Source: Verrucomicrobiota bacterium
GTDB taxonomy: Bacteria > Verrucomicrobiota > Verrucomicrobiia > Verrucomicrobiales > V1-33
Assembly (NCBI GenBank): GCA_031429155.1
Contig: JANOZA010000625.1
Location: 1-46,492, forward strand
Reading direction: 5' to 3'
Length of the DNA: 46,492 nucleotides
Shown: positions 1-46,492 of the stretch, in pieces
How the letters are laid out: each line of letters starts with the position of its first letter
How positions within the stretch are numbered: the stretch's first letter is position 1
Made by a program: the position numbers and the translations under genes
The notes under the pieces: generated by a model
The model's input: only the letters and a program-made list of their open reading frames with translations
Told to the model about the DNA's origin: nothing
Databases searched by the model: none

Positions 1-400
1 CCGTGCAGAGGGTGAGGTCAAGTGTCTGCAAACCCGCGGGCAGGTGGTCCACGGCAGTGAGGCCCTCGCAGCTCTCGAGGTTAAGTTTCTGCAAGCCTTT
101 AGGCAGACGATCCACGGTGGTGAGGCCAGTGCAGTAGCTGAGGTTTATTTCCTGCAAGCCCCCGGGCAGGTGCTCCACGGCGGTGAGGCCCTTGCAGAAG
201 GAGAGGTCAAGTGTCTGCAAACCCGCGGGCAGGTGGTCCACGGCGGTGAGGTCCGGGGAGCCGAAGAGGGTAAGATACCTCAAGCCCTTGGGCAGGTGCT
301 CTACGGCGGTGAAGCCCGTGCAGAAGGAGAGCTCAAGTGTCTGCAAGTCCTCGGGCAGGTGCTCCAGGGCGGTGAGTCTCGTGCAGGTGTTGAGGCGAAG
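1..400. repeat. Tandem 63-bp coding repeats (21-aa LRR units), at least 6 copies
   Basis: The period is 63 bp. The 42-mer gaggtcaagtgtctgcaaacccgcgggcaggtggtccacggc occurs identically starting at 14 and at 203, an offset of 189 = 3 x 63. Confidence 0.85.
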
Positions 401-646
401 GCTGCGAGGATTTACATACCGCAGCAAAAGAGAGACATCGTCGGGATCATGGATGACTTTTCCGCCGTCTGTTGGCCTCAATAAGGCTCGAGTGTCCGGG
501 TACCAAAGCCAGCCGGACTCTTTCAGCCGGGCGAGGGCGCGCTTTTCCTGGACAATGGGATAGAGAAAGTATGCCGTCACCGCGAGGACGGCGGCGATGA
601 GGGCGATCCAGGCGCGGCGAGGAGGGGAAGTGTTATTCTTTTTCAT
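1..646 (-). CDS. Leucine-rich repeat protein with an N-terminal membrane anchor. The gene is partial because its 3' end runs off the window.
   Basis: It is absent from the ORF track because no stop codon lies in the window. The reverse complement from the ATG at 646-644 reads MKKNNTSPPRRAWIALIAAVLAVTAYFLYPIV (hydrophobic anchor). At least 6 tandem 21-aa units of the form LxLxxCxGLTAVxHLPxGLQx follow. The + strand ORFs 44..484 and 183..563 are its antisense shadows. Confidence 0.75.
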   Translation of the reverse strand, partial: MKKNNTSPPRRAWIALIAAVLAVTAYFLYPIVQEKRALARLKESGWLWYPDTRALLRPTDGGKVIHDPDDVSLLLRYVNPRSLRLNTCTRLTALEHLPEDLQTLELSFCTGFTAVEHLPKGLRYLTLFGSPDLTAVDHLPAGLQTLDLSFCKGLTAVEHLPGGLQEINLSYCTGLTTVDRLPKGLQKLNLESCEGLTAVDHLPAGLQTLDLTLCT

Positions 647-874
647 GCGCAGGAGGCCGGGCCGGTGAGAAAGGGCCGGGAGTGCGGGGGATATAGCAAA
701 AGTGCGGCGGGTGGTAAAGAAATGATTTGGGTGGCGGGGGGCGTGGCGGGGAGGAGGAATTTCGGGTTTGCGGGAGGCGGTGGTTGTGTTCCTGGTGGGG
801 CGGGGAGGATGAAGGCGAAGGGGCGGCGCACGGGGCGTTGCTTTGTGGCTTTCGGCTCCCGATGCTTTTTTGCC

Positions 875-2050
875 ATGTCGAGTCACTGCCAGTTCTATCA
901 TCATCGCGCGCCATTCACCACGCGGGGCGGGGAGGTGCTGCCGGAGTTCACGCTGGCGTATGAAACCTACGGAAGGATGAGGGCGGATGGCTCGAATGTG
1001 GTGCTGCTGTTTCATGCGCTGAGCGGAAGTCAGCACGCGGCGGGGAGTTGTGAGGCGGTGGAGGGGACGGAGGGGCGGTGGACGGAGGATTGTCAGGCCG
1101 GGTGGTGGAGTGACTTCATCGGGCCGGGCCGGGCGCTGGATACGAACAAGTGGTTTGTGGTGTGTGCGAACTTTCTGGGCGGTTGTTATGGGACGACGGG
1201 GCCGGCGTCGGTGAATCCGGTGACGGGGGCGCGCTATGGCTCGTCTTTTCCCCACGTGAGCATCCGCGATGTGGTGGAAAGTCAGCGTCTGCTGCTGGAG
1301 CATCTGGGCATTGTGAATATCCATGCCGTGGTGGGGGTGAGTACGGGCGGACTGATGGCGATCAATTTCGCCACGGTGTATCCTGACAGGGTGAAGGTGG
1401 TGATCCCCATCGCCACGGGCGGGCGGACGACGGTGCTGAACCGGCTGATTATCTTTGAGCAAATCCTCGCGATCGAGAACGATCCGAACTTTAACGGCGG
1501 GGACTACTATGACGGCCCGCCACCGACGTATGGTCTGGCGCTGGCGCGGATGATTTCGCACAAGTCATTCGTTCACCTTGATGAGATCGAGAAGCGGGCG
1601 CGCGGGGACGTGAAGCAGCCGGAGGAGGGCCTGCGCTGGTACCGCCTGCGGGACAGCATCGAGAGCTACATGCTGCACCAGGGGACGAAGTTTGTGAAGC
1701 GGTTCGACGCCAATACCTATCTGCGCATCTGTGAGATGTGGAGCGCTTTCGACCCGGTGAAGGAGGCTGATGCCGCAGACTGGTCCGCGCTATTATCCCC
1801 CTGCAAGGCCGCCGGGCAGCGCTGGCTGATCTTTAGTATAGACAGCGACTTTTGTTTTTACCCTGAAGAGCAGGCAGCGCTCGTGTCTCACCTGCGCGAC
1901 GGCGACGTGGACGTGATGCACATCACCGTGCATTCGCTCAAGGGGCACGATTCCTTTTTGCTGGAGCCGCTGCTCTACACGCCGCACCTCGTCTATGCCC
2001 TGGATGCCGCACAGCCGCGCCATGAGGAGCGCGCGGACCCGGGGATTTGA
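875..2050 (+). CDS. metX: Homoserine O-acetyltransferase (MetX/MetXA, alpha/beta hydrolase)
   Basis: This is the in-frame part of ORF 665..2050. Recognisable MetX blocks are FTLAYETYGRMRADGSNVVLLFHALSGSQHAAG and WWSDFIGPGRALDTNKWFVVCANFLGGCYGTTGP, plus the nucleophile elbow GVSTGG. The first 70 codons of the tracked ORF are Gly/Arg-rich, so I chose the ATG at 875 (MSSHCQFYHH...) as the start. Confidence 0.9.
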   Translation: MSSHCQFYHHRAPFTTRGGEVLPEFTLAYETYGRMRADGSNVVLLFHALSGSQHAAGSCEAVEGTEGRWTEDCQAGWWSDFIGPGRALDTNKWFVVCANFLGGCYGTTGPASVNPVTGARYGSSFPHVSIRDVVESQRLLLEHLGIVNIHAVVGVSTGGLMAINFATVYPDRVKVVIPIATGGRTTVLNRLIIFEQILAIENDPNFNGGDYYDGPPPTYGLALARMISHKSFVHLDEIEKRARGDVKQPEEGLRWYRLRDSIESYMLHQGTKFVKRFDANTYLRICEMWSAFDPVKEADAADWSALLSPCKAAGQRWLIFSIDSDFCFYPEEQAALVSHLRDGDVDVMHITVHSLKGHDSFLLEPLLYTPHLVYALDAAQPRHEERADPGI

Positions 2051-2269
2051 GGGCCGGTTGCGAGGGGCGAAGTTATGGGAATTATCAGGCCGGCGGAAGC
2101 AAATGCACTTGCCGCCGACGGGCCTTCAACCTATGACGCGCCCCGCAGAAATCCGATTCGCTTCACTGGCCATTCATCCGGTAAATGCTATTCGGTCCCA
2201 GCAAATGTAAATAAATGTCCGCTTCCTGCGGATTCTCAGCTCCCTCAAATCGCTCCAAAATAGAACTCC

Positions 2270-5200
2270 ATGAAAACAAACCCACTCAAACTCAGTCTTC
2301 TCGCCGCCCTCGCGGCCATGCCCCCGGTTTCGGTGCTGCATGCGGCCGTCAATATCAGTAATCCCGGAGTGCCCGATCCGTTTGCCGCCGTCCCGGCGGT
2401 AGCGGACTGGAGCACGCTAAACGTTGCCGGCACCGCTCCGGCAAACGCGGCTGCCCTCGACGCCGCGGTGAATGCGAATGCGAACGCCACCGCGACCGGT
2501 GTGAATGGCGCCCTCGCGACCGACGACACCCCCATACCTGCCGCCAACGGCGTGGCCCGCTGGAACAGTGCCGGAATGTTCCTGCAAACCCGTCCGACAG
2601 GAAATGCCTACACCCTGCTCATGGCGACCCTCGTCAATAGCACGGGCGGCGCCATTCCCACCGTGAAGCTTACCTATGACTACGCCAAGGCCACGAATAC
2701 GGCATCGGAGGTGATCAAGGGCCACCGTGCTTATTACAGCACCACTGGCCTCGCCGGTTCGTGGACGCTGATTTCGAATTTGAGTGTGGACACCACGGGC
2801 ACGATCGCCGCGCCGCAGACGATTTCCGCTCAGTTCCGTCCCGCGGCACCCCTCGCCGCCGGAGCCACAGTTTACGTGCTCTGGGCGGACCAGAATTCCA
2901 GCGGCACCGACGCCTCCTACCACATTGATAATTTCGCCGCTAATCCTGGCACTGACTGCACGGTCACCGGGAGCACGATCACCCCGGTGCGCCTGCCCGG
3001 TGTTGATCCGGCCGACCCGTCGGATGATTTCGTCACCTTTTCGACGACCATCACCGGCGCCGGCGCCGACCTCGGACCCGGGTGGACGATCGTGACCGGC
3101 CCGGACTCCGGGACCAACGGCAACTACGGCGACCCGAAGAGCTACAACGTCCCGATCGCTGATTTCACCGCCGGTCCCATCACGCTGAAATTCGCCGACC
3201 GGGCCAACGCCGACTGCACCTACGAGACGGTGGTCGCGGCTCCACCGTTCACCTACATCGTCAGCCCCACGAACAGCCCGGTCATCACGTTTGGTCCGGC
3301 GGCCGTCGGTGACGGAGCCTACACCCCGCCGGCCACGACCCTCGCAGAACCTGGATGGTCCGGCGGCACCACGGGTGCGGCCACCGTTTCCAACGTCCAG
3401 GTTCAGCCACTGCCGTCGACACAGACGCTGAAGTACTTCCATCTCACCAACGGTAACGTCTCGCTCACCACGAGTGCCGTTGATGTCAACGCGGTCAAAG
3501 GAGCGCTCCTCGAAGGCAGCATTGATTTCGCGTTCTACTCAACGAGCACCAGCGGCCTCGACAACCCCGCGGACGTGCTGAACAGCCGCCTCGAAGTCGC
3601 CCTCGACGGTGACTTCGCGAACACCGCCGCCGGCAACATCCTCACGGTCAATATTCAGGATGTGCCCGCCGGCTCGGCCACCGCCTTCGGTGCCGCCGTC
3701 GCAGTCGGGAATCCCTATATCAATCTCGCTGCGCCTCCCGCGGTCGCTCCGGCCGTTTCCTTCCCGTCCACGGACTTCACTTTCCACCCCCGCTCGGCCG
3801 GCATGCTGATCCCGTCCGACGCTGCCAACCCGCGCGCCCGGATCATCGTTCAGAGCATCGCCGGCATCACGGGTACGGAGCATCTCCTCGTGGACAACAT
3901 TAAGTTCGCGGCGAACACGAACCCCTCGCTGAGCGCGGTCGCCGTGACCCCGGCCACATGGGCGAACGGCGGCACCGTCGAAACAGCGGATGACTTCTTC
4001 TCGGTCCCCGTGAACATCAGCGGATTCAATCTCGGCGCCAGCTCCGGATGGACGAGCAATTCGACCCCGGCCACAGGACTCTACGCCACCGCGAACCCCG
4101 TGACCTTCGGTCCCTTCCCGGGCCGCACTCCGGTTCCGATGCAATTGACCGACATCGGCAACCCGTTGATCCAATCCGGCTCGATCACGCTTTCGCCGCC
4201 CGCCGCCACGCTCACGGCAACACTCGTCGCCGGATCAATTGTCCGCCACGAGAACGGTGCCGGAGAAGGAGACGACACGGTGACCTGCGCCGTCAATATT
4301 GCCGGTGCCAACGCTGGCCCGTCGTTTACCGCGAACACGGTCTTCATCCCGACCACCGTCGCAGGAGCCGGTGCCTATCCGGCCGTCGGCACGCCGGTCA
4401 CGCTGACGCTTAGTAACATCCCCAACGTCGCGACCACGGTCAACCTGATCATTGCCGACGCCAGTTATCCAGCCAATCCGGCACCGGTCACCGTCGCCAT
4501 TGCAGTACCCGTCCCGACGACTGCCGGCACGATCCTCGTTGGCAAAAAGGACTTCGGCGCCGGATTGAGCGATGTGGTCGCGTCCGGAACACCGGACCCG
4601 CTGTGGGTTCCGTTTCCGTCCTCGACCGCCTTTGTCATGACGGCCGGAGTCGCCACCGACAGCATTGTCGAATCAGAAGTCATCAACCTCGTTTCGGTGG
4701 GTGATGTCGCCTTCAGCGGTAAGTTCATCGCCGCAGACATCAGCGTCGGCTCCAACTTCGAACCGACCGACCGTTTCAAAGCGGAACTCCTCATTGACGG
4801 CGGACTCGTCCCGGAAAACATCATCAATCTGATTGATGCCCTCGACGTGGGCAATGGTGCCAATTCCACCGCGACGGCCACTAACGGCTTAAACGGGCCG
4901 AAGAACGGCTTCCTTAACGGCTACGCCGGAACCGCCGGTCTCGACCTCGTCACCAACACCAACTACACGGTGGCTGAAGATGAGTACAACGCCAACAAAA
5001 ACCGCGACGAGTTCAACACCGCAGGCGAGATCGCCGACATCATGCTCAACAACACGATCAACCTCTCGGCCACCGTGCCGGCGAATGCCAATTCGGTTCA
5101 ATTGAGAATCACGGGTACCGGTGCTGCCGGCTCCGAAGCCTTCACTGTTAAGGATGCGCTCTTCACCGGCATCTCCAGCGGCGGCGATTCCGATGGTGAT

Positions 5201-5503
5201 GGTGTGAGTGATGCCTATGAAGTCATCATGGGGACGAGCGCGAGCGACCCCAACGACGTCCTCCGGCTCACCCAAGCAGCCGGGAACCTGAACCAGTTTG
5301 GTTTCCCGACAATAGCTGGCCGCTTCTACCGCGTCTATAAATCCAGCAATAATCTCGTCTGGAATGATGCCAATCTGGGCACGTTCATTGGTGATGGGAA
5401 CACTGCCAGCTTTACGATTACGCCGACTCTCGGTCGCGAGTTCTCCCGCCTCCATGTAATGACGACAGACGGCCCCTGGCCCTCAACGGTTCCAGCTCCG
5501 TAA
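2270..5503 (+). CDS. Large secreted protein, paralogue 1. It has a signal peptide, a variable N-terminal half and a conserved C-terminal module with an Asp-rich TSP3-like Ca-binding motif.
   Basis: The ATG at 2270 opens the signal peptide MKTNPLKLSLLAALAAMPPVSVLHA. The protein is Thr/Ala/Asn/Gly-rich. The C-terminus contains TDRFKAELLIDGGLVPENIINL, GGDSDGDGVSDAYEVIMGTSASDPNDVLRL and RFYRVYKSSNNLVW, which resembles the beta-sandwich tail common in PVC secreted proteins. A hairpin terminator follows the gene. Confidence 0.8.
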   Translation: MKTNPLKLSLLAALAAMPPVSVLHAAVNISNPGVPDPFAAVPAVADWSTLNVAGTAPANAAALDAAVNANANATATGVNGALATDDTPIPAANGVARWNSAGMFLQTRPTGNAYTLLMATLVNSTGGAIPTVKLTYDYAKATNTASEVIKGHRAYYSTTGLAGSWTLISNLSVDTTGTIAAPQTISAQFRPAAPLAAGATVYVLWADQNSSGTDASYHIDNFAANPGTDCTVTGSTITPVRLPGVDPADPSDDFVTFSTTITGAGADLGPGWTIVTGPDSGTNGNYGDPKSYNVPIADFTAGPITLKFADRANADCTYETVVAAPPFTYIVSPTNSPVITFGPAAVGDGAYTPPATTLAEPGWSGGTTGAATVSNVQVQPLPSTQTLKYFHLTNGNVSLTTSAVDVNAVKGALLEGSIDFAFYSTSTSGLDNPADVLNSRLEVALDGDFANTAAGNILTVNIQDVPAGSATAFGAAVAVGNPYINLAAPPAVAPAVSFPSTDFTFHPRSAGMLIPSDAANPRARIIVQSIAGITGTEHLLVDNIKFAANTNPSLSAVAVTPATWANGGTVETADDFFSVPVNISGFNLGASSGWTSNSTPATGLYATANPVTFGPFPGRTPVPMQLTDIGNPLIQSGSITLSPPAATLTATLVAGSIVRHENGAGEGDDTVTCAVNIAGANAGPSFTANTVFIPTTVAGAGAYPAVGTPVTLTLSNIPNVATTVNLIIADASYPANPAPVTVAIAVPVPTTAGTILVGKKDFGAGLSDVVASGTPDPLWVPFPSSTAFVMTAGVATDSIVESEVINLVSVGDVAFSGKFIAADISVGSNFEPTDRFKAELLIDGGLVPENIINLIDALDVGNGANSTATATNGLNGPKNGFLNGYAGTAGLDLVTNTNYTVAEDEYNANKNRDEFNTAGEIADIMLNNTINLSATVPANANSVQLRITGTGAAGSEAFTVKDALFTGISSGGDSDGDGVSDAYEVIMGTSASDPNDVLRLTQAAGNLNQFGFPTIAGRFYRVYKSSNNLVWNDANLGTFIGDGNTASFTITPTLGREFSRLHVMTTDGPWPSTVPAP

Positions 5504-5535
5504 CCTGAGACCGACTGGTAAAACTCAAATCAGCG

Positions 5536-5569
5536 CCGGCTGCCCTCACGAGGGCAGCCGGTTTGCTTT
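5536..5569 (+). terminator. Rho-independent terminator of paralogue 1
   Basis: The stem is ccggctgccct / agggcagccgg with loop cacg, followed by tttgcttt. A near-identical element follows paralogue 2. Confidence 0.7.
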
Positions 5570-5861
5570 ACGGCGGCAAGGAATTTCAATGTTGGCCGAG
5601 GACCGTTCCCCGGTGCTTACCCATCCGGATTTTTTAATATTTACTTCCCAAACGGCAGCCTTGGAGACAACGATTGCGGTGAAGCCTGCCCACTCGCCGA
5701 CCTGAAATGCATGGCCTCCGCAATCCAAGGGTCGTCGCCTTCACCGTTCATTGATCCGAAAATTCTACCAAGCCCTTTAATATCCAGCGAACACCCCACT
5801 GTTTTCGGCGTCTCTCTGGGCTATCAACGCTTATCCTTATTTCGCTCAAAAATCGAACTCC

Positions 5862-8800
5862 ATGAAAACAAACCCACTCAAACTCAGTCTCCTCGCCGCT
5901 CTCGCGGCGATTCCCGGTCTCGTCTCCGCCGCCCCTATTCCGATCAATGGCACGGTGGTGCTCAGTCAGAACTTTGACTCGCTCCCCACCACCACCATTG
6001 CCTGGGTGAATGATTCCACCATCCCGGGCTGGTTTGTCCAAATCAACAATGGCACCCCCGCTGCCTTTACTGCCCAGGCCACCAATGGGGGTGGCGCGAC
6101 TGCTCTCAACGGACTGCTCAACTGCGGAGCCACGGGAGCCGCCGAGCGCGCTCTCGGCTCCAAAGCCACCAGCACCGGCACCAATGCCAACATCGCCTAT
6201 GCGGTGTCTTTCCACAACGCCAGCAACAAACCCGTCCAGCTCTCCAAAGTCAACTACACCGGTGAACTCTGGCGCACCAACAGCACGGCTGCCGGTGTCG
6301 CGGAAACCTTCACTGTATTCTACCAGGTTTCCCCCACCGCGATCACCGACATCATCTCCGGCCCCAATGCTGCTGTTGCTGCTGCAGGCACCAGTTTCAC
6401 AACCCTTGGTGCCGGGGCCAACTGGACTTCGCCTAAGCTGCTGCCCGCCGCCACTGCCACGGATGGCAACGATGCCGCCAACCGCACCGCAGTCAGTTTC
6501 ACCCCGGCCAGCTCGATCGTCGTTCAACCAAATCAGTTTCTGATGATCAAATGGACGGACTCCAACCTCGCCAACACCGATGGCTACCAAGCCATTGATG
6601 ACGCGTCCTTTGAGTTCACAGAATTGAACGGCTCCGTGGTTATCGCGGCCTCCGCACGCACCCGCTCGGACAGCGGCACTCCCGCGGATAACGCCGACGA
6701 CACCTTTGGCTTTACGGCGAACATTACCGGCACCGGCGACGCAAATGTCGCGTGGGGTACCACGGATGTGCAGCCGCCCGCCTCCAACGCTGCCGCCGGC
6801 CCTTATGCCACCCCCGTCGTCTGGAGCGGATTCCCCATCGCGCCGAAGACCGTCACTGTCGCGGACAGTGGCAACCCCGCCATCAATGCCAGTGTTACCG
6901 TTGACCCGCTCCGCATCATCGGCAGCAACAACCTCGTCGCCGCCGACACCCCGATCATTCAGGAGGACGCCCCCCTCACCCGCTGGACAATTGACGACAG
7001 CCTCCGCACTCTGACCCAGAACAACACGGGAACGCAGGCCGATCAGATCGTCAACTCTGCGATCGTTGATCTCTCCGCCGCCGGCTACGTCCAGTTCGTC
7101 GCGGAGCTTGATGCCATTGCTGGTACAGACACCGTTGCGAACAACACCGGCGGATTTGAACCCGTTGACCACTTCAGGCTCGATCTGATCATTGATGGAG
7201 GCGCCCCCTTCAGCGTCCTCGGCGCCGCAAACGATTTGAACGGGAACGGGACGCTTGAAGGTGCCCTCGCAGATGCCGGCACCGAACTCCCCGACGCCGG
7301 TGCAGCGCCGGTAGACACCCCCAAGGTGGTGAAGCCCTATGCCTTCAGCTACATCATCCTGGATACCGCCAACACCGTGCAGATCCGCATTACTGGCAGC
7401 AGCAATTCCGGCAATGAGACATACCTCGTCAAGAACGTGAAGCTTAATCCGCCGCCGCCAACCATCGTGGCCAGGATCGCCGGCCCCTCCGCTTTCGACA
7501 ATAAGGGCACAGTAGATCCTCTGGACGACGAGTTCACCGGCGCGGTGAACGTTTTCGGCGTGAACCTCGTGGCTGGCAGCGACGCCTGGGACAGCAACTC
7601 AACTCCCGCCACCGGCCTCTATGCGACGCCGTTGAATAACTTTGGCCCCTACCTCGTATCCGGCGGCGCCAAACTGGTCAATTTCTTCGACCGGACCACT
7701 CCGGCGCTCACCGCCTCGGTCACCGTCCCGCTCCCTGCAGCCACCACGCTGACCGCTACCGCTCCGACGAATATCCTTCGTATCGAAAACGGCTCCGGAA
7801 CCGCTGATGATACCGTCACCTTCGACGTCACCCTCACCGGCACCAACGGCGGCCCCAGTTGGACCGCCAGCGGCGCCACTCCCGGTGCCGGTGCCTTCGG
7901 CCCGGTGACATTCACCATCCCGGCCCCGCTGCCTGCCACTCCGGCCACCATCACCGTCGCCGATGTCAGCTACCCCACCGTGACGGCCGCTATCTCCGTG
8001 GCCATACCCACGCGCTATGTTATCGGCCAAAAGAATCTCGGCGCAGGGCTCCAGGACGTGCTCAGCGACATCACCACCGTGCCTGCTCCGCAGTGGGTCA
8101 ACGATGCGCCCGCCCGCACCCTTACCATGACCGCAGGTATCGACACGGACAGCGTCGTCACCAGCGATGTCATCAACCTCTCCGGTGCGGGCATCGTTTA
8201 CTTCACAGCCAACTTCAGCGCCGCCGAAATCAGTCCGAGCAGTAACTTCGAGACGACGGACCGCTTCAAAGCCGAACTGCTCATTGATGGGGGACTTGTT
8301 CCCGCCAACATCATCAATCTCGTTTCGTCCTACGATGCCGGTAACGGCGCTCCTGCTGTAGGTGCCGCCGGCGGCCCCAATGGCCCGGCGAACAGCTACA
8401 TCAACGGCTACCAGGGCATCGCCGTCACTCCGGCCTCCATCCCAGACGACTACAATGCCAACCGCGACCGCGATGAGTTCAATCCCCTGATTGGCAACCC
8501 GCTCGCCCGCCTGCTCGCCGCTGCTAGTATCGGCATTGCCCCTAATCCTCCGAATAACTTCCCTCTCAGCTACCCCATCCCTGCTGGAGCCAACAGCGTG
8601 CAGTTGAAGATATACGGAGCCGGGGCCGCCAGCTCGGAGACCTTCATCGTCTCCAATGTTCTCTTCAGCACCGCCCCGCTGTCCAGCGACACCGACGGTG
8701 ATGGCGTCAGCAACACCGACGAAGGCATCATGGGCACCGATCCAAACAACGCCGGCGACGTCCTCCGGCTCAGCCAAAACGCAGGGAACCCGAATCAACT

Positions 8801-9044
8801 CGACTTCCAAACCAAAGCCGGGCGCTTTTACCACGTCTATCAATCCGATGACACTGATGGCCAGGAAGGCACGCACCTGCAGGCCTGGAAGGATGCCGGT
8901 CTCGCCACCATCACCGGCGACGGCAACCCCGCCAGCTTCAGCATCACCGTCACCCCGGGCGAGCCCCGTCGCTTCTACACCCTGGCCGTGATGGCCACTA
9001 ACGGCCCCAACAACGACGGGATCTGGCCCCCCACGCGCCCCTGA
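5862..9044 (+). CDS. Large secreted protein, paralogue 2 of 2270..5503
   Basis: The first 16 aa (MKTNPLKLSLLAALAA) and the 5' leader (gaactccatgaaaacaaacccactcaaactcagtct) are identical to those of the upstream gene. Shared blocks are WDSNSTPATGLYAT, TDRFKAELLIDGGLVPANIINL, DYNANRDRDEFN, SDTDGDGVSNTDEGIMGTDPNNAGDVLRL and RFYHVYQS. Confidence 0.8.
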   Translation: MKTNPLKLSLLAALAAIPGLVSAAPIPINGTVVLSQNFDSLPTTTIAWVNDSTIPGWFVQINNGTPAAFTAQATNGGGATALNGLLNCGATGAAERALGSKATSTGTNANIAYAVSFHNASNKPVQLSKVNYTGELWRTNSTAAGVAETFTVFYQVSPTAITDIISGPNAAVAAAGTSFTTLGAGANWTSPKLLPAATATDGNDAANRTAVSFTPASSIVVQPNQFLMIKWTDSNLANTDGYQAIDDASFEFTELNGSVVIAASARTRSDSGTPADNADDTFGFTANITGTGDANVAWGTTDVQPPASNAAAGPYATPVVWSGFPIAPKTVTVADSGNPAINASVTVDPLRIIGSNNLVAADTPIIQEDAPLTRWTIDDSLRTLTQNNTGTQADQIVNSAIVDLSAAGYVQFVAELDAIAGTDTVANNTGGFEPVDHFRLDLIIDGGAPFSVLGAANDLNGNGTLEGALADAGTELPDAGAAPVDTPKVVKPYAFSYIILDTANTVQIRITGSSNSGNETYLVKNVKLNPPPPTIVARIAGPSAFDNKGTVDPLDDEFTGAVNVFGVNLVAGSDAWDSNSTPATGLYATPLNNFGPYLVSGGAKLVNFFDRTTPALTASVTVPLPAATTLTATAPTNILRIENGSGTADDTVTFDVTLTGTNGGPSWTASGATPGAGAFGPVTFTIPAPLPATPATITVADVSYPTVTAAISVAIPTRYVIGQKNLGAGLQDVLSDITTVPAPQWVNDAPARTLTMTAGIDTDSVVTSDVINLSGAGIVYFTANFSAAEISPSSNFETTDRFKAELLIDGGLVPANIINLVSSYDAGNGAPAVGAAGGPNGPANSYINGYQGIAVTPASIPDDYNANRDRDEFNPLIGNPLARLLAAASIGIAPNPPNNFPLSYPIPAGANSVQLKIYGAGAASSETFIVSNVLFSTAPLSSDTDGDGVSNTDEGIMGTDPNNAGDVLRLSQNAGNPNQLDFQTKAGRFYHVYQSDDTDGQEGTHLQAWKDAGLATITGDGNPASFSITVTPGEPRRFYTLAVMATNGPNNDGIWPPTRP

Positions 9045-9077
9045 TCAGGAGTCCGCGAATTAACAGCACAATCAGCG

Positions 9078-9113
9078 CCGGCTGCCCTCACAAGGGGCAG
9101 CCGGTTTGCTTTT
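9078..9113. terminator. Hairpin terminator between convergent genes, a copy of the 5536 element
   Basis: The stem is ccggctgccc / gggcagccgg, followed by tttgcttttg on the + strand. It lies between the stop at 9044 (+) and the stop at 9167 (-). Confidence 0.65.
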
Positions 9114-9166
9114 GCGCTCACAGAAGACTTCAGTGCTGGCAGAGCCCCGCGCGGGGAGGCCTCATA

Positions 9167-11938
9167 TCACTTTCCGGACGGCAGCACCCGGATCAGTACC
9201 GGCGGCGACGCCTGTCCTCCGTCTGCGGTCGCCCTCAGATGAAACAGCCTCGCACCCGGCTGCGCGATCTTTGATGCGGTGATAAAAAAGTCCCGTTCCG
9301 TTTGCCCCTCCACGATGAGCAGGCCGTTCAGCCCGATGTTATCCACGTAAAGCCCGTGAGGCAGATTCCGACCGCTGTCATCGCCGCCGAGTTCGATGCG
9401 ACCGGTGAATGAATTCCTCACCGCCTTCACCTTCGCTGTGATCGTTTGCCCCGGGTGAATGCTGAACTCCAGCGGCTGGCCGGGCATTTCCTTCACAAAC
9501 GAACGATCCGCCCCCGGTAATATCTCCACTGTCACCTGCGGTGCTCCGGCGAGCTGGATGTCACCAAGAGTTCCGAGGTCGTGCGTCACATCCTGGCCGC
9601 CGACTCTAGCCGTGGCGGTGATCTTCACCGCCTTGTCCGCGGCTTCATCAGGTGCCTTCGCATCCGCCGCCGCATAGATCGCTGCGATGGCTGACGGCTG
9701 CCCCGCTTGGATTTCCACCGGGCCACTCGAAGTAAAGCCGGGCGGCAGGTTCGCAATGTCCACGCGCACCGGGCCATCGAAGCCTTCAAATCGTTCCACG
9801 TTGAAGGGGATCTCCCGCCCGCTGCCGGGGCTGATCTTCGGCGCGGTGCCGCCGACGGTGAGTTTGAAGTCCGGTCGCTGCGCGCGCGCCGTGAGCGTGT
9901 AGGCAAAGTCCTTCTCCGCTCCGAATCCGCGCACGTCCGTGAGCCGCACCAGGTAGTCGCCGTCCGTGGGTGCCGTGAACAGCAGTTGCGAATCCTTGCC
10001 CATGCGCCGCGCGGTTTCGTCGTCATTCTCAAAATAGAGCCGGAACAACGGCAGTCCGTTCGGCGCCGGCTGCGCGCCCGCCGGCAGCGTCGTGACGACA
10101 TAAGCCGGCGCGCCCAGCGCATGAACCAGCGCCGGCGTGCCGAAAAATGTGTGCCGGTTCCCCACGCCCGGATATACGCGAAAGCCCGAGTCCGGCCCGC
10201 GCGGATAATGCCAGAGCTTCACCACTTCGCCGTCGGCGTAGAGGTATTCGTTGAGTTCCATCTCTGCCCAGTTGTGCAGGCGGAAGTCGTCGGACGTGTC
10301 CGAGTCCTTGCCGCGAAATGTGAACCAGGAATCGCGCGTCGCCTGGAGCACCGCCTGCTCCACCGGCGCGCCGTCAGCGTGTAGAATCTCCAGGCGGGAG
10401 TCCAGTTTGGAAGATGAGCGCGCGGCGTTCACTTCCAGAGTCAGCGCCTCGCCGGCGCTCGCGTGGAAGCGGTAGAGGTCCACATCGCCGGGCGCGCTGA
10501 CGGCGCCTTTTATCTCGACGGGCAGCGTCACCGGGTTGGCGGCGGCGGGCGTGTTGTTCGGCTCGGTTTCCGGGGAATGGGTCGTATGGGCCTCCTGGGT
10601 CGCATGGGGCACATGAGTCCCATCGGACCCATTTGGCCCATCATTCACCGACCGCTGCACCCTCACCGATCTGTGCCCCCCATCCATGCGCGCCACCAGG
10701 AAACCATCTCCCTGCGCCGACAGCACCGTCGCCACATCCGCCTGCTTTTCATACGCGTGCTCCATTTCCAGCGCCGGCACGCTCCACAGTTTCAGCGTTC
10801 GGTCTTCCGCCGCGGAGAGCAGATGCTTTCCATCCGCGCTCAGCGCCAGCGCCGTCACTCCCGCCTCATGCGCGAACCTTGAATGCACCGGAGGATTCAG
10901 CCCCGGCGCGTCTTTGGAAACGAAACGCCACAGGTGAATCCGCTTATCCTTCCCCGCCGCGATGAGGTGCTCGCCATCCAGCGTCCACAGCACCGACACC
11001 ATCTCGCCCTGCGGCTGATTCAAAGTATCCAGCCGCACACCATCGCTCACGCGCCACAGCTTCACCGTCTCGTCTGCGCTCGCGGATGCCAGCACCTTGC
11101 CGCCCGGATGCCACGCCAGATCGAACACCGCGCCCTTGTGAACATCCATCGTCCGCAGCAGCGCACCGTCCGCGATCTTCCACAGCTTGATCACGCGATC
11201 ATATCCCGTCGTCGCCAGCGTCGTGCCGTCCGGCGAAATATCCGCATCGTAGAGCACGTCCGCGTGCCCGCCAAACTCCCTGACAAGCGCGCCCGACGCC
11301 ACGTCGCGCAACTGCGCCACGCCCGTCAGCCCCGCGATGCCGCCCGCGATAATGAATTGCGATCCATCCTTCGTGAATTGCACCGCATTCACCTTTCCCG
11401 GCAATCCCGTGATCGTCGCCATCACCGCATCGGCCGCTGTTTCACGAATTTCGATGACCCCTGTTCGCGCCAGCGCCAGCCACTTCCCGTCCGCTGAATA
11501 AGCCGCCGCCGTCACTGGCTTCTCCTGCGCCGTCGCCGCGATCTTCGGCACGGTGATCGTCTTCAAAATGGAAACATCCACCGCCGGCCCCGGCGCACCG
11601 GCCGCCACCCACTTCCGCAGCATCGCCTTCTCCGCCTCCGCCAACTGCGGCTCGTCCTTCGGCGGCATCTTCGGCTTCTCCTTCCCCTCGATGGAGCGGA
11701 TCAAAAACGACCCGTCCGCATCCCCCGCCTTCACCGGCTCCGCATGATCCTCCCCGCCCATTCGCAACTGCGCGAACGTCTCCACCGACAGCTTTCCCTC
11801 CAGGTCCTTGTCGTTGTGGCACCCCGCGCAGTAGCTGCGAAACACCGGCGCGATGTCGCGCTCATAATTCGGCACCGCGTCCTGCGCGGTGGCGGTGGCA
11901 GCGAAGAAGAAGAGAACAAGAGCCAGTGACGGAGCCAT
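9167..11938 (-). CDS. PSCyt1 (planctomycete cytochrome-c-like) - WD40 repeat - pre-peptidase C-terminal (PPC)-like domain protein, secreted
   Basis: The ATG at 11938 opens MAPSLALVLFFFAATATAQD (signal). The CxxCH block is YERDIAPVFRSYCAGCHNDKDLEGKLSVETF. Multiple WD40 units follow (e.g. VIKLWKIADG, TVKLWRVSDG, RIHLWRF, TLKLWSV). The PPC-like segment is EPNNTPAAANPVTLPVEIKGAVSAPGDVDLYRFHA. The 42 codons upstream of 11938 in the tracked ORF are not signal-like. Confidence 0.85.
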   Translation of the reverse strand: MAPSLALVLFFFAATATAQDAVPNYERDIAPVFRSYCAGCHNDKDLEGKLSVETFAQLRMGGEDHAEPVKAGDADGSFLIRSIEGKEKPKMPPKDEPQLAEAEKAMLRKWVAAGAPGPAVDVSILKTITVPKIAATAQEKPVTAAAYSADGKWLALARTGVIEIRETAADAVMATITGLPGKVNAVQFTKDGSQFIIAGGIAGLTGVAQLRDVASGALVREFGGHADVLYDADISPDGTTLATTGYDRVIKLWKIADGALLRTMDVHKGAVFDLAWHPGGKVLASASADETVKLWRVSDGVRLDTLNQPQGEMVSVLWTLDGEHLIAAGKDKRIHLWRFVSKDAPGLNPPVHSRFAHEAGVTALALSADGKHLLSAAEDRTLKLWSVPALEMEHAYEKQADVATVLSAQGDGFLVARMDGGHRSVRVQRSVNDGPNGSDGTHVPHATQEAHTTHSPETEPNNTPAAANPVTLPVEIKGAVSAPGDVDLYRFHASAGEALTLEVNAARSSSKLDSRLEILHADGAPVEQAVLQATRDSWFTFRGKDSDTSDDFRLHNWAEMELNEYLYADGEVVKLWHYPRGPDSGFRVYPGVGNRHTFFGTPALVHALGAPAYVVTTLPAGAQPAPNGLPLFRLYFENDDETARRMGKDSQLLFTAPTDGDYLVRLTDVRGFGAEKDFAYTLTARAQRPDFKLTVGGTAPKISPGSGREIPFNVERFEGFDGPVRVDIANLPPGFTSSGPVEIQAGQPSAIAAIYAAADAKAPDEAADKAVKITATARVGGQDVTHDLGTLGDIQLAGAPQVTVEILPGADRSFVKEMPGQPLEFSIHPGQTITAKVKAVRNSFTGRIELGGDDSGRNLPHGLYVDNIGLNGLLIVEGQTERDFFITASKIAQPGARLFHLRATADGGQASPPVLIRVLPSGK

Positions 11939-12175
11939 AGATGATTCAAGGAGGCCAGACTGCTTTCGCCGTCCACACCGCATTCCTGTGTCGGCAATTA
12001 GCCAAACTTCATGGGCCGCGTGATTCGGATCAAAGGGCGCCTCCTGCAATTCCCCATGGTCCACGTTGACGGATGCTCACCCCGCGCCCAGCACACCCCG
12101 CGGCTCCCGGCAGGCGCGCAAGTTTCCAGCCGATAGCGGGGCCCGGCGAGCCACGGCACCGGCGGCACCGGCGCG

Positions 12176-12255
12176 TCAGGGCCTACGCATGAAGCCGTAA
12201 CAAGGCCGTCCCGGCCTTGCTACGGGCGTTCGGCCGCTTCGTGCGTAAGCCCTGA
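12176..12255. other. 80-nt compound imperfect hairpin (REP-like or structured element) downstream of the 12294 gene
   Basis: The outer arms are tcagggcctacgcatgaagc / gcttcgtgcgtaagccctga (20 nt, 2 mismatches). The inner arms are cgtaacaaggccg / cggccttgctacg (13 nt, 1 mismatch). No U-tract follows on either strand. Confidence 0.5.
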
Positions 12256-12293
12256 CTTTCAGCGCTCCAATCCCGCGCCCGGGATCGGAATGG

Positions 12294-13151
12294 TCAGGGG
12301 CCGACTCGGTAGGGGGACACGTAGGTGCTGCCGGGGAAGGTGGTGAGTCCTTCAAAGGCGCCGCCGGGGACGCCTCGACCGCTGAAGTTGGCGACGTTCG
12401 CGCCGCTCGAATCGAAATAACTGAATGTGAGGACCGCGCCATTGAGGTCCCAGACGCCCGTGTAGCCGGGATCATACGGGAAGCTGATGGTCCGGAGGCC
12501 GGCGCCGTTGTCGTGGAACTGCGAGATGTGCGAGCTCATTGCGCTGGGGAAGAACGTGCACTCGAACCAGGCGGTCAGCCCGGTGCCGGTGCAGTGCTTG
12601 TTTTCGACATCAACGTCGAGCGGGACGACATTGGCGTAGTAACTGAGACTGGCGTTGACGCTGGCGCTGTTGTTGAACGGATTGCTGTCGGCAGTGCCCG
12701 AAGTGATCGCCGCGCTCGCCGAGGTCACCAGGTTGCCGGTCTTTTCCGGGAGCTGGATCTGAAAGCTCACGTCCTTGAACAGGTTCTTCTTCACGATGCC
12801 AAGATTGCACAGGAGCCGGGTGCCGGCCTCCGTGCCGGCCGGGCCGCCCAGATAGCAGGTCGCGGGCGTGTAGCTCATGAGATTGCCCATGATATAGACC
12901 TGCGGGCTGGTTCCCGTCTTCGGGAGCTGAATGGTCAGGGTCACCGCGGCGGCGTCCTTGTTCCCGATGTTCGACACCCGGACGGTATAGGTACCGGTGG
13001 AGTAAACCGGGGTGAGGCCGGGCGGCGTGATTTGGACCGCCAGATTCGGCGCTGGAGCCGCGGCGGCGGCCGATGCGGCAAACAGGAGGGACAGGCTTGC
13101 CACTAGCCGGAGGCAGCAGCGGAGGGACTTCAGGAACGTATGGTTTTTCAT
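12294..13151 (-). CDS. Secreted protein with a DUF11/CARDB-like beta-sandwich domain
   Basis: The ATG at 13151 opens MKNHTFLKSLRCCLRLVASLSLLFAASAAAAAP (signal). The block TYTVRVSNIGNKDAAAVTLTIQLP is typical of DUF11/CARDB repeats. I rejected the 107 upstream codons of the tracked ORF. Confidence 0.6.
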   Translation of the reverse strand: MKNHTFLKSLRCCLRLVASLSLLFAASAAAAAPAPNLAVQITPPGLTPVYSTGTYTVRVSNIGNKDAAAVTLTIQLPKTGTSPQVYIMGNLMSYTPATCYLGGPAGTEAGTRLLCNLGIVKKNLFKDVSFQIQLPEKTGNLVTSASAAITSGTADSNPFNNSASVNASLSYYANVVPLDVDVENKHCTGTGLTAWFECTFFPSAMSSHISQFHDNGAGLRTISFPYDPGYTGVWDLNGAVLTFSYFDSSGANVANFSGRGVPGGAFEGLTTFPGSTYVSPYRVGP

Positions 13152-13476
13152 TTTTAGACGATGGATTGTTTGCAATGGGGCCTCCCGGCAGTGTGCCAGA
13201 AGCGCCTTGTCCCCTTCCTGAAAGGTTCCGGATGGAAAGTTTCCGGGGTTTTCGAAAAAATGATCGCTGGGTCGTTGATTCGAGAGACCGTCCCATTCCA
13301 CGACGTTGGCCGTGGCATCAGGCTTGAGGCAGGCCTGCCGGGTGAACGAGGGATCAATGCGCAGTCGCCGCCCGTCTTCATCCGCACCGCCGACGCGCGG
13401 CAAAAGAAGGCCTCGGAAAAATGCGGGCTGACGGTGCATCCGTGCGGCGCGGCGCGGACGGGAGGCGATCAAAAGC

Positions 13477-14739
13477 TCACCTTGCCGGCTCGGCTTTCAG
13501 CTTCGCCACCTGTGCGCGCAGCGCAGCCTGGGTCGCGGCCGGTTGTGTGGCGATCCAGGGTTCCAGTTGCGACTCGCGCCCATCGCGCACGCAGCGGTCC
13601 ACCACCTGGTGCATGGCGATAGTGCTCAGTTTCTGATCACCGATGCTGCTCCGGATTTCGTTCAGGAGCGCTGGTGCGTCGTCGAGCGGGCGGGCGGCAT
13701 AATGATTGGCCAAAAGCCAGTCGCGGTCTGCCTGCGAACGGTTCTGCACGGCGGCGAGGACGGCGGCGGTTTCCAGTTTGCCGAGTCCGGACATGCAGAA
13801 AGACGCATCATGGATCATGCGGGCGGTCTCCTCTGGCGTGCGGCGGGTGAACCACTCAAGGGCGGCCTGTGGCTCCCCGGTGCTGTAGTGATTGAGCAAC
13901 ATGCCGAGGTTGTCCTGCTTTCCGTCAGGCTCCATCGCCAGCGGCAGGGCGAGTTCGAGAAGCTGCCGCGGGTTCTTGTCGCCGTGAGTCATCATGAGGC
14001 TCAGCAGCACCTCACGTTTGCTCTCGTTGTCGGGGAGTTCGGAAAAGCGCGCGATGGCGGCGGCGGGGTCGGTGAGGCTCAGGCTGGCGAGACTCAGCGC
14101 GAGGCTTTTGCGGTGAATGTCAGGATCTTCGATGCTGCCGGTGAGCTGGGCGAGGAGTTCGGCATCTGAGCCGGCCAGGACCATGCCCGCGACACCGATG
14201 AAGCCGGCCTTCGCATTCGTATCCGGCTGCGCGTGAAACCACTTCAATGCCGCCGCGCGGTCGCGGATGAGCCAGTCGTGCATGATGAGATAGAACGCAC
14301 TGGAGTCCTCGTTCGTCCGTGCCAGCGCCCCTGCGTGTTTTATGGCCGCCAGGGGATCCAATTCCGCCAGCCGGGCGAGTGCGAACAGGGACGGGTCAAG
14401 CAGCTCATCGCCGGACTCGCTGCTCCCGCTTATGATGAGCGCCTCCAGTTCCGCGCGGCTGAGCCCGCGGATGTAGTCCGCCATCTCCAGAGTGCCGCGG
14501 AACATACTGCGCGCCGCGACGACCGCACTGCCATCCGCGCGGCGGAGCACAGACCTCAGCGGCATCGCAGGCTTCTGCTTCGCGGGGGAAACCGCAGCTT
14601 CCTTCCCCGCCGCCGCCGCCGTGGAAACGGCGGGCGTATTTAACTCCGCGCGCAGCGAGGCAACAGCACGCTGCTGCTGCCACCACAGGGCGGCGGCGAT
14701 GAGGGCGAAGAGGGTCAAAGTGGTGAGAAACGGGCGCAT
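13477..14739 (-). CDS. Membrane-anchored helical-repeat protein, paralogous to the C-terminal domain of the adjacent sigma-fusion protein and a possible sensor or anti-sigma partner
   Basis: The ATG at 14739 opens the N-terminal TM MRPFLTTLTLFALIAAALWW. The motif (D/E)PxAAxxW recurs (LAELDPLAAIKH, DRAAALKWFHAQPD, LTDPAAAIARFSELPD, GEPQAALEWFTRR). Confidence 0.6.
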   Translation of the reverse strand: MRPFLTTLTLFALIAAALWWQQQRAVASLRAELNTPAVSTAAAAGKEAAVSPAKQKPAMPLRSVLRRADGSAVVAARSMFRGTLEMADYIRGLSRAELEALIISGSSESGDELLDPSLFALARLAELDPLAAIKHAGALARTNEDSSAFYLIMHDWLIRDRAAALKWFHAQPDTNAKAGFIGVAGMVLAGSDAELLAQLTGSIEDPDIHRKSLALSLASLSLTDPAAAIARFSELPDNESKREVLLSLMMTHGDKNPRQLLELALPLAMEPDGKQDNLGMLLNHYSTGEPQAALEWFTRRTPEETARMIHDASFCMSGLGKLETAAVLAAVQNRSQADRDWLLANHYAARPLDDAPALLNEIRSSIGDQKLSTIAMHQVVDRCVRDGRESQLEPWIATQPAATQAALRAQVAKLKAEPAR

Positions 14740-14939
14740 GGTATCAGGTTGTTGGAGAGTGTGGCTTTCGCTGTGCGACTGGGAGTGGCGCGCCTATGGC
14801 CGCCATTCAAAACCAGCGCCGCAGGCCACTCTTCCTTCCGGGCGTTTCTTGCACGTCCGACATAGAGTGCGCGGCGCGGTGGTGGCAAATGGCGGAGAGA
14901 CTCCGCCACTCCCAGTGTAGCTCTGCGACAAGGATGGCT

Positions 14940-17111
14940 TCATGGTTTTGCGGTGATGGCCGCACGATCGGCGGCGGTGAGAGATTCGTTTTGCTCCAGC
15001 CACGCGCGGGCGGCGTCCGGGGATTTTTGCAGCCACGCGCTGCCAAGCCGGCGGACGAGTTCCGAGCGCTGCGCCTCCTCCTGAATGCTCGCGGCCCAGA
15101 TGACGGCGGACTCTGCATCCGTCTTCGCCAACACCGGCGCGAAGCCGCGGATGGCCGCATCTTTGTCAGGCCCGGCGGGCAAAGTGTAGAGCCACTCGCT
15201 GGCTTTGATCAGGGATTCACCGGCGCGGATGTTTCCGTAGCCCTCCATCGCCTCGGGACGGAGTTCATCCGGCAGGAGCGAGAGGAGGCGGAGAGATTTT
15301 TCGGGTTCGCGCGCCGCACATTCCAGGGCTGTTCGGCCCAATGCGCGCAGGCGCGAGTCTTCATCGGAAGCCCTGGAAACAATCTCTAGAATCTCCGCGT
15401 CGCTCTTCAAGCCGAGGTGTTTCCAAACCTGGCTGGAAGGATCAATGCCGCTGCCCTTGTGGTCCCATGCCCACGCCCATGCGGCGGCGGCACCCATATC
15501 TACTTTCGCCCACTCTCCGATGGAATGGGTCAGCGCCGCCTCACTGATTTTCCCGCGCGGGTCGGGATGAGCGAGCACAAAATCCAGCGCCGCTTTCGGA
15601 TCGGTGCGGGCCAGGTAGCTGGCGGCATCCGACAAAAGTTGATCGCGGCGGTGATCGTCCGGCGCTTTGGCCAAAAGCCGGCGCGCGACGGCGGCCACAT
15701 CGCCATCTTCCGCCTTCATTTCAAACTCCAGCTCCAATTTTCCGGGGTAATAGCCCGGCCGCACCACGCCGTTGAGTTTTTGCATGGTCTCGCGGTCGAA
15801 CTGCCCGACCGACATGGCGACGGTGCCGGCCAGGGCCCCGGCGATAGGAGAATTCGGGTTTGCCAGCAGCCACTCGGTCATGCCCTGCGGGTCGCGTTCC
15901 ATCCAACCGGAAGCGATCGTGTGGCGGGCGGCTTCGGCGGTCATCCAGTCGAGCTTCGCCGTGCCCACGGTGGCCACGGCAGCCTCCGGGTCCAGCTCGC
16001 CCCATCGTGCAAAAACCGCCATGCGCAGCGCGCCCGCGGGCAGCAGTCCGGTGAAGTCGGCCATCGCCTCCAGCGCGCGCGGCAAATGTGAGAGCGGCAA
16101 ACCCATGATCTCGCGGGCGATGTCGAACATCTGCGACGAGGTGAGCATTCGCCCGCGCAGCTTGCGCAGCATGGCGACCGTGCGGTCCGCTTCCTCCGCG
16201 CCGACTCCAGGCTGAATGCGGCTGCCGGGTGCCTTCGGCGCGGGCTTCTTCACAGTCGGCGCCTTCGCCGCGGGCATTGGCGCTGTGGCGGCGGGACGTT
16301 CCGCGACCTGAATGCGCAACGACGCGGCTTCACTGTAGGAAAGGCCGAGCGGCACCGAGGCAAGAAGCGCGACGAGGCCCGTGGCGGCGGCGATTTGTTT
16401 GGCGGTGCTCATGGTGTGGATGATGTGGGAAAGGATGGCGGCGAATGAAATCTTCGGAGCCGCAGCGATCGCCGCGGCGCTGACATTTCCGGCGGCGGCG
16501 GACGCCGGCGTGTTGAATGCGGACGCCAGCCCCGCGGCGAGCGCGGTGATCGAAACCGACGCCACACGCCGCGAAAGCACGCTGCGCAGGCGTTCCAGTG
16601 CGCGGCTGGTTTGCTTTTGGCAGGCGTCCGCGCTCTTGCCCATGCGCGCGGCCATCTGGTCGTAGCTGAGTTTTTCGCCGAAGCGCAGCATCACGGCGCG
16701 GCGGTCGTGTTCGGGCAGGGAATTGAGCGCATCATCGAGATGCGGGAGCGCGGCGTGGGGCAGCGCAGGCTCCGGTGAAGTGTCAGGCTGAGTGAGCATG
16801 GCGGCGGCGGTTTTGAGGTGTTTGAGTTCGCGGCGCAGGGCATTGGAGGATTCCAGGACGGCGGTGCGATGCAGCCACGCCCCGGCGCACGGATGCTCCG
16901 CCAGCGAAGCCGCGCGCCGCGCCGCGAGCGCGAACACCGACGATGCCACCTCCTCCGCCAGCTCCGGCCGCGCCGTTTTTCGCAGCGCCGCTCCTTGCAC
17001 CATGCCCAGATGCCGCCGCACAAACTCTGTAAACGCCACCTCATCCCGCCCGCGGCTCCATGAGAGGAGCAGCAGGCGGTCATCGGCGGGGGCTGAGTCG
17101 GGAATGATCAA
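14940..17111 (-). CDS. ECF-type sigma-70 factor fused to a membrane-spanning segment and a ~430-aa helical-repeat extracytoplasmic domain
   Basis: The start codon appears to be TTG (17111-17109). A sigma region-2-like block is AFTEFVRRHLGMVQGAALRKTARPELAEEVASSVF. A region-4 HTH is LPEHDRRAVMLRFGEKLSYDQMAARMGKSADACQKQTSRALERLRSVL. Hydrophobic stretches follow (QIAAATGLVALLASVPLGL), then 6 DPxAAxxW-type repeats. Confidence 0.75.
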   Translation of the reverse strand: MIIPDSAPADDRLLLLSWSRGRDEVAFTEFVRRHLGMVQGAALRKTARPELAEEVASSVFALAARRAASLAEHPCAGAWLHRTAVLESSNALRRELKHLKTAAAMLTQPDTSPEPALPHAALPHLDDALNSLPEHDRRAVMLRFGEKLSYDQMAARMGKSADACQKQTSRALERLRSVLSRRVASVSITALAAGLASAFNTPASAAAGNVSAAAIAAAPKISFAAILSHIIHTMSTAKQIAAATGLVALLASVPLGLSYSEAASLRIQVAERPAATAPMPAAKAPTVKKPAPKAPGSRIQPGVGAEEADRTVAMLRKLRGRMLTSSQMFDIAREIMGLPLSHLPRALEAMADFTGLLPAGALRMAVFARWGELDPEAAVATVGTAKLDWMTAEAARHTIASGWMERDPQGMTEWLLANPNSPIAGALAGTVAMSVGQFDRETMQKLNGVVRPGYYPGKLELEFEMKAEDGDVAAVARRLLAKAPDDHRRDQLLSDAASYLARTDPKAALDFVLAHPDPRGKISEAALTHSIGEWAKVDMGAAAAWAWAWDHKGSGIDPSSQVWKHLGLKSDAEILEIVSRASDEDSRLRALGRTALECAAREPEKSLRLLSLLPDELRPEAMEGYGNIRAGESLIKASEWLYTLPAGPDKDAAIRGFAPVLAKTDAESAVIWAASIQEEAQRSELVRRLGSAWLQKSPDAARAWLEQNESLTAADRAAITAKP

Positions 17112-17201
17112 GGCGCAGTGGTTTCCTCAACATGTCGCGCCCCGGCGAAATCCGACAAAGAATTTTGTGCCCGCGCTCCCGCAAAGGAGACTTTCCGCGG
17201 C

Positions 17202-19412
17202 TCAGTGCTGGAACAAAAACTCCCGGCTCGTGAGCAGGCTCCAGTATAAATCCTCCACGGCCTGCCGTTTCTCCTCCGGCTTGGTGGCGGCGAGCAGTTC
17301 CTCGAACTTCTTCCGCTGCTCGTCGCTGGCCGGGCGGCTCAGGCAAAGGCGGTAGGCCTCGTCTATGATCTCTGCTGGCGGCGGCTCAGCGGCGAGGACT
17401 TGCGTGACCCGTCCCGCTTTGGCCGAGAGTTTGTCATTCACGGTCGCGCCGTTGGAGAGGTGCAGCGCCTGCACGAGGCTTGGCTGGTTGGACCGTTCGC
17501 ACTCACAGGTGATCTCGCGGGCGTTGCGGCCGAATGTCTTGAGGAAGTAATTCTTCACCGCCGAGTCTTTGAGTTGCAGCGCGCGGGTCTCCGGCGCGTA
17601 GGCCGTCTTTTCGGTGGAGCCATCGTTGAGCGCGATTTCCGTGAATGACTCGCGCACGCCGGTCACGTCGGCGAGGGCATCGCTGAGCACTTCCGCACTG
17701 AGCCGTCGCGGGTAGTAGCGAGAGTAGAAGCGCCGGTCGTCTTTGTTCTCCGGCAGCGGTTCACTGCTGCGCCGATAAGTTTGCGAGGTCAGGATCAGGC
17801 GCATGAGTGACTTCAAATCATAGCGCTGCTTCACCAGGTAATCCGCCAGGGCGGCGAGGAGCTTTTCGTTGCTGGCTGGATTGGAAACCCGCAGATCATC
17901 CACGCTTTCGACGATGCCCGTGCTCATGAAATTTCCCCACACGCGATTGGCCACCGCGCGGGTGAAGTAAGGATTTTCCGGCGCGGTGAGCCATGCGGCC
18001 AGCGCCTCACGGCGGTCACGCTGATCGTCTATTGCCAGCGCCGGCGCATCCAGCGGCGCGGGCGGCTGCGGCTGGCCGGTGCGCGGCTGGATCAGTTCGC
18101 CGCGCTGCTCCACGTAGAGCGTGCGCACGCCGTCGCCGCTGCGCGGATCGCCGCCCCAGCCTTTGGCGCGCACGCGGCTGAAGAGATTGGCGAAGGCGTA
18201 GTATTGATCGTTCGTCCACTTCTCCAGCGGGTGATTGTGGCATTTCGCACAGCCGATGCTCAGTGAGAGAAACGCCTGGCTCACATTCTCCGCCATCGTC
18301 TCCGGATCCTGGTGCACCGCGAAAAAATTCGTCGCGCCGTTCTCCGTGGACGAGCCGCGCGCGGTCACGACCTCGCGCACCAGTTGATCCCACGGCAGAT
18401 TCGTCGCCACGCGGTCACGCAGCCAGTCGTAATAAGCCGAGACCGCCACGGGCCGCAGCTTGGAGCCGGTGACCAGCAGCACATCGCCCCACTTATAAGT
18501 CCAGAAGTCCACAAATTCCGGCCGCGCCAGCAGCAGGTCCGCCAGCCGTTCGTGTTTCTGCGGAGATTTGTCATCCACAAACGCCCGCACTTCCTCGGGT
18601 GTCGGCAGCCGGCCTATCGTATCCAGAAATGCCCGCCGCACGAACGTCGCATCGCCCGCCGCCGGTGACGGTTTGAGATGCAGCTTCTTCAACTGCTCCA
18701 ACACCAGTTCATCTACGAACCCCGCCCGTGGCGCTGCGGCATAGACTTCGTCCGGCACCTGATGCGGGAACGGTGACACGATCCGCGCGATTACGATCTG
18801 TGATGAAAACCACGCTGTCACCGCGCCTTCGCCATTTCCGATAACACTGACCTTTCCGCCGGCATCCACTGTCGCCACCGTCTCATCTGCTGACGTGAAC
18901 TTTACCCATCGGGTCACGTCGCGTTCCGCGCCGTTGGAAAATCTGGCCTTCACGGTGATCTGCTGCGACGCCCCCGGCTGCAACGCGCTCTCCGCAGGCG
19001 AAACCGTCAGCGCCGCAAGAGTGGCATCCTCCGCCCGCGGCGGCGGACAACCCGCCGTGATCCACTCCGCGATGATCTTGTAATCCTCCGAGCCAACCTC
19101 CAGCCGCTTCCCTCCCTTGTGCCGCAGCGCTGCCGTCGGCTTCAGCAGAATGAGACTGCTCCCCGGGTCCGAAAGCTCCACCCGCCGCCCGCGCGACTCT
19201 CGCGTGATGGTGAGCCAGTCCGCGTCAGGATTGTAGCCGAACAGCGAAAGCCGGAAGCCGCCCTTCCCCGCCAGCGCTCCGTGACAGCCGCCGGTGTTGC
19301 AGCCGGCCTTGCTGAGAATGGGCAGCACGTCATTGCGGAACGAGGGTTCGGCATGGGCGGATTCCACGCTGAAAGCCGAGAGGAAAATGAAGAGGATGCA
19401 GTGCCGGTTCAT
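17202..19412 (-). CDS. PSCyt2/DUF1549 - Big_2 - DUF1553 (PSD1) family protein
   Basis: The ATG at 19412 opens a signal peptide. The DUF1549 block is FRNDVLPILSKAGCNTGGCHG, the heme-like motif is CAKCHNHPLEKWTNDQYYAFANLF, and the C-terminal DUF1553-type tail is DLYWSLLTSREFLFQH. Confidence 0.9.
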   Translation of the reverse strand: MNRHCILFIFLSAFSVESAHAEPSFRNDVLPILSKAGCNTGGCHGALAGKGGFRLSLFGYNPDADWLTITRESRGRRVELSDPGSSLILLKPTAALRHKGGKRLEVGSEDYKIIAEWITAGCPPPRAEDATLAALTVSPAESALQPGASQQITVKARFSNGAERDVTRWVKFTSADETVATVDAGGKVSVIGNGEGAVTAWFSSQIVIARIVSPFPHQVPDEVYAAAPRAGFVDELVLEQLKKLHLKPSPAAGDATFVRRAFLDTIGRLPTPEEVRAFVDDKSPQKHERLADLLLARPEFVDFWTYKWGDVLLVTGSKLRPVAVSAYYDWLRDRVATNLPWDQLVREVVTARGSSTENGATNFFAVHQDPETMAENVSQAFLSLSIGCAKCHNHPLEKWTNDQYYAFANLFSRVRAKGWGGDPRSGDGVRTLYVEQRGELIQPRTGQPQPPAPLDAPALAIDDQRDRREALAAWLTAPENPYFTRAVANRVWGNFMSTGIVESVDDLRVSNPASNEKLLAALADYLVKQRYDLKSLMRLILTSQTYRRSSEPLPENKDDRRFYSRYYPRRLSAEVLSDALADVTGVRESFTEIALNDGSTEKTAYAPETRALQLKDSAVKNYFLKTFGRNAREITCECERSNQPSLVQALHLSNGATVNDKLSAKAGRVTQVLAAEPPPAEIIDEAYRLCLSRPASDEQRKKFEELLAATKPEEKRQAVEDLYWSLLTSREFLFQH

Positions 19413-19434
19413 GGAATCAGGAAAATCGGTATAA

Positions 19435-20262
19435 CTATTTTGCAGAAAGCGCAGAGCGCGGCGGCACCCATGCCCGCACGCCGCTCACAAACATCGTGTA
19501 GGGTTTTTTCTTCCCGTGGGTCTGCGCGCTGATGATCAGGTAAAAATGCTGCCGTGGCGCCACCGGCGGGACGAATGGCGCGCCGGCGCTCATCTGCCGC
19601 ACGCCGTCCAGCCACCATGTCACGGTTTGTTTCGCCGGGTCGTAGCTGCTGCCAAAGGTGTGCTTCTTCGTGCGGTCGAGGGCGGCGGGGGAGACGTTGT
19701 TCGGATTCTGAATCTGTTTTGTTTTCGGCCAGATACCCTCATGGCTGTGGACCGTCCCCGTCATGCCAGGACCGAAGCCGCCTTCATCAACGTCCAGTTC
19801 CATCCATCGCTGATAGCCCGGAGGATCGCCGGCATATTGATCGCGCATTTTAGTGTCATGCTCCGCCGGCATCAGCCAGACTGCCGGAAAGTGATCCGGG
19901 TCGTTGTCGGAGAGCCGCACATCGAACTCGACGTAGAAACCATCGGCACCCGCGAGCAGCGGGAGCTTGCCCGCAGAAAAGTCACGGGGAGCGCTCACGA
20001 GTTCGCCGTTCAGCGTCAGTGCGAGTTCGCCATTCTGCGTCGAGAAATGTTTGAGCGGCCGTGGCTGGTCCCACCACTGGCCGCTGAACCACTTGAAGTT
20101 TCCATTTACGCCCGGCGCGATATCGGCGGCGACGGGGCGCTCGTTGATCACACGTTTCGAGAAACCAAGAGCGGCGGCTCCGGGGGGAAGGGCGTCGGCC
20201 GCGGACAGGGGCTCCATGAGTCCCAAAACAGCGGGCACGATGCGAAGTATTGATGATCTCAT
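19435..20262 (-). CDS. Secreted ConA-like / glycoside hydrolase family 16-like protein
   Basis: The ATG at 20262 opens MRSSILRIVPAVLGLMEPLSA (signal). The blocks FPAVWLMPAEHD and WMELDVDEGGFG resemble the GH16 E-[LIV]-D-[LIVF]-x-E catalytic strand (partial match only). The gene is packed between the DUF1501 and PSD1 genes with gaps of 29 and 22 nt. Confidence 0.6.
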   Translation of the reverse strand: MRSSILRIVPAVLGLMEPLSAADALPPGAAALGFSKRVINERPVAADIAPGVNGNFKWFSGQWWDQPRPLKHFSTQNGELALTLNGELVSAPRDFSAGKLPLLAGADGFYVEFDVRLSDNDPDHFPAVWLMPAEHDTKMRDQYAGDPPGYQRWMELDVDEGGFGPGMTGTVHSHEGIWPKTKQIQNPNNVSPAALDRTKKHTFGSSYDPAKQTVTWWLDGVRQMSAGAPFVPPVAPRQHFYLIISAQTHGKKKPYTMFVSGVRAWVPPRSALSAK

Positions 20263-20291
20263 GGGGGGGATCGCGGGAGCAGGGCCGTTAC

Positions 20292-21683
20292 TCACACAAA
20301 CAATTCCCGGATCGGCTCTGTGCCCAGGTCCGTCAGCGAAAAAGGCCGACCGCCCGGTCCCGGCAGGTGGCCGGTGTGGTCCAGTCCGAGGCTGTGGAAT
20401 ATCGTCGCCACGATGTCGCCGGGGGCGACGGGACGTTCCGCAGGGAAGCCGCCCACGGGATCGCTCGCACCGACAACGCGCCCGCCTTTCACGCCGCCGC
20501 CGGCGAAGTAGGCGGTGAAGCAATTCGGCCAGTGGTCGCGTCCGCCGGCGGGATTCACCTTTGGCGTGCGGCCGAACTCGGCGAGGTTGGCCACGAGGGT
20601 GTCGCCGAGCAGGCCGCGCTGATTGAGGTCTTCGATGAGCGCGCTGTAGGCCTGGTCATACATCGGACAGACGATGTCCTTCATGCCCTCGATGCTTGTG
20701 AACGGCTTGCTGCCGTGAATGTCCCACGTGATTTCATCGAAGACGGTGAGGAAAGTGTTGATGGTCACAAAGCGCACGCCGTTCTCCACCAGACGCCGTG
20801 CGAGCAGACAGCACTGGCCAAAGCGGTTCATGCCGTAGCGGTCGCGCACGGCCTGCGGTTCTTTGCTCAAATCAAACGCCGAGCGCGCCTGCTCGCTGGT
20901 CATCATGCGGAAGGCCGCCTGGAAATTCTCGTCCATGAGGCGTGCGTCTTCGCTGGCTTCGAATTCCTTCACCGCACTCTCCACCACGTCGCGCATCTTG
21001 CGGCGGCGGTCCAAACGCGATGCGCCGATCTGGTCCGGCGGCAGCAGGTCGGGCACTTTGAAATCCTTCTGCGAAGGGTCGGCCATGAGCGCGAAGGGAT
21101 CGTGGGCCTTGCCGAGGAAGCCGCCGGCCTGACCGTTCGGCATATTGCCCCCGCCGCGGCCCATGAGTTGCGGGAGCACCACGAACGGCGGCAAATCCGT
21201 GCGCCGTCCGAGCAGATAGCTCGCCACCGCGCCCGCGTGCGGCGTGAAGATGCCGCCCGTAAATCGCCGGCCCGTCTGCATCATCTGCCAGCCGGCATCA
21301 TGCACCGCCGCGCCGTCATGATGGCAGGAGCGCACCAGCGAAAACTTGTCCGCGATCTTCGCGTGCAGCGGCAACAGTTCCGAAATCTCGAACGCATCCG
21401 ACTTCGTGCGGATCGGCATGAACGGCCCGCGGATTTCGCGCGGCGCATCGGGCTTCATGTCCCAGAGGTCAATGTGACTCGGCGCGCCCAGATTGAAGAT
21501 CATGATGCACGACCGCTTCTCGCAGCCGGCCCGCACTTTGCCCTCGGCGGCAGCGCGCACATACTGCGGCAGCGAAAGCCCGAGCGCCGAGAGCGCCCCG
21601 ATTTGCAGAAACTCGCGACGCGAACGTCCCGGGCCGCAGAGCCGGGCGTGGTCGTGAGGGGATTCAGCAAGAAAGTCGAACAT
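20292..21683 (-). CDS. DUF1501 (sulfatase-fold) protein with a Tat-type signal
   Basis: The N-terminus MFDFLAESPHDHARLCGPGRSRREFLQIGALSALGLSLPQY is a twin-arginine-like leader. IMIFNLGAPSHIDLWDMKPDAP and GGRDHWPNCFTAYFAGGGVKGG are typical DUF1501 blocks. Confidence 0.9.
   Translation of the reverse strand: MFDFLAESPHDHARLCGPGRSRREFLQIGALSALGLSLPQYVRAAAEGKVRAGCEKRSCIMIFNLGAPSHIDLWDMKPDAPREIRGPFMPIRTKSDAFEISELLPLHAKIADKFSLVRSCHHDGAAVHDAGWQMMQTGRRFTGGIFTPHAGAVASYLLGRRTDLPPFVVLPQLMGRGGGNMPNGQAGGFLGKAHDPFALMADPSQKDFKVPDLLPPDQIGASRLDRRRKMRDVVESAVKEFEASEDARLMDENFQAAFRMMTSEQARSAFDLSKEPQAVRDRYGMNRFGQCCLLARRLVENGVRFVTINTFLTVFDEITWDIHGSKPFTSIEGMKDIVCPMYDQAYSALIEDLNQRGLLGDTLVANLAEFGRTPKVNPAGGRDHWPNCFTAYFAGGGVKGGRVVGASDPVGGFPAERPVAPGDIVATIFHSLGLDHTGHLPGPGGRPFSLTDLGTEPIRELFV
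21316..21683. repeat. Direct repeat A1: the first 368 nt of the intact DUF1501 CDS, copied at 24307..24674
   Basis: My manual alignment at a constant offset of 2991 nt shows no indels and about 21 substitutions. Homology stops exactly at the start codon on one side and at the HHDG codons on the other. Confidence 0.9.
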
Positions 21684-21765
21684 GGCGGGAACTCATACGC
21701 CGGACGGCGGACGATTTCACCTCATTGTTGATCGTAACTTGTGGAAGCGAACGGCCAGACTGGCG

Positions 21766-22002
21766 TTACGGGGCCGTTTCCACCGTCACCTTGTAGAAAC
21801 AGCGCCGGCGCTGGCCGGAGTCGGTGCGTTCATCGTAGAGGGCGCCGGGGCCGGGGACTTCGTAGGTGTATTCGGAGAGGCGGTCCCAGGTGACGAGATC
21901 GGTGCTGCTTTCGAACACGTAGATCACGCCGGGGCGGACGGGATGGAGGCGCAGCACGCCGCCGGTCGGCTCAGGGCAGATCAAGAAGATCAAGAAGATC
22001 AA
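21766..22002 (-). pseudogene. Orphan C-terminal fragment of a secreted protein (tail domain only)
   Basis: The fragment reads ...GGVLRLHPVRPGVIYVFESSTDLVTWDRLSEYTYEVPGPGALYDERTDSGQRRRCFYKVTVETAP. It matches the RFYRV...S.DL..W tail seen at the ends of 2270..5503 and 5862..9044. In this frame a TGA lies only about 16 codons upstream, and there is no signal peptide or body. Confidence 0.45.
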
Positions 22003-22005
22003 GAG
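21979..22005. repeat. 9-bp tandem repeat x3 (gatcaagaa gatcaagaa gatcaagag)
   Basis: Read directly from the sequence. It gives LIFLIFLI or LDLLDLLDL in the two open minus-strand frames. Confidence 0.85.
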
Positions 22006-22121
22006 GCCCGGGCACTTGTTGCGAGTCGCAGCCGCCGCCGGCTTCGTGGCAGATCAAGTGGCCTTTGTCGCACCTGCGGCTGAATACTTCCTCCGTGCGG
22101 CCATACAGGTTGCTCATCGCA

Positions 22122-22449
22122 AATCCCCGGCTGCCGGGGCGCTTCGCCACCGGGCGGGTGGTGAGGCCATAGGCCCCGGCGATGCGCGATTCCCTGAGCA
22201 GGCAGGTGTGGGTCTCGATCTGTTCCGGCGGGGCAAGTTCAGAGGCGAATGGTTTCTGCGGGGTGAAGTTGCCCGGTGCCCGGTGGAATTGCGCGGGAAC
22301 GTGCGCGCCCGACAGCGGAGGCCTGCGCATACCGATCAAACAACGGAGAGCACGCCGCACATGCCGCTCAATGCCAGCGACTTCCTTAATTATTGGACTT
22401 CCTCAATTATTGATGTGGCCAGTTGCTTCTCGGTGGCCAGTTGCTTCTC
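22122..22449. repeat. Direct repeat R1 (~330 bp), a copy of R2 at 23706..24039
   Basis: It aligns with R2 at offset 1584, with about a dozen substitutions over the first ~260 nt. Its high-coordinate end carries two 18-bp motifs, each duplicated separately in the order A,A,B,B. Motif A is acttcct(t/c)aattattg(g/a) at 22380-22413. Motif B is (t/g)gtggccagttgcttctc at 22414-22449. Confidence 0.85.
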
Positions 22450-22562
22450 CGGTAGATGCGAAGGTGTGGGAGCGGCGAGATTTTACTTGCTTGCCTGCCG
22501 GGGGGCTGGCACCTTGCGCCAGTCGGAAGGTGAAATTCGGCTTCATGCCGTGTGATGCGGGG

Positions 22563-23423
22563 TTACGACTCCGCATCCTCTACCTTCCGACTTTTCATTT
22601 TCTCCAGGTCCAGCGGCGGGCGTTTGTGGGTGTGGTAGGTGCCGTAGGGCTTTTCCGATGTGTCATCGGCGTCCACGAGGAGCGCCACTTTTGGCCAGAT
22701 GAGGCTGAGATAGCGGTCTTCATTTCTCGAAAAGAGCCGCTGCACCGCCCACAGGCAATAGTCGGCCATCTGAAGACCGGCACTGGCTTTGGACGGCATG
22801 GCGCAGACCTCGACCATGGCGTCAGGATACGTTCCGGCTGCTTTGCGGGAATGCGCCTGAGCATGGAGCAGGTGCTCGCGGAGGGAGCGGGTTCTCGCCT
22901 TCCCGCGGCTGGCGAAGATGACTTTGTAGGCCGGCTGAGTGTGCAGCTTTTTGTCAAAGAGCCTCCGCACCGCGCTGTCATACAGTTCACTCGGCGCATA
23001 GCGGTAGGTCGGGTCGCGGTGATTGCGCGCTGCCACCCGGCGATGCACCGCAGACATGGTGCGAATGATTCCGTAAAAATTGAACTCGTGGCGCAGCAGC
23101 AGCTTGAACACCTCCCGCCGCACTTCGGGAACATCATCCTTCGCATGGAAAAACACCGCCGTCTTCTGATCCTCCGCCTGCATGGAGGGCACTCCTTTGA
23201 AGTAGGGATCCGCCAGCAGATCGGCACGCAGCTTCGTCAGATCCCGCTCCAGTCCCGGCAAGTCGCCACACTCGACCATCCCGAGAATGAAATGATCCTG
23301 CACCTGCCCCGTGCCAATGAGCACGCGGCCTTTGGAATCGAAAATCACGCCATCTCCGCTCTCATCCACAAAGTAGTGATGCGGCAGGAGTTCAGTCCGG
23401 GGAATGGTGATGGGGTCCATCAT
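22563..23423 (-). CDS. DUF3800 family protein
   Basis: The N-terminal HYFVDESGDG block (family-typical DESG) and the C-terminal AGLQMADYCLWAVQR block (family-typical LQ.AD) are present. I chose the ATG at 23423 (MMDPITIPRTELLPHHYFVDESG). The tracked ORF begins 17 codons upstream. Confidence 0.7.
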   Translation of the reverse strand: MMDPITIPRTELLPHHYFVDESGDGVIFDSKGRVLIGTGQVQDHFILGMVECGDLPGLERDLTKLRADLLADPYFKGVPSMQAEDQKTAVFFHAKDDVPEVRREVFKLLLRHEFNFYGIIRTMSAVHRRVAARNHRDPTYRYAPSELYDSAVRRLFDKKLHTQPAYKVIFASRGKARTRSLREHLLHAQAHSRKAAGTYPDAMVEVCAMPSKASAGLQMADYCLWAVQRLFSRNEDRYLSLIWPKVALLVDADDTSEKPYGTYHTHKRPPLDLEKMKSRKVEDAES

Positions 23424-23705
23424 GCAGTCTGCGCTCAGGATTGAGTGAGTCGCAGCAATGCTGCCGCCTCGCATTCTTCGATGGCGATTTCTACCGCGCG
23501 TTTGGCTTTTTCCAGCATGACATGGGCTTCATGGCGGGCAGTGTGGGCGGCGCGAATGATTTGGGTGATGGCGGCGGCGGTTTTGGTGTCGATGGCGGGG
23601 GACGGGGAGTTTGACGAGGTCGCGCTCGGAGATGGCGGGGTAGGGGCTGGCGCTGGTGTGAAACCAAGCGGGCTACGCAAGTTCCCAGGCAACTTCTCCA
23701 AACTG

Positions 23706-24039
23706 AATCCCCGGCTGCCGGGGCGCTTCGCCACCGGACGGGTGGTGAGGCCATAGGCCCTGGCGATGCGCGATTCCTTGAGCAGGCAGGTGTGGGTCTC
23801 GATCTGTTCCGGCGGGGCAAGTTCAGAGGCGGATGGTTTCTGCGGGGTGAAGTTGCCCGGTGCCCGGTGAAGTGGCGCGGGAACGTGCGCGCCCGACAGC
23901 GGAGGCCTGCGCGTACCGATCAAACTCCGGAGAGCACGCCGCACATGCCTCTCAATGCCAACGACTTCCTCAATTATTGGTGTGGCCAGTTGTTTCAGAG
24001 CCTCCTCAATTATTGGTGTGGCCAGTTGTTTCAGAGCCG
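23706..24039. repeat. Direct repeat R2, containing a perfect-frame 36-bp tandem duplication
   Basis: This is a copy of R1. The unit cctcaattattggtgtggccagttgtttcagagcc(t/g) occurs twice in tandem at 23968-24003 and 24004-24039. The same two motifs as in R1 are therefore arranged A,B,A,B. Confidence 0.85.
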
Positions 24040-24674
24040 GGAAACAAACCCGGGAGTATGTCATGAAGCGTTGAGCGCGGAACGCCGGCGGCGACGGTCT
24101 TGGAAGTGAGCAGACCAGTGCTGGCATCGCAGGCCCAGGTGGTGAGCGACGCATTGGCGGCGGTGCCGTTGAGGGCATCAGCTCCGGTGGTGTCGCGGTA
24201 GGTTTTCATTTCGGTCATCCAGCCGTTGGTGGCATCGTAAGTGTAGCGGACGGGGTAGTCGGCACTGCCGGTCTGCTCCGCCACCCGCCCGTGCAGATCA
24301 GACCCATCGTGATGGCAGGAGCGCACCAGTGAAAACTTGTCCGCGATCTTCGCATGCAGCGGCAGCAGCTCGGAAATCTCGAACGCATCCGACTTGGTGC
24401 GGATCGGCATGAACGGCCCGCGGATCTCGCGCGGCGCGTCCGGCTTCATGTCCCAGAGGTCAATGTGACTCGGCGCGCCCAGATTGAAGATCATGATGCA
24501 CGACCGTTTCTCGCAGCCGGCCCTTACCTTGCCCTCGGCGGCAGCGCGCACATACTGCGGTAGCGAAAGCCCGAGCGCCGAGAGCGCCCCGATTTGAAGG
24601 AACTCGCGACGCGAACGTCCCGGGCCGCAGAGCCGGGCGTGGTCGTTTTTGGATTCAGCGAGAAAGTCGAACAT
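24006..24674 (-). pseudogene. Chimeric remnant: the first 123 codons of a DUF1501 gene fused to a YD/RHS-repeat fragment
   Basis: Residues 1-123 are identical to the intact DUF1501 protein except SPH->SKN. After HHDG the sequence switches to SDLHGRVAEQTGSADYPVRYTYDATNGWMTEMKTYRD...LTTWACDASTGLLTSKT, which are YD-repeat units (YxYDxxG). It then runs into repeat R2 and stops. Confidence 0.75.
24307..24674. repeat. Direct repeat A2, a copy of 21316..21683
   Basis: See A1 (21316..21683). The flanks outside the repeat are unrelated on both sides. Confidence 0.9.
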
Positions 24675-24740
24675 AGTGCCCCCTTTCTACGCCGCCCGCG
24701 CCGTTTGGTATCTCCTTTTCCGTGGGCACGCGGCGCGGCG

Positions 24741-25101
24741 TTACTTAACTCTGACGGCGCGGAAGATCGTCGAGGTGCCGCTGACTTCATCGGCGATGAT
24801 ACCCAGCGGGCTGCCGTCCGCGGTGTCATCGGCTTTGATGAAGGCCATGCCTTCCGCTCCGGGGACGCCGGCGGGCGCAGCACAAGCGAGGCGGTGGTGG
24901 AGAAGTGGGGGGCTGATCCGCGCAGCCTCGCGCGGCAATTGTGGTGGCAGTGGCCTGCACCTTCTGGCCGACTTCGAAGACTTCGTTGGCATCTTTGACA
25001 AAGTGATCGGCCAACTGGCTGACGTGGACGAAACAACATAATCGCGGCCGGAAATCCGGCTCGACGACGCACTGACACTCTCCATGGAGCGCTGCTGACA
25101 T
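24741..25101 (-). pseudogene. Possible degraded S1 RNA-binding-domain gene remnant (frameshifted)
   Basis: One minus frame reads FVHVSQLADHFVKDANEVFEVGQKVQAT, a typical S1-domain core of the form GxVHxSqla..fV.d..ev..vGq.V. The expected ...RISLS continuation (REAARISPPLL) is in another frame. The N-terminal strand region looks shortened. No intact ORF covers the domain. Confidence 0.35.
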
Positions 25102-25130
25102 TTCTAACTCCGCGCAGAATACAACTCATC

Positions 25131-28100
25131 ATGACAAAACAAGAAACGATTTGGTTCGAGGCGTTGACGAAAGACCGGTTGGACAGTGCGTCCACTCTTG
25201 AGAAACCGTCCATGCGCGGCGTTCAGCGCAGCGTCGTGGACAAGTATTCCGACCAGGCGCATTTCGTCTATGAACTGCTACAAAACGCCGATGACGTGAA
25301 GGCGACAGAAGCGCGGTTTGAGTTGAAGGAAAATGGCTTGGTGTTCAAACACAACGGGACAACGCATTTTACTATCTCCGATCCGGCTACCGAGGACTCG
25401 GATTCGGGGAACGGCACGCTGGGGCATGTCAATTCGATCACGTCCATTGCCAACTCAAACAAGACACAAGCCTCCATCGGCAAATTCGGTGTCGGTTTTA
25501 AGGCGGTTTTTCAATACACGAGAACACCGCACATCTACGACCCCAACTTTCGCTTCAAACTCGAACGGTTTATCGTCCCGAGAGAACTGAAGGATAATTT
25601 TTCGCGACGCGAGGCATCCGAGACCGTATTCTGGTTCCCATTCGACCACGAAAGGAAATCCAAGGCGGAGAGCCACTCCGACATCTCCGAAAAGTTGAAA
25701 TCTCTCGTCTTCCCGGTTCTGTTCCTCTCGAATCTGGAATCCGTTTCATTCGATGCTGGCGGGCTGACCGGCCAATATTCCAAGAAGATTTCTAAAACCC
25801 AAACGGCTTACGGGATGACCGCCCGGCTGATCAGCCTCGTTTCCGAAACGAACGGGCGGAAGAACAATCAAAAACTCTGGCTGTTTACAAGAGAATGCGA
25901 AGAAGGTGGACATCCCTCTTATTCGATCGGGTTCTTCCTGAAAAACGGAGACCTGACGCCTGTCAGCCATCCCGCGTTCTGCTTTTTCCCCACCAAGGAG
26001 GCCACGAACCTCAACTTCATTCTACACGGGCCGTTCCTGCTGACCGACAGCCGTGAGGGCATCAAAGCGGGCGAGGAGTGGAACCGCGAACTAATCCAAA
26101 AACTGGCTGCGCTCGCGGCGGACAGCCTGCTGTTTCTTCGAGACAGGAAGCTCGTCACTGATGGCATCATCGGAATCATTCCCTACGCCAGGTTGGAATT
26201 CACGGATATTGCCGACCGCGAAAAAATCTCGTTTAAACCCTTTTATACTGCGATTGAGCAGAAATTTCAATCCGAGGAACTCTTGCCAGCGACGAATGCG
26301 CAGTATTGCTTGAAACGGCGTGCCTATTGGGCTTCCAACACGAAATTGGTTGCCCTTTTTTCGGATGCCCAACTTTCACTTTTGACTGGCACACCCAATG
26401 CGCACTGGGTGTTCCCGAGCCTTGGCAAGGAGGCTCTCAACTCTAATAAGGCACTCTTGGATTACATTGACGGCGGCAGTGGGCATGATTGGAACTATCG
26501 TCCTCCCAATCTCATTGTTCAAAGTCTTGACCCGGAAGCCCTGCTGAAGAAGATCTCAAAGGATTTTATTGAGGCGCAGCCGCAAAAGTGGCTTCATTCG
26601 CTTTACCTTTACCTAGCGGAACGTCAATCCTATCAGAAATGCGTCAGACCTAAACCAATTTTCCTCGATCAGGATGGAAACGCTGTTCCGGCTTATGACG
26701 AAAACGATCAACTCGTGCTGTTCCTACCGGACGACGACATCGACGGCTACACCACGATCAAGCGGCAAATGCTTTCCAACAAGGCGACACGTGAGTTCGT
26801 TGAAACGTTCGGTGTCAAACAGCCCAGCTTGCGCGATGAAATCTACAACAAAATCCTCCCAGCCTACGACACCAGCGAGGGGATCGACACAACTCCACAC
26901 TTCCAAAAGTTTTTCCGCTACTTCAAGGAGTGTCGGAACGAGGATGTGCCGTCATTCATCGGGCGCATCAAAGGCAAGGCGTTCCTGCTCTGTAAATCGG
27001 CGGACGATGAAAAGGAGTTTCGAGGCAGAGCCTCTGACATCTACATGCCGACTGATGATTTAAAAGCTTGGTTCGCAAACAAGCCTGACACCAGGTTTCT
27101 GCAATTGGATAGGTATCGGGAATTGGTGGGAGAAAGGGATCTTGACAAACTTGAAGACCTTCTGCGTCAATTGGGCGTTCGCCGATTCCCAGCCGTACAC
27201 TACAGGGAACTGGACCGGGGAGAAGCAGCGCGCATTGGGGCGGCCGGAATGATTAGGGGCCATTCTCACAAATGGACAGACAAATACATCGAGGGTTGCG
27301 CGCAACGGATTGCGGAAATTGACGCTCGAGCATCACTGCTGATGTGGAGAATGCTGCCCGAACTACTTCCGTTTTTGAATGGTGAGCATCAATGGATTTA
27401 CTCCTATAAGCCGCGGAATGAAATATTCACATCCAGCGAAACAAAGAGGTTGCGGACGGCGAAATGGATTCTCAACAAGGATGGGAACTTTGTTTCGGCA
27501 GATGATGTGACACTCCAGTCCCTATCGGAGCAGTACGACCATTCGAGCGACAGAGCGTCAGGCCTCATAAAATATTTACAGATCCGTGACGAGGCGCAGG
27601 ACAGTTCCCATCTGAACGACGACGAAAAGCGTCAAATTGAAGTCGGCAAAATGGCCGAGGCGGCGGGTCTTACTCCGGCGGAAGCGAAACTGGCGCTTGA
27701 GGAAGCCGCTAGAAAAAAATCGACACGGACCGTGCCGGCGAGGATCGACGCCAACGATGGAGGTGCAAACGGTGGAGAGAAAGGTGCACCGCCCGGTGAA
27801 GCTGGGCCGGACAACACAAGCGCCCTTCCATCTCAGCCGACCGCAGGGTTATCGAAGCTCGAACAAGACATTCTGGCACGGGTTCAAGCGCATAAGATTC
27901 GGAGAGGCGAGGACGGGACGGCGAATCGTGTGGCACCGGCTCATTCGGAAGTCGATTCGAGTGACCAGAAAGAGCCGGCCGAGATAGAAGACTCGGACGA
28001 CTATACTCCCCGTCCGGTGGATTACGGGAAGACGATTGAGCGCGCCAAGGAGCGCAACGCGACTGAGATCAGCGGATTGGAGCATAAGCAGGAACTGCTC

Positions 28101-29984
28101 GACAAGGCCAACTCCCTGCCCAAATACAGCTACGGATGGTTTCTCGCCCTGCTCGAATTGGAGTGTATGGCCAACGACGAAAAGAATGCGGACGGGAAGA
28201 CCATCTCCATCAGCTTCGGCAGAATCGAAAAGGATGAGCAATCGCCAAAGTCCATTGTCCTGAAGGAACCAAACCGCTTCATTCCGCAGTCCATCGAAGA
28301 GATTTCCGGCGGGCGCGTTGACATTGACTTCGCTGATGGTGCCAAGAAGAAGCTGCATATCGAGTCTTTCACGGCCAGGGAGTTCTCGCTGCTCGGCAAA
28401 CTGAAATCCGCGGACGAGTTGAAGGGGATTGATTTGAGCAAGATACTGGAGGCACGCATCAAGGTCCAGAATCCGTCATTCCTGTTACGCTCGTTGCTGG
28501 AGGGTTTCAGGGGATTGGGCCTCCAAGAGACGTTCGACATGAAGGCTAACTTGACGCCGGAAATTGAATTTGTCTTCGGGCCGCCCGGCACCGGGAAGAC
28601 GACGCATCTGGCGGAGAAAGTCTTGATCCCTTTGATGCGCGGAACTGGAAAGACCAGGGTGCTGGTCCTGACGCCGACCAACAAAGCCGCCGATGTGCTG
28701 ACCACCCGAATTATGGAGACAATGGGTGCGGACACATCTTACCAGAAATGGCTGGTCCGCTTCGGAACCTGTTCGGACGACCGGATCGAAGCGTCCGGGT
28801 TGTGGCGAGACCGCTCATTCAATTTCGGCGCATTAAACCGTTCCGTGACGGTCACCACCATTGCCCGTTTCGCCTACGATGGTTTTGCGATGGAACACGG
28901 CAAACTGCATGAATTGAAGTGGGACGCCATCGTCATCGATGAGGCGTCCATGATTCCGCTCGTCAACATTGTCTATCCACTCTACCAGCGGAAGCCGCGA
29001 AAGTTCATCATCGCCGGCGACCCTTTCCAGATCGAACCGATTGTCGCCGTCGAAATCGAGGGTTGGAAGGACGCGAACATCTATACGCTGGTCGGACTCG
29101 ACAAACCGGGTTCCTTCACGCATCCCGTCACGGAGCCGCACAACTATGCAGTGACGAATCTGGAGACCCAATATCGAAGCATCCCAGCCATCGGCGAGGT
29201 CTTCAGCCGCTTCACCTACAACGGCATTCTCAAACACCATCGGCCAACCGAAGCACAACGTCCATTGAAAGTCGATGGCATGGATGTCCGTCCCGTCAAT
29301 CTCATCAAGTTCCCGGTCAGCAGGTATGAGAGCATCTACAGGGCAAAACGTTTGGCCAGCGGGACGCCCTACCAGACGTATTCCGCCCTGTTCACCTTCG
29401 AGTTTGTCAGGTGGCTGGCTGGGCAAATTCAGAAGAACCACGCAGGGGAGCCGCGGTTCCGCATCGGCATCATCGCCCCCTACCGCGCCCAGGCGAACCT
29501 GTTGGAAAAACTGAACGACTCCTGGGCAGCCAAACCGGACAGTGTGGTGATCCAGGTCGGCACCATTCACGGCTTCCAGGGTGACGAGTGTGACATCATC
29601 ATCGCCGTCCTTAACCCGCCGCCAACTATCTCCAAAAGTCCGCAAATGTTCCTCAACAAGCAGAACATCCTCAATGTGGCCATTAGCCGTGCGAGGGACT
29701 GGCTCTTCATCATCATGCCAGACAAGCAGACGGAGAACATTCACAACCTGCGCAAGGTAGCCACAATCGAAAGACTTGTGAGAAGCGGCGGTGCGTTCAA
29801 AGAATATGACGCACATGCGGTAGAGAAAGTGATTTTCGACAATGATCGCTATCTTGAGGAGAAGACCTTTTCGACGGGGCATCAGATGGTGAACGTTTAT
29901 GTCAAGCCGGAGCGCCACTATGAGGTCCGCAGTGATGATTCGGCGATTGATGTGCAGATACACGGAAAGGACTTACATTACTGA
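25131..29984 (+). CDS. 1617-aa fusion protein: N-terminal sacsin/NO-VEIN-type GHKL (Bergerat-fold) ATPase, long uncharacterised middle region, and C-terminal Upf1/DNA2-like SF1 helicase
   Basis: The start is the ATG at 25131. GHKL motif I is FVYELLQNADDV (E48/N52/D55, nt 25272-25295), and the Gly-rich motif is IGKFGVGFKAVF (nt 25479-25505). Helicase motifs are Walker A GPPGTGKT (aa 1150-1157, nt 28578-28601), VLTPTNKAAD, VIDEASM (nt 28932), AGDPFQIEP (nt 29016), TQYRS (nt 29169), APYRAQ, HGFQGDECDIII (nt 29571) and NVAISRARDWLFII (nt 29673). An acidic/Gly/Pro-rich linker lies at about aa 835-960. Codon composition is visibly AT-richer than in neighbouring genes. Confidence 0.9.
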   Translation: MTKQETIWFEALTKDRLDSASTLEKPSMRGVQRSVVDKYSDQAHFVYELLQNADDVKATEARFELKENGLVFKHNGTTHFTISDPATEDSDSGNGTLGHVNSITSIANSNKTQASIGKFGVGFKAVFQYTRTPHIYDPNFRFKLERFIVPRELKDNFSRREASETVFWFPFDHERKSKAESHSDISEKLKSLVFPVLFLSNLESVSFDAGGLTGQYSKKISKTQTAYGMTARLISLVSETNGRKNNQKLWLFTRECEEGGHPSYSIGFFLKNGDLTPVSHPAFCFFPTKEATNLNFILHGPFLLTDSREGIKAGEEWNRELIQKLAALAADSLLFLRDRKLVTDGIIGIIPYARLEFTDIADREKISFKPFYTAIEQKFQSEELLPATNAQYCLKRRAYWASNTKLVALFSDAQLSLLTGTPNAHWVFPSLGKEALNSNKALLDYIDGGSGHDWNYRPPNLIVQSLDPEALLKKISKDFIEAQPQKWLHSLYLYLAERQSYQKCVRPKPIFLDQDGNAVPAYDENDQLVLFLPDDDIDGYTTIKRQMLSNKATREFVETFGVKQPSLRDEIYNKILPAYDTSEGIDTTPHFQKFFRYFKECRNEDVPSFIGRIKGKAFLLCKSADDEKEFRGRASDIYMPTDDLKAWFANKPDTRFLQLDRYRELVGERDLDKLEDLLRQLGVRRFPAVHYRELDRGEAARIGAAGMIRGHSHKWTDKYIEGCAQRIAEIDARASLLMWRMLPELLPFLNGEHQWIYSYKPRNEIFTSSETKRLRTAKWILNKDGNFVSADDVTLQSLSEQYDHSSDRASGLIKYLQIRDEAQDSSHLNDDEKRQIEVGKMAEAAGLTPAEAKLALEEAARKKSTRTVPARIDANDGGANGGEKGAPPGEAGPDNTSALPSQPTAGLSKLEQDILARVQAHKIRRGEDGTANRVAPAHSEVDSSDQKEPAEIEDSDDYTPRPVDYGKTIERAKERNATEISGLEHKQELLDKANSLPKYSYGWFLALLELECMANDEKNADGKTISISFGRIEKDEQSPKSIVLKEPNRFIPQSIEEISGGRVDIDFADGAKKKLHIESFTAREFSLLGKLKSADELKGIDLSKILEARIKVQNPSFLLRSLLEGFRGLGLQETFDMKANLTPEIEFVFGPPGTGKTTHLAEKVLIPLMRGTGKTRVLVLTPTNKAADVLTTRIMETMGADTSYQKWLVRFGTCSDDRIEASGLWRDRSFNFGALNRSVTVTTIARFAYDGFAMEHGKLHELKWDAIVIDEASMIPLVNIVYPLYQRKPRKFIIAGDPFQIEPIVAVEIEGWKDANIYTLVGLDKPGSFTHPVTEPHNYAVTNLETQYRSIPAIGEVFSRFTYNGILKHHRPTEAQRPLKVDGMDVRPVNLIKFPVSRYESIYRAKRLASGTPYQTYSALFTFEFVRWLAGQIQKNHAGEPRFRIGIIAPYRAQANLLEKLNDSWAAKPDSVVIQVGTIHGFQGDECDIIIAVLNPPPTISKSPQMFLNKQNILNVAISRARDWLFIIMPDKQTENIHNLRKVATIERLVRSGGAFKEYDAHAVEKVIFDNDRYLEEKTFSTGHQMVNVYVKPERHYEVRSDDSAIDVQIHGKDLHY

Positions 29985-30309
29985 ACAATCCCGACTCATT
30001 CTGGAAGCCATCGCCAAAGGCCACAGCTACGAGCAAATCCTCGTGCAGGAACTGGCTTGGACCTATCACGACATCTTCGCCGCCGCCGCGGAGGCTCTGG
30101 CGTTGGATGTCGGGGACGATGCCGAAGGAAAGGCATACTCAGTCACCGACATCCGCCATGAACACGCACAGGCCTACGTGAAGTGGGACGCCGTGCAGGA
30201 TGACGAACTGCGCACGCACTTCCGCGCCGGTCGGAGCGTGGAGGAAATCGCCCGCCTCATGCAGCGCCAGCCGGGCGGCATCCGCAGCCGGCTGGAGAAG
30301 CCGGGATAG
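29950..30309 (+). CDS. Small protein with two helix-turn-helix-like segments, overlapping the 3' end of the GHKL-helicase gene
   Basis: The ATG at 29950 overlaps the upstream gene by 35 nt, which suggests translational coupling. One HTH-like segment is ITEQSRLILEAIAKGHSYEQILVQEL (LuxR/sigma-r4-like). The other is WDAVQDDELRTHFRAGRSVEEIARLMQRQPGGIRSRLEK (SANT/sigma-r4-like). The start codon choice is uncertain, since the tracked ORF begins at 29899. Confidence 0.55.
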   Translation: MCRYTERTYITEQSRLILEAIAKGHSYEQILVQELAWTYHDIFAAAAEALALDVGDDAEGKAYSVTDIRHEHAQAYVKWDAVQDDELRTHFRAGRSVEEIARLMQRQPGGIRSRLEKPG

Positions 30310-30490
30310 GAATGAGCCGACTGCGGCCCGCGGCTGCGGGGCGTTTGCCCATGCTGCGGGAATTCGGTGAGCGGCAGGCGCGGTCCGGGGGGGTCGCTCT
30401 TCGGAAAAGAGATAGGGCCTCTATTTTAACGTCAGGATGGCACTGTTATCCGATGTTTCTTTCTGATACCAACCCTTAGAGGTGATATTA

Positions 30491-30714
30491 CCCACCCCTG
30501 TAGGTGGTTTAAGGTACCCCTGGAGGTACCTTTACCAGACTTCCTGCTCCGTGAAGGATCCCCAAGGGGTACCTTTACCAGACTATTTGCTCCGATTTAG
30601 GACCCCAAAGGCCCCCTCCACCCACCCCTGGGGGTGCCCCGGGGGGTGCCTGAGGGGTACGAATGGGTACCCTTTGGGGTACGATTACCTTCCTAAAACA
30701 TCTGGCATCGTACC
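30491..30714. repeat. Non-coding array of short direct and inverted repeats built around GGTAC(C/G) cores
   Basis: GGTACC occurs at 30513, 30525, 30568 and 30666. GGTACG/CGTACC occurs at 30656, 30678 and 30709. There are two 27-nt direct repeats, GGTACCTTTACCAGACTTCCTGCTCCG (30525-30551) and GGTACCTTTACCAGACTATTTGCTCCG (30568-30594). CCCACCCCTG occurs at 30491 and 30621. An inverted pair is CCCCAAGGGGTACC (30560-30573) / GGGTACCCTTTGGGG (30665-30679). Confidence 0.7.
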
Positions 30715-30791
30715 TATAGGGGTTCGGTTTCGGAAAATAATATCGGGTATTCTCCATTGTGGAGGTCAAGCATCAGAATAAAATAGCGGGC

Positions 30792-31196
30792 ATGAGTGAT
30801 CCAGAGCAGCCATTAGCGCCCGCAGAGGCCGGGCATTCCAGCCCCATGGAGACGCCGGGGAGCGTGGAGGTTTTGCCGGGGATTCCCAATTTTGTGCCGC
30901 GGAAGGATCCGGTGGTGACGGCGCGGTTTTTTGCGGCGCTGGGTAATGAGCAGCGGTGGGAGATGGTGCGGAAGCTGGCGGATGGCCGGGCGATGTCGGC
31001 GACCCACATGGCGAAGGCGTTGAAGCGGGATGCGGACATGGTGAGCAAGCATCTGCGGGTGCTGTGGCGCGCGGGGGTGGTGCGCTCGCAGCGCGGGGAC
31101 GATGAGCGGATGAAGCTGTTTTACATCCCCGCGGAAAACCGCCCGGAGCCGGGGGTGCTGGTGTGGGGCATTGTGCGCGTGGATTTGCGGCCCTGA
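30792..31196 (+). CDS. ArsR/winged-helix family transcriptional regulator
   Basis: The block RFFAALGNEQRWEMVRKLADGRAMSATHMAKALKRDADMVSKHLRVLWRAGVVRSQRGDDERMKLFYI is an ArsR-type wHTH layout. I chose the ATG at 30792. An upstream GTG at 30759 is also possible. Confidence 0.7.
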   Translation: MSDPEQPLAPAEAGHSSPMETPGSVEVLPGIPNFVPRKDPVVTARFFAALGNEQRWEMVRKLADGRAMSATHMAKALKRDADMVSKHLRVLWRAGVVRSQRGDDERMKLFYIPAENRPEPGVLVWGIVRVDLRP

Positions 31197-31651
31197 CAGA
31201 ACGGCGGAGCTGCCAGCCGCCGCTGATGACCGTGGCGGGGGTGCTGTCCGCGGCTTCGCAGTCGGTGGCGGCGCGGTTGAGCACGGAGGCGTAGGTCACG
31301 GTCCACTGAGCCAGGGTGAGCCGGAACTCACGGAGGTCGCGCTCCAGGTTGGCGAGCTGGGTCAATTGCTGTCCCATGGCGTTGGCGGCGGCGTTCACAT
31401 CAGGCGTAACCGGCAGGGCGGAATAGGCTGGCGTGGTGTTCATGCCGGCGCCTGTGAAGTCCGGGGAAGTGCGATGGAACCGGCGGAGCGAACGTAGCGC
31501 GGCCATGCGTTTGAGGCTGGCCGCGTTGGTTTCCGGGGACCAGGAGGAGGAGCCGGCACGGGCGTGATTCCATAAGCCGGAGTGCGGCATTTTTCAGCGG
31601 GCAGCGCTGGACAATGCGCAGGAAGGACGCTTCTCTCGCGGCTCTTCCATA

Positions 31652-32080
31652 ATGTCTGATCTTAAAACTCACCTCACCGCCCCCGATGCCAGCCACATAG
31701 ATCTGCCGTGGTGCCATGTGGAGGAATTCGTCACACCGGCCAATGCGGGCTCGGAGGAACTCTACCTCTGCCGGGCGACCTTCCCGCCCGGCGAGGCGCA
31801 TCTTTTCCACTACCACCCGGGGCGCGAGGAAATCATCTACGTGCTGGAAGGCCAGGCCGAGCAGTGGGTGGGTGAACAGAAGCGGGTGCTCAAGGCTGGC
31901 GAGATGGCGCTCATTCCCGCGGGAATGCCGCACATGACGTTCAATCCCGGGCCGGACACCTTGAAGTTCCTCGCCGTTCTCAACAACATCCGCGGCAGCG
32001 AGCCCATGGTGGTGGACTGCTTCCGGGAGGAGCCGTGGGTCAGCCATTTCACGCCCATCGAGTATCCGCCTGTCAGTTAA
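31652..32080 (+). CDS. Cupin domain protein
   Basis: The two-motif cupin signature is FPPGEAHLFHYHPGREEIIYVLEG ... AGEMALIPAGMPHMTFNPG. Confidence 0.8.
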   Translation: MSDLKTHLTAPDASHIDLPWCHVEEFVTPANAGSEELYLCRATFPPGEAHLFHYHPGREEIIYVLEGQAEQWVGEQKRVLKAGEMALIPAGMPHMTFNPGPDTLKFLAVLNNIRGSEPMVVDCFREEPWVSHFTPIEYPPVS

Positions 32081-32119
32081 TTTGCCTCTTCATTTCAACC
32101 AACTTCAATCCCCAAAATT

Positions 32120-33001
32120 ATGCCTAACGTCTGGACCGGAAAAGGTAATCCTTACACCCGCACTGAAGTCATCGAGCGTCTGCACGAGACGCTGCGGAAA
32201 AACCAGCCAGTCATCGCGGCCGGCGCGGGCACGGGCATCAGCGCCAAGTTCATCGAGAAGGGCGGGGCTGACCTGATCATTATTTATAACAGCGGGCGTT
32301 TTCGCATGATGGGCCACGGCTCCACTGCGGGCATGATGGCCTACGGCGATGCCAATGCCATCGCCATGGAGATCGGCGAGTATGAAGTGCTGCCCGTCGT
32401 GGAAGAGTGCCCGGTCATCTGCGGCGTTCACGCCACCGATCCGCGCCGGCGCATGTGGCACTGGCTGGGCAAGGTGAAGGAGATGGGATTCAGCGGCGTG
32501 AACAATTTTCCGACGCACACGATCATTGACGGACATTTCCGCGGCGTGCTTGAGGAGACCGGCATGAGCGTGAAGAAGGAGTATGAAATGGTCGCCCTCG
32601 CCCGGCGCATGGACCTTTTCAGCGTCGTCTATGTCGGCTCCGCTGAGGAGGCCATCGAAATGGCGAAGGCCGGTGCGGATTCGATCATCGCCCACGTCGG
32701 GACGACGGTCGGCGGCAGCATCGGGGTCACCAGCGCGGTAGTGACGTGGGATTTCGCCATCAAGCGCACGCAGGAGATCATTGATGCCGTGCGCACCGTG
32801 CGGAAGGACGTGATTTTCCTCGCCCACGGCGGCCCGATCAATACACCTGAGGACGCGGACCGCATCATGAAGGCAACGGACTGCGTTGGCTTCGTAGGAG
32901 CCAGTTCGCTGGAGCGAATGGGCGTCGAGCAGTCGCTCGTGGACCTCACGAAGCGATTCAAGGGGCTGGACTCGCCGAAGGGAAAGTCGTTCCTCGCCTG
33001 A
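32120..33001 (+). CDS. Phosphoenolpyruvate hydrolase-like TIM-barrel protein (PEP_hydrolase / TIM-barrel signal transduction family)
   Basis: Blocks are IAAGAGTGISAKFIEKGGADLIIIYNSGRFRMMGHGSTAGMMAYGDANAI and FSGVNNFPTHTIIDGHFR. I recognise the family by recall only. Confidence 0.7.
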   Translation: MPNVWTGKGNPYTRTEVIERLHETLRKNQPVIAAGAGTGISAKFIEKGGADLIIIYNSGRFRMMGHGSTAGMMAYGDANAIAMEIGEYEVLPVVEECPVICGVHATDPRRRMWHWLGKVKEMGFSGVNNFPTHTIIDGHFRGVLEETGMSVKKEYEMVALARRMDLFSVVYVGSAEEAIEMAKAGADSIIAHVGTTVGGSIGVTSAVVTWDFAIKRTQEIIDAVRTVRKDVIFLAHGGPINTPEDADRIMKATDCVGFVGASSLERMGVEQSLVDLTKRFKGLDSPKGKSFLA

Positions 33002-33007
33002 GCCTGT

Positions 33008-33571
33008 TTACGCGCGGCCCAAGTAGGTGCCGTCTTCGGTCTTCACGCTGATCTTTTCGCCGCGGTTGATGAAGAGCGGCACCTGAACAGTGAGGCCGGT
33101 TTGCATCGTCGCGGGCTTGTACATGTTGTTCGCCGAGTCGCCGCGCACGCCGTCGGAGGATTCCGCGACGGTGAGGATCATGGAGGCGGGCAGTTCGATG
33201 GAAGCGACGACATCATCGGTGAACACGAGAATGTATTTTCCGCCCTCGTAGAGGTAGTTCTTCACCGGGGCGACCATCTGTTCGCCGACGAGGACATCGT
33301 CGTAGGTTTCTGGATGGATAAAGTGGTGACCGCTGCTGTCCTTGTAGCTGTATTCGTAGTCCACCTTGTTGAGGTTGACGGCATCGAGCGACTGATTGGA
33401 GGTCATGCGAAGGTTCGTCACGCTGCCACTGGAGAGGCTGCGGATGGACATCTGAACGTAGGACGCCATGCGCGGCGGCGTCTTGTGCTCCATGTCGGTG
33501 ATGATGCAGACGTCGTTGTTGTGGCGGACTGCATGTCCGCGGCGGAGGTTGATGACGGGTGTGGATGCCAT
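33008..33571 (-). CDS. efp: Translation elongation factor P family protein (Arg at the loop tip)
   Basis: The ATG at 33571 opens MASTPVINLRRGHAVRHNNDVCIITDMEHKTPPRMASYVQMSIRSLSSG. The C-terminus reads KPATMQTGLTVQVPLFINRGEKISVKTEDGTYLGRA. It aligns without gaps to E. coli EF-P over the first ~40 residues (R10, G12, P32). I rejected the 70 upstream codons of the tracked ORF. Confidence 0.9.
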   Translation of the reverse strand: MASTPVINLRRGHAVRHNNDVCIITDMEHKTPPRMASYVQMSIRSLSSGSVTNLRMTSNQSLDAVNLNKVDYEYSYKDSSGHHFIHPETYDDVLVGEQMVAPVKNYLYEGGKYILVFTDDVVASIELPASMILTVAESSDGVRGDSANNMYKPATMQTGLTVQVPLFINRGEKISVKTEDGTYLGRA

Positions 33572-33680
33572 AAGGGCGGCGGGTTTAGGTCGGTTTTCCC
33601 CGTCTGCAAAGCGGAGAATTCCAGGGGCGGAGGGGAACTTTCCCGAAACGCACGCCCTCCGCGCCCGTAGTGATGGGCCT

Positions 33681-34472
33681 ATGAAAAAGCTCCGCATTGC
33701 CATTCTTCTTTCCATTCCCGCACTCGCCGCCGCTGTCGCGCTGGCGCAGCAGGGAGAAAAGTCCGCCGCTCCCGCCGCCACTGCTCAGCCCGCGGAGGAA
33801 GGCTTCGTTTCCATCTTCGACGGGCAGTCGCTGAAAGGCTGGCATGTCAGCGCCAAAACCGGCCATTCCGGGACCAGTAAACACCAGAGCGGCGGTCGCT
33901 GGGTGGTGGAAAACGGCGCGATCACCGGCAGCCAGGATATTCCAGGCAACGGCGGGCTGGTGATCACCGACGAGGCCTATGGCGACTTCGAGGTAGCCAT
34001 CGAAATGAAAAACGACTTCGGACCGGACAGCGGGCTGTTCCTCCGCAGCACTGAGGACGGCAAGGCCTGGCAGGCGATGATTGACTACCACGCCGGCGGC
34101 AACCTCATGGGAATCTACGGCGAAGGCCTCGGCGGAAATCCGCACGTCAGAAACTACAACTTCAAAGAGAAGGTCACGGAGATCGAAGACAAGAAGACCG
34201 GCGAACCGCCAACCGCACTGCCGGTGCTGCCCGCCGCGTGGTCACACTTCTGGCGCGCAGACCAGTGGAATGAACTCCGTGCCCGCATCGAAGGCAATCC
34301 GCCGCAAATCACCACGTGGATCAACGGCGTCAAGATCATGGAATGGCAGGAGAAAACCGTGCGCCACCCGGAGACCGGCGGCATCGCTCTTCAGGTTCAC
34401 GGCGGAGGCGACTACACGAAGCAGTTCGTCCGTTACCGCAACATCCGCGTGAAGAAACTCGGCGCGAAATAG
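33681..34472 (+). CDS. DUF1080 (3-keto-disaccharide hydrolase-like) secreted protein
   Basis: The ATG at 33681 opens MKKLRIAILLSIPALAAAVALA (signal). Family blocks are GFVSIFDGQSLKGWH, GGRWVVENGAITG, GDFEVAIEMK, SGLFLRS and GGIALQVHGGG...VRYRNIRVKKL. Confidence 0.85.
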   Translation: MKKLRIAILLSIPALAAAVALAQQGEKSAAPAATAQPAEEGFVSIFDGQSLKGWHVSAKTGHSGTSKHQSGGRWVVENGAITGSQDIPGNGGLVITDEAYGDFEVAIEMKNDFGPDSGLFLRSTEDGKAWQAMIDYHAGGNLMGIYGEGLGGNPHVRNYNFKEKVTEIEDKKTGEPPTALPVLPAAWSHFWRADQWNELRARIEGNPPQITTWINGVKIMEWQEKTVRHPETGGIALQVHGGGDYTKQFVRYRNIRVKKLGAK

Positions 34473-34480
34473 CGGCGGGC

Positions 34481-35299
34481 TTACCGGCCCTTTTCCCGCG
34501 CTGCCGCCGCCGCGCGAAGGTGAACGATGCCTTCGCGGGCAGCGTCGGAGCGGGCGATATCCGCGCCGTCGGCGGCGAGAACCTCCAGCGCTGGCAGCGC
34601 ATCCGGATTCTCCAGCGTGGCCAGAATGCGGAAAATGGCGTCGCGCTGTCCGGCGAGTTGACCGTTCTCCTGTGAGAGGTCCGCTAGGACTTCCACCCCG
34701 GCGCGGTCGGCGAGCCGGCGGATGGCGTCGCTGGCTTCGGTCACGAGCGGCGCGGAGTCTTCCTGGGAAAAAAGTGACGTTAGCATGGGCACGGCCTGGG
34801 GACGACTCAGGGCGCGGAAGGAAGAGGCGATTGCCTCGCGCTCGGGACCTTCGGGGACTTTAACGGCTTCGATGCAGAGGCTCTGGATGGCGTCGTCCGT
34901 CCCGATGCGGGCCAGCGCATCGGAGAGCACGCCGCGGGCCTTATTAGAGCCAGCAGTCGCGAGCGCGCTGCTGATATCATTGACCGCATCAGGTCCGCGG
35001 GCGGCGAGAAGCGCGGCCCACTTTGGGAGATCGGGATGATTTTTCTCCGGCCAGCCGGCGAGCGCGATGGCGATGTCGGCGGTGCTCATGCCCGCGGCTT
35101 CTGCGAGGCTTATTGGCGGTGTGAAAGCGACTGGCCTTGCGCCAGGCGGCGACGTTTTGTGGCCAACTCCCGCGGGAGCTGCCTGCGCGGAGGTTGGTGA
35201 TTCCGGCGGAGGGGTTCGCAGGGCAAAGAACAGCGCCGTTCCCGCTAGGAGAACGGCGCTGCCAATAATAAGCCTGCGGCGCGTGAGAGCCTCAGTCAT
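34481..35299 (-). CDS. Membrane-anchored HEAT-like repeat protein
   Basis: The ATG at 35299 opens a TM segment (LIIGSAVLLAGTALFFAL). Helical repeats follow (ALARIGTDDAIQSL, AVPMLTSLFSQED, DALPALEVLAADG). Its start lies 5 nt downstream of the stop of 35305..38133, so the two probably form an operon. Confidence 0.55.
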   Translation of the reverse strand: MTEALTRRRLIIGSAVLLAGTALFFALRTPPPESPTSAQAAPAGVGHKTSPPGARPVAFTPPISLAEAAGMSTADIAIALAGWPEKNHPDLPKWAALLAARGPDAVNDISSALATAGSNKARGVLSDALARIGTDDAIQSLCIEAVKVPEGPEREAIASSFRALSRPQAVPMLTSLFSQEDSAPLVTEASDAIRRLADRAGVEVLADLSQENGQLAGQRDAIFRILATLENPDALPALEVLAADGADIARSDAAREGIVHLRAAAAAREKGR

Positions 35300-35304
35300 G
35301 CAGG

Positions 35305-38133
35305 TCAGGGCGCGTTGACCGGCGGATCAATCGGCGGCGGCGGCGGATTTCCAATTGTACCCGTGATGCCGAACGAATAGGAATTCTCATCAGGGTCGTT
35401 GTTGCTGATGCGGGCCTGCAGTCTTGCTTCGCCGGGGGAGAAGCCGATCATCTCCAGCACAAAGACGCCGGTGCCGCCAGCAGGGATAATCCCAGGTCCG
35501 CTGACGACGCGGACGAGCGCCGGCGGCGGGAGGAAAACGGCGCCGTCATTGGCGAGTGTTTCGGCGGGAAGAATGCTGAAGCCGGCGATGCGCAGTTCGC
35601 CGCCGCCGGTGTTGGCGATGGATATTTCCCGGCGCACGGGCATTGCGATGGTCACGTCTCCGAAGCTCAGCGTGCCCCCGATGGGCAATTCGGCACCTCC
35701 GCTGCTGACAGCGATTTCCGGCGGAACCGGAGCGGTGCCGGTGCTGGCACCCTTGAGGATTAGCTTCCACGGATTTTCGTCAGGGTCGTTCGACTCGATG
35801 GTCATCATGGCCGTCTGGCTGCCGGAGGGCGGGGCCATATATACGACGCGGAGAATGGCGAATCCGCCGGCAGGCACGACGTTATTCGGCGGCAGGAGCG
35901 CGCGGAACGGCAGCGCTCCGACGGGCGGGAGAACGACGGGGACCCCGGCAGCATTCGCTCCTCCTGCGGGAGTCGCGGTGTTGGCGGCGAAGGTGACGCG
36001 ACCAAGGCGAAGGTCACCGGCTCCAGTGTTGGATATCCTGATTTCCTTCGTCACGGAACTGCCGGGTGCGGCGGTGCCGAAGTCCACCAGCGCGCCCATG
36101 GCGAGTTGCGCGTTGCCAAGGCTCAGGGCGATGTCAGGCACGGCCGTCGAATCGGTGCCGCCCTGGCCGGTGAGCTTGAGGCGATACGGGTTCTCGTCGC
36201 TGTCATTGTTGCTGATGACGAGCATGGTCTGGAACATGCCGTTGGTGACCGGCTGGAACACGATCGGGAGTTCCCGCGAAGCACCGGGCGCCACCGTGGA
36301 GAATGGTTCCCCGGCGAAGCGGAAGGGTGTCAGCGTATTCACGCCGCGGGTCACGGCCTGGAAAGCAGCGCGCACCTGGAGCGGGCCGGTTCCACTGTTC
36401 GAAATGCGGATCGTCTTTCTTACCGGCACCGTCAGCGGCGTGCGGCCGAAGTCCACGGTGCCGCCGTTGGGAACGTCGGCGTTGCCGAGACCGACTGCGA
36501 TCTCCGGAGCAGGCGGCGGCAATGGATCGCCCTCTGCATTGGCCTTCAGTGTCAGGCTGAAGGGATTCTCGTCGGCGTCGGTGTTGTTGATACGGAGGAT
36601 GGCTTCTGCGGCCCCGGAAGAGGTGGCGGGGAAGATCACGCGGCAGGTAGTGGAGGCTCCGGGCCCAACGATTCGCGGCTCGACTCCTTCAACGCGGAAC
36701 GGAAGGGGCGGCGGCGGGAAGATGGCGATGACGGGGCCGGACCATTCGACGATGATGCTGTTGAGGCGGAGTTCGCCGTCGCCCGTGTTCTTGATGGTGA
36801 GTGTCTTCGTAACCGGCATGCCGACGCGCGCCGTGCCAAAGTCGAGCGTGCCGTCGTTGGCGAGCGGCGCATCGCCGGAGGCCACGTCAATTTCTCCGGG
36901 AGCAGGCGGCGGCGGGGCGGTCACGTTCGCCGACAGGAGCAGGCGATAGGGATTCTCATCCGCGTCGGAGTTTTGGATCGTAGCCTCCATCACGTAACGC
37001 AGCGACTGGACTGTAAAATCGTTGCCGCCCGCGGCGATGCGGAGCACCGTGCTGCGGCCAGGCTCTACTACGGCAGCAGGTGGAGTGAGCACCCGGAAAA
37101 ATCCAGGCGGCGCAGATGGAAGCGGGCCGGCGATGGGCAGGCCCGCGATGACCACCGCGCCCAACATCAGATTGGCGTCGCCGGTATTGCTGATGACGAC
37201 TTCGCGCACGACCGGCGCCGTGGAAGGCACCAATACGGTGCCGAAATCCACCGTCCCGCCGCTGGGCACCTCGGTGTTACCGACGTTGACAGCGATTTCT
37301 CCCGTCACCGGCGGCGGCGGCTGATTGCCGCTTCCCGTCACCGTGAAGCTGTAGGGATTCTCGTCCGGATCATTCGAGCCGATGATCACCACACCAGTGA
37401 AATTGCCAGCGGTGAGCGGTTTGAAAATAACCCGCACAGTGGACGAGGCCCCGGGTGCCAGGGTCCGCGCGCCGCCGTTCTCGATGAGGAACGGCAGCAT
37501 CGTCGCCGGATCGTTCCCGACCAAGCCGCCCGCAGCCGTGCCGGAGAAGGTGACACCGTTGATTTGCAAATTGCCCGTCCCGGCGTTGCGCAGGGTGAAT
37601 GATCTCGTCGCCGATGTGTTCAGTGCCACCGCTCCGAAAGCCACGCTGCCGCCGCGTGCCACTTCGGGCACTTCGATGTCACCTGGTTGCGGCGGTGTCA
37701 CCGGGGTGAATTCCACCCGCAGCCCATAGGGTCCGGAAACCGCCCCCGCGATGGTACTCAGTCTGCCGCTTACTTGAATGCTGTAGAGTCCTGGATCCAA
37801 CACCCGGGAGATCCGGAAATTTCCGGTGCCGCCTTCCTCAGTCGCGACGGTAGTCCAGCCAGCCGTCGTTTGTCGGCGGAGGATTCCTTTGGTGTCGGTG
37901 ACGCCCGTGGTATAGACCGCCACGCCGCCATTGGCACCGGCCTGGAAGGAGAAAACGTCGAGATCGTCTGCGTAGTTGATGAGTCCATTGGCGGACGCCG
38001 TGCCGCTGGCCTGGATGACGAGGGGGAAGCCCGGTGAGACATTCGGAAAGTCGTCGGCGGGCGGAACGTTTTGCGCGAACGCGCTTCCGCAGAGCAGGGA
38101 TGCAGCAAGTAGAAGGGCGGGAGTTGCTTTCAT
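35305..38133 (-). CDS. Secreted protein with an N-terminal PPC-like domain and six choice-of-anchor-D / ASH-like Ig-fold repeats
   Basis: The ATG at 38133 opens MKATPALLLAASLLCGSAFA (signal). Six repeats of the form GGTVDFG...I.N.G.G.L... end in SNDPDENPY, NSDADENPY, NTDADENPF, NNDSDENPY, SNDPDENPW and NNDPDENSY. Confidence 0.8.
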   Translation of the reverse strand: MKATPALLLAASLLCGSAFAQNVPPADDFPNVSPGFPLVIQASGTASANGLINYADDLDVFSFQAGANGGVAVYTTGVTDTKGILRRQTTAGWTTVATEEGGTGNFRISRVLDPGLYSIQVSGRLSTIAGAVSGPYGLRVEFTPVTPPQPGDIEVPEVARGGSVAFGAVALNTSATRSFTLRNAGTGNLQINGVTFSGTAAGGLVGNDPATMLPFLIENGGARTLAPGASSTVRVIFKPLTAGNFTGVVIIGSNDPDENPYSFTVTGSGNQPPPPVTGEIAVNVGNTEVPSGGTVDFGTVLVPSTAPVVREVVISNTGDANLMLGAVVIAGLPIAGPLPSAPPGFFRVLTPPAAVVEPGRSTVLRIAAGGNDFTVQSLRYVMEATIQNSDADENPYRLLLSANVTAPPPPAPGEIDVASGDAPLANDGTLDFGTARVGMPVTKTLTIKNTGDGELRLNSIIVEWSGPVIAIFPPPPLPFRVEGVEPRIVGPGASTTCRVIFPATSSGAAEAILRINNTDADENPFSLTLKANAEGDPLPPPAPEIAVGLGNADVPNGGTVDFGRTPLTVPVRKTIRISNSGTGPLQVRAAFQAVTRGVNTLTPFRFAGEPFSTVAPGASRELPIVFQPVTNGMFQTMLVISNNDSDENPYRLKLTGQGGTDSTAVPDIALSLGNAQLAMGALVDFGTAAPGSSVTKEIRISNTGAGDLRLGRVTFAANTATPAGGANAAGVPVVLPPVGALPFRALLPPNNVVPAGGFAILRVVYMAPPSGSQTAMMTIESNDPDENPWKLILKGASTGTAPVPPEIAVSSGGAELPIGGTLSFGDVTIAMPVRREISIANTGGGELRIAGFSILPAETLANDGAVFLPPPALVRVVSGPGIIPAGGTGVFVLEMIGFSPGEARLQARISNNDPDENSYSFGITGTIGNPPPPPIDPPVNAP

Positions 38134-38278
38134 AGTGGGCGGACTATACCCAGCCCGGGCGTTGCCCGGCAAGTATTTTTTAACGGGTCCGGTGCGGGCG
38201 GGCTCAGGAATCCGTCTGGCGGCAGATTGACCGTGATTGCGTGACCGCAGGAGACGCGCTGCGGGGCATGGTGTCATC

Positions 38279-39694
38279 ATGCTTTATCGTTTCATCTCCT
38301 TCTTTTTCTTTGTCTCTCTGCTGTCGGCTGCTCCACTCGCGGGCAAGAAGCCAAATATTATTTTCCTCATCACCGATGATCAGGGCTACGGGGATCTTTC
38401 CTGTCACGGCAATCCGGTGCTGAAGACGCCCAATCTCGACCGGCTGCATCGTGAGGGGGTGAGGTTTCGTGATTTCCAGGTGAGTCCAACGTGTGCGCCC
38501 ACGCGGTCGGCGCTGCTGACGGGACGGCATGAGTTTCGCAATGGGATCACGCACACGATCCACGAACGTGAGCGCCTGACGCCGGATGCAGTCACGCTGG
38601 CGCAGGTGCTGAAGTCGGCGGGGTACACGACGGGGATCTTCGGAAAGTGGCACCTGGGCGACGAGCCGGATCGCTGGCCTGACAAACGCGGGTTCGACGA
38701 GATGTTCATCCACGGAGCCGGAGGCATCGGTCAGTCGTATCCCGGATCCTGCGGCGATGCTCCCGGAAACAAGTACTTCAGCCCGGCGATCCTCCATAAT
38801 GGGAAGTTCGAGAAGACCGACGGCTACTGCACCGACGTCTTCTTTAAGCAGGCCATGCAGTGGATCGGCGAGGTGAAGGGGAAGCAGCCGTTCTATGCGC
38901 ACATTGCGACGAATGCACCGCACGGGCCGCTGGAGGTGAGGCCGGAGGATCTCGCGCGCTACACCGGCAAAGTGCCGGAGCAGGCGGCGAAATTCTTCGG
39001 CATGATCGCCAACATTGACGACAACGTCGGCCTCCTGCTCGCCAAACTTGCCGAATGGGATCTGGAGCGTGACACCCTGGTCATCTTCATCAACGACAAT
39101 GGCGGCACCGCGGGGGTGCAGGTGTTTAATGCCGGCATGAGAGCGCAGAAAGGCACGCCATGGCAGGGCGGTGTGCGGGCCGCGAGTTTCTGGCGCTGGC
39201 CGGGAACCCTGACGCCTGGGGATGTTGACGCCCTCGCGGCGCACCTTGATTTCATGCCTACTCTGGCCGCAATCGCCGGCGCGACGCTTTCCGACAAAGC
39301 CAAAGCCCAGATCGAAGGCCGCAGTCTCGTGCCGCTGCTGGAGAATCCGAAAGCCGAATGGCCGGACCGCACGCTGGTGACCCATGTAGGTCGCTGGGAG
39401 CGGGGCAAGGCGGCCGATGCGAAATACGCCAATTGCGCCATCCGCAACTCCCGGTGGAAGCTGGTCAGCATCGGCAAAAAGGGCCCAAAAGCATGGCAAC
39501 TCTTCGATCTCAAGGCGGACGCTGCTGAGCAAAATGATGTGGCTGCCGCCCATCCCGACACCGTGCGTGAACTTGATTTGGCCTACGACGCCTGGTGGGC
39601 CAGCGTGCAGCCGCAGTTGGTGAACGAAAATGCCGCCATTCCTGCGGAGAATTCGTTTCGCACTCTCTACCGGCAACAATTTGGCGCAAAATAG
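38279..39694 (+). CDS. Arylsulfatase (formylglycine-dependent sulfatase family)
   Basis: The ATG at 38279 opens MLYRFISFFFFVSLLSAAPLAG (signal). The N-terminal block is KPNIIFLITDDQGYGDL. The C-x-P-x-R signature is PTCAPTRSALLTGRH, and GKWHLG is also present. Confidence 0.9.
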   Translation: MLYRFISFFFFVSLLSAAPLAGKKPNIIFLITDDQGYGDLSCHGNPVLKTPNLDRLHREGVRFRDFQVSPTCAPTRSALLTGRHEFRNGITHTIHERERLTPDAVTLAQVLKSAGYTTGIFGKWHLGDEPDRWPDKRGFDEMFIHGAGGIGQSYPGSCGDAPGNKYFSPAILHNGKFEKTDGYCTDVFFKQAMQWIGEVKGKQPFYAHIATNAPHGPLEVRPEDLARYTGKVPEQAAKFFGMIANIDDNVGLLLAKLAEWDLERDTLVIFINDNGGTAGVQVFNAGMRAQKGTPWQGGVRAASFWRWPGTLTPGDVDALAAHLDFMPTLAAIAGATLSDKAKAQIEGRSLVPLLENPKAEWPDRTLVTHVGRWERGKAADAKYANCAIRNSRWKLVSIGKKGPKAWQLFDLKADAAEQNDVAAAHPDTVRELDLAYDAWWASVQPQLVNENAAIPAENSFRTLYRQQFGAK

Positions 39695-39754
39695 GGGCGG
39701 CGGCGGTCCATGGGGCTGCTCATCTCCTACAAATACTACTGGCGGAGCGGCGGG

Positions 39755-39782
39755 TTGAGTTTATAATAATCATAATTATAAG
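39755..39782 (+). promoter_or_regulatory. Candidate sigma-70-like promoter in an AT-rich patch
   Basis: TTGAGT (39755-39760), a 16-nt spacer and TATAAG (39777-39782) lie about 25 nt upstream of the 39806/39809 start. This is the only strongly AT-rich stretch in the region. The promoter consensus for this phylum is uncertain. Confidence 0.3.
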
Positions 39783-39808
39783 CCTGAGTAAATCTCCTGC
39801 CCTCTTTG

Positions 39809-42800
39809 ATGAGTTCCTCGAACGAGCCTCCCAAAATCAAATTCCAGTGCCTCCACTGCCAGCAGCCGCTGACTGTGCTGTTGGAGGATTGTGGGAAGGA
39901 GTCCACCTGTCCGGAATGTGGAAATCAGGTGCTGTCTCCAGAGATACTAGGGGATTTGACCCCGGCTGAGCCCGAGGCAAAGCCGCTGCCTCCAGGTCAG
40001 AGGATTCTGAGTGTGAGGCGTGTGGCCATGGGGGACCGGGCTGGTAACGGAGGAGGACGGGGAGGGCGGCAAGAGGTTCGCTTGCCCAAACCGGGCGAGC
40101 CTCAGGCCAAGGCACCCACGGCGCAGTCTCTTCCGAAGGCAGCGGCATCCGCCCCTGAATCAGCCAATGCGCCGGCACCCAAGCCGGCGGCGGCAGTCAC
40201 TCCACCTGTTCCTGCGGCTGCGACGGCGATCCCTGTCCTGCCGGCGAAGCCGGGCGCAGCGGCGAGCCCTTTCGTGAATCTCCCGGCATTACCTGCCGTT
40301 GTTCCGCCTGCGGAATCCGCTCCCGCGGTCATGACTTCGCCTTTCGTTACCGCAGGGCCGAAGTCGCCTCCGCCGCTGCCCGTGTCCGTGCCTGCGATTC
40401 CCGAACCCGAACCGACGCCCTCATTCTCTCTGGCTCCCTCTTCGCCGTTGGTGCTGCCGTCTCCCGGTGCCCGCCGCCGGCCCCCGCCTGCCGAGCCTGG
40501 GGGCAGTCACTTGCGGATGATGCTCAAAGCCGCGGCTGCCATTTTCATCTTTGGTCTCATTGTCTTCCTTAAACTCGATCGCATCGCGGAAAACTGGTTT
40601 GGCCGGGACGAAGAAACCCTCGTCATCACCGGGCCACCCGTTTCTGCTCTGCCGGCCGCTCCCGCGAAAGTCATCGAGTCGCCATCCCTTCGTGAGCACT
40701 TCAATTTCACCCCATTGGAAATGCGGGAGTTTCCCGATCTCAACTTCAAGTTCCGTATGCCGGAAGGAGCCTGGGAATTCGCCCGTGATCCGTGGTCGCG
40801 CGAAGGCAGCGTCTTTAGTCTGAACAAAATCCCGGGATTGCCCGGGAAAGAGGAAATCGGTGAGGCCAGTTTTGCCCTGCGGGTGCTTCCGCTTGGTTCA
40901 GCCATCGCGTCGGATCAAAATCGCGCCACCGCCGCCGTGCAGGCATCGCTCAAGGCGCTGGGAGGAGGAGGCAAAATCACCGGGCGCGAGGAAGTCACGC
41001 TCGGCACCCTGCTCTTCAGCCGCATCGAAGTCGAGGATCTCCAGTGCGAACATCAGAGCGTGAACGCCGAAGTCTGGCTCTATGCCCTCAATGGCATGGT
41101 CTATGAAATGATCACCACCATGCCGGTCCTGACGCCGCCCTACTACCTCTCCACGACCGCGCGGCGGCTCGCCGGGGGCTTCAGTATTGCGGATCCCTCG
41201 CACGTCCTGCGCAGCGCGGATGTCGTCGCCATGCTCGAAACCGCTGGCGCCATGCCCGTGCCGAAGATCGCCGTCACTTTCGGAAATGTCTCCATCACGC
41301 TCAAGCCGGACACCTGGACCACCTGGCCCGGCGCTGCCGACATCCTGCCCGGCAGCACACTCACTTTTGCCAGCCGCGGCGGCCTGCGTATGGCGGCCGC
41401 CTTCACGCCAAATGAAGGTCTGCCGGATGATCCCGTGCGCACTGCCTCGCTCATCGGTGCCATTTGGCCGGCGCTGCGGGACTTTCAGTGGAGCAGGACG
41501 GACCGCCGTCCGCATCAGGAGCAACGAACGGCCGTGATGCGCGGCACGGGTCAGTTGAACAACCGCAAGGGTGTCGCTGAAGTCCGCGCGGTGCGCTGTG
41601 GGGATTCGCTCATGGTGCTCTTTGCGTTCGGCCCCGGCGACACCAGGCCCGACCTCCTCACGGCGCATCTCGACACGTTCCTCGTGGACCCCGGCGCAAA
41701 TCAAAGCGCTGACTTCGGTCACATCGAGGCCCGCGGTTTTCAAAGGAGCGCACTCACCGGCCTCGCCGGAGACGCCACGGCCAACGGTCGCCATGAGGAA
41801 GCCATTGCCGCCCATCTGGTGCTCTTCGAATGGGACCGCCGCCCGGACGATCTCTGCAATGCCGCGCGCAGTCTCTATGCGTCAGGAAAGAAAGACGAAG
41901 CTGTGCAGCTTATCACCGACCGCGAGGGCCGCCACGCCGGCCAGCCGGAATGGGAAGTGCAGAAGATGCTCCTGCTCGCATCCATCGCTCAACCTGGCGA
42001 GTCGCGCCGCATCGCCGGCACCCTGCTGGAAAGTGGAGTCCTCCCCGCCAGTGCCGCCGCCATCTTTATCGAAACGCTCATCGAGGTGCGCGCGCTCTCC
42101 GATGCCCAGTCGTTCGTCAAGCTCCTCACAGAAAAGGACCGGTCGCCCCTGTGGCATCTCTACAGTGCGCTGCTCATGGCCGAGACCGGCGATAGAGGCA
42201 AGGCCGCGGCCCTCGTTCGCACCGTGCGCACCGCCGCGCCGGACGATGTCGAACTCGCCGTGGAATGCGTGAACGTCCTCATCCGCTGCCGCCTTTTCCC
42301 CGAAGCTCTGGAACTCGCGCGCTTCCTGGCCGCGAAAAACCCGCAGCGCGAACAACTCCAGTTTCTCGCTGCCGCCTGCCACACAGCGCTCGGCCACACG
42401 GCGGAGGCCCGCGAAGCCTACCAGAAAATTCTCACATCCAATCCCGCGAGCACCACCGCCCGGGAGGCGCTCGCTTCCCTCGCCGCCAGCAGCGGTCAGG
42501 AAGGCTCAGAGGAAATCGTTACCGTTAGCATTCCCCCGGTCCCGCTGCCAGCCGCCCTCGCCGCGAAGCTGCCCAGGCCGCACGCGCCCCTCGCCGACGC
42601 CGGCGGGCAGTCGGTCGTGCATCTCTATCGCGTCACCGGGCTCCAGCTTCACACTAGCGAGCCGCTGCGCCAGACCACCCGCGGCGCCATTCGCATTCTG
42701 GATGAAGAAGGCATGTCGCTCTTCAACACCATGCGCTTTCCCGTGCAGCCCCTCGCGCAGCGACTCTGCATTCATTACCTCCGCGTGCTCGATGCCACAG

Positions 42801-44392
42801 GCCAAGTCACCGCCGAGGCCAAACTCCAGGACCACTACAGCCTCGACGGCGGCGGCACCGGCAGCGGCAAGGTCATCCACGTCCCCATCCCCGGCCTCAC
42901 TCCTGGCTGCACCATTGACTACGCATGGACCATCGAAAATGCCGGCACCGGCGGCGCCATTGATTACACCCGTCACGTCTTCGGTCTCGCTGAACCCTGC
43001 CGCCTCGACTCCTGGTTCATCACTGGCGACACCTCAGCCCTCAAGTTCGCCACCACGCGCAATCTTCAGCCGGAACGCGACGGCGACTCCCTGGTCTGGA
43101 TCGAAACCAGGCCCGTCGAGTTCACCAACAGCCTGCTGCTCTCCGGCGGCGCAGAGCCCCTGCCCATCCTCCACGCCGGCACTCCCAGCAGCAGTTGGGA
43201 AAAGCTCGGGCGCGACTACCTCGACCAAATCCGCGACCGGCTCGCCACGAATCCAGCAGTCACCACCGCAGCGCACGACACCATCGCCGGACTCCGCACC
43301 CGTGAGGAACGCATCGCCGCCCTCAGCATGCTCGTGCGGGACAGCATCAGTTATACCGCCATCGAGTTTGGCTCGCGCGCCGTCATCCCCAACCCCGCCG
43401 CCGCCACCCTCGCCAACCGCTATGGCGACTGCAAGGATCAGGCCGTGCTCCTCCATCAGTTGCTCACCGCCGCCGCCATCCCCTCCAACCTCTGCGTCAT
43501 CAACAGCCGCGGCGACATCCACAAAGACTTCCCGTGCCTGGCACAGTTCGACCACATGATCGTCGCCCTCCCTTCCGCGGACGGGAAGACGAACGACTTC
43601 ATTGATCCCAGCTACAAATACCTCTCGCCCGTCGCCGGCTTCGCCCCCTCCGGCCTCGAATCGCGCACCGCTCTCATCCTCGACCGCATCACCCCTCGCC
43701 TCGCAGTCACCCCCGCGCACACGACCCCCAGCGACATCCTCCTGAAGCGCGACATCACCCTGAGCGACAACGCCGACGCCGTCCTCCGCGATGCCATCAC
43801 CTTCACCGGCACCCGCGCCGCCCGCCTGCGCGCCGCGCTCGCACCCCTGCCCCCGCTCGACCGTATCGCCACCGTGCGCGCGCTCATCGGCTTCGACCGG
43901 CTCAGCCATCACGTCAGCGACATCCGCATCCAGAACATCAAGGAACTCCAGTCGCCCCTGCGCATCACCATTCAGTGGGAAGCCCGCCGCGCCGTCCGCA
44001 AGGATCAGGGACAACTCCTCCTCACCCTGCCCACCGTCATCGAAAGCCAGCTCCTCAACTCCGGTGATGGCGACGACGACGGCAGCGACGCCCTCCCGCT
44101 CCTCCTCACCTCCGCCGTCCACCTCCGCACCGAAGCCACCCTGCACATGCCCCCCGGCCACACCCTCGCACCGCGCGCCCCCGCCGGCAGCGATGCCGCT
44201 TTCGGCAAATGGTCACTCGCCCTCTCCCCGCCGGATGCCAGTCGCGCCGCCCTCCTCACATGGGACTGCACACTGCTGCCCGCCACCTACGCCCCGGAGC
44301 CAAAGCGCCAGCTCATAGACTTCACCCACGACGCCCTCCGCCAGCTCCAGGGCGAGTGGGAATTCACCGCCGAGTCCGTCGCCGGGCAGTAG
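39809..44392 (+). CDS. Giant multidomain protein: N-terminal zinc ribbon, Pro/Ala-rich linker, TM helix, TPR region, and DUF3857-like plus transglutaminase-like cysteine protease core
   Basis: The start is the ATG at 39809, with a TTG at 39806 also in frame. The zinc ribbon is KFQCLHCQQPLTV...CPECGNQV. The TM helix is AAAAIFIFGLIVFL. TPR-like helices lie at about aa 640-900. The transglutaminase triad context is RYGDCKDQAVLLHQLL (Cys), FDHMIVAL (His) and DFIDPS (Asp). Confidence 0.85.
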   Translation: MSSSNEPPKIKFQCLHCQQPLTVLLEDCGKESTCPECGNQVLSPEILGDLTPAEPEAKPLPPGQRILSVRRVAMGDRAGNGGGRGGRQEVRLPKPGEPQAKAPTAQSLPKAAASAPESANAPAPKPAAAVTPPVPAAATAIPVLPAKPGAAASPFVNLPALPAVVPPAESAPAVMTSPFVTAGPKSPPPLPVSVPAIPEPEPTPSFSLAPSSPLVLPSPGARRRPPPAEPGGSHLRMMLKAAAAIFIFGLIVFLKLDRIAENWFGRDEETLVITGPPVSALPAAPAKVIESPSLREHFNFTPLEMREFPDLNFKFRMPEGAWEFARDPWSREGSVFSLNKIPGLPGKEEIGEASFALRVLPLGSAIASDQNRATAAVQASLKALGGGGKITGREEVTLGTLLFSRIEVEDLQCEHQSVNAEVWLYALNGMVYEMITTMPVLTPPYYLSTTARRLAGGFSIADPSHVLRSADVVAMLETAGAMPVPKIAVTFGNVSITLKPDTWTTWPGAADILPGSTLTFASRGGLRMAAAFTPNEGLPDDPVRTASLIGAIWPALRDFQWSRTDRRPHQEQRTAVMRGTGQLNNRKGVAEVRAVRCGDSLMVLFAFGPGDTRPDLLTAHLDTFLVDPGANQSADFGHIEARGFQRSALTGLAGDATANGRHEEAIAAHLVLFEWDRRPDDLCNAARSLYASGKKDEAVQLITDREGRHAGQPEWEVQKMLLLASIAQPGESRRIAGTLLESGVLPASAAAIFIETLIEVRALSDAQSFVKLLTEKDRSPLWHLYSALLMAETGDRGKAAALVRTVRTAAPDDVELAVECVNVLIRCRLFPEALELARFLAAKNPQREQLQFLAAACHTALGHTAEAREAYQKILTSNPASTTAREALASLAASSGQEGSEEIVTVSIPPVPLPAALAAKLPRPHAPLADAGGQSVVHLYRVTGLQLHTSEPLRQTTRGAIRILDEEGMSLFNTMRFPVQPLAQRLCIHYLRVLDATGQVTAEAKLQDHYSLDGGGTGSGKVIHVPIPGLTPGCTIDYAWTIENAGTGGAIDYTRHVFGLAEPCRLDSWFITGDTSALKFATTRNLQPERDGDSLVWIETRPVEFTNSLLLSGGAEPLPILHAGTPSSSWEKLGRDYLDQIRDRLATNPAVTTAAHDTIAGLRTREERIAALSMLVRDSISYTAIEFGSRAVIPNPAAATLANRYGDCKDQAVLLHQLLTAAAIPSNLCVINSRGDIHKDFPCLAQFDHMIVALPSADGKTNDFIDPSYKYLSPVAGFAPSGLESRTALILDRITPRLAVTPAHTTPSDILLKRDITLSDNADAVLRDAITFTGTRAARLRAALAPLPPLDRIATVRALIGFDRLSHHVSDIRIQNIKELQSPLRITIQWEARRAVRKDQGQLLLTLPTVIESQLLNSGDGDDDGSDALPLLLTSAVHLRTEATLHMPPGHTLAPRAPAGSDAAFGKWSLALSPPDASRAALLTWDCTLLPATYAPEPKRQLIDFTHDALRQLQGEWEFTAESVAGQ

Positions 44393-44394
44393 CA

Positions 44395-45006
44395 CTAGCC
44401 ATCCGTCCCCGGCTCCTCTTTCGGCAAAGCCCGCCCGCGCTTCTCCCGCCGCCGCTTCATCAGATGCACGATCGCCTTCCAGCGTCGTTTGAAATGTCCG
44501 CCCCGCCAGCGATGTGTCAGGCGCGCCACCCTCGCCTTCATCGCATTCTTCCACCGCACCACCGCCTGCCAGGCCGCCATCGCCTTGATCGCCGCATACA
44601 GCCGCGCCTTCAGCCGCACGAGACCCTCATACAGCCTGCGAAACCACCCCACCGTCAGCAGCGACGGCTTACACACCGCAAACAGCCGCGCCAGGATCGC
44701 CGTTCCCGCCAGCTTCGCCGCTATGAGGATCGCCGTCCCCGTCAGCGCCTGACCATTCGCCGTCAGCCACACCGCGAACAAATTCACCGGCAGCAGCAAC
44801 AGTCCCGGCAGCAGAAAAACCCCCATCGCCGGATACGGCGGCAGCGCCGCCAGCAGCACCTCCAGCCGCCGCAGCACCGGCAACCTCGCCACCCGCGCCA
44901 TCATCGCCGTCAACCGGTCCCACAGCCATTCCTCGAAAAACATGATCATCCCCGCGATGACGACCATCGGCGGCGTGAGCAGTTTCTTGAAAAATCGGCG
45001 GATCAT
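44395..45006 (-). CDS. Hypothetical polytopic membrane protein with a basic C-terminal tail
   Basis: The ATG at 45006 opens MIRRFFKKLLTPPMVVIAGMIMFF. Three to four hydrophobic helices are followed by a Lys/Arg-rich tail. I recognise no family. Confidence 0.5.
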   Translation of the reverse strand: MIRRFFKKLLTPPMVVIAGMIMFFEEWLWDRLTAMMARVARLPVLRRLEVLLAALPPYPAMGVFLLPGLLLLPVNLFAVWLTANGQALTGTAILIAAKLAGTAILARLFAVCKPSLLTVGWFRRLYEGLVRLKARLYAAIKAMAAWQAVVRWKNAMKARVARLTHRWRGGHFKRRWKAIVHLMKRRREKRGRALPKEEPGTDG

Positions 45007-45124
45007 ACAGGCGGCATCACTGTCCCCGGCGCATGGAATTGCAATCCGCACCTCAGCGCCACACCCTCACCCCGCCGGGCAGAATCAGTTTGCGCCCCCC
45101 CGGCCCTGCGCGCATTCTCTGCCG

Positions 45125-46258
45125 ATGAATCCCCGCTTCCTCACCGGCATGGGAGTGACTGCCGCCGCCGCCGCTGCGGTGCTCTGCTGGTATCTGTTAA
45201 GCAGAGAGCCCGACCCCGCGCCGCGCTCGGCGGGGAAAGGCCAGGCTCCCGCTGCCATCGTGACTGGCCATGGGGCCTACGCTACACCCTCACCAGTTGA
45301 GCCGACGCCCGAGACAGACGCCCCCCAGCCCGGCCCGCAGTGGCTGGACTCCCGCGGCCGCGATGCTGCGGGCCTCATTGCCGCCTGGGACATGGCCCGC
45401 GGCGATGCGCTCCTCCTGGAGGCAGCGAAGAGGTTCCCCGGCGATCCTCTCGTCTGCTCGGCCATGATCCAGCACGCAGGCGGCAATGCCCGGGAGGCGA
45501 TGCCCTGGATCGAGCGTCTGATCGCCGCGGAGCCCGACAATCCTGAGGGCCTCTATCACAAAGCGTGGGCACTCATGGCCGGCAATGACCGTGCCGGAGC
45601 CATCGAGGCCCTGCGTCAGGCCGGAACACTTCCCGGCCCCCGCAACACTCACCTCCCCGAGCGCATGCTGGCCGTTCGCGAAGCCGCCTCCGCAGGTGCA
45701 GCCACACGCGGTGACGCCGCGAGACAGGCCCTCGCCGTCGCGCGACAGCGACGTTCATCCGATCCCGGGTCACATTCCCCCCTTTTCGAAAGCTCCACCA
45801 GTGCACCGGGCGGAATTCCCGCTGCCCTTACTCAGGAACTGGCAGCAGCCAAAGCTGTGGGAAATGAGGCCCGGCGCATGGAGATCATCGGGATCGGGAT
45901 CTCCACCGCCGAGCAGCATTCCAGCGGTGGGGCTGTTTCGCTATGGGAGGAACTCAATGCCCGCAGTCTCGCCTTCAATTTCGTGGTCGGCCTCCCCGAC
46001 GACACCGAAGTTGGCGGCCAGGGACGCACTGCTGGTTCCATCAGGGCAGAAGAGCACACCCTGAGCAGTGACCTCAGGTTATTGCTCAATCAGATGGTTG
46101 CCGTGAGGACTCTCATCAGGGAAGCCAGCGACGATGTGATTTGGAATTATGTCGAACTCTTCGCCCGGCACGGCGAAGTGGCGGCCCAAAAGTGGCTGCT
46201 GGAGCAAAACGGACAAACCCAGGGAACAGATGCTGCGGCGGCCGGCGATGCAGAGTGA
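45125..46258 (+). CDS. Hypothetical membrane-anchored TPR-like protein
   Basis: The ATG at 45125 opens MNPRFLTGMGVTAAAAAAVLCWYLL (anchor). A TPR-like segment is PWIERLIAAEPDNPEGLYHKAWALMAGNDRAGAIEALRQA. I rejected the 61 upstream codons of the tracked ORF because they overlap the divergent gene. Confidence 0.5.
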   Translation: MNPRFLTGMGVTAAAAAAVLCWYLLSREPDPAPRSAGKGQAPAAIVTGHGAYATPSPVEPTPETDAPQPGPQWLDSRGRDAAGLIAAWDMARGDALLLEAAKRFPGDPLVCSAMIQHAGGNAREAMPWIERLIAAEPDNPEGLYHKAWALMAGNDRAGAIEALRQAGTLPGPRNTHLPERMLAVREAASAGAATRGDAARQALAVARQRRSSDPGSHSPLFESSTSAPGGIPAALTQELAAAKAVGNEARRMEIIGIGISTAEQHSSGGAVSLWEELNARSLAFNFVVGLPDDTEVGGQGRTAGSIRAEEHTLSSDLRLLLNQMVAVRTLIREASDDVIWNYVELFARHGEVAAQKWLLEQNGQTQGTDAAAAGDAE

Positions 46259-46387
46259 GGCGCAAAGTCCGCCGTCGCCGGGTGGGGTCCATCCCGGAAC
46301 GGAACAAAGCCCCCCGGTGGCTCCGAACCGCAGCGCGGTTCCCCCATGAGGAGCCGGGGGTGAAACCCTGACCCTTATACGGAAGTC

Positions 46388-46492
46388 TGATCCCGAAGGG
46401 ATCACAGCCATTAGCCGGTGGTTGAGGGAGCATAGCGACCGATACCACCGGTTAGATTGGAGCACATCTCCCGATCCCGGAGGGATCGCAGC
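46388..46492. repeat. REP-like hairpin cluster at the window edge (truncated)
   Basis: One hairpin is TGATCCC-GAA-GGGATCA (46388-46404) and another is CGATCCC-GGA-GGGATCG (46472-46488). Each is followed by CAGC. The stem ccggtggt/accaccgg (46415-46451) lies between them. Confidence 0.4.

Follow-up and report, generated by a model that had tools for sequence, protein, structure and literature searches.

A giant bacterial protein joining a Tiamat-type sacsin ATPase module to an Upf1-like helicase belongs to a widespread candidate defence family

The window (the whole stretch of DNA analysed, 46,492 nt) carries a giant gene at 25131..29984 (+) that probably functions in anti-mobile-element defence. 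On balance we favour the fuller reading that the gene was acquired horizontally, belongs as a single-gene member to a widespread family so far uncharacterised, and encodes a Tiamat-related anti-phage or anti-plasmid protein. ORF calling and translation gave one unbroken frame of 1,617 aa, as an earlier note on this DNA had described, and the motifs listed there were all found at their residues, with YELLQNADDV at aa 47-56, GKFGVGFKA at 117-125 and GPPGTGKT at 1150-1157, together with the further helicase motifs VIDEAS, GDPFQIEP, QYRS, PYRAQ, GFQGDECD and NVAISRAR. The union of two ATPases, a sacsin-type GHKL ATPase and an Upf1-like SF1B helicase, in one chain is real, and the motifs of both are invariant or nearly so across 35 aligned homologues. 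Full-length homologues in unrelated phyla are 57-66% identical to the protein.

Profile and pairwise matches identify aa 1-823 (25131..27599, +) as one module homologous to TmtA of Tiamat, in which a conserved alpha/beta extension of ~500 aa follows a sacsin-type GHKL ATPase. The best PADLOC TmtA model (PDLC03972, E=8.5e-43) aligned aa 35-815 to profile positions 34-767 of 1302, a partial coverage, and eight further TmtA models also matched the protein (nine in total). Using BLASTP, aa 12-806 aligned to a TmtA-type DUF3883 protein of Sulfuricurvum (E=8e-55), which itself matches TmtA at E=2.5e-83, and aa 1-823 aligned to a GmrSD-fused variant (P0260, E=2e-117). Tiamat (TmtA) is a single-gene anti-phage system classed as PD-(D/E)XK (Millman et al. 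2022; listed in the PADLOC and DefenseFinder catalogues), and DUF3883 is a REase-fold domain. A literature search found no paper that combines TmtA and Tiamat as whole words, and Tiamat is not yet mentioned in the Millman preprint of 2022; since the mechanism of Tiamat is unknown in the literature, homology to it indicates a role and not a mechanism.

Within this module, the Bergerat-fold ATP-binding core (aa 33-136; 25227..25538, +) comprises motif I (E48, N52, D55) and the Gly loop G117-G122, and could be aligned residue by residue to the sequence of the sacsin SR1 crystal structure. Both Pfam SACS (46.7 bits, cut-off 32.8) and NCBIfam P_loop_sacsin (NF047352, 69.6 bits, cut-off 50) scored above threshold. 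When the N-terminal model (aa 1-850) was searched with Foldseek, the top match was sacsin SR1 (5v44, probability 1.0, E=3.5e-3), followed by weaker matches to Hsp90/GRP94. In the AF2 model of the module, pLDDT is mostly 80-95 over aa 160-830, and residues 78-157 (the ATP-lid region) are of low confidence. No Pfam family for HATPase_c_3, MutL, MORC or the S5 transducer was found in the protein at E<=0.1. For sacsin-type domains, ATP binding has, to our knowledge, yet to be firmly demonstrated.

Searching for the module by itself retrieved 3,960 representative clusters, in which the C-terminus is swapped among the helicase, HATPase_c, GmrSD_N+DUF7834 and sequences of no recognised family. Relatives replace the helicase by a nuclease (the DUF3883 REase fold or a GmrSD-type one) or by a kinase-type ATPase, a pattern that marks the N-module as a portable unit with interchangeable C-terminal outputs. 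All the alternative C-terminal modules start 3' of the linker position. That linker, an acidic, Gly- and Pro-rich stretch at aa 824-963 (27600..28019, +), had been pointed out in the earlier note; it exists as a variable, flexible segment of ~140 aa and is the sole long non-conserved stretch of the family alignment, most of its columns lacking a majority residue.

Beyond the linker, profile searches and structural models describe aa 965-1540 as a complete SF1B core of the Upf1/Sen1/IGHMBP2 type. Pfam AAA_11 (57.1 bits) and AAA_12 (84.8 bits) scored above their cut-offs and AAA_19 also matched; phmmer against the PDB aligned the helicase core to UPF1 (E=5e-11), and Foldseek aligned the helicase half (aa 951-1617) to Upf1 (2xzo, E=2e-17). 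The Foldseek alignments to Upf1, Sen1, IGHMBP2 and Dna2 span 650-690 columns and hence include the stalk and barrel region, which AF2 models as two long helices and a six-stranded beta-barrel before RecA1 (aa 965-1130; 28023..28520, +; pLDDT 60-85 there, mean of the helicase model 59) and which is strongly conserved in the family alignment. The RecA1/RecA2 core itself (aa 1140-1540; 28548..29750, +) holds the Walker A lysine K1156, DEAS at 1270-1273 and motifs III-VI. It is followed by a conserved tail (aa 1541-1617; 29751..29981, +) with many invariant polar residues, including E1576, H1584, N1588, E1598, R1600, D1607 and Q1609; the Pfam scan returned no match for this tail and model confidence is low. 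PADLOC profiles of Mokosh also matched the giant protein (MkoA PDLC03920, E=2e-38; MkoC, E=2.5e-21), the matches being limited to the RecA2-proximal part of the Mokosh models. Mokosh defence requires the ATPase site of its own Upf1-like helicase.

The ~800 aa between ATPase and helicase, in which no motif could previously be named, are now mostly explained, aa 330-823 belonging to the Tiamat-type module and aa ~965-1130 to the Upf1-like stalk and barrel. The invariant residues of aa 330-823 are mostly aromatic or hydrophobic. A nuclease hidden in aa 330-1140 was looked for with Pfam, NCBIfam, PADLOC and whole-chain Foldseek against the PDB and none was found, searches that may miss a small diverged fold; Foldseek with aa 1-850 and aa 951-1617 returned only sacsin/Hsp90 and Upf1-like folds, and Pfam gave neither DUF3883 nor any other nuclease family in the protein at E<=0.1. 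As had been noted from the sequence, neither a methyltransferase nor an integrase nor a recognisable nuclease is encoded within ~5 kb of the gene. A killing effector was likewise not detected, either in the protein (Pfam, Foldseek) or next to it in the window.

The base composition of the giant gene and its 57-66% identity to homologues of unrelated phyla support its horizontal acquisition, as had been proposed. Its GC content is 53.3%, compared with a mean of 63.4% in 127 other equally long windows (sd 1.4, lowest value 60.5; z=-7.4), and its GC3 is 0.66 against 0.73-0.82 in the adjoining genes, which bears out the AT-richer islet of the earlier description. The low-GC tract (~25.0-30.0 kb) coincides with the gene itself: near 25000, at its 5' edge, GC in 200-nt windows drops from 0.60-0.66 to 0.51-0.52, and 25000..25130 (+) forms this edge together with the untranslated leader. 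No convincing sigma-70 consensus was found in 25000..25130, and scans for sigma-70 promoters and terminators gave sites no commoner than in shuffled sequence. Homologues with ~60% identity are found in Cyanobacteria, Morganella, Acidobacteria, Bacteroidota and Paceibacterota, and the family gene is AT-richer than its own flanks in 51 of 64 homologous loci. An ORF called at 24524..25213 (-), overlapping the start of the giant gene, was rejected as spurious, since no family matched it and it resembles nothing but the reverse frame of the conserved N-terminus. As to the flanks, the suspected rearrangement scar (21.3-24.7 kb) is real and consists of nested direct repeats (21313-21612/24304-24603, 94%; 22122-22396/23706-23980, 95%). 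Repeats are also present where an array had been reported (30.5-30.7 kb), but they are modest: at 30511-30596 there is a pair of 43-nt copies (77%) with palindromes of the GGTACC type.

The copy in the window is a lone insertion. Immediately downstream is a small HTH gene (29950..30309, +), which adjoins the giant gene and lies outside the conserved module. Depending on the start, the small ORF measures 136 aa (ATG at 29899), 124 aa (29935, the recorded length, P0271) or 119 aa (29950), and it overlaps the giant gene since in this copy the canonical start codon reads ATT. Its GC3 of 0.78 is host-like, and it has 196 homologues of its own, a separate family of ~116 aa. As a conserved partner it was rejected, a tblastn search against 92 loci having returned nothing beyond out-of-frame overlap artefacts and a single unrelated match of 41 aa. 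The coupling once suggested for the two genes accordingly falls away, with the HTH gene present beside 0 of about 90 homologous loci and its family standing independently behind many defence and toxin genes; in 46 other loci the slot upstream of it is taken by R-M, PIN, SIR2, GmrSD and similar genes. In the window, the giant gene occupies this slot that defence and toxin genes fill in other genomes. A trio found downstream of HTH genes (a weak HATPase_c match, DUF4325 and a 211-aa protein) was set aside, being present in two loci only, neither of them the window.

The full architecture is represented by more than 2,300 protein clusters from many phyla, and among 185,579 reference genomes it has a patchy distribution in at least 207 species. 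Family members, including those of Morganella and of gut Bacteroidota and Bacillota, carry no annotation beyond 'DEAD/DEAH box helicase' or 'AAA domain protein', and a literature search found no paper describing either the GHKL-Upf1 fusion or PDC-S68, a PADLOC candidate considered below. The loci lie on plasmids and on conjugative and integrative elements, beside R-M and other defence genes. In Morganella, the island around the homologue contains an integrase, AlpA, transposases, Peptidase_U49 and CTD10/MC6; on a Chryseobacterium plasmid, the family gene lies between a type III R-M system and a UvrD-DEDDh helicase, all on one strand; in Hymenobacter it is also on a plasmid. Four further loci carry among them a T4SS, ParAB/TraG, an integrase and a TacAT toxin-antitoxin module, the family gene standing directly after the T4SS operon in an acidobacterial locus (L091) and beside ParAB and TraG in Leptolyngbya (L090). 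Such a position on conjugative elements would also suit a gene that works for the element itself. Using PADLOC profiles, which also match generic helicases and methyltransferases, and in a tally made without a random-gene control, the nearest neighbours include type I, IIG and III R-M, DrmA/D, BrxH, HmaA, mad3, Nhi/AbiO and LmuB. Several homologues stand alone among housekeeping or metabolic genes, some neighbours being tRNA synthetases or ABC transporters, and many chromosomal copies, that of the window included, have no transfer genes nearby. Among 50,697 phage records, only one partial match to the family was found. No conserved housekeeping neighbourhood emerged among the loci examined, the homologues being found instead with mobile elements and defence genes, and the conflict or defence role anticipated in the earlier note is the best reading of these neighbourhoods.

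Family members are not always solitary, and an unlikely alternative is that the protein supplies one half of a system with several components, the usual partner bearing a nuclease (such as PDC-S68 or an adjacent R-M enzyme), the window copy being an inactive orphan or needing an unlinked partner. PDC-S68, which is RecD-like, adjoins the family gene in 12 of 68 loci; these 12 belong to divergent subclades, 8 show a tight same-strand tandem (gaps of 14-136 nt), and the two paired PDC-S68 subfamilies are only 25-33% identical to each other, a recurrence that suggests a testable two-gene system. The placement of the Chryseobacterium gene within a type III R-M/helicase operon, the HsdM_N and N6_Mtase domains that one homologue (P0087) additionally carries and the lack of a nuclease in cis by Pfam and Foldseek point in the same direction. 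Against this, ~80% of loci have no PDC-S68: it is absent from the window, where the giant protein itself gives only a local P-loop match to the profile (E=6.9e-9, aa 1147-1304, against more than 1,400 bits for true PDC-S68 proteins), and within the clade of ~60% identity it is missing from three of the four other loci checked, L092 having one. Solo copies are full-length with all catalytic motifs intact, which argues for an autonomous function under selection.

That the protein instead serves the mobile element that carries it, by anti-restriction or anti-defence, by protecting or processing DNA that enters in conjugation, or in competition with rival elements, we hold to be improbable. The loci beside transfer and partition genes (L091, L090), the Chryseobacterium and Hymenobacter plasmids and the near absence of the family from phage genomes would fit such a role, but the many chromosomal copies without transfer genes do not, conjugative elements often carry defence systems as cargo, and the family shares its N-module with Tiamat, a protein family validated as anti-phage. 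We give very little credence to a housekeeping function in RNA/DNA surveillance or as a chaperone, parallel to sacsin (chaperone) and to Upf1, Sen1 and IGHMBP2 (RNA quality control, R-loop removal). Both halves are homologous to eukaryotic housekeeping proteins and some copies do lie among metabolic genes; the patchy spread (at least 207 of the species in the 185,579 reference genomes), the foreign composition, the ~60% identity between phyla and a family that rides on mobile elements with no conserved neighbourhood all speak against it.

Under the favoured reading of a Tiamat-related defence protein, the GHKL module would work like those of MutL, MORC and Hsp90, as a sensor or clamp gated by ATP, dimerising upon ATP binding around an invader-derived ligand (nucleic acid or protein). 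The dimer would then position or license the tethered 5'->3' motor, the nearest functional analogy being MutL, which loads and activates the SF1 helicase UvrD. The motor could unwind or strip invader DNA, RNA or RNA:DNA hybrids, and degradation would be left to nucleases in trans, namely PDC-S68 where adjacent, R-M enzymes or host nucleases.

A bolder and more tentative proposal, possible but not one we would lean on, is that the ~820-aa sacsin-type module is a general invader-sensing chassis with swappable outputs (the REase-fold nuclease of Tiamat, a GmrSD-type nuclease, a kinase-type ATPase or the Upf1-like motor) and that the helicase version is a nuclease-free immune mechanism. The ATP-gated clamp would in that case direct a 5'->3' RNA/DNA helicase to dismantle replication or transcription intermediates of phages and plasmids, optionally feeding them to PDC-S68; if true, prokaryotes would have their own counterpart of Upf1/Sen1-type surveillance, and sacsin biochemistry would gain a tractable model. 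The portable N-module itself offers a handle for separating sensor from effector in Tiamat, a validated defence system with no known mechanism. As the helicase-bearing family is abundant under generic annotation, current defence-annotation tools may miss it, and work on the poorly understood biochemistry of human sacsin could benefit from a bacterial ATPase of the sacsin type whose enzymatic partner is clear.

Compared with known systems, the giant protein shares motif I (ELLQNADD), the GxFGxGF loop and above-cut-off profile scores with sacsin SRR and plant NO VEIN-type GHKL proteins, but only ~105 residues can be aligned by sequence, it has no Ubl, DnaJ or HEPN domain, and its biological role is probably different. 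With eukaryotic Upf1, Sen1 (SETX), IGHMBP2 and Dna2 it shares the full motif set and the fold, including stalk and beta-barrel; unlike them it is bacterial, horizontally mobile and fused to a GHKL module, and it has neither the CH domain of Upf1 nor the nuclease domain of Dna2. MutL-UvrD and the prokaryotic MORC/paraMORC proteins of R-M contexts likewise combine a GHKL ATPase with an SF1/SF2 helicase acting on DNA (PMC2292703; PMC3710099); they often lie in restriction or defence neighbourhoods and offer a functional analogy for clamp-assisted helicase loading. In the giant protein, by contrast, both activities share one chain, the GHKL domain is of the sacsin clade without a HATPase_c_3 or S5 match, and the helicase is assigned to SF1B (5'->3', by class) rather than to SF1A. 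Mokosh (MkoA/MkoB in type I, MkoC in type II) has the same Upf1-like, COG1112-type SF1B helicase in MkoA and MkoC. It differs in having no GHKL module, whereas the giant protein lacks the Ser/Thr kinase domain of type I MkoA (by Pfam), and no PLD nuclease is found in it or in the ORFs within ~5 kb. To Tiamat, the likeness extends beyond the ATP-binding core over the whole ~820-aa N-module, sacsin-type GHKL ATPase and conserved extension together, and both TmtA and the giant protein are large single polypeptides in defence islands; the C-terminal REase-fold nuclease of TmtA (DUF3883, PD-(D/E)XK) is missing, and the linker and a ~650-aa Upf1-like helicase fill its place. The architecture, earlier judged to fit no named defence system, is therefore better described as a variant than as an orphan, with the N-module of TmtA and a helicase resembling those of MkoA and MkoC.

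Translation of 25131..29984 (+) returned the single open reading frame of 1,617 codons, with no interruption, that had been described from the sequence alone, and every motif quoted from it lay at the residue given; when 35 full-length homologues were aligned, these motifs proved invariant or nearly so. The AT-richer islet claimed in the earlier note is real and sharply bounded: the giant gene has 53.3% GC (z = -7.4), where all remaining windows of equal size have 63.4% (sd 1.4, minimum 60.5), its GC3 is 0.66 compared with 0.73-0.82 in neighbouring genes, and in 200-nt windows the low-GC tract (~25.0 to 30.0 kb) corresponds to the giant gene alone. Homologues were AT-richer than their flanks in 51 of 64 loci. 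A milder second dip (0.56 vs about 0.62-0.65) lies at 5001-6000, distant from the giant gene. Beside the gene, positions 21313-24603 look like the product of serial insertions: outer direct repeats (21313-21612 and 24304-24603, 94% identical) duplicate the 5' part of a DUF1501 gene, a truncated copy of which remains at 24006..24674 (-), and nested within them inner direct repeats (22122-22396 and 23706-23980, 95% identical) flank a DUF3800 gene at 22563..23474 (-) that matches PADLOC DUF3800_VII. At the edge of the 275-nt repeat, the 36-nt unit TCCTCAATTATTGGTGTGGCCAGTTGTTTCAGAGCC is perfectly duplicated in tandem (23967-24038), with a related copy (81%) at 22400-22435. Elsewhere, ARAGORN called an unusually long (94 nt) tRNA-Asn(GTT) at 14606-14699 (-), within or at the end of a long ORF at 13477..14739 (-); this tRNA may contain an insertion, or the call may be false.

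We compared the protein with Pfam, NCBIfam, PADLOC profiles and solved structures. The N-terminus matched Pfam SACS (46.7 bits, cut-off 32.8, aa 33-136) and the NCBIfam sacsin N-terminal ATP-binding-like domain (69.6 bits, cut-off 50), with the sacsin SR1 domain as the nearest solved structure by sequence; the C-terminus matched Pfam AAA_11, AAA_12 and AAA_19 (aa 1141-1528) and in part the NCBIfam IGHMBP2-family helicase, its nearest solved structures being UPF1, IGHMBP2, Sen1 and Dna2. PADLOC profile matches divide the chain into two known pieces: aa 35-815 match TmtA, the one protein that makes up the Tiamat defence system (best E = 8.5e-43, profile positions 34-767 of 1302, with eight more TmtA models also matching), and aa 1260-1528 match the Mokosh helicases MkoA (E = 2e-38) and MkoC (E = 2.5e-21). 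A plasmid-borne DUF3883 domain-containing protein from Sulfuricurvum, itself a TmtA match (E = 2.5e-83) whose gene is flanked by a NERD gene and qatABCD, aligns with aa 12-806 (E = 8e-55), and the alignment of a variant with a GmrSD_N+DUF7834 fusion covers aa 1-823 (E = 2e-117); these direct comparisons set the limits of the shared N-module. Residues 330-823 thus form part of the Tiamat-type module, and this region is modelled confidently (pLDDT mostly 80-95). It is followed by an acidic/Gly/Pro linker that is variable in the family alignment (aa 824-963) and, at aa ~965-1130, by two long helices and a six-stranded barrel in a C-terminal model of low confidence (mean pLDDT 59), which are the accessory "stalk plus barrel" typical of Upf1-like helicases. 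Together these account for most of the 800 aa in which no motif had been recognized, while the linker noticed there stands. In Foldseek searches, run on whole chains, the N-module retrieved only sacsin SR1 (probability 1.0) plus weak Hsp90/GRP94 N+M matches, and aa 951-1617 aligned over 650-690 columns with Upf1 (E = 2e-17), Sen1, IGHMBP2, SETX and Dna2. Neither Pfam nor whole-chain Foldseek detected a nuclease fold or family anywhere in the protein. The 77-aa C-terminal tail (aa 1541-1617) is strongly conserved in the family and matched no Pfam entry.

The full GHKL-helicase architecture is common, with 2,309 clusters at E <= 1e-10; the best 120 of these are near-full-length almost throughout (1,502-1,732 aa) and 57-66% identical to the window protein. 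Sources include Leptolyngbya, Pirellulaceae, Morganella morganii, Methylomicrobium, Acidobacteria, Bryobacteraceae and Paceibacterota, and a scan of one genome per species found the family in at least 207 species, with full-length copies in Bacillota, Bacteroidota, Spirochaetota, Desulfobacterota, Thiotrichaceae and Planctomycetota. Public annotations read only "DEAD/DEAH box helicase", "ATP-binding protein", "AAA domain-containing protein" or "hypothetical". One homologue (P0087, 1,732 aa) additionally carries HsdM_N and N6_Mtase domains and is either a genuine type I methylase fusion or an artefact of merged gene calling. Searching exhaustively with aa 1-1130 yielded 3,960 representative clusters, and the helicase was present in about 84 of the best 150; the others continue from the same linker position into a histidine-kinase-type HATPase_c, GmrSD_N+DUF7834 or unknown domains (the first two types in P0224, P0226, P0242, P0263 and P0260). 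The N-module is thus a portable unit whose outputs can be exchanged, several of them besides nuclease and helicase, and this modular unit is common to the window protein and the validated defence protein TmtA.

We consider it somewhat probable that the giant-gene product is a defence protein. The sole recurrent neighbour of the family is PDC-S68, a RecD-like PADLOC defence candidate of 1,200-1,300 aa, which is adjacent in 12 of the 68 loci that could be evaluated. Eight of these (L010, L015, L016, L020, L027, L037, L040 and L048) have it upstream in the same orientation, 14-136 nt away; in L031, L055, L075 and L092 it is nearby. The pairing is kept among PDC-S68 subfamilies with a mutual identity of only 25-33% and among divergent GHKL-helicase subclades, which suggests that the two genes form an undescribed two-gene system, PDC-S68 being listed by PADLOC as a single-gene candidate. 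A profile search of the window found no copy of PDC-S68, and it is unlikely that the window protein is a partner-dependent component orphaned there.

The giant gene is horizontally mobile, with defence or mobile-element neighbourhoods among its homologues. The Morganella copy lies in an island with an integrase, AlpA, transposases, Peptidase_U49, CTD10/MC6 and dynamin-like genes; the acidobacterial copy is immediately 3' of a T4SS operon; that of Leptolyngbya adjoins ParAB and TraG; L092 has an integrase and an excisionase-like gene nearby, and Methylomicrobium a transposase and a TacAT toxin-antitoxin module. A search of phage genomes found the family essentially absent. We regard it as improbable that the gene serves the mobile element carrying it. 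On the Chryseobacterium plasmid pA2BH1 (L086, 16465-28842 of the record), the family member is the fourth of five same-strand genes (type III Mod, a small REase-like ORF, type III Res, GHKL-helicase, and a UvrD-like helicase with a DEDDh exonuclease insert), which may form a composite defence operon. In a plain tally of 109 further nearest-neighbour ORFs, matches included mad3, Nhi/AbiO, DrmA/DrmD, BrxH, HmaA, LmuB and type I, IIG and III R-M, and likewise tRNA synthetases and ABC transporters. The gene is solitary amid metabolic genes in two planctomycete-type genomes. No conserved housekeeping neighbourhood was found across the homologue loci examined, and a role in housekeeping surveillance is very improbable.

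Further positional evidence comes from the small HTH gene (29950..30309, +). The ORF overlapping the 3' end of the giant gene is real, and its proposed coupling to the giant gene did not hold at any of the homologous loci, where tblastn found no homologue and returned only hits in the wrong frame, mirroring the conserved 3' end, plus a single 41-aa match that is unrelated; it is not a partner of the family. Its non-overlapping part is host-like (GC 0.64, GC3 0.78), and the protein has 196 homologues of ~116 aa in Verrucomicrobiota and Planctomycetota, a family for which we found no name. The nearest homologues start "M-TEKSRLILEAI"; the corresponding start codon is ATT in the window, the TGA stop of the giant gene falls within the triplets ATT ACT GAA, and the only available starts are upstream ATGs within the giant gene, so that the 35-nt overlap is best read as a junction effect rather than evolved coupling. 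In three of four long contigs only 1-8 nt separate the HTH gene from type I R-M genes upstream of it. Across 46 loci the ORF directly upstream is hypervariable, with many defence or toxin functions: Methylase_S (6), Dam-type MTase (3), N6_Mtase (2), MmeI-type IIG (1), PIN (3), NERD (2), NucS-like (2), HNH (1), and SIR2, GmrSD, patatin and zeta toxin (1 each). This gene is often on the same strand and at most 22 nt away (L093-L147, the small-HTH loci, and the window). The giant gene fills the same slot in the window, which gives independent positional support for reading it as defence cargo, and the HTH family may regulate or anchor such cargo generically. Two of the type I R-M loci (L093, 7357-9233; L096, 3275-5157) share a conserved trio of genes downstream of the HTH gene, which resembles an anti-sigma/anti-anti-sigma-like module. 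One of its proteins, of 212/294 aa, matches HATPase_c weakly in L096, with no match recorded for L093; another, of 115 aa, is a DUF4325 protein in L093; the remaining one has 211 aa. In the window, an AT-richer intergenic stretch at 30480-30720 may be an operator array, with a pair of 43-nt repeats and several palindromes of GGTACC or GGGGTACC type; just downstream is a winged-helix gene (30759-31196) with HVO_A0114/HTH_20 Pfam and Csa3-like PADLOC matches.

The window protein has two intact conserved NTPase modules with a flexible linker between them. In GHKL ATPases such as MutL, MORC and Hsp90, ATP binding drives dimerisation, and these proteins work like clamps or switches; the SF1 helicase UvrD is loaded by MutL, which also activates it; Upf1-like SF1B motors move 5'->3' along RNA or DNA, stripping proteins or unwinding hybrids. 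By analogy, the N-module would sense or clamp an invader-derived ligand and license the tethered helicase motor, which would unwind or clear invader nucleic acid; degradation would fall to nucleases acting in trans, whether a linked PDC-S68, R-M enzymes or those of the host. We hold this specific clamp-and-motor mechanism with considerably less confidence than the defence reading.

By domain content the window protein is both a sacsin-type GHKL ATPase and an Upf1-like SF1B helicase; assignments to MORC/paraMORC and to PDC-S68 were considered and rejected. No model in PADLOC v2.0.0 covers the GHKL + Upf1 architecture as a whole, our literature search found no paper describing it, and the family is widespread yet unstudied. 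Tiamat, classed with single-gene PD-(D/E)XK systems, shares its N-module with the window protein, which however lacks the nuclease feature of TmtA; the C-terminal output of Tiamat-type proteins, DUF3883, is a REase-fold nuclease domain. Mokosh, in which the ATP site of the Upf1-like helicase is required for defence, shares the helicase type, whereas its PLD nuclease and kinase domain are missing. The earlier note could place this architecture in no named defence system; its parts can be placed, as a TmtA N-module joined to a Mokosh-type helicase, and the architecture is more placeable and less exotic than was judged there.
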